From the NCBI GenBank assembly GCA_965285935.1, contig OZ260663.1, positions 102,982,001 to 103,046,000 on the forward strand: 64,000 bases of DNA, in the 5' to 3' direction. Each line of letters starts with the position of its first letter. The stretch's first letter is position 1. A program made the translations under genes and the position numbers. This stretch comes from Ophelia neglecta (Eukaryota). Positions 1 to 64,000 of this stretch are shown piece by piece. A model generated the notes under the pieces. The model ran no database searches. It saw only the letters and a program-made list of their open reading frames with translations, and was not told where the DNA came from.

Positions 1-390
1 GGCATCATTCGTTTCCAATACTAACACCTTCGTTGCAAGAAATTCTGTTCTCAAGTGGTACCCCTGGGGAGACGGCTATGTCGTCCGGTTTATATTTTGA
101 GTTGGTAATGCGGGTTCTTAAAATGAAGTTGATCCAAGTACTGTTGTTGGTGAAAAGTCTTTATATACACCATAGGTACCAATGCTTAGGGGGAGAGACT
201 ATATACCTCATAGCGCCACAACCGGTAGAAGAATGGGCGCTTTTACACTGATCGTTAAACGGTTTACACACCTGGAATGGCCGAAGCATCAGCAGATAAC
301 AATGTGGCATTAAAATTGTGATTGTTAACAAGTTTTCTTGCTTTACACACTCACGTGAAAACACCTATATCTCCAAGGGATTCCCAACAT
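1..390 (-). mobile_element. Degenerate LINE ORF2 C-terminal fragment, continuing past the window edge
   Basis: The minus strand reads (with a stop and a frameshift) HYQLKI*TGRHSR..VPLENRISCNEGVSIGNE, matching the HxLxIETGRH..ENRxC motif of LINE C-termini. Confidence 0.55.
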
Positions 391-1086
391 TTATAAACCT
401 GTTATACAATGATTTTAGCTGGTTATAACTTGAGTTCCAGTAAGTGTCTTTTTGTCCTGCGAGACCTTGGTTGTTGTGGGTGTTGGGTTGTACGAACGTG
501 GGGGGGGGGGGGGGTAGGAGGGAATATGGGTGGATGTAAGTGGTCGTAATTTTCTTTCTAATTTATTAGCTTAAGATAAGATGTCAATTGACTTACCCGC
601 ATGATACTCAAATGATAATATGATGAAAATATTTAACAGAGAAAATAGGGAAAAATAGTCCTGATGATAATTTAAGTGTCGTTTGAAACAATTAGTGATT
701 CCTTTGATGAGAATATTTAGCGGAACAAATGTCGTTACATTAATAATTTCCTCCAATGTCAGCATACCAGTCATAATTTTTGTTAAATTGCAATTAATGA
801 TATTTTAGTTCAGATAGCTTGGGGTGTTTCATAAATGTCAGATAAGTGGTTAGCCACTGTGAGCTAATTTACATTTACCAGGCTAAACGGTTTCATAAGG
901 CTTAACTGACTAGAATTTAAGCCCAGAACTTTAAGTTTTTTACCAGTTAACCACCTCGGAAGCAGGCTTACATGCTGGATAGGATTCAAGTCAGTGCGTA
1001 TCTAGCTCCTCTATATTCGTTTTATTAAAATGCAGTCCAGCTCAAGCCAAGCGTCGTCAAGGAAATCATGCCAATCTCAATTCAGC

Positions 1087-1548
1087 ATCACTGAACCTGG
1101 GCCCAGCAGAGACCAAGTTGTTAAAACTACTCACTGTACCTTGGCCTAGCAGGGACCAAGTGGTTATTACCACTCACTGTACCTGGGCCCAGCAGAGACC
1201 AAGTGGTTATAACAACTCACTGTACCTGGGCCCAGCAGAGACAAAGTGGTTATAACCACTCACTGAACCTGGGCCCAGCAGAGACCAAGTGGTTATTACC
1301 ACTCACTGTACCTGGGCCCAGCAGAGACCAAGTGGTTATTACCACTCACTGTACCTGGGCCGAGCAGAGACCAAGTGGTTATTACCAATCACTGAACCTG
1401 GGCCATTTGTAATTACCATTCCCTGTACATGGGCCCAGCAGATCAAAATGGCTATTACCACTCGCTATACCTACAGTGTAGGCCCAGCAGAGACCAAGCG
1501 GTTATTATCATTTACTGTACGTAGGCCCAATAGGGACGAATTTGTTAT
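1087..1548. repeat. 43-bp minisatellite, about 10 copies
   Basis: Unit CACTCACTGTACCTGGGCCCAGCAGAGACCAAGTGGTTATTAC; edges are degenerate. Confidence 0.9.
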
Positions 1549-1589
1549 AAACATCATAAGTGATCATAAGGCATACAGCAATGGGTTAA

Positions 1590-2160
1590 ATGTCAATTCA
1601 ATAGCCATCAATTGATCAATTCAAGCCTTTGAACACTCAGCTTACATTATTTGACCTTCAAGCATAGGTCATGGTCAAGTTTATTGCCATTAAGAGATTC
1701 CCGGTATATGACGTGCTATTAGTTTTGAACACATTTGAAAATTTGGATCACATGATTTGACCTTCAAGTAGAGGTCAATGTCAAGTTTATAGCCAGCAAA
1801 GGTTCTCTGTATATCATTTCCTAAGAGTGTTTGATACATTTGATATGCCTATCTTGAACCATTAAGCCAAACAGAGGCTTTGAACATTTGGTTCTCATGA
1901 TTTGATCTTCAAGTAGGTCAAGGTGAAGTTTATAGCCATCAAAATATTATTTGTATCTGAATTTCTTTTAATTGTTAAACGCATTTGGTATGCCTGGCTT
2001 GCTCAATTAAGCCATTCAGCCTCTCTGAGCATTTGGATCACATGATTTGACCTTCAAGCACAGGACAAGGTTAAGTTAGAAGTCATCAAAATATGCCCTA
2101 TAAATGATTTCAAATTAGAGGTCAGTATATTTGGTATGCCTATCATGCCCCATTGAGCTT
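1590..2160. repeat. Diverged ~145-bp tandem repeat (about 4 units), probably internal to a non-autonomous DNA element extending to about 2560
   Basis: Recurrent TTTGACCTTCAAG..AGGTCAAGGTCAAGTTTATAGCCATC at about 1650, 1756, 1901 and 2046. Confidence 0.65.
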
Positions 2161-3314
2161 AAAATTTAAGACTTAAATTAATGTAACTTTATTATGTTCA
2201 TAAATTGCCTTTGGCAGTCATATTGTTTTTCCCATCTTGTTCAAAAACTAATCAGCAAATCACAATTGTAGATCAAAGACTCCTATAAAGTTGCGAAATG
2301 ACCCCTGATCCGCTTCAAGAATTATCGCGGTCACAAATAATGTTGACCGACACGATCTGAAGGCCTTTTATTTTCAAATCGATCCGAATGCGGAGTCAAG
2401 TGATGTCCCCCTATGTAAACATCACTCCCAAGAAGTTTAAAAGAAAATCTATGAACTGTTCTTGACTTATTGCGATAGAAACTTTCCCGCGGAACGCCGA
2501 ACATCGGGCATGGAACGACTAAAACAGCGTAAACAAGGCCTTGGCTGGGGCTATTCTCCCCCGAAACAACACGTCAGGTGGTACATACAAACCAGTTTGT
2601 ACGCAGTCACTGTTCATTATTTATGGCCGAGGGAGGAGGCGGGGACAGATGGAAAACAAATATCATGAGAAGATGGGGGTTGGTTTATACATATGGTGAT
2701 CAGTAATATACAAACGGCCCTCTCTGATCTATTCCAAAGCAAAACTTATGATTTCTTTGAATGTATTGTCGGTAAAATTACCAACAAAAACGGTTTGTAT
2801 GGACCCACCCATTTAGCTTTAAAAATGGTGTCCCTCTCACTGTTTAAATCGTAAGGAGTGATATGCACAATATTTAAGTAATTTGTTATCAAAATATAGC
2901 AGCGTTATGCACTTAGCTTATCAACATTTAAAATGAAATACATGACCCGCATTATCTTGGTTAGCTTGTACCAGTTGATCATTGGCTGTCGTCTCAGGTG
3001 GGTGGCCCAGTGTGTATTAGACATTTCGTGTAGGTTGATAAGTATAAAATGCTGATTTAAACATTTTAATATTATTGTACTTACATCCATTGTGAACTCT
3101 ACTGTTCCTTCCAGTAGGATTTGAACGCAAACTTTATCAACTGAAATACGTCCCAGGACCTTACTCCCGAGGAAATCAAATCTACCATAGCTTCAAACAG
3201 CCTGGTCTACACAAAAAAGCAGACGTTTACGTCCCATCTCCCGAGCAAGCAGTCTCCAGAAGAAGAGTGGTTTCTCCCCCGGCCTCAGGGAGTGGGGTAA
3301 GTGCTTTCAAGTCG

Positions 3315-3922
3315 CGACATAGCCGTCTACCCAAGGGTACCACCTGAGAACAGAATTTCTTGCAACGAAGGTGTTAGTATTGGAAACGAATGATGCCCAA
3401 CGATAAAAATTTATAACACAATAAGAAAGCATATTAATGGTATTGTGTATTGTCACGAGAACAGCAATTTTCAAGTATTTTGGTGCTAAAGATTCTCAGT
3501 TGTTAAACTGTCTGCCTACCTATGTTCATAATTCATTTAATTGTAAAATTTCTGTTCTGCATACTTGTAACATTTGTGCGGTGCATGGGATCGCGCGTTT
3601 GCAAGTATATTTAATATGGATATGGTAGTTGACTTGTGAAACTGGTTAGTTGCTTAATTGTGCATTGTAATTTATAGCTCTATGATGTAGTTTATATTTA
3701 GCCCCTGATGATTCTATATCGATTCGTATATGTCAAATAGAAATCACTGTTGCATTGATTTTGTGTCAACTGGTATGTCATATCAGTATTTTAACTACTT
3801 AAATAACTTAAATAACTGTTTTAAAGAATTTTAAAAACTAGCCGTTTTCCCAGGTTGTATATTGGTACTTATTGTATGATTTATATAAATCAGTATTGAA
3901 TAAGAAGAACTATTGAAATTGA
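3315..3922 (+). mobile_element. 3' fragment of the same LINE family as 1-390
   Basis: 3315-3397 is the reverse complement of 1-83 with 3 mismatches. It continues into a degenerate ORF end, an AT-rich UTR and an ATTGA-type tail near 3895-3922. Confidence 0.55.
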
Positions 3923-4219
3923 CACCAGCCAACAATAATTACTGATGAATACCCAATATTAGTTGTTTTTGTGATACATCTGAAAAATCCAATAAAGTAA
4001 CCTTTCTCAGCTTTATAAGTGAAAGCCCTTCAACTAATCTGCTTAAACAGGTACACATCACCGACACAGGTAATTGTCTTAGCGCAGGTGTACAACTTTA
4101 ATCAAGATGAGATCTGATCATTCATCATTGCACGGGCCAAGGTGAAGAATCAGGACGGCGACACAATGGGGGCTCAATGTTCGATAACTAACCAGTAATT
4201 GCTGGAGATGAACAGCGAA

Positions 4220-4681
4220 CGGCTATAACAAAGAGTCAGTAATCAGGGACGATTTAGGGCAATGATTTACATTTAGGAGGTGGATCTAGGGGCAATTCCA
4301 TAGGGTCAGTAATCAGTGTGAATTAAGGGCGATGGTATACATATAGGAGGTGGATCTAGGGGCTATAACATAAGGTCAGTATTTAGGGAGAAGTTAGGGC
4401 GATGGTATACATATAGGAGATGGATCTTTGGATAATAGCATAGAGTCGGTAATAAGAGAGGATTAAAGACAATGGTATATATCAAGGGGGTGGATCTAGG
4501 GGCAATAACATAGAGTCAGTATTCAGGAAGGATTTAAGGGTGATGCTATAAATACAGGAGGTGGATCTGTGGGCAATAGCATTGAGTCAGTAATCAGAGA
4601 GGATTTAAGGCGATGATATACATCTGGGAGGCGGATCTAGGGACTATAGCCAAGAGTCAGTAATCAGAGAGGATTTAGGGG
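4220..4681. repeat. Diverged ~70-bp minisatellite, about 6.5 copies
   Basis: GAGTCAGTAATCAG...GGAGGTGGATCTAGGG recurs at about 70-bp spacing (4234, 4304, 4374, 4443, 4513, 4583, 4654). Confidence 0.85.
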
Positions 4682-5269
4682 ATGTCAACTACTCAGATGG
4701 AAGTGAGATAAGAAAGGATGGAATTATCTGAGGCGAGGGTAGTTTGGTAAGAATAAGAGCGAGTATGTGGGGTGCACTGTTTTAAGGAGACTAACATGAG
4801 AGGTTGTCGGGGATGATTCTAGGCGATTGGGGTATCGGAGGTGCTGTAAATGGTGGACAAAAGGATGGTAATATCTTGAAGAGAAAAGACAGTATCCAAC
4901 TGTGTAATAACAAACCTGTATAAATCCAGTTCAGGGTCGGTCCTTGTGATAACATTTGTTAATATGATCAGTAGGTGTCACAATGTAACATGACTATCAA
5001 TGGTCACCAATTTCTCTACACCAAAACTATACTCGTTTACATTTAAAACAAGGAGGATAGGGCGAGGTTTTCTATTGCTTTTAAGATAAGACAGAGGAGA
5101 TGTAATCCTTAAATGCAATGCCAATCCTAACGTAATATAATAGGCGCAGGAGATTAATGCTGAACAAGGGGCTCAAATTGCCAAGCTGAAGCGAGGGGTG
5201 GCCGATGGGGGGGGGGGGTCTTTGGCTATTCATATAGATGATTTATTTGTATTTCCTCATTTGAAATTT

Positions 5270-5317
5270 GTGTACCCTGATGACGGCTGTATAAGTCGAA
5301 AGCTCTGGGAATATACT
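5270..5317 (+). ncRNA. Minimal type I hammerhead-like motif of the Penelope-like retroelement class (possibly degenerate)
   Basis: CTGATGA (5277-5283), stem II GGCT/AGTC, GAAA, short palindromic AGCT, TC at 5304-5305. Stem I is imperfect (GTGTACC / TGGGAATATAC). T-rich downstream sequence is typical of a pLTR end. Confidence 0.4.
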
Positions 5318-6967
5318 CTTTTTAAACCGACTTTGATCTTATTTCTCTTTTATTGTATTACCACAGAGGTGTGCACAGCGGACGCAACTTATATAATTTT
5401 AAATTATACTGATTGAGCCTTGTTTGCCGAGTATCCACTCTTATTATTTTGTGTGGGTATGGGCATGGTGGTTTAATGGGTGTACTGCGCACTGGGTACT
5501 TTGGCTACTGGTACGACTGTCCTCATGCCTGATTATGCTTTCCACTGCGGCAACATCTTCTGATTCACCAGCTTTGAAAAACCACGACCGTTACACAATA
5601 GGCCTATTCCTCACAATATATCGGGGCAAGCTCACAAATACTAAGTTTCTTAGCCCAGTTGGCTCACATGGTGACTTTGGCTTGACAATTGAAAATATTC
5701 ATGTGTCGTTATCATAACGAGGCTCTTTCTGTCATTAAAGTATGTATAATCTTTAAGTAATACGTCTTGAATAGTCTATCAATTATGAATAAGTACGCTC
5801 GAAATTCAGCAATCAGCGATGAATGTTACAAGTTTTGTCCAATTGTCATCGCAAATGCCGGCAATCTTAGGTACTCGATGCATATACAAATAAGCAAGAT
5901 AGTTTGTACACATATATAATACACTTGGCTCCCTTAAAGCATTCTTTAGACAGGCAGAAAAAGTACAAAATTACAGGCATCTATCTTCCGCGTTTCTTTT
6001 ATTCATTTGGCAACGAAAAGCGCCCATGGGACCCGTGGGCCTCGATGCATCCAGCCGCGGCTCAGTAGACAGCGCTCCTCGCGGGGACTGGCTTCCTAAC
6101 AGCCGTCCAGGCATCACTTCGACACAGCCGTATCTGTAGTGCTGTTCCTGAAGCCAGCCTAAACGTGTGAACTAGCTCGTTGTCTACTTAGTCCATTGTC
6201 CGATTCATTACCACGTTGAAACCACGAACTTCTCCCAGGATCGATCATACCACTATAGCCGGCAGTAAGGGTTGGACTGACCACTGGATATATCCATCTC
6301 CAAGGTATAGTAGGTCTATTTGCATATACATTTATGGTCAATGGCGTCTGTAGACATCGGCTTCACTAGTTCAAGCCTAGCCATAGCGTGAATGTCAAGG
6401 ACAACTTACCACTAGCTTTATTGATTTTCGTGATGCTACGTTACGTAATCGGCAGTACCAAAGCCCTTGATGCAGTACGATGATTCGTTGCATGAAGTTA
6501 TATTAGTACTCGTAATATCAAATCTGCTGTGAGCCGACTGGTACTTGAGCTCGTTGTTGTTTTCATTTCGTTTTGATTTGAGGGTTATAAGTAGGCCTTC
6601 TTGCATTATACGTACTGATATGTCATGGGAGTAATATGACAAGGTAGGTCTTTTAGAACATTTATTAATTTGTATAAAAATGAATGTATATGTATAAGTA
6701 AAAGAAAAAGCAAAATGAAAGGAAAATCACACTGTTTTGAAGGCTCCTGGGAATAGCCAGTTAAGGGAATCATGCTTGGCTGCCGGCGCTCACACGGCTT
6801 TGACAACATCGCGCTTTGAATGTAGAGGTCAAGCGTTGGGGAAGAGAGACCTGGCGGGGTTGTATGGAATGTAGTGTGTATGTATAGGCTGACAATAGGG
6901 GCTCAGTGGGAGCAGACAGGAGGGATGGGATATTAAGACTGTGTGTTGGGTTGACAGTCGTGATGGG

Positions 6968-7396
6968 GCATGCCATGGTGTAGATTGTATGTGTTTATGT
7001 GTCCTTGCATGCCATGGTGTAGATTGTATGTGTTTATGTGTCCTTGCATGCCATGGTGTAGATTGTATGTGTTTATGTGTCCTTGCATGCCATGGTGTAG
7101 ATTGTATGTGTTTATGTGTCCTTGCATGCCATGGTGTAGATTGTATGTGTTTATGTGTCCTTGCATGCCATGGTGTAGATTGTATGTGTTTATGTGTCCT
7201 TGCATGCCATGGTGTAGATTGTATGTGTTTATGTGTCCTTGCATGCCATGGTGTAGATTGTATGTGTTTATGTGTCCTTGCATGCCATGGTGTAGATTGT
7301 ATGTGTTTATGTGTCCTTGCATGCCATGGTGTAGATTGTATGTGTTTATGTGTCCTTGCATGTCATGGTGTAGATTGTATGTGTTTATGTGTCCTT
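6968..7396. repeat. 39-bp minisatellite, 11 near-perfect copies
   Basis: Unit GCATGCCATGGTGTAGATTGTATGTGTTTATGTGTCCTT; 429 bp = 11 x 39; one substitution in the last unit. Confidence 0.97.
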
Positions 7397-7666
7397 ACGC
7401 ACGTGTGGTTGGGGCCAGCGGTAGTCTTAGTGGTTGATGAATTTGACGGCAATAATTATATTCCTCATTCACGTACCATTACGTGCGATTTAGTCGCAAA
7501 TGATATCCGCTTGAGCTTGCTAATTGGACGTGGAAATTATATTACAATATTAAAGTAATTAAGTATTCAATACAGATGTTGAAACCTTGCTTTTTCCTAC
7601 TATTTTCTTTTGTATATGCATAATTCTGACCACGATTGCTCTGTTTAGGATATTACCTGAACTGAC

Positions 7667-10600
7667 ATGGATGGAGATGTGGAAGTCTTGGAAGGGCTTG
7701 TCTCCTCCTCCAGGGACACCAGGCAACACAGGTGAGTAGGGCGATTTGAAGCAGGTATGTTCAATGTTTATATACATAATGTGATTAACGTATATCTTCT
7801 AGAATCACAACATCAGTGTTTTATTGTCTACATTCGTCTTTTTATTCAAATATAAAACAGTGAATCCTTATTCAGTTTGTTACAATACACCAAATATTGT
7901 TTTATTTTTTTATATTTAATTTAGTTTTATTTATAAAAGTGAATTTTTTTAAAACGTATCTTGCGGTTTATGTGTTAATTTGCCTATGTAACCTGGGCTC
8001 TGTATCTGAAAGCGGCCTTTATCTCTTAATCCGATTTAAATCAGGCTTTAAGATCTTAATCAGTGTAACTTTCTAATCGGGGTTTCTGGAAGCTGGCTTT
8101 GGGCCAAAACTTGGCGATTTTTGTCTTAAACTTAATCCTGGTCAATGGAAACAAGGATTAATGCGCTCTCAGCTAATCGCTAATTGGTTAATTTAATCCA
8201 AAAATGTAATACCGCGTCTAGAAACAGCGCCTTGGAAGTAATTGATCAATGAATATTGTCATTTAAATTATTCAGGGTTATCAGACTATCGAATGGATTG
8301 ACTGTACTACTCATTTCAAATATGGATCGTAAATCTGATTCCGGGGACTGTACTACTAAAAAAAAACACCATGACGACGAAATGGAACTAGGAAAGAAGA
8401 AGTTATCTAATAAGGTGCAGGGGATAAACGAGAAGGATTCCGAGGAATGTGGTGATACCCCAGCGAACAATTATACGCCAAACAACGGAAAGCTGGTAAG
8501 GCCTTTAATTGTCGTTATACTGACCCATTGGTATGAAGCAGAACTGAATGGTACTTTATGTCAGTCAGTTCGTCATATAAATTCAAATTCATAAGAGTGA
8601 ATGTTAGGAATATTACTAAGATAAATTTCTAAAAAATAGCTTAAAGTTTTTCGCGAAATTTAGACTAAGGGCGTCACTTTTAAGGACTTTTCTATGAATT
8701 AACCATTCTAGCGAAATATAATTTGAAAAACAACACATAGTACTAACCTCCAAATTAGAAGGAAAAAAAGGTTGAGACAGAAAAATGTACTTAGTTTACA
8801 AAACTAGACGTTTTCTTAAGTCGCTTATTTGCTAATTTGCCAACTTGTCTTCAATAAGACATAAATCATTTATATTTTTTTTACATCGAACACAAGCATT
8901 GTATTTTATACAATATATCGCAAACACAGATATTCACGTTTATTCTTTGTCTTTCCAGTCGGCGGCAGCATTGTGTGTTGGAATTGGGAGTTATGACGAC
9001 CCGCCAGATATCCCTGGACTTTCACACTTTCTAGAACACAGTGAGCAGCCTTAATCTTTTGAAGTTTAGTGCTTTAAGATAGTTTTGTCGTGACGATAAA
9101 GTTAATAATGTCGTTATTCTCCGTACTTAAAGAATCGAATAGTTGATTCCTAGTCATAGTTTTACCGTAGGTGGCGCTGTTTTTTGTGTTGTGTATGGGT
9201 GTCTATGTATGTGACTGCGTGTGTGGGTGAGTGGGGGTGGGGATAGGGGATGGATGGGGGGGGAGGTGGGGGGGGGGGGAGTGAAAGTGTCATTTACGGG
9301 GGGGACGAAGGTGGCTAGGTTGTTTGTTGTTTGGGGTATTTACGTGGCTTTCAACACTTATCGGTCATATCGCCACGGTGCCTACTTGTGACGGTGGGCT
9401 CAATGCCCTCTTTAGAGTGCTGCCTCACTGGAGTACCTGCCGTAGACAGACAGGGAACCCCACCCAGTCACATTATACTGACACCGGGGTGACCAGTCCT
9501 GATACAACCCCCGAAATACCGGGCGCCTGGCAGGGGAGCTATCAGTACCTATTTTTACGTCTTAGGTTTGACGCGATCGAGCTTCGAACCCCGATCTCCC
9601 ACTTGCGAGGCGGACGCCCTATGTGGCTAGGTGGGAAACCTGTAGTGGGTTTGGTTGTACAGACAGGTGGGCGCGTAGAATTAGGTAGTTGGCCAGTTGG
9701 GTGTGGACATTTAGAAGTCATTTTTCTCGCGAGCCATCATTAATTTAATATTTCTCTAATTACTGTTAAAATTGAAGTTAATGATTATTTCATATAGTGA
9801 ATACGCATCTCCTTTACATACATTAGAAACACGATAAATATGCCTAATAAATTTGGTATCTGTGAATAAACCATTTGTATACTATGTATATGATGAAAAT
9901 ATATATTTTCAATTGCCAGTGGTGGTAATGGGAAGTGAGAAGTATCCGGATGAGAATGATTTTGATGCCCATGTTAAGAAACATGGAGGGAATTCGTACG
10001 CGCAGACAGGCATGGAAACGGTGAAACAATATTTCTTATGTGTCTTTTGTCATAGAACACGGCTAATGCAGTTTGTGCTGGTAGTGAAGAAAATAAATGA
10101 ATAATATCCGAAGAAAAATCTGGGCAAATAAAGAAATTTACGAAATACCCCTCTTCATCTTCAACGACATATTGTTTTCACCATGATTTATAGAAGGAAT
10201 ACGCGGATATTTACATTATTAGCTATAGGTGTCGCACGGAGGACTTAACAACTGTACTTATCCTTCAGACGACATTTCACTTTGCCATTAAGAGGACCGA
10301 ATTCAGCAGCGCCTTAGATAGATTCGCTCACTGCTTTGTCAAACCTCTCATGAAGCAAGACAGCATGGCTCGTGAAATAAAAGCTGTGGATAGTGGTAAG
10401 TTTATTCGGCTGTTCTTTCTCATTTGGTTATGCATTTCGTGTCCTTGGAGAGTGGTTTTATCATCACTTTCGTGCTCAGTAATGTTGAACGTTCCGGGGT
10501 TCTCATATTGTATACATTAAAAAAACGAAACTGGACAAGCGACAGACAAAAAAGCACCAGTTCTTTCGCTAAATCTGTCCTCATACATCAGTAACTCCCA

Positions 10601-13600
10601 CTTCGCTGGCTAACACTCATCAATCCCTAGTTTAATAATATAAAACAAAATTAGATTTAATAATAATTTTTTTCATTTTTATGTGAGAATAATAAGATTT
10701 AATAATAATTTATTTCTAATTTTTATATGTGAGTGGTAGTCAATATTTTTTCCGATTATTTATTTTCCAGAATTCGATATGCGTCTGACATGTGACGATG
10801 CACGTCGTGAACAGATTCTTGGAAGTCTTGCTCGGCCTGGTCACCCTATGAGGAAATTTCCGATGGGTCAGTATGAGCAATTTGGGGTTATATATCAGAC
10901 GGTTATATAGCCCAAAATACCCAGTTCCTGCCATACGCTCTTGAATTGAAAGTAGAAACGGTTAATTAGCGGTATAAATTTAAATTACTGCTTGGCATAT
11001 TAACGACAAAAGAAAAAATCGGTCAATATAATATCCCAGTGACTACCTAACAAAAGCCCATTCATATGTTGTTTTGTTTCAATTGAAAACCTAGGTAACA
11101 TAAATACCCTGGAAATAACCCCTAAAGAGAAAGGGATTGACGTTCACGCTCGTCTCCATGACCACCGTCAAAGGATGTATTCCTCTCACTACATGACATT
11201 GGCAGTCGAAAGTCAAAGTTAGTGTTCAGCTGTTCCGTATGTCAATGCATCTCAGCATAGTCTCTTATTGTTATTGTTATAATTGCTGATTTTGCGATGT
11301 CCAATGCATCATAAATGAATGGCCTTGTAATTTGTTAGAACTATATTAATCGGTCGATGTGTGTCGCCCATAATAAATAACTTAATCCCCATCGAAAGCA
11401 GTTTAATAAAAACCCAATGTTTGATGATATTTAAAATATATAGTGTAATTCAAAGAATACATGAATCAATTCTTAATCATCTCAATATTATATATATCGA
11501 AACATTCATGAACGTGTTTTTAAAGACTCTTTGGATGAACTAGAGAAGCTGGTAAAAGAGATATTTACACAAGTCCCACACAAGTAAGACATAAAACATT
11601 TGATCATTGTACATCTTTCATTTGAAATTATCGTGTGGTGTTTCTTGCTATACACAATGTTGTTGTATGTAAAAGTAGGCTTCATCTAAACAACACATAG
11701 CAATGTGGTACCATTTAAATAACAATTCTTAATCATTTCTCTTTCAGCCATATTGACAAACCAATGTTCGCACATTTGGAGGTAATGCTAGTATACTGGG
11801 TTATTGACTCGAATCATTTCTACCCTGAGCGTCATGAACGAATTATTTTAACCGAAAGCATACGCCTTACAATTGTCTAACATGCTATTATCATTGTAGT
11901 AGCATGGTGCATTATTTATTCATATATATTAACCAACTGTGTTGATGTCAATTCACCTTGAATATATATTCAAGAATCGTGGTGAACATGATCAGAGTAT
12001 TAAGCATTAACTCCGTATCAAACTGGTGCTCTGTGTCACATGATAATGTCTTGTTATATTATCCGTTCACACCTTCTGACACTGTTTAAACATTGAACAA
12101 AAGATGCATCATTATCAGAATAACTGAATATCTTCTTATAGGACCCTTTCGACACTCCTGAATTCTACAAGATGTACAAAGGTGAGCTGCAATTCACTTA
12201 AAATAATCAGAGTGTAAGACGAAGCTTTGTCAAACTAACCACACTATCATAACATGATCGCTTTGACGAGCACTAGCGAATGAGAGTGCCGCCTTCGATT
12301 GACTAGTGTGAGAGGCCAAAGAACTGCCTAGTGTGAGAGGCCAAAGAACTGCCAACAGGAATCATATATGATTCTTTTGAGGCATAGAAGTTCATATTCC
12401 CTAGGATTAATGTCAACATTCTAGTAATGATATTTATTACCCTTACTGCCATATATCTTAGAATGATATGCCCTCGTGTGTGGCCAAGACAGGAACGGAT
12501 ACCCGTCCGAAGAAGACAAATACAGTGAAACCTGCCTTAAATACCACCTGTTTAATCAGACCACCTGTCAATTCAGATCACTTATATTTAGTCCATTGTG
12601 TAGACTTTCACTGTACTATAACCTGCCTACACAGACCACCTCTATAATCAGACCAGTATTTCTCAGTCCCTTGGGTGGTCTTTATGTACAGGCTTTACTG
12701 TACTTGTTCGAGAATAGTATATCAAATTGCTCGGAAATTTTCAAGGACTGTCAGCTGCTGACCAGCTAACACGGTTCCCTAGTTACAGTACCGTTAAAGC
12801 GATAATAATGAATTTAAGGAGAGTAAACCAACTAATAAATCTGTTATCGGTTGCTATGATAAGCAATCTACACTTTCCCATGGTGTGAGGACATTGCCTT
12901 CAGAATTTTGCTTCGCCAAACGTAACTTCAGTTAATCATACAGCAATTGGGCCTTTCCCTGCAGAGAAAAAAAACACCATCATCTTGCTTTCTAAAGCTA
13001 TAATGGCGTTAGACAAACGATAGTACTCTCTTCCTCCAGACTTTTACGTGCCATAACTTGCTTCAATGCTTTTGGTCATTACGCTGCGAAATGAATGCTC
13101 TAGCAGATATTATTAATATTTCATAATAGATAGTAATAGTCATGGAACAAAACTTTAAGCATAATCAATCTGACTTAGATATAAACTATTTTCCAGTTGT
13201 GCCGCAGAAAGATGTTGATTCTGTGGAACTGAACTGGAGTGTTCCATTCCATTGGCACCATTACAGGTATGCCTTGTACTAAAACATGAATACACGGAAG
13301 GCCTGTCTAAAGTCATAGTAGGCAGTCTGAATTAATTACAGGCAGTGTCTGTCGAAAATCTGATCATATTACAGGTTAGCATATCTTACAATAGAAATCC
13401 GTCACATAGCGAAATGAAATGTGATGAAAAAATCTTCGGGAGCAGAAATCAGTAATCAAATTGGAGGTGATATAATGCAAGCGCATACAAACGCCTGTAT
13501 TACCTGCAGTTAAGTACAGTGCCCCTGTAGATCAGCTGGTGCAGCCGGTGGCTTTAATATGCTAAGCACAAGAGCAACCATTTTGATCAGTTCTAGTCTC

Positions 13601-16600
13601 TTTGCTGATGCAGAACCCTTTTAGATTACATTTGAACACTCTTTTACATACCTTTTTTTGTTGCCGGATTTTAAGGTATAAAATCAAAACAATGTATCGT
13701 TTTTGTATGATTTTGTAGAAAGCAACTGTTTTTATCCTAAGAAACCCCGGTGGATATGTCTCATGCATGGAATGCCTAGTCGGTGTCTGGTTTGCAATGT
13801 ACGAGGACTAACGAATACTGCAGTACGAGATATCAGTGATACCCCGCAAATCTATCCCTAATCCCCCAATATACTCCCAAATTTCACTGAGACCAATTTC
13901 CAGTAAACAAGAGAACAAGTTTGGTGTGAAAGTTTAATAAACTGTCCCGGTAGATACGTCGATATATATAATGTGACCCCAGGTTATGACCCTGTTATCT
14001 TCAAATGGATTTCTGATTTCTGTTTTCAAAAGTTTAACGATTTAAACTGACTTATGTGATGGATTTCTGCAGTAAATCTGGTTGTGTTACAGATAAGATA
14101 TATAATAAATTAATTATTTTACATTCTTTGTGTCATTGACATTACGAAACCTCTTGAATAGCATAGAAGGATCTTAAAGAATGGCATAACGTGGTCAAGT
14201 GCAAGAGTCAGTGGGTTAATAAAATACATTAGCATAAATATTATTAAATTCTTGCTCAAACCACCGAATGAGTGAATCATAATATAGGCCTTGACTTGTC
14301 ATGAGCTGAGGGCCGAAATTGTTATTTCGAATCGAGTCATTGTGTCAGGTGGTAAGGTTGTTTGTGGACGGTAGTTATCGAGTAATGGTACGTTATTAGA
14401 AGTTGCTTAAAATACTTTTTTCTTTTGTTATCAATTTCCTTTTGCAGGCTGAAACATCTAAACTATTTTCATTGGCTGTTGGGGCATGAAGGGAAAGGAA
14501 GCGTACTACAGTATCTAAAACAAAAGTATGTACATACTGACAGGATTGATAATATCTGGACACAGAGCATGATACCAGTGTTTGTTAGTTCCATTTGTTA
14601 TGTTTCCAATGGTTTTGACGCTTCAGAAGGCATCGAACATAATAGTTGAAAGAAATGTATCTTATGGCTTTTTTTTAATAATTCGAGGCATAGTTTTGCA
14701 TATTATTCAAATATCTCAATCGATTTAATTAGTGTGGCGGTGTTAAGTTATCATTTGGCAACCAAGTAAAAAACACAACATCATGAATCAAAACTACTTT
14801 TTTAAAACATTGTCAAGAATATTTTTGGATCAGGCTATGGGCGACACAGCTGCTTGCTCGAAATGGAGCAGAATACAACCGAATGTGGACCTGCTTCTCT
14901 ATGGGTATTCTTCTTACAAAAGCTGGAATAGAGAACCTGGCGCAGGTAAAATATTAGTTAAATTCTAGTCACTTAAAGGAATGATCGCATAACAACTATA
15001 TTGGCTTGGGATGATAAGCTGTCATGCCCCTTTTACGTGATTGGGTTGCTATCAGTAAATAGTGTACATGGACAAGAGTCCTGCTTTGAGCATTAAGTTT
15101 TGCAAGAAATGCTACATTTACACAATATAATTCAAAGTGACATATAGGATTCGTATATAACTTAACATATATATTTGGGGGAGATAACACTTGCATTAGC
15201 TAGGTACGAAATCAGTTTATACCGTATGATATGACAGGCATAACTCTCTTTAGTTTAATCGTATGCTCAAAACTTATACAAATAGGTGATTGAGGTGGTA
15301 TTTCAATACCTGAAGATGCTGTGTCTGATTGGACCACAGGAGCGCATATACAACGAACAAAAAACTGTCGCAGAAAACGAATTTGAATGGCTAGAACAGG
15401 TACATAGAACTACTAATTGTTATAACCCATTACGATCATGAATAAAAAGTCTTCTGTCGAGAATTTTAACAACAAGTATCTCCAGACGGACATGATTGTG
15501 ATTATTTGATATACTAGGCCAATGCGTTTTCTTCAAGCCTCTAGGAATATTCACCAATAACGGACAAAAAACCGAAAGTTGTAATCAATAACATTGCCAT
15601 TCTAAAATGAAATAATCGCCCTCAGTCATGGGAACCAGTGTCGACGGCGACGAGTCTTGCTTCTTCCTGTGTCCTTTTAATGATTAAGATTATTAAGTGG
15701 TCTTTTATGCTTATCTTTTGAATGGATTAATTTTTTTTTATCTTGAAACTAAATTGAAGCAAATATAGCTCAATACATGACATCGGATGATCCACTATAA
15801 GTCTGTATGCTTTCATGTGGTGGTTGTCCCGCTACAGTTTTAAAACCAGCCATGGCCGTGTCAATGAAACCATTGACTAATTGGGTCTCGTCTGCGTAGT
15901 GGAATAAAAATGGTTCATGCATATGCGCTATTGCACATATAATTAATGAAACTGACGTTCAAATTGTACATATTCATTGCTTCTTACTAAAGCAGCAAAC
16001 TCTAATATACAAGGAAGGACTGCGTTTGAGATGAAGCATGCAAGTCACTTTGACAAAATGTGCGGAGCGCTTATAAATGGCATACCATTATACCATTGCA
16101 TTAAGTGAATTGCAGAAATCCCTCCATGATACTTATGTTATGCTTGTGTTATTGTTTGGTTACCAGTATGACTCCATTCATTACCTCACCATGTTATCTG
16201 AGAACATGCAGCTCTACCCTGTGACCGACTACCTCACAGGGCATACGATTCGTGACACCTACAACCCTAAGGTAAGCCAACTTCGACATTCCGACCAAGT
16301 TGATACAATACACGGGGGCGGATCCAGGGGGGGGGGGCTCAGGGGGCCTTCCCCCCCCCCCCCACACCAACCATTTTTTTTCTCACAACAAGCCCATCTA
16401 GGCGCCCAAAACATGGCAACTAGATGCATGTATGTACCCACCCAAGCTTCTTTGCCCCCCCCCCCCCCGCTTTTCGATTCCTCCACATGGAGTGAGCCCC
16501 CCTCCCTGGAAATACCTGGATCCGCCCCTGATACAGAACACATGTGGAACTGCTTCTATTTCAAATGTTGTAATAAGCCGCCCATGGTTAACATTATAAT

Positions 16601-19600
16601 GAACTTCCTTGGATCCTTTTTATGAACCTAGTACTTTGACAGCTGTTTGCCGAACTTGCCACTTCTTTAATGACGCGGTTAACGCCACAAAGGGCCAATA
16701 TATACATACAATCCAAAAGCTTCGCCAAGGAGTTTGCCAATAAGGATACACTAAAGGAATCTTACTTCGGGACGGAGTACACGGTTCAAGGTAATTCAGT
16801 CGAAGGAGAAACATTACTTTTTCGGACATTTCCTGTCTGTGTTTTTATAACCTAATAATCCATAGCGCGGTGTGTGATATCAACTGGGATACCTATCGAG
16901 ACTGCTGTGTATCTGCCCAAAGATGTTTTTAAATTGGTTATCTATTAAGAGTTTCAGCGGGAAGCATTATTACTAAGCCCCGCATCCATTTGCAAATTAA
17001 ATTAGCTTACTAATTAGTTACATTTATTACTTTTAACAATGTTTTTTTTATTAAGATCATCACCAAGTTCTTTTTGTTATATTGGCATACATGGCTTATT
17101 TAAATACGTATTTATAAGATCTCTTTGATTTAAAATCATGGCTTGTTTCAGATCTGCCGAAAGATTGGCTTGAACTGTGGAAAAGTGAGCAGGCAAAAGC
17201 GGCTTTTTAATCTCAATCTGAATTATCCGACGGAAAATAAGCTATTACCTTTGCAAAACGTACAATTATCATAATAAGATTCCATTATATTTTCTAGACG
17301 CTGAGACCAATAGCCAACTTTTTATACCAAATCCGAATGATTATATTGGTAATTGAATTTAGTACCTTGTTTCACCCTACCTGGCATATTGTTTTACATT
17401 AGAACACTTAGTGGTATGAATAATAGTTACCGCTAGTAGTAACATTTTTATTATATAAGATTATAGCAGAGGGCATAAAACCCTAAAATTTGGTTTCTGG
17501 TTCTTCAGCGACAGACTTTTCGTTGATTGAACTCGAAGACCCCATTCCAAAGGTAACTCGCAGCAATGTCATTGCTTTAACAAACACAGTTGCATACTAG
17601 CTAATTTAAGACCAATTTGAACACACATGTATTATTTAGGAAAATAATATGCCATTCATGTCGAATGCTTATTTTGAATGCGATATCTCACACACATCAG
17701 CATGTATTATTTATTCATTAATCATTAGGAACTAGGGTTTTAAACAATGCAAAGGAAATTATTCTTTTTATTGGGCTTAGTTTCCGGTGCTGATCAGCGA
17801 TGATAACCACGGCAAACTTTGGTACAAACCTGACAACAAGTTTCAAGTCCCAAAAGGTAGGCTTTTCGGCTCAATTCGTAGGGTGTTATCTACGCTTCTT
17901 GATTATTTTGCCTTCATGTTTTTTTTATTGCAATTTACTCCATTCTGCACAATAGGAAGTTCGACATTACATGACCGGTAAATCGGTCTTGATAAATGCA
18001 CTTTTGTTTTATCTATTCAGTTCCACATTATATATAATCACCGACCGTTAAGGAAAGGCCGTCTGAGACATTTATTTCAATTTCCCTTTAGTAAATCATG
18101 TATGCCAAAGTTCGCTTGACCTAAATCTAGAAAGTGTTTGTTCTTGCAGCCCATTTGATGTTTTCGCTCACCTGTCCAAGTATCAACATCTCGGCTAAGA
18201 AGTATGTGAGATTACTTTCTTAGTTTCAATTTTTATTCAACTCAAGCTCCAGCAGGAGAATAGAGTACAACCTATACATTGTTTGACAAAGAAAGCAACG
18301 TAATAAATCACAAGTTACATATAATCCACCACAGAGGTTCGTTATATTACATCGCTAAATGAAGATAGCGAGGCTCTTCTCGCGTCTTACATCCTGCAAT
18401 AACTGTTCTAATTTAAAACACGGGAACGAACACTCGGCAGACAATTCAAAATCTTTAATCAGTTATTATTGGTTACATCCGAATGCATCGGCAAATGTAA
18501 GCTGCATAAATTAGAACGTTCCTGGTCAAACGTTTTATAGTCTTGATGAAGGTCCATTGGGAAAGCTAAAAAATAGAATTGTCTTTTTAAATCCAGCCTT
18601 GGTATGATGTTCATTTACCGGACACTCTTGGATAGTATCTTAGCCGAGCACACTTATGCTGCGAATATTGCAGGGTTGAGGTGAGTTCGCTTAGAATACT
18701 GCATAAGTGAAAAAATGGGAGTGGATACATTGCGGACAAAGCAAAGTGATTATTCAATCATAGTCAGATCGGTCAGAAATCACCAGGAACCAGCAGCGAC
18801 ACGTCAACATAATCAATCCCCAGCCCACAAGCAGTAAATACAAAAATGAAAACAAAAAATTGATACTACTTGCATTAAGAAGTAGTCAATAATAGTAGTT
18901 TTCCATAATGCGAGTCAGAACACAAAACAAATGAGTCAGTGAAACCACCATGCCAGTTTGTCATAGGGCCAAGGCTTATTATCCATATAGTAGCTGCTAC
19001 AGTAAGTGCTAAGCCCAATTGTCTTTCAATAATAGTACCATGCCACCCTTTCACACTTAGCGAAAAGTCTAATCATCCTAGTGGTCAACTTATCAAGAAA
19101 TTGTCACGTTACATAGCAGATATATAGCCCCTCCCCATACCAAAATGGTAATATGTCTAAATAGGGCTAATACGTCTTAGCTTTTTTTGTAAAAATGAAA
19201 AGTGTCTGAAACATATCTTGCACGCAAACGCGTCATGTCACTTTTAAATATGCTTCCCATTGTACGAAAGATGTACCAAGTTCAAAAAGACTCGCTTGAA
19301 CATCTGGTGTTTTTGTTCGATTAAATCGCAAGATAACTGATCGGATTCGTTATCAATCATATCTCTGTATAGGAAAAATCCTATCCGTAGTAGGAGGACA
19401 CATAAGTGGCTTGATGGTAGTAACTAAATGCTTAAGATGGGTTCAAATGGAATCTTCACGAACAACCAGTGTGTTTTATTCGCATGAACTGTACAAAGTG
19501 ACTTTTATTTCAGCTTCTATATCTCTTGGACAGGGAGTGATTTCATTTTAAGTCTCAGTGGTTTTAACCAAAAGTTACAGGTTAGTCATTTTTATGATGT

Positions 19601-22600
19601 AACAACTGACGTTGTGGTTTAATTGTATTTTTATCAAAACAAGAAGGTATTATACAAGGTAACTGATTGAGGTGTTCCCCTGTTTCGTCAACCCAAAGCG
19701 TGACTAAGTGTCTGTAGAGGCGTTTGAGTCTATGTGTGTAGTAGACGAATTTAACAACTCCCTGTGAAAAAGTATAGCATTGGGAGGACTTGCAATAAAC
19801 AACTTTGCTTCAGCCTCATTACATAATATAGTTCAATGTACGCAGGTGCTCTTGGAAACATTGGTAGATACAATTAGCGAGTTTGAGGTTTCCGAGGAGT
19901 TGTTTACAGCCATGAAGGCGGAAGTTCGAAGGTCATTGTTTAACTCTTACCGGGATCCTTCAACGCTTGCTGAGTAAGTGCGTCCTTTTTAGTGTAATCA
20001 CCTGACGGTAAGTTGAAAGGTAATGGCTTTATTGACACGCAGTGCAATATATATGAATCGGATACTGGCTCATACTGATCAAAGGTCAATGAAGAATGGT
20101 CGAATGCCAAGTAAAAAGAAATAAACAAAGAATACGAACAAAAAGGGAGATTACTTTAGGAATGGCTATTCATATACGCTATAGGTTAACCCTTAATAAT
20201 TCATGACTAAAACGATGTACCTTTCAGGGAGATAGGCATGACCATCTTCCAGCGGCCATATTGGAATCCACTGTTCGTACAGCGGGAGCTACATTTGGTG
20301 ACCCGCGAAGACCTACTTGCTTTCAGCGGTGATTTGTTTCACGGCGTGTTTTTGCATGGCCTTGTACAGGGAAATATTGGCCCTGAAGAAGCTCGGAACA
20401 TGAAGAATTATATCATTTCAAAACTCGGCTGCACATTTTATCAAGGAAAAGAGCTACCCGAGGTAAAAAGTATTCTCGCCAAATTCCCACCTTGCTCTAA
20501 TATGGATAGATGTATTTTGCAAGCATTGTGTCATTTCATTCTCTTATGGTTAAAATCGACAGACACCGTTTTGACTCGTTTGTTGTTTTATGGATTTATT
20601 AGAAACGTACCTAATCTCTCTAATTAAAGGAAATATTTTAACACGCAAATTTAACAATAAATGAACGTATACGAGGTGGGGGTGGAGGCGGGCAAGATCT
20701 GGAGAAGGTGAGGCATAACTTATTAAAGAAGCAGGTGGGAAATGTGATATTTGATAGACATTGATACATGTGAAAAAAGTGCTTTGTAAATGGCCAATGC
20801 TGAGAACCTCATTAGTGAGTGAGCATAATGGTCCAGACTAATTATTTTGTGTCAATCTAAGTTTTACCCAAATAGCACTTTTCTTTGCGTTGCCCCTATC
20901 GTGCTTAACTACTCTCCTAAACAGTTGTTTAAAACGACTGTTATAAATGATTGCATCACTTACGAAACATGAATTATCTTATATACCCACCAATAAGTGA
21001 ACTGACTCTTAATTTGCTAGATGTACTTTTGCGAGACATGTAGCATACAACTTGTATCCTACACACAGGTTAAGTTTCCATTTGCACTTTTTACATAGGT
21101 TTTATGTACCCAACTACCAGCTGGAACGCACTATATTCGAGTAGCAAACCTGAATCCCGTGGATTGTAATTCTGTTCTGACAAATTACTATCAGTATGGA
21201 CAGGGACACATTCGCCAATTTGTTCTTAATCAACTTCTGATGGTAAGGTATTGCCATAGTCTAAACCGTTATAACATGAAATAAATGATTTTTTTATTTA
21301 TTAATTATAGTGCTTGTGCGATTGTGGCTGTTGGTTCCTGGTTATTTCGGACGGATTTGGTGGACATTTCTCATTTTTTGATTTTGCTCTCTCTGCCGGG
21401 TATGAATTCCTGGCATATAAATATACAGAGAAACCTGCCTCAAAGACCACCTCTATATTCAGACCACCTATTAATTCAGACCGCTTATATGAAGACCATG
21501 CCGTGCATTACAACTTAAAATAACCTGTGTAAACAAACCACCTCTATAATCGAACCAGTATTTCTGCAGTCCCTATACATCATGGTCCTCATATTAGTGG
21601 TCTGAATTGACAGGTGATCTGATTGTAGAGGTGGTCTTTAAGGCAGGTTTCACTGTATTTTATTTTATATTCTATAAAAGAGGACACGGTCGACGTGCCA
21701 TCTTGCGGGAGTGGATGCCAGGAAGGCAATCCAAAATGACTTAATCACTCATTTAGAATTATCCATTGAATCGATTAAAAATATCAATCCCCTGTTCGTT
21801 AATTTTAAGTAAGCTCATAGAATGGAAACCCCTAATGCCATTTATCTAAAAGCACAAATGAAATAAAATCCTCTTCAGTCACCGGAAGCTTATAATATTA
21901 TATCAGGTTTGTTAACACGGAAACCAAAACTGATTTGGCTCTAACGATACGAATTAGTGTTTGGAAATGGAAATAGAAAAGCTGTGAGGTCAACTATTAA
22001 CGAGACGAGCCATTTAACTCTATAAATAACATTCCATCTCTGTCGTCATGTTTATACATAATTTGCATTATTCTTCTGATATTCCAGGTTAAGATTCAGA
22101 TAATATTTATTCATTCATATGGCAATACTTATTGATAGAAATATAATAGTATATGGAGTCGATATTGTTAGCAATAAAAGTTGAAATTTTAACAGAATAA
22201 TACGAATATTTGAACTGGGAGACTCTCACTAAGTATCAATTAGATACGCTAGCGTGAGAGCAACCCTTTGGAAGGTTTTGTAGCTGTTTAAGATTAAAAC
22301 ACCTCGCATAACAAGGTATATTACCATTAGGCCTAAGTATAGTCTTAGATATGAATATAATTGTGCTGATGATGTCAAATTCGTGCTTTTTGTAAATAAA
22401 GGGACCTTGTAATTGATGTTTGAAAGATTGCAGCTGACGGTTCCTGTTTTGGACCAATTTAATTGGATATTTTTTAATAATGATTAAAATGTCTTATCTG
22501 TCTCATATCTAATGATTAAAATGCCTTATCTGTCGGGTATCTACTACCAGTCCGATATTACCTTCTGCTCAGCTTCATATGAACGAACCTGTCGTAAGTA

Positions 22601-24828
22601 ACCTGAGGACCCGGGAACAACTAGGCTCTGAAGTGCGTTGTGAGGTGGAAATCATCAGTGGTATACTTGGCTTCTCAATAACAGTAGAGAGCCAAGCCAA
22701 CAAGTTCAGGTACTGTATTAATAGGGGATTTAGGTCCCGTACGAACAATAAAACCTGTATCCGGCCTTTTGACTTCCTAGTTGGGTTGCCGGCACGGTTA
22801 TCGATCAGACACACATATATATATATATATACTTTGTTCGTCAACTTGACTAATAACATGTGACTATTTGAATCTGAATAGATAAAGCCTGCTTAAAGAG
22901 GCATCAGTAGTTTTGTCAGTGGTATGACAAGTGCCATGAAATGTGCGCCTTGCAGTATAGATGACAATGCTCTAGTCGAAATTAACCCAAACTTTATCCG
23001 CCTTGTCTAAGGTTTGGACAAAATGACAATGGATATATGGTATAGACAATTAAGTTTTCCTGACCTCTATTTCTACACCTGTCAAGTACAGGAAGGTGAC
23101 GTTACTGGTTCACACCTGTCAGAGTTTGCATAGTATGGGATTAAATTGGACATATTCTAGCATCTGCAGTATATATTGTATAGCGTCATCCATTTCCCAT
23201 TTGTAGATCAATTAACCTTTTAATCATTTAAAATTCTTACTGATCACCCTGTCACAGTATGGATGAGATCGATATTGCGGTGGAAAACTTCTTAAAAGAG
23301 TTTGAGACAGAGCACATTCACAACCTTTCAGAAAATGACTTTCAAAGTCTGGTTAGTACCTAAACACATATATACATCCAAATGGTAAAAGTTAAGTCCA
23401 TTTACTCTGTTTACTACAGACAACATTATGATACTACAGTACCATGGTGTTTGTGACAAGGTATACGTTGGTTAATATTTCCATATTATACATTGCCATA
23501 ACCATATTTAACCAGACTACACAGAGTCTTACAGATATATTCATATGCGTGTCCTTATGCGTTGAATTATAAAGAGTCTAAACAATGCAAGCAATATTAG
23601 CAATGTTTCACGTTTAATATTTTAACGTTGTTCAGTCTCTTAGTAGATCAAGGACATTATTGTTCAACAGTAAGTAAATGTAACCTACTAACAATGTACA
23701 AATGAACAATGTTATTATTAAATATATATAAGAATTAGCAATGTTAAGGGTTGAAGATATCGGCACAGTTAACGATTCATTGGCCTTTTAGGTCAATACT
23801 CTGATGACTCTACTACAGCGTGAGGATCTTAATCTCGAAGAGGATTTTGATAGAAATTGGGAAGAGATAAGGCTGAAAACCTTTCTCTTTGATATTACGG
23901 AAAGACAGGTACGCCTTAGCTATGGTAATTTATGATAGATTCTTATAATAAGGTCATACAATAAGAAGACCTGTGACATGCAAATATGTTGGCAGAACTG
24001 GGCGTCAAACAATATTAAAAGACCAGCATAATAACTAGTGTGACAATATTCATGGTACGCATCACGTGGTGCTTTGGTAATAACCTGCCACTGGAAAAAC
24101 ACCAATACAATTGGTTATTGAGTTAGTAGGGGGAATGTGTTTTGCCCTTTTTTCTAATCTTGCAAGGTTAACTTTTCGCTGCAGTTAGAAGCTCTACAAA
24201 GCATCTGCTTGAGGGACCTGCAAGAGTGGTTCAGGTACCTTTTGTCGTCTGGTGGTCATGTCAGAAAGCTCTCAGTGCAGGTGAGTCTATTGACCAGACA
24301 AGAAAAGAATGTTTACACGAATGGGTTAATCGTAATTATAAAAGGAAATTATAATGAATCCAGGTAAGCAGGGGTCGGATTTTACAATGCCTTTTAACAT
24401 TGCAGATTTTGATCGCAAACAATGAATATACAACTAGTTGCGTAGTTTATATGTAAATGTGTTAGTGTTAACATCTGGGTGCTTTCATAATCGGTTTAAA
24501 ATACTAATGTGCAGGAGTTTGTCCCTGTTGAATTGTTAGTACTTTTACATTTATAATCGAAAAAACAAAAATACTGCTTTGTTTATGGTATGATATATAT
24601 CTGACCTTGTAGTCATTTTGGTCATCGCAGGTTGTAGGTAATCCGAATATAAGTGGTACCTATTCCACCGACACTTATACTACTAACACTGATGATATTG
24701 CACTGAACTCACAGCAGGTGGCGCTTACATTCGTTGACGTTGAGCCTGACATCCGAGACAGCGCCATCTATGACATTGATGAGTTCCGAAGAAAAAATGA
24801 CACGTACCCAGTTAGCCGAATCATGTGA
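7667..24828 (+). CDS. NRDC: Nardilysin-like zinc metallopeptidase (M16A/insulinase family), 31 coding exons, 1042 aa, open reading frame intact
   Basis: Exons (all GT-AG, phases consistent, sum 3129 nt): 7667-7731, 8276-8495, 8959-9040, 9920-10020, 10269-10395, 10771-10866, 11095-11217, 11526-11583, 11748-11781, 12142-12181, 13197-13266, 14448-14525, 14834-14945, 15286-15399, 16167-16271, 16643-16790, 17152-17184, 17298-17348, 17509-17552, 17781-17856, 18150-18201, 18597-18680, 19514-19580, 19846-19973, 20228-20462, 21099-21242, 22573-22709, 23258-23351, 23792-23908, 24185-24280, 24631-24828 (TGA). Motifs: RVIRLSNGLTVLLIS, SAAALCVGIGSYDDP, HFLEH (HxxEH), MGSEKYPDEN, REIKAVDSEF, LLGHEGKGS, LWYKPDNKFQVPK, LRTREQLG, RKLSVQVVG. 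The insert between LLIS and SAAAL sits at the nardilysin acidic-domain position. It may be a divergent paralog rather than the orthologue. Confidence 0.92.
9321..9622 (-). mobile_element. tRNA-derived V-SINE-like element
   Basis: Near-identical to the reverse complement of 54063-54384. 10-bp TSD GTGGCTAGGT at 9311-9320 and 9623-9632. (AAC)n-like tail. Confidence 0.85.
12523..12700. mobile_element. Tc1/mariner-type MITE
   Basis: TA-CAGTGAAACCTG ... CAGGCTTTACTG-TA, with internal AGACCACCT repeats. Confidence 0.7.
16313..16530. mobile_element. hAT-like poly-G/C MITE with a 5-bp TSD
   Basis: C(G/A)GGGGCGGATCCAGG TIRs; ATACA on both flanks. Confidence 0.7.
21426..21655. mobile_element. Tc1/mariner-type MITE, same family as 12523-12700
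   Basis: TA-CAGAGAAACCTGCCT ... AGGCAGGTTTCACTG-TA. Confidence 0.75.
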
Positions 24829-26988
24829 ACAAAACTGTGTTTAAACATATATCAAAATCAATCTGTTAATCTGTCTATGAATATAGATTCTTATAATATC
24901 AATCCTAAACAGTGAGTGTTGATGGCCTAAGTGAACTTGTGTTCGTAACACATAACTTATTTTGAGCTGCCTTGGTGTCTTTCCAATCTTGTTGTCCTAT
25001 CCTAGAAATGCATGTTTCTTATTCCTAGTCATGTTTGCTCTTTAGAACATCTAAACTATAACTGTAAGTTCTACTCTAACTGTCAGCTCATTAATTATTA
25101 AACTATATCCCGAATTTAAGATTGACAAGTTGGGTTATGTTAAAACTCCCTGCTGGTCTAAGATACAATAGTCTTTTATATCTTTCCGTATAAAAATATT
25201 AACGGTGTGTTAAATTTAGCACCAACAAGGCTGGTGTATGTGTTACAGAAAGACAATTGAGATCGTACTGTGAGCTAATGTCGTATGGTATTGGCTAGTT
25301 ATGGGTTAGCTATATATCCACAAAACAATGTAAATATGCCTGAAAAGCATTTTAAATAGTTACAAATAGTAATAGATCCACAAATGATTCCTAAAGTTAA
25401 GATATAACGCTCTCCTAAATTCATGGCGTGAACAATTGTAATCAATTTGTTTGACAAAGTAGTGTATGGCAATTTGATTTGGTTGGTTATGCATCTGTAT
25501 TTCACATTGTTATAAACAGTTGATTTATGAGATTGTGAGCTATATTTGAATGTCATATGTAAAGAGAGCCTTCTTCAGTAATGCTCTTATTTGAATATAT
25601 AATGATCTGGATGGGAGATCCAGTAATGATTCGAATTCCCTGCTTTTGAAGTTTGAGAAGGGTATCTTCCTATGTTATAAATGTGCTTATATTTAATAAA
25701 TCAAGTTAGATCGACAGCACCTCGACGGCCGCGAAGCGACTGCCTAGCAAAGCGATGCTCTAACCAAAACATGCGTGAAAATGGAATGGGAAGAAATCTT
25801 TCTGGCTTTACCTAGAATGCCTAGACTTGAACGTACCTCTGCAAATCATTTATGAGAGCATCTAGAATATTTGCACCAGAAGCAACTTACAGGCTAATAA
25901 ACTTGCATACCTTAAATGCATATGATTAAAGCGCGATTCTTTGTGCTCTATGAAATCCGGAAAGGTGCGCCGGAGCTCGTGCAAGGTCTAGCGCAACCAG
26001 CGTCATATCGTGGTGTGGCCAGCAACCGTTGCAACTTTTACCCTTTCATCCTCAGTTGCCTAGTCCGGAACCAGTATGGTGCAGCCGCCAACAAAGCCAG
26101 TTGAAACCTTGCAGTATATAGGTCCACATATGATCTCCAATACATCCTTCTTTTTACGTATTCCATACGCACACATGTTACTCTAAGAGCCTAGCTACTT
26201 CATGCCCAGCCTCGAGCTACGCTCGATATAAATATGAGTGAGCTTGTTAGCTTTAAGCCATACTGTAGTTTTATCTATTTCTTCATTATTTGTATCAATT
26301 ATTAAACGTATGTCTTTGCTTGTTAATTATGTAGGAAATGGAATCGGCTGTGATTGAAATTAAAAATAAGGCTTCTGAAATATTGATAATATAGTTATTA
26401 TAGGCATGGAGTAAACGTCGTCCTACAATAGATCCTGCAGGGACCTCATTATGTTAGGCTAAAAGTAACATAAAACATTCCATTGAAATCATAAAATGCT
26501 TTCGGCTGTCTAGATATCATTGTAGGGACTCCAAAAGCACCGCTCCGATGCCATAATTTTGAAATTTGTCGAAGAACAACCGGGAGTAGATATCCCATAC
26601 AGCAGATCAAATTAATAATCAAGAATAATCCAATAAAACGGTGTAACGTTATCAGGAACCAGCTACAACAGCTCTAAACACACCAGTACATACAGTGTAT
26701 TGTGATGAACAATGTCAAAGGCCTTGAATAGGAATATAAGACCATGACACTTTTTCCATTATTACATTCATTTGTGATCTTATCCATTAATATAGTTTTG
26801 TTGGTCCATATTTTTTTCTTGAAGTCCAAAGTGAAGATTATTCAATAAATTTTGATCATTAAAGAAAATTGAAAGTTTGTTTTACATTTATCGAGTAGTT
26901 TTGAAAAGAAAAATTGATAGAACTGATACTGGTCTATAATTTGTAAAACGTTTTTGGTCGCCATTTTTTATCAAATTATATAATATGA

Positions 26989-27944
26989 TCGTCTAAAACT
27001 ATATTACAATTTTTCTTTACTAACATAGTACAAAACGACAGAAAATAATTGAACTTGAAGCCATTTCGTTTTTATTGTTGCGCACAAATCAAGAAATCAA
27101 AAGCCATAACATATAAAGATAGAAGCAGGTAAAATATAATATAACATTAATTTAATTCATAATATGATATTTTCATTCCTCATTGTGTTTTTACCAATCC
27201 ATAGAAATTTAAGACATAGCCATTAATTTTCATAAAAATAATATCATACTATAATGATATATGCTTACCAAAATAACAATTCAGGCAAATAACAATAAAT
27301 TCAAATTACTGCTCAATTGAGGGCTTTCAAGTCTGTATCAAACGATTCAAATTTACCCTCGTCCACTAATTTTCTCTTGTTAAGCATTGTCTTTCAGAAT
27401 TAGTATATGCTAGGAGTTTGTACAACTGTATTCACCGAAAAACAATGTTTTATGATTGGGCGGAAAAGAAAAATAACATTTTCTACCATACAAAATAATA
27501 TGTTCGTCTAAAACTATATTATAATTTTTCATTATTAACATAGTACGTAACGACAGAAAATAATAGAACTTGAAACCTTTTTTTTTTTTTTTTGAGCACA
27601 AAGAAATCAAAAGCCAGAACATATAAAGTTAGAAGCGGGTAAAATATAATATAAAATTAATTCAAATTATAATATGAAATTCATTCGTCATTGCGTTTTT
27701 ACCAATTCATAGAAATTTAAGACATATAGCCATTAATTTCTTTAAAGATAATATCATAATGCATTGATATATGCTTACCAAATACCAATTCAGGCACGTT
27801 ACAATAAATTCAAATTTCTGCTCAATGGAGGACCTTCAAGTCTGTATCAAACGATTCAAATTCACCTTCGTCCATTAATTTTCTCTTGTTAAACATTGTC
27901 GTTCAAATTAGTATATGCTAGGAGTTTGTGTAACAACTGTATTC
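26989..27944. repeat. Local direct duplication of about 445 bp (26989-27434 and 27504-27944)
   Basis: Both copies start TCGTCTAAAACTATATTA and end TAGTATATGCTAGGAGTTTG..ACAACTGTATTCA, with scattered substitutions. Confidence 0.9.
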
Positions 27945-30811
27945 AAAAGCACCAAAATAATATGTTTAAAAAAAAACACCATAAAAACTTCTAATGAGAA
28001 GATGCAATCCCAATATTTCGTTAGAAAGCTACTCACTTGTATTTTCATCATAAGTTGTTTCAAATACCATCCCAGTCTTTTACGAATAGGACATAATCAT
28101 CAATTTAAACAATCATTTATTTATTTTTAGTTTCAGCAAGTTAATATTGCTTTGCCCTACAATCGGGTTCTTGTCAACCAGTCTTGGATAAAATTGATAT
28201 GATAATATTTCAATTTATCTAAACAATAACCAGTTATAAACGAATGTGCAAAAAGCATGCGTTGCCTCCCATCTAGGATGAATGATAAGCTAAATTCTTG
28301 TGATAAATAAGGTTGTAAACGAATTACAAGGCCTATCTATAATTTTTTTGAGATAGTTGAATGTTTGATATATTCAAACTTATCACTTATTTAGCTAATT
28401 TGGTAGTTTTGATTAGTTGATAACATAGCCATATAAATGTATTGTATGGTGTATAACCTCTGCAACTTATACAACAACTGCCACCATGCATCTGTGCAAT
28501 GCGTCATTATCCAAGCTTTGTGCTAAATTGTTATGATTCTTTTTCTATGCTGGATTTTCCGAAATGGTTTTTGAGGAGAAAAGTGTATGTGCAGAATACT
28601 GCTAATCGTTTTCAAATCAACCATTGTGTTCTTTACTTGAACCTGAACGCAAAACTAACCAATTCCACTTTGGTCCACGATTGCCTTGATAAAGATGGTG
28701 TCTTCCTTGATGAAAGCTGGTTTCCGCTGGTCCAACTTGGCGATAGGACAAAACAGTGGACATCCGCTGGCTATGTTCATATCGGTAGCTGGGCGTCTGG
28801 AAGAAAAGGACACAACATTTAACAATGAAGCGTGCAATGTGTGATGGCAGGCAGGGAATATTACCTGCCATGAAAAAACCAATACTATGAAAAAGGGGTG
28901 TTCAGTAAAGTAGTATGATTTTATCCGAATAAGTCGATTGCATCTAAGCCCTCCTAATGTAAATACCAAGCTGCCATTGATAAACAATTGTCGCTGATAT
29001 GGATAACGAAACGGTCAAACGAGGGGCAAATATGAAAATGGTTGGAAAGAAAAACACATATTTTTATTTTTTACGTGTATATCATCTTCCGATGGTTTTT
29101 GGACATAATTTCATTTTTAATGAAGTATTCAATTCAGATTCATGTGGCCCATAAATGGGTGTGCCGTATGGTAAAAGCTGAGAGTAACTATTTCATGTTT
29201 GTGGTCGTTTCTATTTAGGCTATTATTGCCGTGATAAACTAGACTTCAAGTCTAGTTGATTCTTTAGCGTATTTTTTTTGCCATCTTGTTTCTGGGAATC
29301 CCGTTTTTATTTTCAGCATTGTGTCTGCCATGCGGCGCTGTCTGTACTCTCTGCGTGAGGAAGAATGAGCTACCGTCTGTCGGTGACATAATGGTGATCT
29401 TGACACCGGCGAATTAGCGCAGGCGCATTAGCTATCGGAAATGGCTTACATGTAGCTGTCAACGGAATAGTGTTAACACGGCCTGAGTATGTTTATTTGC
29501 AAACTTGCTAGCATCAGTGCTTGTGGGAACGTGTTCAGTGAATACTTACATACACTAGTTTAATTTGTGTTGTCAATAATAATTGTTTAAAAAGTAAATG
29601 TGACATCAAACTGTATAATATGCTATTGTGAACGAGGGTTTTGACAGACGAGTGAGTGCTTTTCAATTTGCGAATTTAAGGCAAGTTAAGGCAATTGTGA
29701 TTTAACCAATGAATTTAGAACGAAAGTATTAATTTTGGGATATTATATTTTGCCGCTGACAGGATGACCCACACTAAGGTGAGATAGGATGGGGATGGGA
29801 GAGGGTGGGGTGGGTGGCGGGGTGGTGTGGCAAGGGGGGTGGGGGTGGGGGCAATTAATAGGATTCGTAAAACAATTTGACATGTAAATTAGATAGGAAG
29901 CCAATTACAATGTGATGCAATCCATAGGTCTTTCATGCATAATTCCCACCCCAAGTCATACGAGCTGGTATTTAATGTATGGCACGGGTCGAATCTTCAC
30001 CATAGGTCTCGAGTTGAATAAACTTCCATTTAAAAAGAGGCCCCTCTAGACTCACTTCCAACCGATTTCAATATGTAATACTACTGGTACTAGCACTTAT
30101 TAAAGCCATTCGTGCCTTCGCCTTTTTTTTTACTTAGGTCATGTTGAGCTTCCTTGGTCAATATCGCTTGTTGGTTTTGTCCCTCGTTGCATTAAAAACT
30201 AGTACGCTCTTTAATTAGTTGCGCTCATTTCCCTAATAATGAACTAATTCCCCAAAGGATCTAAAAAAAGGAAGAAGGTAAAGAATGCCAATTTATTATA
30301 TAATTATTTACACATATAACCGTGCCTTCACATTTACAACTACAATATTCGGTTCATCAATTTATGTTACATACAATAAGGAAACATACACTTGTATGGC
30401 TGTAACGACATGTCCATCTAGTAAGAAAAGTTTTACTCTTTTATATATACTGTAACCGAAACATTGTCTGACATATGTGTTAACTGAACTTACCTAAAAT
30501 GACCATACAAATATAAAATGTTCAATTAATGTACTTATGACAACCGGTACGTAAATAATCTTGCTTACATGAATGACGAGCTTGTTGGGTCTGGCCGAAA
30601 GGCGTCGATCAGATGGTTCATATTCTCCTGGTCTAGCAACATCAAAGTAACCTTTCAAAAAAGTGTTTTCCTTTAAATCAACATGTTAGCGAAACAATGC
30701 ATTGTTATTAATATGGAATGAATAACAAAAGCTAATATTATTGATTGGCATTGCTCTATTGCAAACCAGCGCCACCTAGCACATTAACGGAACATACCAC
30801 GTCGTTCATGG

Positions 30812-31013
30812 TATTTCGGGGGTAGTATCAGGACTTGTCAACCCGGTGTCAGTATAATGTGACTGGGTGGGGTTCCCCGTCTGGTTCTACGGCAGGTACA
30901 CCAGTGAGGCAGAACTCTTAAGAGGGCATTGAGCCCACTGTCTCAAGTAGGCACCGTGGGGATATGACCAAATAAGTGTTGAAAGCCACGTAAAACCCCA
31001 AACAACAACAACA
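30812..31013 (+). mobile_element. 5'-truncated copy of the same SINE
   Basis: Matches the 3' two-thirds of 54063-54384. TSD TCGTTCATGG at 30802-30811 and 31014-31023. Confidence 0.85.
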
Positions 31014-31764
31014 TCGTTCATGGCAGGTCCTACTATTTAAGGATAATTACATCGCCAGATTTTCCCAACAATGCACATGATTTACAATATTGCCTATCGC
31101 AAGTCTTTCGATAGCCATGTCGTATCCCGTTATATTGTTTAAAGAAGTACAAAATCCACCCTTTTCTTTCAAATGAAAAACAGAGAAGTTAACTGCAAAC
31201 GTAAGAGGGTGTTATTTTCAAGATGAGGAACGGTTCCTACGTTCAATTTTGAAATAATATTTTCCTGTCACTCATCGCGTTCCGAAAACTGTACGCAAAT
31301 GCAACTGGAACCATTTGCTTCACATGAACAAGATTCCAACACACAAGTAATATAGCAAGAGCTGAATAACAAGGGAACTATTTCGTCATATTTTGAGGCT
31401 CGCCATGAAGGATAGGGTGTTTGCCGTTACCGTGTTCACTAATGCGGGTGTGCACAGAGTAAAAATAATCAAGGTGTAGTGATGAAACAATAACTAAAAT
31501 TGCAGTTTGATGTCTTTAGGTTTCGTTTATCAATCATTCATACATCTGATAAGCAATATACAACTATCCAAAGAAGCAAATGAAACGTTTTCTATTAATA
31601 ATTAGACGGAAGCTTTAGTCCGAATGCACATGTGTTTTTACACTTTATGACAAGTCTTGTCGAATGCATTTGGATTTTAATTGCCAATTATATAATTAGT
31701 CAGCAATCCTCCGCGAAACAAAGCGTTCTAACTTAAGTATGGATCCCAACACTTAGATATATGT

Positions 31765-32620
31765 ATTTTTTTTAAATTTTATCATCATTTAACATATAAC
31801 ATATGTAAATTTCTAGATCAATAAATAAAACATACACAATATACAAAATCAAGATCTATAGATAGCATAGAAGCAAACTATGCTATTTATATAACCAAAT
31901 CACGTTAAAGAATACTATTGAATACAGATCAAAATTAAGTATGTTTAAGCCTGACATATTGTGATATATTACAGCAGCTAACAGAAAAGAACTTGTTAAA
32001 TATAGCAAAAGACAGGAATCCTAGGGCTTATTTGTCTTGGATGTTATGACAAAAATGTAGATTGATACGCGACGGATTAAAAATAAATGAAAAATTAAGT
32101 TGAAGCTATTCAGCGATATGGATCCAAATAAGAAACAAAGACACAAGAAAAAAAACGAAAATAAAGTTTTAATATTTGGAGCGCTGGTGCAATTGTGCAG
32201 GTGCAGTAATAATAGTAAAACAAATTGGCTGCTGGATACAAAGTTATAATGATTGCATTGATAACAACTTTAATAGTAGCTTTTTAGTGAAGAACTTAAA
32301 AGAGTGTATTGAGCAATTATAATCAATGTGATCAAGGCTCAAATTGTAGGACAAGGCTGCTTGGTAAATAGGACTGCGCTGCATAGTTGAAGTTCTGCGA
32401 GGTAATAGATGAAGATTGGATGATTGTCTAGTTTTGTGACTATGGACATCAAAATTGAATTTAAACGGAGAAGAGAGTTCTTCTGGGAGCATACCATTAA
32501 GCAATTTATAGATAATAAGGTGGAGACTTATATTGTACAATTCACATAGTGGAAGAATATTCGAATCAATAAAAAGAGGCAAAGAAGGAGAGTGTATCGA
32601 GGATTCAGTCACCAAACGAA
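31765..32620 (-). mobile_element. 3' fragment of a CR1/L2-type LINE in a TRAF intron
   Basis: ORF 32244-32615 (HSPSLPLF..NILP..YKLLNGMLP..VHSHKTRQSSNLHLL) is a typical post-RT C-terminus. It is followed by an AT-rich 3' UTR and an A-rich end near 31765. Confidence 0.7.
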
Positions 32621-35600
32621 GTGTAAGAAAATTATTTCCAATATTTTACAGAACAAGACCAAAACCAGAATCAATTTCCTGACAAAGGCTTGGCATAATT
32701 GTACAATTTTAATGTCAACTTATTTCGCCGGCAATAATTTCGCATTTGTACAGTGCATACTTCGTTTAAAAATCACTATCTGTGTTATTGGTATATCACT
32801 CAAATGCATCATCTCAGTTTGTTTGTAGTGTAATACATCAAAGATTGTAGCAGCTATATTAACACCAATAAAAGAGGCTAGGATCCATACATTAATGATG
32901 ACATGCAACATGCAATCTTCACCTTTTGCCTAAATGGCCAGGGTAGGATAGCGTCGTACCATCCCCTCATTACCACGAAAAACAGCGAGATGTGCGTCGC
33001 TTTCCCCATACCGTCTGAAACAGTACAAATAAACGAAAAACGAAATAGCTGTTAACGAATTAATTGCCTTCCAAACGTATCTCTTTAAATATTCAAAGGC
33101 AATTGGGATATACCTCATCTATTTATCCAGTGTTTATTTTGAACTATATATAGAATTGATTGCCAATCGGAATACATGCTGCTCACAGTTTGTTTTAATC
33201 ACAGATATCGCAATGAAAAGTGCAGTACACATCTTAGCTATCACCTTGCCCCAAAGTGTGAACGCATCGCCAGCTGCCGGCAAACGGACATGTTTTGGTG
33301 TTTATCTATTCGCGCTTGATTGCAATTGCTTTTGGTGCCTCCTTGTTTATAGATTTAGCTGATATTGGTTTCAGGTCACCAAGGCCAAATTTTGCTGCGG
33401 TTTAACTGGGGTTTTTTCGATTAGGATTTCAGGAGGGGAATAATCCGATTCCGTCAGTTTAAAATGCCGATGCGGTTTGATTTGGGTGGCGACTTATTCA
33501 AGAGTGGATACGGTAGTATGTTTTAATAACAGCTTATCCTGCAGGACACCGAAACGTATGGAATAGTAAGACAGAGTCACCCGGAGAAATGAATATTACA
33601 ACATTCTATTTAGACAGTGTTGTGATCTAATGAAGAGCTGCAGAAAATGGCTTCCGAAATGCTGGCAGTACATGTACTACTATTTAAACGCATATCATTG
33701 CAAACATTCTAAATTCGAATTCAGAAACACAAAAGTTTGTTTTCCGTCAAAGTTACACTCAATATGACATTGTCACCGTTCCATTCAGGGTTTTCATTCC
33801 GATCTTTGAACGCATTTATGACTATAGTGTTTAAAAAACCATGAAAAGTACTATGACGTGAAAAAGGAAAATCAATAGGGGATATTTCACCAAACAGCTT
33901 AGCACTGACCAATTCACTGTCCTATTCAGGACTCACAGACATCTAAAAGTGAGACCCTAAATTGTGTAACTGGCTTGTAACTAGCTCGCTCATCACTACA
34001 TCAATAGTGAAGTTGTTAGTCGAGCACACTTACATCCATTTTTGGCAGCTTAATATTGTACGTTTCTTTATGTGTTTACTGGTTGAAATAAGGCCAGTAA
34101 TGTGTTTTTTTTAATGCAACATGCAAAAACAGATATTTCTTTTTATCTTACGAATATTTATACAGTACTCTATTCGTAATGCTCTAAAGCGCTGTGCAAT
34201 TCAGATATATAATGAATACAATATAAGGTAATATTATAGAAAAAGATTGTGTTTAATATAGGTCAAGGGACTATCTATTTTACGTAACCTTTGTCTGGCA
34301 GTTAATTTACGCGCTCTACGGCATGCTTCTTTCTAGTTCCTTCCTTTTAACAACGTTTCTTTCGGCTTTATTTCTGATTGTTATTCCAACTTTTTTTACT
34401 AGAAACATTTTTTTTTCAGTTGAACTGCTTCATTGGGTCACCACTCGTCATTGTTGTTAGGCCAAGCCTAATCTCTATATTTATATCTATGCTGGAGTTG
34501 TCTTTCTAAATTCAATTATAGACTATCTCTAACGTGGAGGCTACACTCTGAACACTAGACGAGGAATATTAGAAGATGTTAAAAATGATTGTACAGTCGC
34601 ATCTACTCACCTCCGTTCAGATATACTCTGAGACACATCTTGTACCCAGACCTGCTGGTGTAGAAGGGTGCAGAGGGCACGGCCACTTGTCGCCTCCTGG
34701 CGTTTGCGGCTGAAGTCTGTTATTCGCCAGACCAGAATCCCTTCAAAAGAGGTTTTATCCAGAGCCTGGGTAAAAGAATGATATGCTGTTCATCAACATT
34801 ATAATCAACCAACATACTTATATACTGTATCAGAAAATCCATATGCTGTGTTTTTGCAAGATTTGTGTTAAAGTCAAATAAAAAAATAATTATACCATCA
34901 AACTGTCCTTCCATATACCCACCCAAGCATTACCTTACGAAAATAAGTTACATCTGTTTAAATTATGTTTCCAGGCCAGCAGCCCCACTGTTTGAAATAA
35001 AGCTTTACGGTACATGAGTACGGTCATTCGAAACCGACCGAACTTGGGGGCAGTCCAAATTCCCCCATTAATCCACATTCCTTTAGTCATATATCCGATA
35101 AGGGTCGCGGCAGAAAATGAATAAAATATAATACTAATGGTGTTAGTCCCAAAGTTGTCTTTTACCTGGACTCTGAGGTCCAGCTCTGCCAGGGATACGT
35201 CTTTCACGGCGTCACTGCGCTCAAGAGAAGTCACCTTTCTCTGAAGTGTATCAAACTCTTCAGTCTGCACCCTGGAAATCATGTCAAAGTACACACTGTA
35301 AAAACGTTTTACTTATATTTACTTACAAGGCAAATACATGGAATTCCATTTTCTACTGGTGAAGATCATACTATAGTCAGTGGGCCACTGTAGTTATGGT
35401 ACTTTATTATATGATAATTCCCGGACAGTTTCAAGTAAATGTTTAAAGTAGCTTTAAATTGTGCAGGGTATTATAGGTTGCTTACACAAAACTAACTGAA
35501 CATAGAAGCGGTTCCCAGTTTAATCTCCATGATTCTATTTTTTTTTTCTTAACCCATGGTAAGGTTTTGTCAGATCTACATATCATTGACAAGCGCGCTG

Positions 35601-38427
35601 ATACGTACAATAAGTTGGAGAGCCGAAAATGGGAAGACGTGCTGATGGTATTAGTGCAGAACTGACCTGCGCTGATGCTCCAGCCCATTGAATTCTACGA
35701 TGACCTTCTCCAGTTGTCTGTTTAGTAGGCTAGCAGGCTTTCTACGGTCTGCTGCTTTTCGGTCAGGGCAACCAAAGATTTATTCTCCACGCTACTTGCT
35801 CCCGCGTCACCGTGGCGGGTATCATCTGGTCTTCTATTGGCACCCTGTTGCGAGTGAACCTGCTGACCCATTTCGGTTACTTTAGTTTCTAGCTCACCGA
35901 TCTTCTGTGCCAAAATATCGGATTTAGTAGCCTGTGAATTATTACTGGCACCTTCAATCTGGCGACTCAAGGTCACAACCTTGAGAAGGAGAGCGCTCAA
36001 ATGATCTACGACCTTTTCGTTCTGGTGTTTGGGAGTGTTGGGAACGCCGCAATCGAATGGGCATTTCCGGTTCAAGCAATCCCCCGTGAGGGGGTCAATA
36101 TGTGCCATGATTTGTTTTTTCGGCATCTTTAATCGGCAACCATCGCAAATCTCTGGGTAAAATTCGCAAGACCTCTCGTGCTCATCTTGGTCTTTGGCAA
36201 TAATATCTACGGCACAGTGCATGCATTTGATGACTCTTAGACGACATTCCCCTTTCTTGTGATCGGCCATTTTGTTTTAACAAACCAATATTTCGCAGTC
36301 GCATTTCATTTTTTTGAACTTGCATATTTTCTCGTGTTTCAGAAAATTTCCAAAAGTTCCGGTCCAGTCGCAATCGGAGTTGTCACATCTAGTTAAAAAA
36401 GGTGGCCAAATGTTCGTACTTAAAGGTGCGGACTTTTAAAAATCGAATTTCACCATCGTCTGATTATGTCACCCACTTGAGTTACAAAGATAAGATGTAT
36501 TAGTCCGTGTGGAAAAAGGTGAATAATAATAGAAAAGGAAATAAGAGATCCTTAGTTTTATTGTATGTTTGATATGATTGTGTTAACTGACTTAGCGTCC
36601 AAGGCAGCCATGTCGCGGCGTACTGCGTGGTCAGGTATGATGCTCTGGATGTTAAGAGAAGCCAGGTCAGTATCCTCGGCGTCCTCTCTAATACATTCAG
36701 GGCACTTTACCTCAGCCTGTGCTTCTACAGCACGGATGAAACAGCCGCGACAGTACCTGTAAACAAAACAACTGTGTGGTCGGGACCGGGATGTCAATAT
36801 AATATTATTTCCTGGTTACAAATGGACAATACCCAAAAAAATGGACACTAAGTGTACACATATTTATATGGGCCTGTGCATCCTTTGTGATGCCGTCGGT
36901 TGATGACAACTGCCTTTATGCGCTAGCAGCTGCCAACCGGCGTGATTTTGCAAAAGATCCATTCTTCTTTGACCAACGTTTTGAAAAAGGTGCCCAAAAC
37001 GCCCCATGGAGATCTTTAACACATACTACTATATGATCACAAAGAACGAATGGACTGAGATTAGAAATAATTACTAAACTATAGGCGTGCACTCACTATT
37101 GATAAATTTGATAAGATGAGCTATTTTTTCATAGTCAACTCATGGGACATGTTGAATAAATACCTCCCTTAGCTAAGTGAGTTCTCTAAGCTATTAAATT
37201 TGTTTGGGGAACACGTAACAAGAACGTAACAGCGCGTAATGTGGTGTAACAAATGGAATCAGTTTTAATGCAACTGTCTATGATTGATTTTGGCTTGGCT
37301 GATTATCTGGCAACCAAGTCAACTGACTATAGGCTTTGTGTTAACAGCGAAAACGAAAGGTGCGGCGAAAGCTGCATTGGTAGCAAAATAATCTATAATA
37401 TCCGTCATTTAATAACCCAACCCTTACCCAAACATCTCGGTCTTGTTCTTGATACAAGGGGGTAATGGTGGGGTTATTATTGTCATCATACTAGCCCAGC
37501 TACGTTTGCCGCAGGTTTTTTTTTCGCTTTTAACACAAAGCCCGGACTATATTATAATGATATGATAACTGCCACTCTTATGAGGCAACCGATGCGTGAA
37601 AAGCCGCAACATACCTGTGTCCGCAACGAGATTGTACCGGGTCCCGCAGAATATGATCACAACACACACAAAGAACCTTAGGTTGGACTGCTCCGGTCAG
37701 TACCTTATCAACACATACAAACACAGATGATAAACTGCCAATTAAATAAACGCATCGAGGGAAATTACCGCTCTATAAGTATCAACTGCACAATGTGATC
37801 AGTGGTCTAAATTTCAACATTATGTCATAATTGGCTCACAATTCTCACCAACTGAAACAGCCAGTCTGAGAGGTGACATGTAGATCGTAGAACTGATTGA
37901 CATGTCTCATGAAATTCCTACCTCTACTAGTAGTCGCGATTGACTTTTCTATATATATAAGGGGAACACACAGTTCCAGTAAAAAGAAACGGGTTTAGTT
38001 TCATATTGAGCTGACTTTCATTCTAAAAGTTCCAAAGATATCTAGACTATTTTACAAAAGATAGCCCGTCTCGTTGTGTAGTCGAGCCAAGGTAATATGG
38101 CTTCGAGTCACAGTGCCACACGTTTATTTGCATGCTTTTGGACAGACAAGCAGGGCCAGTAATGTAATAATTACTATTGCACTATTGAATAATTTACCTC
38201 CTTGTTGTATCCCTTTGGCATCGGTTGTTTATGTTGTTCAAGTGTGCTGCTTGAGCAGCCATCTAGCGGTCTCCATGGAGGTTTAGGCGGCTTGGTAGAA
38301 GTATCTGGTGGTTGACGGGGTTTTTCTTCCAGGAGAACGTTTAATGACAAGCTGTCTGATCTAGCCATCTTACTTAGCACGGTGGGTACAGATGCGAGTC
38401 ATCAATCCTGAACATCAAAGACATTAA

Positions 38428-40386
38428 GGTAGGGAGCAACAGTTCAGACAGTGCTAGCAATAAAATTGGTTTTCAAGAAAGATCTACACAGATGAATCAT
38501 ATCTATTATAATAAAAAGATGCAACTAGGTATAAAGAATATATATTGTCCAACTTTTCTGGTGAAAAAAAGAAAAATTATGACTTTGAGCGACATTTTAT
38601 GTGAAAATATAAGCATTTTTTTAATGCTGATAAAATAATATGGGAGCATATTACAACTTTGACAGTAGGATAAATCTGATCAGAATAGTAAAGTCTAGTA
38701 AACGTCCTTTCAGCTTTCTAATTTCCAAACCAAACTTGTTTAATTGGCCGTTTTTTGAACAGTGTGTATAATATAGTGATCAAAGAGGCAGTGCTGGTGT
38801 TTGTTTGCGTGTAATTAAATATTGGAGAAAGTTATCGAAAATTTGTGGGGTCGTTTACTAGATCTAACTACAGACAACACATTCCCGTTCGAAAATTGCG
38901 ATTATCTTTTGAATTGAGCTAGCTACGCTAATTGAAAAATCATGGTTCACTTGCAATCTGGTGAGTATAATCAACGCCAGAAATAGCCAAACAAGGCTCC
39001 ACCAGCTGGTTTTTCACACCTAAACATGCCAGATTTGTGTGTAGCTTTCACAACTTTTCACAATTAACCAGACTGTTCCCGTCTCTCCCAGTACACAAAA
39101 AGTCATTTTATTAGGACCAATCAAACACGTTGATTTTATGAGTTTTGTCGGTGATCATCCCGTGAGTCAGGTGTCAAACTCACCGAGACCATGTGCTTTG
39201 GCCATGCTGGCAGTGCAATCGGCTGTGACGTCACTGATGGTGGGAGGAGCTAAGATTATACTAGCCCGGGGCGGTGGATAAGCAGATCTATATAAACTGA
39301 TAAAAGCGATCACATTTACCAGTTCCCAAAATTAAAACCTATTGTGATTTCAAACCTGTGACTTCGGATTATTCGATATTTCAACTGAGCTGCTTTTGGA
39401 TATTTGTGTGAGAATGGGCCGGAAAAAACAAGACCGTCGATCTTGGGATCGAACACGGCTATCGGCAATAAAGCAGTACAAACAAGATTTGACTTTGATG
39501 GAAGAAGAGGTAGGTTATGTCATTTACTTATATACTTGTCTGTCAGTTTATTTTAGGCAAATTTGCAGTTTTCTGGCATGAACTAAACAATAGGCCCGAG
39601 ACAAGTGCTCGATTTCCTGACTCGATCCCATAGTGATAGTGATAGTGATAGCATGTGGTGCCTACACTGATGAATATTCATGACTGTACTTATGTGACGT
39701 GATTCAAGCTGAGGCTTATTGACCACAAGAGAAAACGAACCTGTGTAGCCAGTAGGCCAATTTATAATGTGGAAAGCTCCAAAAACACTATGATTAGCTG
39801 CTAATGATCTGATGATCAATCGATAGACAGCCCCTTCTAAAGCACTCTGACTCGGTTCTATGTGTTTGGGTCTTTGTCGATCTGACAGCTGTCATTGCAG
39901 TCAGGTGGGCGATAATGGCAATGTTTATGTGTCCTATTGTTGTTGTTACGAGGACATATGTTAACTTTGGTCAAACATGTCTGTGCTTCTTTCAGCTCTA
40001 AATTTTCAGTCTTCTTGCTTGGAGCCATTTTAGTGTGTGAATTGTACCAAATGAACATGCAAAGTACTTATATATCTAACCTTGGGGCAAATCTGTGTTT
40101 ATCACAAGTGGTATGGTTGTGGGAGGGAAGTGGGAGGAGCTAATTGCTATTGCATCATTGTCAGTCATGCACGACTGGTCACGTGACTTCCCAATCATAA
40201 CACAATGTGTGTTTGTAAACAAACTGAGGCATAATGAACTTCAATAAAAACCGCTTTTTATTGCAAAACTAGAAAGCGCACAAAGAAAATGAATGTATCA
40301 GAGGAAAGGGCTAATATTCCTTGTTCCAAATCAGCAAAATTTCAAAAATGTTGCCTTTTATCATCTTAGAATTGTTGCTCCCGACC
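38428..40386. mobile_element. Kolobok-like non-autonomous DNA transposon (about 1.96 kb)
   Basis: TTAA at 38424-38427 and 40387-40390. TIRs: GGTAGGGAGCAACAGTTC on the left; the right end reverse-complements to GGTCGGGAGCAACAATTC (16/18). GG termini with a TTAA TSD are Kolobok hallmarks. Two convergent ORF starts lie inside. Confidence 0.7.
39226..39296 (+). promoter_or_regulatory. Putative Pol II promoter inside the Kolobok-like element
   Basis: CRE TGACGTCA at 39226-39233, GC box GGGGCGG at 39268-39274, TATATAAA at 39289-39296. An ATG exon follows at 39414-39509 (MGRKKQDRR..) ending in a GAG/gtaggt donor. Confidence 0.5.
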
Positions 40387-40426
40387 TTAACATTTTTTTT
40401 ATCTCATGTTTAAAAGGAATGAAATT

Positions 40427-42738
40427 ACTGAAAAGCTATATGTGTGTAAAAGATTCCTGGATAACTCCGGAATTAATTCTGAGTAACATTTTATTCGCCT
40501 GATCTCGTGTAATAAAAATGAATTATACAACTTATACAGAGTGCCTTGTTCAGCTGGGGATTCGGGAAATTGTTGGCCAGTCGACATTTTTTGGCCATTG
40601 GGTGTCTCCTTACATGCATTATGCGTACTCTGTTATAATATTGGAAGTGATGAATAACTGTTATGGCCCTCGTTATATATATAATACTGGTTTTAGGGCA
40701 GCTAGACCTTACAATGACAAAAGAGTTCGAAATCGTGAGGTCATTAAAAACAACTTTTAAGAACAGCATATAACCGAGTTCAAATGAAAGCGGCTCACCG
40801 TATATACAAATAGAAAATGGTAAAGATCTTTTGCACAATCCTCCAGACATAAACCTAAATATTCTAATTAGGATAATGATTACCACATGCCGGGAACAAC
40901 TCTCATAGGCTTTATATGGGTTTGTGGCATTTATGAAGAAGAAACTTTATTACAGAGAGAACACGTTTCAACTCTTATTTTTAAATATGGCGGATGAATG
41001 CACAGGTATATATCTGCTGTTGAAAAGCTCCCTGTGTGTAAAAGATTCCTGGATAACTCTTGAATTAATTCCGAGTAACATTTTATTCGCTTGATGAAGC
41101 TGGAGTTATGTCCTGCACATAACAAGCTATACTATGGGGACACCTTTGAACGACTTATGCCAAGTTTTATGGAGGAGAAACAAGTAAGACTAGGTAACGA
41201 CAGGTTAATTTCACAAGGATATGATGGAGCAAAATACAATTGTGGTAAGTACAATGGTGTGCAGGTAATCATTCAGCCAATCTCTTCTCACTCCAAATTC
41301 ACTTGGTGTCACAATTTGGCAAATGTTCAAGCTACTTTACACACTACGAAAGATGTTCCAGTTATCTATCGACTAGTTGATACTCTGCTGACTCTATGGA
41401 ATTTCTTTTATTTAACATTAAAGGCAGGCAAAGCAAGTGCAGTACATAACTTGCTCAACACTCCACAATTGAAAATGGGTAAATCAAGCGACACCTAGAT
41501 GGTTAGCCATAGGTCGACAAACAGAAGTTGTAGCATCAGAGTATCCGGCCATGATCACAACACTGGACCAAATAATTATACGAGGAAGATGGTGATGGAT
41601 GTGCAAGGCTCTTAGGTCAGATTGACATCCTTGCCGGCATTTATCTCTTAAACAAAGCACTAAAGACACTGCACATTCTGAGTGAATTGCTCCGAGGCAC
41701 ATCACAGAATATTTGTAGGATTGGTAACATAGCAGAAATCAATAATACTCAAGTGGCTGACTGATGCTGTGAGTAGTATGCGGACGGGTGACCTTAGCCA
41801 GGAACGTTTGGCTGTTAACGACAACGGGAAAGAAACGTTTCCAGTGGAAAAGCAATTCCATATATTAAGGGGCCGACCATTTGATAATGTAGGGGGGGGG
41901 GGGAGAGAGAATTTCTTTTTTCAAAACATTATTTTTGCCTCCTCCAAAACAATCTTTTTTTTCCTCATAATTCCCCGGCAAACATTTTTTCATCTCTAAG
42001 GTCATATCTCAAGTAGTGTGATTCTTTTTTCTAAATTTGAAAAAATCTGAAGCTAGATATTTTGCAAGGTCATTATATAACTGAAGCAGTTTTTAAGAGG
42101 ATTGGCAGTATGAGAAGAATTCCAGCAATGGTCGACAGAAGTGGTCAAGTTTTTTCTTCAAGGATACCATCGATGCCAACAACAAAAAACAGGTAAACTA
42201 AATACACCTGCCACTGATGACTTGCAGCATGTTTTCAGAAATGTTGGACATCGTGGCTCTTTTCAAAATTTGTTTAAACTGGTGCAGATAATGCAGCTTA
42301 TTCCTGTCTCGAATTGTTTAGATTAACGATATTTCTCTGTAGTGAAACAAATTAAAAGGAGACTCCGAAACAAACCAGGGCGAGAAATGCTCCAGTGGTG
42401 TATGCTTATAGCAATGGAAAACCCGGAGCTTAGCCTAAGTTTAGCGCTTTTCGATATGTCGAGAGACACATTTGGTGTAAACCATATTCTATTGGTTTGA
42501 ACAATCTTTTTTTTCTTATCACCTTGGCTATCTTCACATAAATGAAATCGCATGCTTTAAGGACACTGGAAATTGTTTATGTCCTTAAATTGGCAAATTA
42601 TCTGATAGAAATATGGGCCTGAGTGGCTCATTAGGATATGAAAATGTGTTTAGGGGGAACGAGGGGGAGGGGGGGGGGGAAGGCCACTTCTGGGGAGAAG
42701 ACATGTTTATGGCGGAGAAGAAACTGGCATTCCCTGGA
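40427..42738 (+). mobile_element. Decayed hAT-superfamily transposon (ZMYM1-like transposase pseudogene)
   Basis: MADECT (first catalytic D, about 40990), SQGYDGA..GKYNGVQ (about 41210), KSSDTRWL (about 41480-41505), and a C-terminal dimerisation domain LIPVSNC..RYFS..KQIKRRLRN..MLIAME (about 42295-42420). Many stops and frameshifts. Possible right end ...GGCATTCCCTG at 42738. Confidence 0.8.
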
Positions 42739-43803
42739 AAATTTTTAAGGTCCAATGATTCATTGTAACATATTGTGATATAATAATACTGACTACTCGC
42801 ATTACCGGAGTTGAGTGGGAAGTTAAGTTGTTGACATCATCGGCTGCCCGACAAAGCTTTTCGGTAAATATACTTTAACCTCGGGGTTCCGAATATAAGA
42901 GTATTTATATATTTTTTGGTTTTATGAATACATGATGTTACCGTTAGAAATTAGGACTTCAAATATGGTCATTTCCCATTTAAAAAAAAGCACAACCTAA
43001 CAACTGTGGACGCCGCACATATGAGGTGACATTTGAGGACATATATATACCGGTTAAAAGAGGGCACCCACACGGGCTGTCGATAAAACCCAAGGGAGGA
43101 TATAAACAAGGCACACTCCTGAGATTGGGCTTTGCGAGTGAGGTAACAGTTAACAACAGAGGCAAGGCTATTTCGGCAAGCGTTTAGGGAAACGCGGAGC
43201 ACATTTGAACACAAAAACAAATAAGAACATCCTAACAGTCCTCTGTTTGGTTGTCAAGTTTACAATTGATTGGTGTGCTTTTCTGTGTATGTCCTCACTT
43301 GTTTGCCTGTTCATATGCACACATATTTCGCAACACTATCACACCCCTACACCCCCCCAATTTCCCAACCACGCACACACACACCAGACATTTATGTGTA
43401 CAATTCATAGCGAACATACACCCAGGAATACCCCCCCCCCTCTGCCTTTAGGTAAATCAAGTCCATGACTATATAACCCTTGCGGCAGCTCGCTGACATT
43501 AGAATGGATAGGGCGATAATTTATCAGCTACATGGTTAAACCAGTAGTGTTATGACATCAGGATGTACTTCAATAGCTATAAACCAGTATGCGGTTCAAC
43601 CACTAGCTATGGTTAAACCATTAGTAACTACGTGGTTTCTCCATAGCGGCGGGAGGGGGACGTCTGTTATCTGTTCTATGGTTCAACTAATAGCTGATAT
43701 CATTTATTTTTTGTGAAATGATTTCCCTAATGGGTCTATTACTTTGGCTGCCATGCACAAACTGTGGACGAATTAGGCAAGCCTAATAACACAAAGACAA
43801 ATA

Positions 43804-43970
43804 CAGTGAAACCTGCGAATTGAGACCAGTCAAGGCACTGGAACAAACTGGTCTGAATATCGAGGTGGTCTGTTTAGACAGGTTATTTTACATGCACATT
43901 GTACATTATTGTCTTCAGATTAGTGATCTGAATTGCCAGGTAGTCTGAATATAGAGGTGGTCTTTAAGGC
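43804..43970. mobile_element. Partial Tc1/mariner-type MITE, same family
   Basis: TA-CAGTGAAACCTG left end with internal GAGGTGGTCT repeats; the right end is truncated. Confidence 0.55.
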
Positions 43971-44335
43971 CATTATATGCATTATAATATGATAGGTTCA
44001 ATTTAAATTATCACACATGGTAATTGTTTTTAAAATTGATTTCTTCGTAGTATTTGACCCAACAAACCTGGGAAATATCTGCATCCGAAATAGCGGATTG
44101 TCCACCTTTAACCACTGAAAGGTTAGAATTGTGCAAAATCAAAGTATTTGGTATAATCCGTAATTGTTTCAAACTAATTCAGTATTAGAAAGCCGCCGGT
44201 AGGTAGTGAATTGTCAATCGAGTTGCTCCATACTAATAACATTATTACTAACGGCACAGTGCCCATGTGAAATGCAAGGCATTTTGCCAAAATGAAGTGC
44301 AATGAAGTAGTACTGAAATGTGTCTGATATGTAAG

Positions 44336-44645
44336 ATTGGTTGGTTGGTTGTTTGGGAGGGTTACGTGGCTTTCAACACTTATCTGTCCATATCGCTAAA
44401 GTGCCTATTGTGTCAGTGGGTTCAATGTCCCCTTTATGGCGCTGCTATCACCGTAGTACCTGCCAGACACCAGACAGAGAACCTTACCCAGTCATATTAT
44501 ATTGACACCGGGTTGATCAATTATGATACTACTCCTGGTGCCTGGTAGGTATGCTATGAGTGCCTATTCTTACATCCTGTGTTTAACGCGATTGAGATTT
44601 GATCCCCGATCTACCCAATTGCAAAAAGAACCCCCTGACCGCTTT
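44336..44645 (-). mobile_element. Older, diverged copy of the same SINE
   Basis: Shares TACGTGGCTTTCAACACTTAT, ACCCAGTCA.ATTATA.TGACACCGGG and the tRNA-head region with 9321-9622. Confidence 0.75.
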
Positions 44646-46372
44646 GGAGACCGTATAGGGCAAGCTCATTCAATACCTATACTTCTGCTTTTAGAATAAT
44701 AATTCCAGCTAGTGTACAACGATTATCTTTGTTATGTACATTGTTTGTACTTAAATACTGTATAGAAAAATCGTGCGAATACTACTTAATTTAGATTCGT
44801 ATACTCAAACATTAGACATGAATCAGGACCATTTTTGTCCGTTTATTATATATGATACATTTGTGTAGGTTGGATACTTTCTTTACAGAAAGGTGCACGA
44901 GACACTCCTCTGAATTGTCTCCTTATTTCAGCCCCAACTAATAGCCCTTATTTCTACCGAAACCAATGTTTCACTATTTTGCCCTTGCCTTAAGTTATAT
45001 GTGTTGGAACAAATTTAACCCCCCCCCCCCCCCCCGTCCAGATGCACATCAGTCCAGAACACTCGTGAATCGGTCATATATCGAGTGTGATGGCTCCTTA
45101 CATCAAAAACGTAACTTTTAGTTGGGTCTTTCCAGGTTAAAATGCTACTGATGAAATAAGTAAAGAATATTTTTGTTTGATTTAATTGTTTTTTTTTAGG
45201 TATTGACCATAACAAATCAGGCAACATATATCAACATCAAATCTCTAAGATATGTTTACCTAGCTGAAGAATTCTTTTTTTAAGTGGATGCAAGCTGCTT
45301 GGTCACTATTGCCATTCAAACCTTAGCTATTCACGATAGAAACGGTACTGTCTGGCTGGGATAACTTCCCATAACAACAAAGGTTGCCTGGCACTCGCTT
45401 GTGTCATTTCCGGTGTAGTTTGCACATGTCATTGCTTTGTGATTCGAGAGAGTTAATTGAGAGAGACTTTTAACATGAAAAGGCCCGATTGAAAAATGTG
45501 TTCGGGTGACATGTAGGAGTTATACGAAATTTATAGTCTTTTTTCCAAGAGTCGGCAAGGCCTAGAGAATGTCCGTTCTCAAGGTGTAACATAGCACTGA
45601 CGGTATGAAGTTCCTATGAGACCTAGCTCTTTCTGTAGTCCTTCTTTCCCTTTAACCAGCATTTTCTAATTCCACTCTAAGAATTTAACATGGTCCGCAG
45701 CTTGGATGATACCTCATTAAGCAGACCAAGGCTCCTACAAACTGAAACTGTCCGTCTGACAAAGATCTATGGCACAAACTTTACAAATATAATGTGTTGC
45801 CAGTTTTGACGTGCATTCATTTGGGATATACCACACATTCCCTTTCATTAAAATGAATAATAATAATAATATAAATATTAATATATTATATGTGCCTATT
45901 AACGTCCTGTCCCACAAATATCTATTCATAAGCAATATAAGATTTATTTTCACTCATATGACCGAATAGTTGCTATATATTTTCATATTTGTGACAGTAA
46001 ACATCTTTAAATCAAGTCTACCCGGATATCCACTTGCGCGTGTATGAACAAAGTAGACAGAGAGCCTAATACTTGTAAATGTGAGAAAGAGTGAAAATGC
46101 CGATGAGGTTTCCTCTGGCACCCTACACAATAAAAAGCGACAGTGTGAGCAATTAGCAGTCATTGTACTTGTCTATTACCCACGGAGTTTCCACCATATC
46201 CACTCCCCCGGGGGGGGGGGGGGGGGGTTGTAGTTAAATCCTGGATCTACCACTGTTATGTATACGATTACATGTATATCCTACACACAATAGTGATGTG
46301 TGGTTGGTTCCAAGTAGCTAGTGATGTCTTGCTCATATCAGGAGAAGTGTCAAATTCACATCAGCTACGACG

Positions 46373-49300
46373 TCACGTCCTTCCAGAACGGTACAATATT
46401 GGAGTAGACTCATTAAGCATGTCATCTGACCCATATATGTTCCCGTCACGTGGTCGACCGTAACGAAACAACACATGACGACCGAACATAAAACAGTTGA
46501 GCAGTCCCTGTAAGGGATTTAGCACGGCCTGTATTTAAGACAAAGAAGAGGCAATTTGAAATGAACATAAACTAAATCCAGCAAAATTAAAATGTTTTAA
46601 TTACTTAAAAGACCATGGATCCTGTGATAGAGCAAATTAGGGGCACTCTTAAGGGCAGCCTTTATACTCCAAAGCAATTACCCCGAACAAGTATTTATTT
46701 ATTCTCATCTTGTAAGGTAATGATTGCATACAATTTAGCGCAGCAACCCTTTGACTTAATCCCTATTATAATGGATGCTCAATATATTTCCAGATGGGTG
46801 TTTCTTGTAGATACGAAGAAAGTTCGCATGGGCCAAATAAACTTATATCCCACTCCACCCTATCTTTTGTTTCCAAATTGAATAATGTTTCCGAATTTTA
46901 AGGCAGACAATGTGTGAGAGAAACTTACCTCTAGTGCCCAGATTGGGAAAAACCTTGCGGCTCGGCTTGGAGCTGTGCTTCTGGTGACGAACATGATGTG
47001 CAGTATGCTGTCTATCACATTGGGAATCCAACTGGATAAAAGCAAGATAAGTGTTTACCGTGAACACATGTTTAATGCGTCAAAACACTTAATACATTTA
47101 TGATGCACCAAAAAAAAATACACAAACTAATGCAATAATAAAAAAACTCATTACATTACACATGCTCTGACCCAGTGAAGCAGTTCACTATTTTACGAGT
47201 ATACCTTACTGCATCAAATTCACGTAAAGTCGAGACAAATTCATGAAAAGTCCAACAATTTTATGAGAACTTAACCCACCAGAGTCTCCTGGGGAAGAAC
47301 TCATCTTTGTCCTCCCTTCAATGCTGACTTGTTTGTATGATGTTCTCGCATCATGGAAAACTGTTACTCCTTCTTGCAAAGTTTAGTTTTGTTGCTATTG
47401 ATTTCAATATGAGCTGATTTACAGTGAGTGTACTGGGTATTGGTATTGTGGGTCTGAAGCTGACGGTTCGGGGTGCATTCTGGTCGATTTGATGAACAAT
47501 TCTTAAATAATAACTTCGCACTGTCTGCCAGGTATCCCTTTTTTCTGTTTGTATGTGTGTAATGGTTTTGGCCTGGATGATATGTTAGCCCACAAATATA
47601 TGATATTTAAATTGTTTGCCTCTATTCGTGTGTATACAGAGTTCTTGTTTCACAACAAAATTTTAAATTATCAGCAAACAGACTGTAATCATTTATTCAT
47701 GATGACAGAGGCGAATATCATTAAACTTACATAAATCATACCAACAACTTAGGGGAAATCGATTAATCTGCAATCTTTACTAACTCAATGTCTCAACTAG
47801 TTTTTACGAAAGGAATAGATTCCCGTGATGGAAAACGAACGCGCTTTTTACTATGACATAATTACTTTGTCCCATCTTTAAATTAACAGACTTGGAATCT
47901 TTTTTTATATGCAAACAAAATCACTTTAAAATACATATTTGGGGCCTGTGGCGGGCAATAACTTTTAAGCTTTATATTGTCAAGGCAGGCCTCGCTTTAA
48001 GAACAACGCATAGATTAACTTTTTAAAAAAGGGGGAGTGGATACCCGAAGCCCAAACCCAAATCATTAAGTTAAGGATAGGGAATTTGTTGGCGTCCCCT
48101 TTTGACAAAAGACTGAGGATAATGGTCGATCGAGGCCGGTAGGCCGAGTGTCCTTTTTTCCTCAGTCTACTGTCAAAAGGGGAAGACAACGAATTCCTTA
48201 TCCAACTTAGCATCAGAGTTAGACATGGCTGACATTTGACATTGAAAATATTTCAAACGTTCAAAGTGTGTCGATTACCTGTCCATGGAACATGACTGAT
48301 ATTAGCATACATCTTGAACCTAGGCTTGTCATTGGCTCATAGTTAGCCCTAGTCATGTATTTGCATACTCAATTATCCAATAAGGAAGAAACTACAGTTT
48401 AAAGGAACAGTGGTCCCTGCGATGTAGGACCAGGAAAAGTGGCCCTACTTTGCAGGTGGCGCTTCATCGGAGGTACTTTAACATGGAAAAGATAGGACAT
48501 GGGAATTAAAAAATTGTCCTGCCATAGCAGGTGGCCCTTCAGCGGAGGGGCCCTACATTGCAGGGACCACTGTACTTTCAAATTCCTGTTCCTGGCCGCA
48601 TCATGCTTGAAATGTATTCAATATCAACACATGCTTCGTAGAAGCCATGCTGGTGGGCTGTGCCTGCACAGGGGTTTGTAACAGAGGGGGGAATAATCTA
48701 CAAACTCCTTGAGGAACATTACAGATACACCAATGGAATGAACTTTCGGTAAGTTTAGATCAAGTATAATGTTAAAATAAATGTAATGCAATCAAAGCGT
48801 TCATATGCCATTAATATTAAACATCTTCATTGTACGCAATGGGTACCTTGATGTGTTAACTGATGCGTATTTCGATCATTTCATAGGAGGTTAGGCTTCA
48901 TATTATTTGTACCAAATATAATAGATATATTGTTTAGCCAAATCTTCTGGTTTATTTTCCAGTTTCTCCCTCCCCCCTCCACCATTAATTACTATGTCAA
49001 GCCCCTACCCCCTAGATCTTATTACTCTCCCTAATTGCTTATTCTGTACACCTTCCGGTGATAATTAAACCCTTATTAGGAACTCCCGCCACACGCGAAA
49101 GCATGCCATCTACAATAGGGAATTGTATTGCGCCCTTTGGGCATAAATACAATGCTTGTGCCCTATAAGGGCTAATATTTGCGCAGTTTTATGACCAAGT
49201 TAGGATAAGTTTCCTCTATCAAGACCTCACAACCCAAATAATATATGAACCCCCCCCCCTAGTTTGGTCTAAGCCTTACTCCCCACCCACTCCTATTTCT

Positions 49301-52300
49301 ATTGCGCCCTCCCCCATGGCCTCTACGCACCCGCAAATCCAATAGCCCTCACTGGATATTATCATTGTACGTTTTCAGGTTTTCCTCTTAGGCTGGTGGC
49401 ATGGACTTATGCTAGTGGGAGGCAGCGGTGCCTAATTACGCCTCGTTGTTTTTATTTATTGACTCGCATGATTTGTGCTCCATCTAGTACACTGTGTTCA
49501 ATAAACCACCGTGAATAGGGCCCAGCACTATTTGAGAATATCCAGTGTAGGTCGGTATAAACGGACCCTATAATAAGGTGCCTACGATAACAAAATAACC
49601 GATACTAGTCCAGACTCATAGTCCAGTATTCATCCTTCCGAAACCGCCAGGAACCGTCCACATCCGTGCATCAGTAGCCAGCTCCAAAACAGTATTAAAA
49701 CTAGTAATGTAAATAATGTTAAATGTAAACAGGAAATTGATACTACTTGCAATTGGAAGTAGTAACCCGTTTTCCATGATGCGAGTCAGGGCACGTACCA
49801 AACGAGTCAGTGGTTAATGTAGGACAGTGATGAAATATGCCCTTGGAGAGCCACGATGATAAAAATGACGAACAAAGGGGTCGTACCATATGGTGAATAT
49901 GAAGACTACCGCCAGGAACTTTCTTTGTAATCCAAGCATGAGTGCCTGGTTGTGACTACTGACTATACCGGACTCCCTAATCCTTTGCCGAGCTGAAATT
50001 ATAATTGAAAATACATTGTTTATCATCAGAACAATGAGGGGAGAGGGAAAGAAAGGGGGGGGGGGGTTCATAATAATCATGTTTGCTAAGTATGTTTTGT
50101 ACACTAGAGGCCTCTTACTCTATTTTTTCTTGCAAAATTAAATAAATACATCATTTAATATAAACAATTCCTCACTTTTTTGTTAAATCTTAGCAGTACT
50201 ATCACCCACAGTGGGTTAGACTATCTTAGTCCAGTGCTGGACATTTTAGCAGTTGGGTACTGAGCATGTGTTAGAGTTTGACTAAACATTAAGTACCCTC
50301 ATGATTACCTAAACTCTGATCATTTTCTCGGATTACACGTAGAAAGTTTAGTCTCAAAACAATATTTTAAAATATTCTGCATTAAACTAGTCTAACTCCA
50401 CCAGCCTAAATGTATAATCCGCGAGCTACCTATCATTTAGTCTGATAACACTGCCTGCAGCCAAGTGCCCCACTGAAATGGTCGGGAGATGGCGCAGCAA
50501 AGCCTGGCGTTTACGGTTAAAGCGAGGCTGTGAACTCTGACCTGTTGTGACCTAGATCGAGCATTGCGTTCGGCAACCTTCGGGATTTCCCAGATCAGCT
50601 GTTCGATCCAACATGGCAGCTCACGTGTTCTCCGTGTTTATCGTGGTAGAATCAGGTGTTTCATTCGCTTGTTATGCCTAGTAAATTTCCTCTCACATTC
50701 AAATTGAAAATTCCGAAGATTGCCGAGCCCGATTCAAGTGCGAGCGTACCGACAGCAATGTTGCTTGACACAGATAGCGTGGCCGCGTGTCCAATCACAC
50801 CGCGCTGGGTGACCCGGTTTAGTGGACTGGCCGCTGATAGGCAGGACACGGATTCTGTGTCTGGATGGCACTTGGCCAGAGGCACTTTTACAATACCCTA
50901 CGGCGGTACATCAGTATCTAAAAATACCGCGCGGAGGGGATGTGTGGCACAAGACTAGCATTAAACGTTGATATAATAAACGCTTTGCGTAATCTATGAC
51001 GCTCATGCTAGGTTAAGGATTTTGTACATCTGCTTCATCATGATATAACATCAAATGTTGTTGATGCACGTGTTCTGTCACAATAAAAATGCGACTGGTT
51101 TACTAAACATAGTTAACATTATATTGCACTATCGAGTAGATTTGTATCCTTTTTCTTTAGTATACAGCGGCCTTTTCAACACCACTATAGTACACAGGGA
51201 TATTTTACACACATGTTAAGTATACAAGGACCTTTTACACCCCCTTTTTAGTATAAAGGGACCTTTAACACCCCTCTTTAATATACATAGACCCGTAACA
51301 CGCTTTGGACCGTACGCATGGACCTTACACAGCTCTTTCAAGAATTTTGCAAACATTTCCTACTTGAGAGTATCTAAAATCAACCTTTACATGCAAAAAA
51401 ATGATAATAGGAAGAAAAAAATTCATTCTTTTCTTGATATCATAACATTTCTTACTGAGTCTTGCCGTGATGGCACCTATGATAAGAAGATAGTTAAATA
51501 GGTAATGGAATATCAAATTCATTCCTCCCGCGCACCTGAAAAAAAAGACAAAAAGCTTTAAATTGAAATATGCCTATAACGGGACTTGTAATGCAGTTAA
51601 CTCTTTAAGTAACACACTCCAGGGTTCAATCGTAAATATCATTGGTCCAGATTCCATTTTAAATATTATGTCTGGATTTAGTCTTAAAGAACAAACTAGT
51701 ACTGTTTATAATTCAATCCACACTATTGCAATACATATTGCCTATATTTCTTATATTACTACAGATATTACCTATATTAGGATATTACCTATATGACCTA
51801 TATTAATGCCGATTTAACCTATATTATTACCGACATTACAATATTACCTATATTATTAGCGATATTGCCTTTATCACTACCGATACTACCTATATTAACT
51901 CGAGTTCTCTTTTTACCGGTATCGTAGTATATGGTGCGATATTACCTATATTATGATATTACCTATTTTACCGGTATCACAGTACATGTTGCGATATTAC
52001 CTATATTACGATATTACCGGTATTACAGTACATGTTGCCTATATTACCTATATAATTTCCGATATTACCTATATTACGATATCAACTATACAACATATAT
52101 TACTAATATTACTGACATGTTGCGATATTACCTCACACAAGTCAGAATTCAGTCTTAACTCTCACAGGTTACTATTCAAGAACAGCACAGTATCTGGAAT
52201 ATTGTGAGGTTTGACCAGCAACCAACTGAACAGTATCACAGGATTCAATCCCACTGAACACAGCTCAGAGTTTAACATTTACAATCATAGGAAAAGTTCC

Positions 52301-54637
52301 ATTCTTACTTTGAAGGGAATCTGTCGTGAATTGCGACTGACAGGAAGCTTCCCAGAGTGCACAATAGAGGGACCGTCAAGCTCAGGCCAATATAGAAATA
52401 GGAGGGGCTGAAAAAAAATGTATTTGATATTAAACGCTAGCTAGAAAGGCTGGCATTTCAACCTGGGTGGGTAAACAGAAGCTGTCGCGTGTATGGTTAT
52501 CATCCTGAGTCGTAGGTGGTGGGTCTCGCTGTGGAAGGGGTAGGAAAGAGTACAGGGAGAGTGAACGTTATCTCAGAGCGTTATTTTCAGTATAATAATG
52601 AATGTCGATGAATGTGTCCTCCTTTGTATATATAGTGTTATTTTAGTCGAGGCAGCCTGGAAAATAGTTAGTTTCTATAATGACCTTTCCCATCAATTAT
52701 TTTTTTCAGATTTCCCTAACCAATGGCACATTTCCCGCCAAGGGTTTGATTTCGGAACCTCCAATTGCACACACGTACCTAAAGTGTTTGGAAGAACCCC
52801 CGCACCTGGAAATAAGGCTACTTCTTTTTTTTTCAAAATAGGTCGGGCCACAACTGGATTTTGAATAACACACCTATTTGCACGAATTATTTTTCTCCAG
52901 AAGTTGGGAAACAACATTTTTCTCTTCAAATATGACGAATACTATATTCCTAAGAATTCTTCTATTTGCATAATGCCAATAACGTTGTTTACTCACTGGC
53001 GTAACGCCGATGGCAGAGTTCACAAAAGTACTATATACTACTCACGGGTCTTTGAAGGAGAGTTGGAGGTAAATGTCGGCGGCATACATCAATGTCCACA
53101 TGAAGGTCACTCCATAAACGTACTGGTTGTATGCCTGCAAATACACAGTGACAGGTTTAACTGTAAATACTCGGCCCAAACAAGTCTCCAGCACCACCTC
53201 GACACCCCCCCCCCCCCCTCCTGTAAAAAAACCCTATTATATTCCCCTCCGCTAAGCAAAGGTTGTAGAAAAGGACAATAGGGAGCATCTCACCTCGACT
53301 ATATAGCCGAAGGTTAGCGTGACGTCACTGTGGAGCGCTGGGGTCCATATGTCGTTTGTTAAGTTGTACTCCGGGGGGCCAGTACACAGCATGGCAACCG
53401 CTCGGCCGATCACTCCTGGCCAAATAGGAAACTTTATTAACCCGCGAAATGCGATTATATATTCAGCTGTAACAAACAAATTCTTTTAATATTGTCTGTG
53501 TAATATGTATTACCAAGATTGAAGAAATCTTTAAAATATTGAGATTACTTCGTAAGATTGAAGTAGTTTTTATGCAATATACATTATGCAATGTAGAATG
53601 CTACTTTATCTACAGTGAGTAGTATACCTGCGCATGCCAGGACGTCCGCCACAGCGAGAGAGAAGACTACTAGTGGGTTCGGACTCGGTTTCCGACGCTG
53701 TTTGTATCCAGTGAGCAGGGGGCGCCACCTAACAAACAGTGATACAAAAGCTATGAAAAAATGTCCACTGACAGAGGGCGACTCCATAGAATAGCGCCAT
53801 TTCAAACAATCAACAAAGGGTTGGTTTAAACATAATCAACAAAGGGTTGGTTTAAACATAATCAATAAAGGGTTGGTTTAAACATAATAAACAAACAAAG
53901 GGTTGGTTTAAACATAATCAACAAAGGGTTGGTTTAAACATAATCAACAAAGGGTTGCATGTATGAGAAAAACTACATTGATAATGAAACGGAAATAAAA
54001 ATTGCAGAGGATTAAAGATTTTTTTTAAATCTAACACCCTGCAAATGTCGAAGATATTATTTCCTTCGCGGACGAGTGGTAAGGGTGTCCGCCTCGCAAG
54101 TGGGAAATTGGGGTTCGAAGCTCGATCGCGTCAAACCTAAGACGTAAAAGTAGGTACTGATAGCTCCCCTGCCAGGCGCCCGGTATTCCGGGTGTAGTAT
54201 CAGGACTGGTAAACCCAGTGTCAGTATAATGTGACTGGGTGGGGTTCCCTGTCTGGTGTCTACGGCAGGTACTCCAGTGAGGCAGCACTCTAAAGAGGGC
54301 ATTGGGCCCCCTGTCACAAGTAGGCACTGTGCCGATATGACCGATAAATGTTGAAAGCCACGTAAAACCCCAAAAAACAACAACGACTCGTGAACTAATA
54401 CTGTACTACTATGTTCATACTAGAATAATACAGACGCACTTACGTATCAGTAGAACACATTTATACTTACATGTGTATTATTGTTTATTTATATTCTTAC
54501 CTATACACCTGCCAGAGGCCTCCGAGCAGCCCGAGGGAGGCGAAACCGATACACAGCCCACAGTATATCTTCCGTTTATCATCCGGGAGCTTGTCCTCGG
54601 GTATACAGAAGAACGCTGCATCCTGCATAGACGCCAT
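46373..54637 (-). CDS. GPR143: GPR143 / ocular albinism type 1-like GPCR, 9 coding exons, 330 aa, open reading frame intact
   Basis: Exons on the minus strand: 54637-54501 (MASMQDAAFFC..LCIGFASLGLLGGLWQ), 53728-53628 (SLAVADVLACAG), 53415-53294, 53134-53046 (QYVYGVTFMWTLMYAADIYL), 52407-52309 (TM4), 51535-51456 (CAGG..IFHYLFNYL), 49992-49887 (GIVSSHNQ..RKFLAVVFIFTIC), 47031-46929 (WIPNVID), 46528-46373 (AVLNPLQGLLN, TGA). Phases are consistent and the exons sum to 993 nt. Seven hydrophobic segments match recalled GPR143 motifs (MASP..FC, DLLGCLG, YAVDAY, HYVTMY, CWLSN, ILNPAQG). Confidence 0.85.
48067..48209. repeat. Long palindromic (foldback) element, possibly Crypton-derived
   Basis: Arms 48075-48119 and 48159-48203 match 39/45 as inverted repeats; centre CGAGGCCGGTAGGCCGAG. 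Confidence 0.75.
48408..48572. mobile_element. Tc1/mariner-type MITE (second family)
   Basis: TIR CAGTGGTCCCTGC(G/A)ATGTAGG at both ends; TA on the right flank. Confidence 0.65.
50438..50957. mobile_element. Academ-like non-autonomous element (TAG...CTA termini)
   Basis: TAGTCT ... AGACTA ends with nested inverted repeats (GCCAAGTGCC/GGCACTTGGC; CGGCAACCTTCGG/CCGAAGATTGCCG). GC-rich against the surrounding intron. TSD not exact. Confidence 0.45.
51735..52133. repeat. Degenerate (ATATTACCT/GATATTAC)n simple repeat
   Basis: Many ATATTACCTAT units. Confidence 0.85.
53808..53956. repeat. 26-bp minisatellite, about 5.5 copies
   Basis: Unit AATCAACAAAGGGTTGGTTTAAACAT. Confidence 0.9.
54063..54384 (+). 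mobile_element. tRNA-derived V-SINE-like element, near full length
   Basis: A-box-like GAGTGGTAAGG, B box GGTTCGAAGC (54112-54121), V-domain-like GTCAAACCTAAGACGTAAAAGTAGGTACTGATAGCTCCCCTGCCAGGCGC, and an AAC-rich tail. Confidence 0.85.
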
Positions 54638-54955
54638 GGTAACCACGTCCTCGGTCTTAAGGTATTGTGTCAACTAGCTAATTGAGTCAGTGGGGGAAAT
54701 AGACAGGGGATGACTAGTCCAAGCCTACTGCCTTCAATGGTGGGCGACTAGAATGTTCCAAAAAGGTAGAAACGTCTTCCTCGGCAATATTTCATGATCT
54801 GGGACCCTATATCATTTTGGGTAGCATTCACCAATGCTGGCTGTCGCGAGTAGCTAAAACAAATGCCATTGATTCACTAAAGTAAATAGATGGAAACCCG
54901 AATAAAGCCTTACAGAATCACGAGTGTATACTTGTCAGGAAAGCGATTTCACCGG

Positions 54956-55114
54956 CAGTGGCGGATCCGGGATTTCAGGAAGGGTGGGGGGGGGGGGGAT
55001 TTTTCAAGGATGACAAGGCAAACGTCTGAATTGTCCCCGTTACCAACTGTTTAAAAGCATCTTGCGTGGGTCCAGAAATAGGCCCTGGTCCGGGCCCCCC
55101 TAAATCCGCCACTG
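54956..55114. mobile_element. hAT-like MITE with a 5-bp TSD
   Basis: CAGTGGCGGAT ... ATCCGCCACTG; ACCGG on both flanks; internally similar to 62192-62390. Confidence 0.7.
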
Positions 55115-56674
55115 ACCGGGGATGTTAAATCTGTACTCAGTGTCAGAGCCATGCGAGCGGCGAACTGAACTTTAATTTGTTTATCAGTAGATTACAGCCC
55201 TGAGGCGTACAGTACATTGACTTTGTGTAAAGGGCGAAATCGAAATCTGGGGCTAAAGCAGCATTGGCGTCTTAATATCGGTTACTATGAACATTATCTT
55301 ACCCCAAACCTAGCCAATTTATGCACTGGACAAACTTGGGATCAATGCGATAAGATCGGGTTATAAAATGACAGTTATTTTAATCTTTTTTTTTTGCTTA
55401 TAATGCGGCTTTGGCCATAGATTTTCCTTTTGCCGTTTACAGAAAGCCGGTACATACCAGATTCAGGTCTCCTGAATGGGGCGCTTCACATAATGTCAGG
55501 TATGGATGTCCGCGATATAAATGTTGCACATCCAAATCCACTCTATGACCTTATCTAGAGCGCTACATGCATAAATGGCGTCTCTCCACTTGTCAAATAA
55601 ATATTATAGCCTTGTTATTCCTTTGAAGATAGCCAGTTCAAGTAGTTGTAATTTCATTAGTACTGAAAAGACCATAGGTCCATGGTACACATACACATAC
55701 AACATGTTTTGATGTGTAGGTATTGTTGTCATTACCGACTTGAGATATTTATTGACTAGTACTCAGTACCTTCGAGAAAGCCCGTGTTTGTCAATCTGCA
55801 AGCCTCGTCCTGAGGTGTCGGTAGTGACTGTTATTATCTGTAACTCGGTCAGGTACGTCGAGGACTAGAGTTGTTGACACGTCTGTGTACACCAGTGTCA
55901 GTGTAAACATCTGCTGTTAATAACAATTATAAACATGTCAAGGGAGGAATGTATTGTATGCCAAAGAGGATTAAAATAAATGGACTCGGATGTGTGGTGG
56001 TCCTTGGGGGTTGGGGGGGGGGGATTGCAGGATGGATTGGGGGGGGGGGTGTCAGGTTTGAGTGTAGGGTGGAAGGGCGGGGTGGGCGGGTAAGGTTTTA
56101 TTTAAGGCTTTCGTGTGTGTGTGTGGGGGGGGGGGGGGGGGGTACGGAGGTGTCTCGTGAAACTAGGAAGTAAAGGGAGGGGCTTTTAAACACAAGGCCA
56201 ATAGGTTGGGTTGCTCGAAAATATAACGTCTAAAAGCGAGGACCTATAGCTTCAAAAGCGGGGTTCTAAAGAGAGGAGCATACTGGTAGGGTAAATGTAG
56301 GTGTGGATCCGTTGGGAAGGGAATCTAAAACTTGAGGTTAATGTTTTCAGGAATAATTGTCCTATAAGTTACGATATAATCATTGTTATGGATAAAAGTA
56401 TCATTGTATCTTTGTAAGTATTATATGTTGGTTGGGGAGGTGGAGCATTAATATCTGGCTACGAGTTCTAAGCTGTGTCCATGAACTGTTAGGTCATGGA
56501 AACACTTTCCTTTGACAATGGGTCCGCATAACCCTCTCCTCCCTTAAACCAGTCAACAATAACGTTACGTGAGCGATTTTATGGCGGTGAATAGTCATTC
56601 ACCATAAAAAGTCGCAATAGAAAAGGATATTTCATTGAGAGTGGGACAAAGGATACAAGTTAAGCTAGTGGTCA

Positions 56675-59098
56675 ATGGTCAATGGTTTAAATAGTTTTAT
56701 GCATGCTCTAGATTTTGTTCAGATTATTAAGGAGCCTACACGGGTAACTGATAGCAGTTCTAGTTGTATTGATCTCATTGTTGTGTCTGATAAAGACAAA
56801 ATCTCATGTTCTGGGGTATTACCCATTGGTATAAGTGACCACATGGTGACATTTTGCACTCGTAAGGTTAGCAGAGGCAAATTTGGTTGTCATAATAATG
56901 TATCTGTTAGGTCTATGGTAAATTATAGCCCTGATTGTTTTGTGCAGAGGCTTCAGCGTATTGACTGGTCTGCAGTTACCAATTGTAGCTGTGTTGATAC
57001 TGCATGTGACATTTTTAATAAATTGTTTCTATCTGTTCTAAATGAAATAGCTCCTGTCAAAAGTGTAAGATTAAAACAGAAAAGTGAGCCATGGTTTGAC
57101 GGTGAGATACGAGATGTGATTATAACTAGAGATCGAGCCTTGGTAAAATCTAGAAAATCAGGCAAACAGGATGATTACCAATGGTTTAAGTATTTAAGAA
57201 ACTTAGCACAAAAGAAGGTCAAGCTTGCAAAATCTTCTTATGTTAAAAATCACATTGAGGAAAATGTCAACAGCAGTAAATCTTTATGGAAATGTTTAAA
57301 AAATCTTGGTTTATCTCCTCAATCAAAGAGTACTCAGTCTAGGGTGGTGCTGCGCTCGGATACTGATGATTTGCTATTTGATGATGCTGGAGTTGCCAGC
57401 CGTTTCAATTCATTTTTTTGTAATGTAGCTTCCAGCCTGGTGCAAAAACTTCCTTCGTGCTGTAGCAGTTTTGAATTTGATGTAGATGAATATTATGATT
57501 CTAAAGGTATACAAAAGAACAGGTTCTCTTTGCAAAAGGTTGATTGTGAAACAGTTCGTAATCTGTTACGGGGCATTAATGTTAAGAAGGCAACTGGTCT
57601 TGATGACATTCCTTCTAGGTTTTTGAAAGATGCTGCTGATGTAGTAACTGATTCCATCACTTTTATTATGAATTTGTCAATTGAGACCTCTAGTGTACCT
57701 GTAAACTACAAAAAGGCAAAGGTTGTTCCCCTTTATAAGAAGGGAGATTCTTGTGACCCGGGTAATTATAGACCCGTTTCCATACTGCCTGTCTTGTCTA
57801 AGATACTTGAACGTGTTATTTATAATCAAGTGGATAAATATTTGCTCAAATCCAATATTTTGTATCAATATCAATCAGGTTTTAGATGTAGATTTTCTAC
57901 TGAAACTGCTTTGATTAGTTTGTCAGATATAATTAAATTAAATATGGACAACGGTGATTTAACTGGAATGCTGTTAATCGATTTGCAAAAAGCATTCGAT
58001 ACTGTAAACCATGAAATTCTGCTTGGTAAATTGGAGGCTGTCGGTTTAGATGGTGTATCAATTGCATGGTTTTCTTCTTATTTAAAAGACAGAAGTCAAA
58101 GAGTTTTTTCAAATGGAACATTTTCTAGTGACATGTCAATAACTTGTGGTGTGCCACAGGGGTCCATTCTTGGCCCGCTTTTATTCTTAATCTATGTCAA
58201 TGATATGCCAGGGTCTGTTAAGTGTAAGCTGTTCTTGTATGCTGACGATTCGGCGCTGTTGGTATCAGGGAAAGATATTTCTGTAATCGAACAACAACTT
58301 GGTGCTGAACTCGAGGCTCTAAGTCAATGGCTACTGTCAAACAAATTGTCTCTGCACATTGGTAAGACAGAGAGCATCCTGTTTGGCTCTAAAAGGAAAC
58401 TGTCAAAATTTTCACAATTAAATATTATGTTCAAAGGTAATTATTTGAATTCTAAAACCAGTGTGAAATATCTTGGTGCCTTATTGGATAACCAAATGAG
58501 CGGTACGGGTATGGCTGAAGCTGTGATCAAACGTGTCAATATGAGACTCAAATTCTTATATAGAAAAAAAGGTTTTTTGACTCATGCTCTGAGAAAAACT
58601 CTCTGTAGTGCTCTAATTCAACCTCATTTTGACTATGCAGCATCCTATTGGTTTAATGGGGCTAATAAAAAGTCCAAGGTCATGTTACAAACCGCCCAGA
58701 ATAAGTTAATTCGATTTATTGGTGACCTTGGATCAAGGCAGCATATCGACTATAGCCATTTTAGTAAATTGGGCTGGTTGAATGTACAAAGTAGAGTTGA
58801 CTATAATATTTTATGTCTTATGTTCAAGTGCCTTTCTGGTAAAGCCCCTGAATACTTGTGTAATCATTCTAGGGTTAATCATTCTCACCGCACTAGGGGC
58901 AGTGTGCATAATGTTATTTTACCTAGGGTTGGCTCGTTTGGGCAGTCTAGCTTTTTCTATGTTGGCGCCAAATTATGGAACAATTTGCCAGTAAATATAA
59001 AATCATCAAGTGGATTATCCCAGTTTAAACTCAGTCTGAAAAGATTGTATATGAGTCGCATGCATAATAGTGAATTATCAGATTTTGTATTTTTCTAG
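56675..59098 (+). CDS. LINE ORF2 remnant: C-terminal end of an AP endonuclease plus a complete reverse transcriptase (807 aa)
   Basis: EPTR..IDLI..SDH (endonuclease end), KATGLDDIP, NYRPVSIL, DLQKAFDTVNH, GVPQGSILGPLLF, LYADD, KYLG. No stops. Confidence 0.9.
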   Translation: MVNGLNSFMHALDFVQIIKEPTRVTDSSSSCIDLIVVSDKDKISCSGVLPIGISDHMVTFCTRKVSRGKFGCHNNVSVRSMVNYSPDCFVQRLQRIDWSAVTNCSCVDTACDIFNKLFLSVLNEIAPVKSVRLKQKSEPWFDGEIRDVIITRDRALVKSRKSGKQDDYQWFKYLRNLAQKKVKLAKSSYVKNHIEENVNSSKSLWKCLKNLGLSPQSKSTQSRVVLRSDTDDLLFDDAGVASRFNSFFCNVASSLVQKLPSCCSSFEFDVDEYYDSKGIQKNRFSLQKVDCETVRNLLRGINVKKATGLDDIPSRFLKDAADVVTDSITFIMNLSIETSSVPVNYKKAKVVPLYKKGDSCDPGNYRPVSILPVLSKILERVIYNQVDKYLLKSNILYQYQSGFRCRFSTETALISLSDIIKLNMDNGDLTGMLLIDLQKAFDTVNHEILLGKLEAVGLDGVSIAWFSSYLKDRSQRVFSNGTFSSDMSITCGVPQGSILGPLLFLIYVNDMPGSVKCKLFLYADDSALLVSGKDISVIEQQLGAELEALSQWLLSNKLSLHIGKTESILFGSKRKLSKFSQLNIMFKGNYLNSKTSVKYLGALLDNQMSGTGMAEAVIKRVNMRLKFLYRKKGFLTHALRKTLCSALIQPHFDYAASYWFNGANKKSKVMLQTAQNKLIRFIGDLGSRQHIDYSHFSKLGWLNVQSRVDYNILCLMFKCLSGKAPEYLCNHSRVNHSHRTRGSVHNVILPRVGSFGQSSFFYVGAKLWNNLPVNIKSSSGLSQFKLSLKRLYMSRMHNSELSDFVFF

Positions 59099-59409
59099 TC
59101 ATTATGTGATTGCACATGTATGTGATATATATTTATTTGATTTGGCATGTGTATCCTATGTAATTCACTTGGCATGTGGGGAAATTGGTTTTACTGGCAT
59201 CTGTATCTATTTGAGGGACCACTATGGAAATAAGACTCTTCTAGAGACTTTATGGTGTCATCCTGTTTCGTATGTGATATAGTGTCTACAAAGGCATTTC
59301 CTATGTGCCAGAGCTTTCTGCTGTGATATACTTGCCTCCTTTGTTTTTACACTAGTCATTTTATGTATTTTTATTTGTACGAAACAAAAATAAATCAATC
59401 AATCAATCA
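56675..59409 (+). mobile_element. 5'-truncated non-LTR retrotransposon of the CR1 group (L2/Crack/Daphne-like)
   Basis: Uninterrupted ORF2 at 56675-59098, a 3' UTR with a stem-loop-like segment at about 59215-59263, AATAAA at 59389 and an (ATCA)n tail to 59409. No clear TSD. Confidence 0.92.
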
Positions 59410-62191
59410 GTGCTAAACAGTTTGCAAGGTGTGGATGCAGCACCCACTTTATCATCCTGTCCCATCGTAAAACCCACACAAACATCCCTCCCCCATCAAG
59501 GAGTTGTTTGATTCCAAGACCCTACAGCATCACATATATTAGGCCCCCTCCCCCCACCCCCCGACCGCACACACACACTAACGTCTAGTTGGAGGCTCTC
59601 ATAGTAGCTAAATTTTCATCGGCAAAAAGATAGGGAGATAATAACAACATATCAAAGGCTTTTGATTAAAAGCGGAGGCGCGGAGGTAAATTCCCAGATT
59701 AGAAAAGAGCGCTAGACCCATTAAACCTGTTTCTAACCCTTTCCCTAACACTTAAATCAACCCTCCAATATAACCCTTGCCTTGCCGATGACTTTTCGCT
59801 TTGTGTCACTCTGGAATACCCATGACCTCGGCCTTCGCATAGCCTCCGCACTACAGCGTTTAATCAATAGCCCATAACAAATCCTTGAAACAAAATAATG
59901 GTTAATATGCATGCAAGTTGGCCCAATGTCTAATACTTACTAAGCATGTAAAAATAATGATTATTGTTTAGGAGGAAGTCAAATAAAACTTACATTTGGT
60001 GTTAAGGGGGAACTGAGTGTAAAAATCCAATCACAAATATTGTATTCCGTATAACCGGAGATGTATACATGCATCTCTGGTATTACTGTTTATATCCATT
60101 TTGACTGCAATCCTAATGTTAATCAGACATTCGTGCATTGCATTAAAATCTTAACACGATACACAGGAACTTGTCGTCTGATCTGGTGATTGCGATCAGA
60201 GAATAAAACAACGCTAGCTACCCTCTTATAACCGCCTTATCATGAGTTATATAACGATACTTGAAGTGGCGTCATCTCTATTGCAGTACGGATAGGTATC
60301 AAACGAAAAGCTCCCGTGACCTGATACACTGAAGTGCACACGCCTAGTACTATGTAAGAAGTGAGGAAATGCAATTCACAGTCATTGTGCTAGAATATGA
60401 AAGATTGTGAAATTGGGTAGGCGTTAAAATGCAGTCCCTGTTGGCCGTTAATGCAAGCCAGTTGCGGTATAGCCATCCACGAAGAGAGATATTGTCCTTG
60501 TTGGGTCTATTCTTTCCAATAATCAACTTGTCTATCGGCTCATAGGATTATTTCAGAGAATTGTAAACAACTCGTACAATATCACTTTCATATAATTCAT
60601 ATGCACTAACCTGATCAATGTGTCATTCTGCGCAGATAATCTTCAGTTTTACGTCTCCTCGCAGCTACTTGTGCAAATACCACCCTTTATAGGTGTCAAT
60701 TATCATCCTACCTGTCACATGCAGTACTGAAACCGGAAAATTCCTGCGGGGGGGGGGGGTCTATATCTAGTCTTTAAAACGCTAAAACTAGCTAAGTTTC
60801 ATAGCTCTAGGTCCATATCCAATGTCATAATGGTTGGCTATAGGTTACTTGGGACAATAGAGCTATGGAGCGAACCATCTAGTCGCTGCGGTGACAGCCG
60901 AACTTTTTCCACCTACCGAAAGGCGCTATTTTGCCGGCTCTATAGAGGAGTCACACGAACTTACTTGAACAAATAAACAATCGATTCATCATGGTCGATT
61001 CAGTGTAATAAATTCATATCTGTATGTAAATAAACGTTTTTCACAGACTATGAAATGCTGTCTGCAGGTTCAAATATAGCCAAAACATGCTTGTTAATGA
61101 CCTGTTAATACCCTCCTCGCACATTTATTCATGCCCCCCGGCCCTGTAATACATTGAAGTTAACCTCCCGTAACACAACAGCCGACATTTCGTCCCCATA
61201 TTAACTTTAATCGTTAAACACAGATCCCCTTAAAATGGTCCCCTTGACTACTATAAAAAAACACCTAAAACTAAAATCTAGCGGAAACTTTCGCGTGTAC
61301 GTTTATGTGCAGGACCCTCAGTGCTTAATTATAAGTGCGTAATTACTTGCAATTTTCATTAAATTCTCAAACAATTGGGGATATTCATACTAGCGGGATG
61401 TCCCGAGAAACTATTATATTTTGAAGATAAATGAATGTGACGAAACCTATCAACAGCATAGCTTATTTGCTACCCTGCCCACAGTGGTTATAGTTCCGTT
61501 ACTCACTAACTTGGAGGATATTGGTACTGTGAGCAGGCTATTTATTTGCGAGAATATAGTAACACATTGTAGGTTATCTATACACGACTTTGCAGTATTA
61601 AATCCGCCCTGCGTAACGTTACTGAGGCCCGGTGGTTTATAATGGTACTTTATAGCTGGGAGTAATATTCTATTAAGGTCTCTATTAATAATTAAATAAA
61701 TAATTGTACTCTGCAGTAGACAAGAAAATAGTGTTGTTTCTGAGAGTTACTTAGTGTTTTCATAGTTTCGTTACAATAACTGTCCATTGAATATCATAAA
61801 GATGGAACAGGTATGTATATTGGAAAATTGGGCCATGCCGGTTACATGGGTGAGTTATTAAGAGCCAGGATTTACAAGCATGGGGTATTTCTTCATGGAT
61901 GGGTCTGGCATTCAGAACCTAATCGGTACCTCCCCTTCTAAATGATGTGGAGTCCCCCCCCCCTCCCGGGGGGCCGACAACATGCCTATTATTACTTTGA
62001 CTTCAGATTTTAATGATTAGTGTGGATAACAAAATCATTGTTTTTTGTTTTCTCTCGAGAGTATTATAACGGTTTCCAGGACTTTAGTTATCCGTACAAC
62101 AAAACCTCAGCCATTGTCGTTTATATAATAGACAAAAAGAATCGCGATGCGTTCTGACCGCCACCTTCAGGTGAATAAAACATCTACAGTG

Positions 62192-62390
62192 CAGTGGCGA
62201 ATCCAGGATTTCAGGAAGGGGGGCCGCAAATTTTCCAAAGTTGATTAGACAAATGTCTGGATTGTTGCCGGTACCAACCCTCTGAAACCACCTTGCGTAG
62301 GCCCGGAAATAGGCCCTGGTCCGGGCCCAATTTTTGGCAAAAAGGGGGGACCCGGGCCCCCTGCCCCCCCCCCCCCTAAATCTGCCACTG
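62192..62390. mobile_element. hAT-like MITE, same family as 54956-55114
   Basis: CAGTGGCGAAT ... ATCTGCCACTG; shared internal GAAATAGGCCCTGGTCCGGGCCC. Confidence 0.7.
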
Positions 62391-62489
62391 ACAATGGCAG
62401 CTTCCATTATAAACTAATCTACCTCGAGTAGGCTATAAAACATTCATCTGAAAGAAAACAAACATATTGTAAAATCGAAATGTACTCAC

Positions 62490-62730
62490 CTGATCCGTGT
62501 TAAATATTAGACATACCATCACAGCCAGCCATTCAGCTCCGTGTACAGTTATATGCTGTTATAATATCGTGTCTTGCTATCCTCCACGTTGACTCCCATG
62601 ACACCTCAACGTTGTCCCCAATGACCCCTACCGCATAGCCCTCCTCAAAGTCATCTGATTGTTATTCAGCCCGACTGTGATTGGTGCTCTTCCATAAAAT
62701 GTTTGGCGGGGGGTGGGAGGGGAGGGGGGA
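62490..62730 (-). promoter_or_regulatory. Candidate promoter and non-coding first exon, possibly of GPR143
   Basis: Strong minus-strand donor CAG/gtgagt at 62490/62489, CCAAT at 62684-62680 and a GC-rich tract at about 62705-62729. No transcript evidence. Confidence 0.25.
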
Positions 62731-63329
62731 CAAAATAACAGGGATATCGCCCATGAGTCATTCAGATGGCACTCGCGCCCTTCCACACCCAGGCCTAGTC
62801 CCAGGATCCCAGGAGGACGTGTTCCAGATTAACTTTTATTACATATTAACCAATTAAGTCCAGTCCACACTATTAATAATAAGTATCCATGTTATCGCTA
62901 GTTTGATAACTAGTCCATCACTGAGCCCGATAACCAGGTCGAAAATATAGCCTCCGGGGGGGGGGGGGGGTGTCGACGGGGTGTGCCGCCGGGTTTCGAA
63001 AACCAGACCTACTCATTTAAAAACCAAATGAAATATTATGTAAGCAGCCATGCATAATTTAGGTAAAAAACATGCATGAAACTGGCTCCAAGATAGTATT
63101 TACTTGTCTATTTCAATGAAAACAGGTTAGGTGAGACAATATTCTACCATTCTAGTATAACAATCTTGAAAACATACCCATTAATGTAATGAAAATCGGC
63201 CCCATACAAGCAAAATCATGTTCTGAAAAACCCTACGATATGTAAGCGGTACAAGCCGTTTACCTTAACATGGCAGTAAAATCTTCTAGCCCCCCCCCCT
63301 CATTTTGCCAGTGATGTGCACCTTGTGGG

Positions 63330-63669
63330 CCCCGGGGGGGGGGGGGGGGGGCACTCTGTATACTGGGGTTATTACATATGTGCCGCCGTTTCGACCCCCC
63401 TTTTTCGACCTATGTAGGATTTCGACCCCCTGTTTTTTACCTACATGTAGAATTTCGACCCTGTTTTTAGCATACGTACGACTTGATTGAAATGTAGAAT
63501 TTCGACCCCTATATTTGGTTGAAATATAGAGTTTTGACCCCTATATCTGGCTGATATGTAAATATCGACCCCTGTTTTCAGCAATTTTGTAGAGTTTGCG
63601 CCTGTGATTTGAAGACTGGGTGGCACATATGTACCAATTTCCAGACTGAGTGCCCCCCCCCCCCCCGGG
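63330..63669. mobile_element. MITE with CCCGGG(G)n-CACTC termini and an 8-bp TSD
   Basis: TSD CTTGTGGG at 63322-63329 and 63670-63677; internal TGTAGAATTTCGACCC repeats about 30 bp apart. Confidence 0.7.
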
Positions 63670-64000
63670 CTTGTGGGACAAATCGAATACCATGAAGTGG
63701 GCAGCAACACCGAGAATGGTTTTAAATCAGATAGCAGAACAGAGGGTCTGATAAGAATAGCACGTCAATACATACTGTGATAAGTATATTTAATTCTGTA
63801 TGTAAATAAACGTATGTATGTAAATGCCTTAGTAAGCATCATTGGGCATTTAGTATAAATCTCTAGGCGGGGAGTGGGGGGGGGGCAAACCAGCGGCGGT
63901 GGGAGGGGGTGGACGCCAAAGCAGATGCGGTCGGAAGGAGGGGGGGGGGGAGGGAGGAAGGGGGGGGGGCAGGGCAAACCAAATGCGGTGGGAGGGGGTG

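Follow-up and report, generated by a model that had tools for sequence, protein, structure and literature searches.

A nardilysin-like paralog of Ophelia neglecta with a retained zinc motif and replaced cleft residues

Nardilysin (NRDC, N-arginine dibasic convertase), a peptidase of the M16A family, cleaves N-terminal to Arg in dibasic sites. The nearest solved fold for the family is that of insulin-degrading enzyme (IDE, insulysin; PDB 3qz2, 2jg4), detected with the homologue P0087 at E=6e-173; residues are numbered below after IDE, from which the mutational evidence also comes. The R/Y pair in domain 4 counts as an M16A feature by the definition in PMC12731061, while PMC8869475 gives Asn139 and Phe820 as residues around the zinc cavity. 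In mouse cells, nardilysin has both peptidase-dependent and peptidase-independent effects, and the inactive mouse protein still supports some target-gene expression (PMC5665917). PMC4961791 describes the gene as single-copy in outgroup ants.

We analyzed a window of 64,000 nucleotides from Ophelia neglecta (assembly GCA_965285935.1, contig OZ260663.1, positions 102,982,001 to 103,046,000), which contains one nardilysin-like gene, here termed the window gene. Its features, counted from the first letter of the window, are as follows:

7667..24828, forward strand: nardilysin-like gene of 31 coding exons that encodes 1042 aa, its frame unbroken in the assembly
8276..8495, forward strand: exon 2, coding for the region where nardilysins have their acidic stretch, here degenerate
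9025..9039, forward strand: HxxEH zinc motif (HFLEH; IDE H108, E111, H112), retained
9925..9927, forward strand: Val125 (GTA) for invariant Phe (IDE F115), in the window gene only
9997..9999, forward strand: Tyr149 (TAC) for invariant Asn (IDE N139), in the window gene only
10003..10005, forward strand: Gln151 at IDE F141; Phe in the canonical copy, Cys in the sister gene, column variable among nardilysins
10395..10772, forward strand: distal zinc ligand Glu199 (IDE E189), retained, with intron 5 inside its codon (10395/10771-10772)
14859..14861, forward strand: Arg374 (IDE G362, in exosite strand 359-363), at a column with Gly in 173/176 homologues
22594..22596, forward strand: Val837 (GTA) for Phe (IDE F820), common to the sister gene
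22606..22608, forward strand: Arg841 (IDE R824 of the R/Y pair), retained
22627..22629, forward strand: Ser848 (TCT) for invariant Tyr (IDE Y831 of the R/Y pair), in the window gene only

The gene model, built from exon coordinates, has a CDS of 3129 nt with GT-AG boundaries at 30/30 introns and with neither internal stop nor frameshift in the assembly. The 31 lesion-free exons of an earlier sequence-only reading thus stand, but the span it gave, 8959-22709, covers exons 3-27 only. The exon phases are those of the sister gene and the canonical copies, and the canonical copy compared likewise has 31 exons. The product is a single chain that aligns end to end with 176 homologues and is collinear with four-domain M16A members. 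Pfam domains were examined on the homologue P0087 only; exons 25 and 26 of the window gene, taken singly, gave no Pfam match, a homologue search with exon 25 gave none either, and exon 27 against PDB returned chance matches only. Nardilysins have an acidic stretch ahead of the zinc motif, which the window gene lacks: its exon 2 codes for 12 D/E and 11 K/R in 58 residues versus 27 D/E and 6 K/R in 75 in the canonical copy. A short acidic stretch is also seen in some invertebrate homologues.

The genome contains at least 13 nardilysin loci, six with intact frames and seven broken or partial. Among them are four canonical copies, all keeping F115, N139, F820 and Y831, and a sister gene, 78% identical to the window gene, which keeps three of these residues and has Val for F820; three close duplicates of the window gene are truncated. 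In a quick tree, computed without bootstrap and without an IDE outgroup, all included copies from this genome form one clade (100% SH-aLRT) in which the window gene pairs with the sister. Together with the exon structure common to the canonical copy, this clade marks the gene as a nardilysin by descent; it is about 41-43% identical to named nardilysins. The proposal that it is a paralog rather than the sole orthologue is therefore upheld. An IDE-like gene lies separately on another contig (C1:98.4 Mb). No TRAF match was found in the 80 kb examined at the sister locus, so synteny through a TRAF-like neighbor is not supported.

It is highly improbable that the locus is an artefact or an ordinary gene, i.e., a misassembly, a wrong model, or a sole orthologue with clade-typical changes. 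Its nearest database relatives are only ~43% identical, so that close kin are unsampled, and this would leave room for such an explanation; but the exon phases fit both sister and canonical copies, and the canonical copies of the same genome, by keeping all four residues, already refute it. Further, genomic contigs from sequencing runs X2 and X3 span the exon-4 codons and those from X1-X3 span the Ser codon, with no differing letter (the sampled runs possibly derive from the assembled individual); hence, the replaced residues are not assembly errors.

Alignment of the homologue to IDE chain 3qz2_A (chain position + 29) placed the columns H108/E111/H112/F115, N139, E189 and F820/R824/Y831, in agreement with the numbering used in the earlier reading. 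On exon coordinates and alignment, both HFLEH and the distal E (AVDSEF) are indeed kept, the latter about 76 residues past HxxEH, as in active M16A enzymes. The replaced codons are likewise as first described, namely GGNSYAQT with TAC at 9997-9999, HMVVMG, and TCT at 22627-22629. We then compared these columns across 176 full-length nardilysin homologues (3/179 matches were dropped for length), a set of top matches to canonical queries that is biased to conserved proteins. F115, N139 and Y831 are present in 176/176 of these other nardilysins and F820 in 175/176 (one Tyr), which supports the claim of high conservation and argues against the substitutions being common among nardilysins. Exon 27, searched against 1.84 billion representatives, gave 22 matches, none close; the 18 with a pattern-readable motif have Tyr, in one case Trp, and never Ser at the Y831 position. 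The R/Y pair of active M16A enzymes is broken in the window protein (Arg841 kept, Tyr replaced by Ser848), and Asn139 and Phe820 are represented by Tyr149 and Val837.

All four of the cleft changes first reported are present, but just three of them are confined to the window gene; the sister also has F820V, which is therefore older. Also common to both genes are D143G, W220M and a 3-residue exosite deletion, and exon 13 of the window gene is 9 nt shorter than in the canonical copies. At columns conserved at ≥95%, the window gene has lost six residues and the sister one (p=0.125). Of nine lost conserved residues in the window gene, four fall at substrate-contact positions (p=0.004) by a list that was compiled after the changes were known and that is partly assumed (for F115, A140, E182, Y150 and F202); the other five lie outside the cleft and exosite. 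With the cited contact list alone the enrichment is 2/6 (p=0.07).

These changes could be read as those of an active peptidase with a new specificity, in which a reshaped cleft and exosite would be served by catalysis through the zinc centre, Glu111 and Arg824. We consider this unlikely, if worth entertaining. The zinc ligands, the general base and R824 are all kept, the cleft and exosite were remodeled stepwise through the sister lineage, and MPP functions without the R/Y pair (PMC12731061). Yet Tyr831 is a catalytic and not a specificity residue, a bulky Tyr at N139 and an Arg at G362 would probably obstruct binding instead, and such a role fits the sister gene better, as N139 and Y831 are kept there.

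Selection analysis gave ω values between 0.16 and 0.31 across tests, well below the value near 1 expected of a pseudogene and proposed, together with absent expression, as grounds for dismissing a neofunctionalized paralog. The pairwise comparison with the sister yielded ω = 0.23 (LRT 188 against ω = 1). After the truncated copies had branched off, five nonsynonymous versus ten synonymous changes became fixed on the window gene's branch, giving ω = 0.16 (p=0.0004). This value comes from seven exons (245 codons), and the four named sites all lie in other exons; for that reason, we infer the order of residue loss relative to continuing constraint. For the whole gene, saturation of the canonical outgroup (dS 1.8) means that ω = 1 on its branch is rejected at p=0.023 only. 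The window gene and the sister do not differ significantly in ω (p=0.28). As for neofunctionalization, the paralog part of that suggestion stands, but positive selection was not detected (branch-site LRT ~0, with five sequences and low power). Purifying selection on the window gene would suit an enzyme of new specificity, and the same low-power branch-site result weighs against one. In the branch-site null, about a third of sites are relaxed on the window gene branch, and likewise for the sister.

Genomic contigs of one sample also contain a second version of the gene, which differs from the assembly by 11/771 to 13/195 letters and carries two lesions:

22647..22647, forward strand: 1-bp deletion site in exon 27, in contigs of 3/3 runs, absent from the assembly
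23331..23331, forward strand: 1-bp insertion site in exon 28, in contigs of 3/3 runs, absent from the assembly

This frameshifted version is either an allele or an unassembled duplicate; it has about twice the depth of assembly-identical contigs (X1, X3), a depth that is not a copy number. Mutual compensation of the -1 and +1 indels was rejected, as they leave a first stop at codon 865. A deletion allele of exons 4-10 (joint 9898-12821) was likewise set aside, being explained by the three truncated duplicates in the assembly. Its contigs carry both the Ser848 codon and, 18-20 bases away, the deletion; thus, Ser predates the deletion. Among the 14 differences listed between the versions, with 40 more rows beyond these, ten are nonsynonymous and four synonymous, close to neutral. 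Taken with the three truncated duplicates, the frameshifted version indicates a dispensable copy in turnover, and its presence also counts against a new specificity.

A young pseudogene or relaxed duplicate, whose function is gone, whose changes are drift, and whose assembled copy merely lacks a lesion so far, would account for the two frameshifts, the 10:4 ratio, the seven of 13 loci already broken or partial, the 6 versus 1 losses relative to the sister, and the relaxed third of sites (the sister being alike). We nevertheless find it improbable, somewhat more so than an enzyme of new specificity. First, ω on the branch that follows the divergence of the truncated copies is 0.16. Second, a neutral frame of this size stays lesion-free (at 95%) only under ~0.6% divergence, too brief for three to four contact-site changes by drift; the truncated copies are 8% diverged, and the frameshifted version, which already has Ser848, differs by the 11/771 to 13/195 letters given above. 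Third, Ser is older than the exon-27 deletion. Judged from these sequence comparisons, the window gene is not an old pseudogene.

We therefore favor, with moderate confidence, a catalytically impaired, dispensable paralog in a birth-and-death expansion, which selection would have maintained up to recent times, probably because of a narrowed or non-catalytic role. Observed directly are ω < 1, the frameshifted version, the residue changes and the course of duplication, with a canonical clade, a derived clade and truncated duplicates; three steps may connect these observations. First, the derived clade of sister and window gene would have reshaped the cleft, exosite and acidic stretch. Second, in the window gene alone, the transition-state Tyr and the Asn next to the substrate strand would have been replaced; to judge by IDE and presequence protease, turnover should then drop sharply. 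Third, selection likely protected the fold and surface, for a non-catalytic binding or scaffold role of the sort known from mammalian nardilysin or for a narrow residual activity, with peptidase duty left to the sister, the separate IDE gene and no fewer than four canonical copies. The protein is accordingly predicted to fold and bind zinc, yet to cleave peptides weakly or not at all.

The retention of H108, E111, H112, E189 and R824 speaks against this best explanation, since a freed catalytic site need not keep them; the kept zinc ligands and R824 also fit a still-active enzyme. A selected M16A pseudopeptidase of a new type, with its zinc site intact but the transition-state Tyr, cleft Asn and exosite Gly gone, and acting as a peptide trap or as a partner tuning canonical nardilysins, seems doubtful, and less probable than either the new-specificity or the young-pseudogene alternative. 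If it were true, the window gene and its sister would represent two natural steps on the way from enzyme to pseudoenzyme, by which catalytic and non-catalytic nardilysin roles could be told apart. If the gene is decaying, it would be an ordinary birth-and-death duplicate in a segmental-duplication region, of little interest. In any event, the canonical, half-remodeled (sister) and fully remodeled (window gene) copies offer a natural series for the residues and surfaces needed for each role.

A literature search, with subscription papers and bioRxiv supplements outside its scope, found no cleft-degenerate nardilysin paralog. Lineage-specific expansion of nardilysin itself has a precedent in the attine ants, which have 8-17 copies of this normally single-copy gene versus one (PMC4961791); theirs is an independent lineage, compared here by copy number alone. 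The window protein resembles nardilysin in whole-length homology, HxxEH, the distal Glu, R824 and an insertion at the acidic-stretch position; the canonical copies of this genome have all of the nardilysin motifs. The window protein departs from nardilysin in F115V, N139Y, F820V, Y831S and G362R, in the non-acidic character of that stretch, and in a 3-residue deletion beside the exosite strand; IDE, unlike the window protein, keeps F115, N139, F820 and Y831. Among M16 pseudopeptidases, MPP alpha and the complex III core proteins combine the M16 fold with lost or reduced catalysis (PMC11266112 and PMC12731061), a state that is predicted for the window protein. However, they are M16B subunits that lose HxxEH itself, whereas the window protein keeps the zinc motif. 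In its second-shell losses around an intact zinc motif, it resembles instead the M14 pseudopeptidases CPXM1 and Ecm14, which are tabulated together with those M16 proteins.

The nardilysin-like gene at 7667–24828 on the forward strand of the window comprises 31 coding exons by exon boundaries read from the sequence, with introns that are all GT–AG, and codes without lesion for 1042 residues; the motifs and coordinates given in the sequence-only reading were all correct on re-reading these boundaries. Alignment of the database homologue P0087 to the IDE chain 3qz2_A likewise confirmed the numbering given there (H108/E111/H112/F115, N139, E189 and F820/R824/Y831). The high conservation claimed for N139, F115, F820 and the R824/Y831 pair is borne out by 176 full-length nardilysin homologues (of 179, three being dropped for length): F115, N139, R824 and Y831 are invariant and F820 varies once, to Tyr, in a set of top matches to canonical queries that divergent paralogues elsewhere would escape. 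The window gene departs from this consensus by F115V (F115 having a role in the cleft), N139Y, F820V and Y831S, and also carries G362R. In genomic contigs from one sample, the exon-4 codons of F115V and N139Y and the Ser codon of Y831S (22627–22629) read as in the assembly, and we consider an artefact very improbable.

A search of the same genome with exons 4, 25 and 27, PF00675 and DNA recovered at least 13 nardilysin loci, a lower bound, all on a single contig (C5). As had been proposed, the gene is thus a paralogue; canonical copies lie elsewhere, four of them intact.

C5 1.46, 1.96, 2.24 and 3.01 Mb: four intact canonical copies
C5 1.69 Mb: canonical copy with interrupted exon 13
C5 1.07 Mb: partial canonical copy, exons 1–13 (70 kb examined)
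C5 2.41 Mb: partial canonical copy, exons 17–31 (50 kb examined)
C5 101.70 Mb: partial canonical copy, exons 2–5
C5:94,290,900–94,308,200, minus strand: sister, intact, 31 exons, 78% identical to the window gene
C5 93.5 (93.49), 100.6 (100.59–100.62) and 102.0 (102.04) Mb: three truncated duplicates, exons 1–3 and 11- or 12–14 only

The sister, the window gene and the three truncated duplicates make up a derived clade, the remaining loci a canonical one. All four residues (F, N, F and Y) are retained in the canonical copies, whose exon 2 is strongly acidic and whose exons are mostly 94–100% identical. Seven near-identical ones, four intact and two partial, form a cluster at C5 1.06–3.06 Mb with differing intron sizes; the exon-13 interruption in one is low-complexity sequence, and short repeats of the 3' part of exon 27 follow that exon in several. 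The nearest database nardilysins to a canonical copy are about 49–50% identical (P0087, then hemichordate, brachiopod, annelid and lancelet sequences). A quick phylogeny of 42 proteins (no bootstrap and no IDE outgroup) places the six copies sampled from this genome in a single clade with 100% SH-aLRT, within which the window gene pairs with the sister. An IDE-like gene (C1:98.44 Mb) and an MPP-beta-like gene (C1:104.06 Mb) have intact zinc motifs, and two more weak M16 matches lie on C2 and C8.

The truncated duplicates are about 8% diverged from the window and lack its 9.9–12.8 kb, two also lacking 16.1–40.5 kb; since two extend into sequence matching 40.5–56 kb, they represent segmental duplicates that carry large deletions. 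Their remaining exons have no stop codons (omega ~0.46, p = 0.06 versus 1). Other features of the window are:

28.6–36.8 kb and beyond, minus strand: TRAF-like gene, missing from two of the three segmental duplicates, with a piece of MATH domain (E = 2.5e-5) and one of TRAF zinc finger (E = 9e-4), neither reaching the Pfam cut-off
56669–59095, plus strand: 808-aa open frame, uninterrupted by stops, that encodes a reverse-transcriptase domain (RVT_1, E = 6e-34) and resembles a non-LTR retrotransposon
1088–1404, 4221–4684 and 6968–7396: tandem arrays with units of 43, 70 and 39 bp, all lying upstream of the window gene, the last with 11 copies at 99% identity
9310–9620 and 54075–54385: ~300-bp high-copy interspersed repeat at very high read depth, the former in intron 3 and missing at the matching place in the truncated duplicates

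The cleft and exosite were probably remodelled in two steps. Common to the sister and the window gene are F820V, D143G, W220M, a 3-residue deletion adjoining the exosite strand and an exon 2 that is no longer acidic. The sister keeps F115, N139 and Y831 and has F141C, G339E and an altered exosite strand, making it the better candidate for an active enzyme with altered specificity. Specific to the window gene is the loss of the consensus at nine of 161 columns that are conserved to 90% or more across 36 non-redundant homologues and unchanged in the sister and a canonical copy. Four of the nine fall within 14 cleft/exosite columns (p = 0.004), the others being Y21H, F178C, V447L, L468I and E924D; because this contact list is only in part a cited one and was drawn up post hoc, the apparent clustering is suggestive, not proved. 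A cited zinc-cavity list (PMC8869475) with the zinc ligands and Y831 takes in 2/6 losses at 95% conservation (p = 0.07) and 2/9 at 90% (p = 0.08).

Under our codon model (F3x4, 984 codons, exon-2 insert taken out), omega is 0.31 on the window-gene branch, 0.17 on the sister branch and 0.13 towards the canonical copy, with no difference between the first two (p = 0.28). Omega = 1 on the window-gene branch is rejected at p = 0.023 only, because the outgroup is saturated; the pairwise value against the sister is 0.23 (dN 0.11, dS 0.49; LRT 188). With the truncated duplicates (8% non-coding divergence) as close outgroup, the gene fixed five nonsynonymous and ten synonymous changes over 245 codons, two further ones being unpolarised (omega 0.16, p = 0.0004). 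A neutral copy would stay intact for less than ~0.6–0.9% divergence at 95%, given its targets for stop, splice and frameshift lesions and the rate of indels seen in those duplicates. Purifying selection thus maintained the frame beyond the expected lifetime of a neutral one, and the gene was probably still of use when the residues were lost, though the dating exons hold none of the four named sites. Plain decay is on this account unlikely, the frameshifts described below notwithstanding. The proposed neofunctionalisation, in the sense of positive selection, is not supported by a branch-site model (five sequences, low power), which detected none on either derived branch and assigned about one site in three to relaxed constraint on both. 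Omega itself, at 0.16–0.31, is well below 1.

The locus is also present, introns covered, as contigs in three runs of one sample, and in all three exon 27 has lost one base at 22647 and exon 28 has gained one after 23331; either change, or both together, puts the first stop at codon 865. Exon lengths in the sister and canonical copies agree with the assembly frame, which makes the intact state the ancestral one. On the contigs with the deletion, the Ser codon lies 18–20 bases away from it, so that Y831S is the earlier of the two changes. Around exons 29–31, contigs identical to the assembly occur alongside a second version (11/771, 11/264, 13/195 and 8/273 letters different; 10 of the 14 coding differences listed nonsynonymous). 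The frameshifted version may be a second allele or an unassembled duplicate, and it is evidence of the gene's dispensability.

The R/Y pair completes the active site, its Tyr being thought to stabilise the transition state, and M16C enzymes mutated at either position are inactive (PMC12731061); IDE is slowed by R824A and by Y831A (PMC8836115, citing others), and a catalytic-site inhibitor is contacted by both F820 and R824 (PMC4580987). With the Tyr hydroxyl gone, N139 replaced by a bulky Tyr and an Arg placed in the exosite strand, turnover would be expected to be crippled and binding probably too, making the suggested peptide-trapping pseudo-peptidase less likely than a narrow residual activity or a role of the scaffold type. 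Precedent for a non-catalytic role comes from mouse nardilysin, which in inactive form still sustains part of its target-gene expression (PMC5665917). That the gene encodes an active enzyme with new specificity would fit its constrained frame and appears unlikely from these substitutions; we give about an even chance to a predictedly impaired, recently constrained and dispensable paralogue.

Our literature search, with most subscription journals outside its scope, turned up no description of a nardilysin paralogue that keeps its zinc motif intact and has lost the Tyr of the R/Y pair; the passages of a review naming MPP alpha and the complex III core proteins as M16 pseudopeptidases do not mention nardilysin (PMC11266112). 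Compared with an active M16A enzyme, the window gene lacks a complete R/Y pair and the cavity residues N139 and F820; it is a nardilysin by descent, but without the acidic stretch. Attine ants also show nardilysin expansion (PMC4961791), and, as judged from its sequence, the window gene is a genuine and unusual variant within a known family, from a single genome and with signs of turnover.
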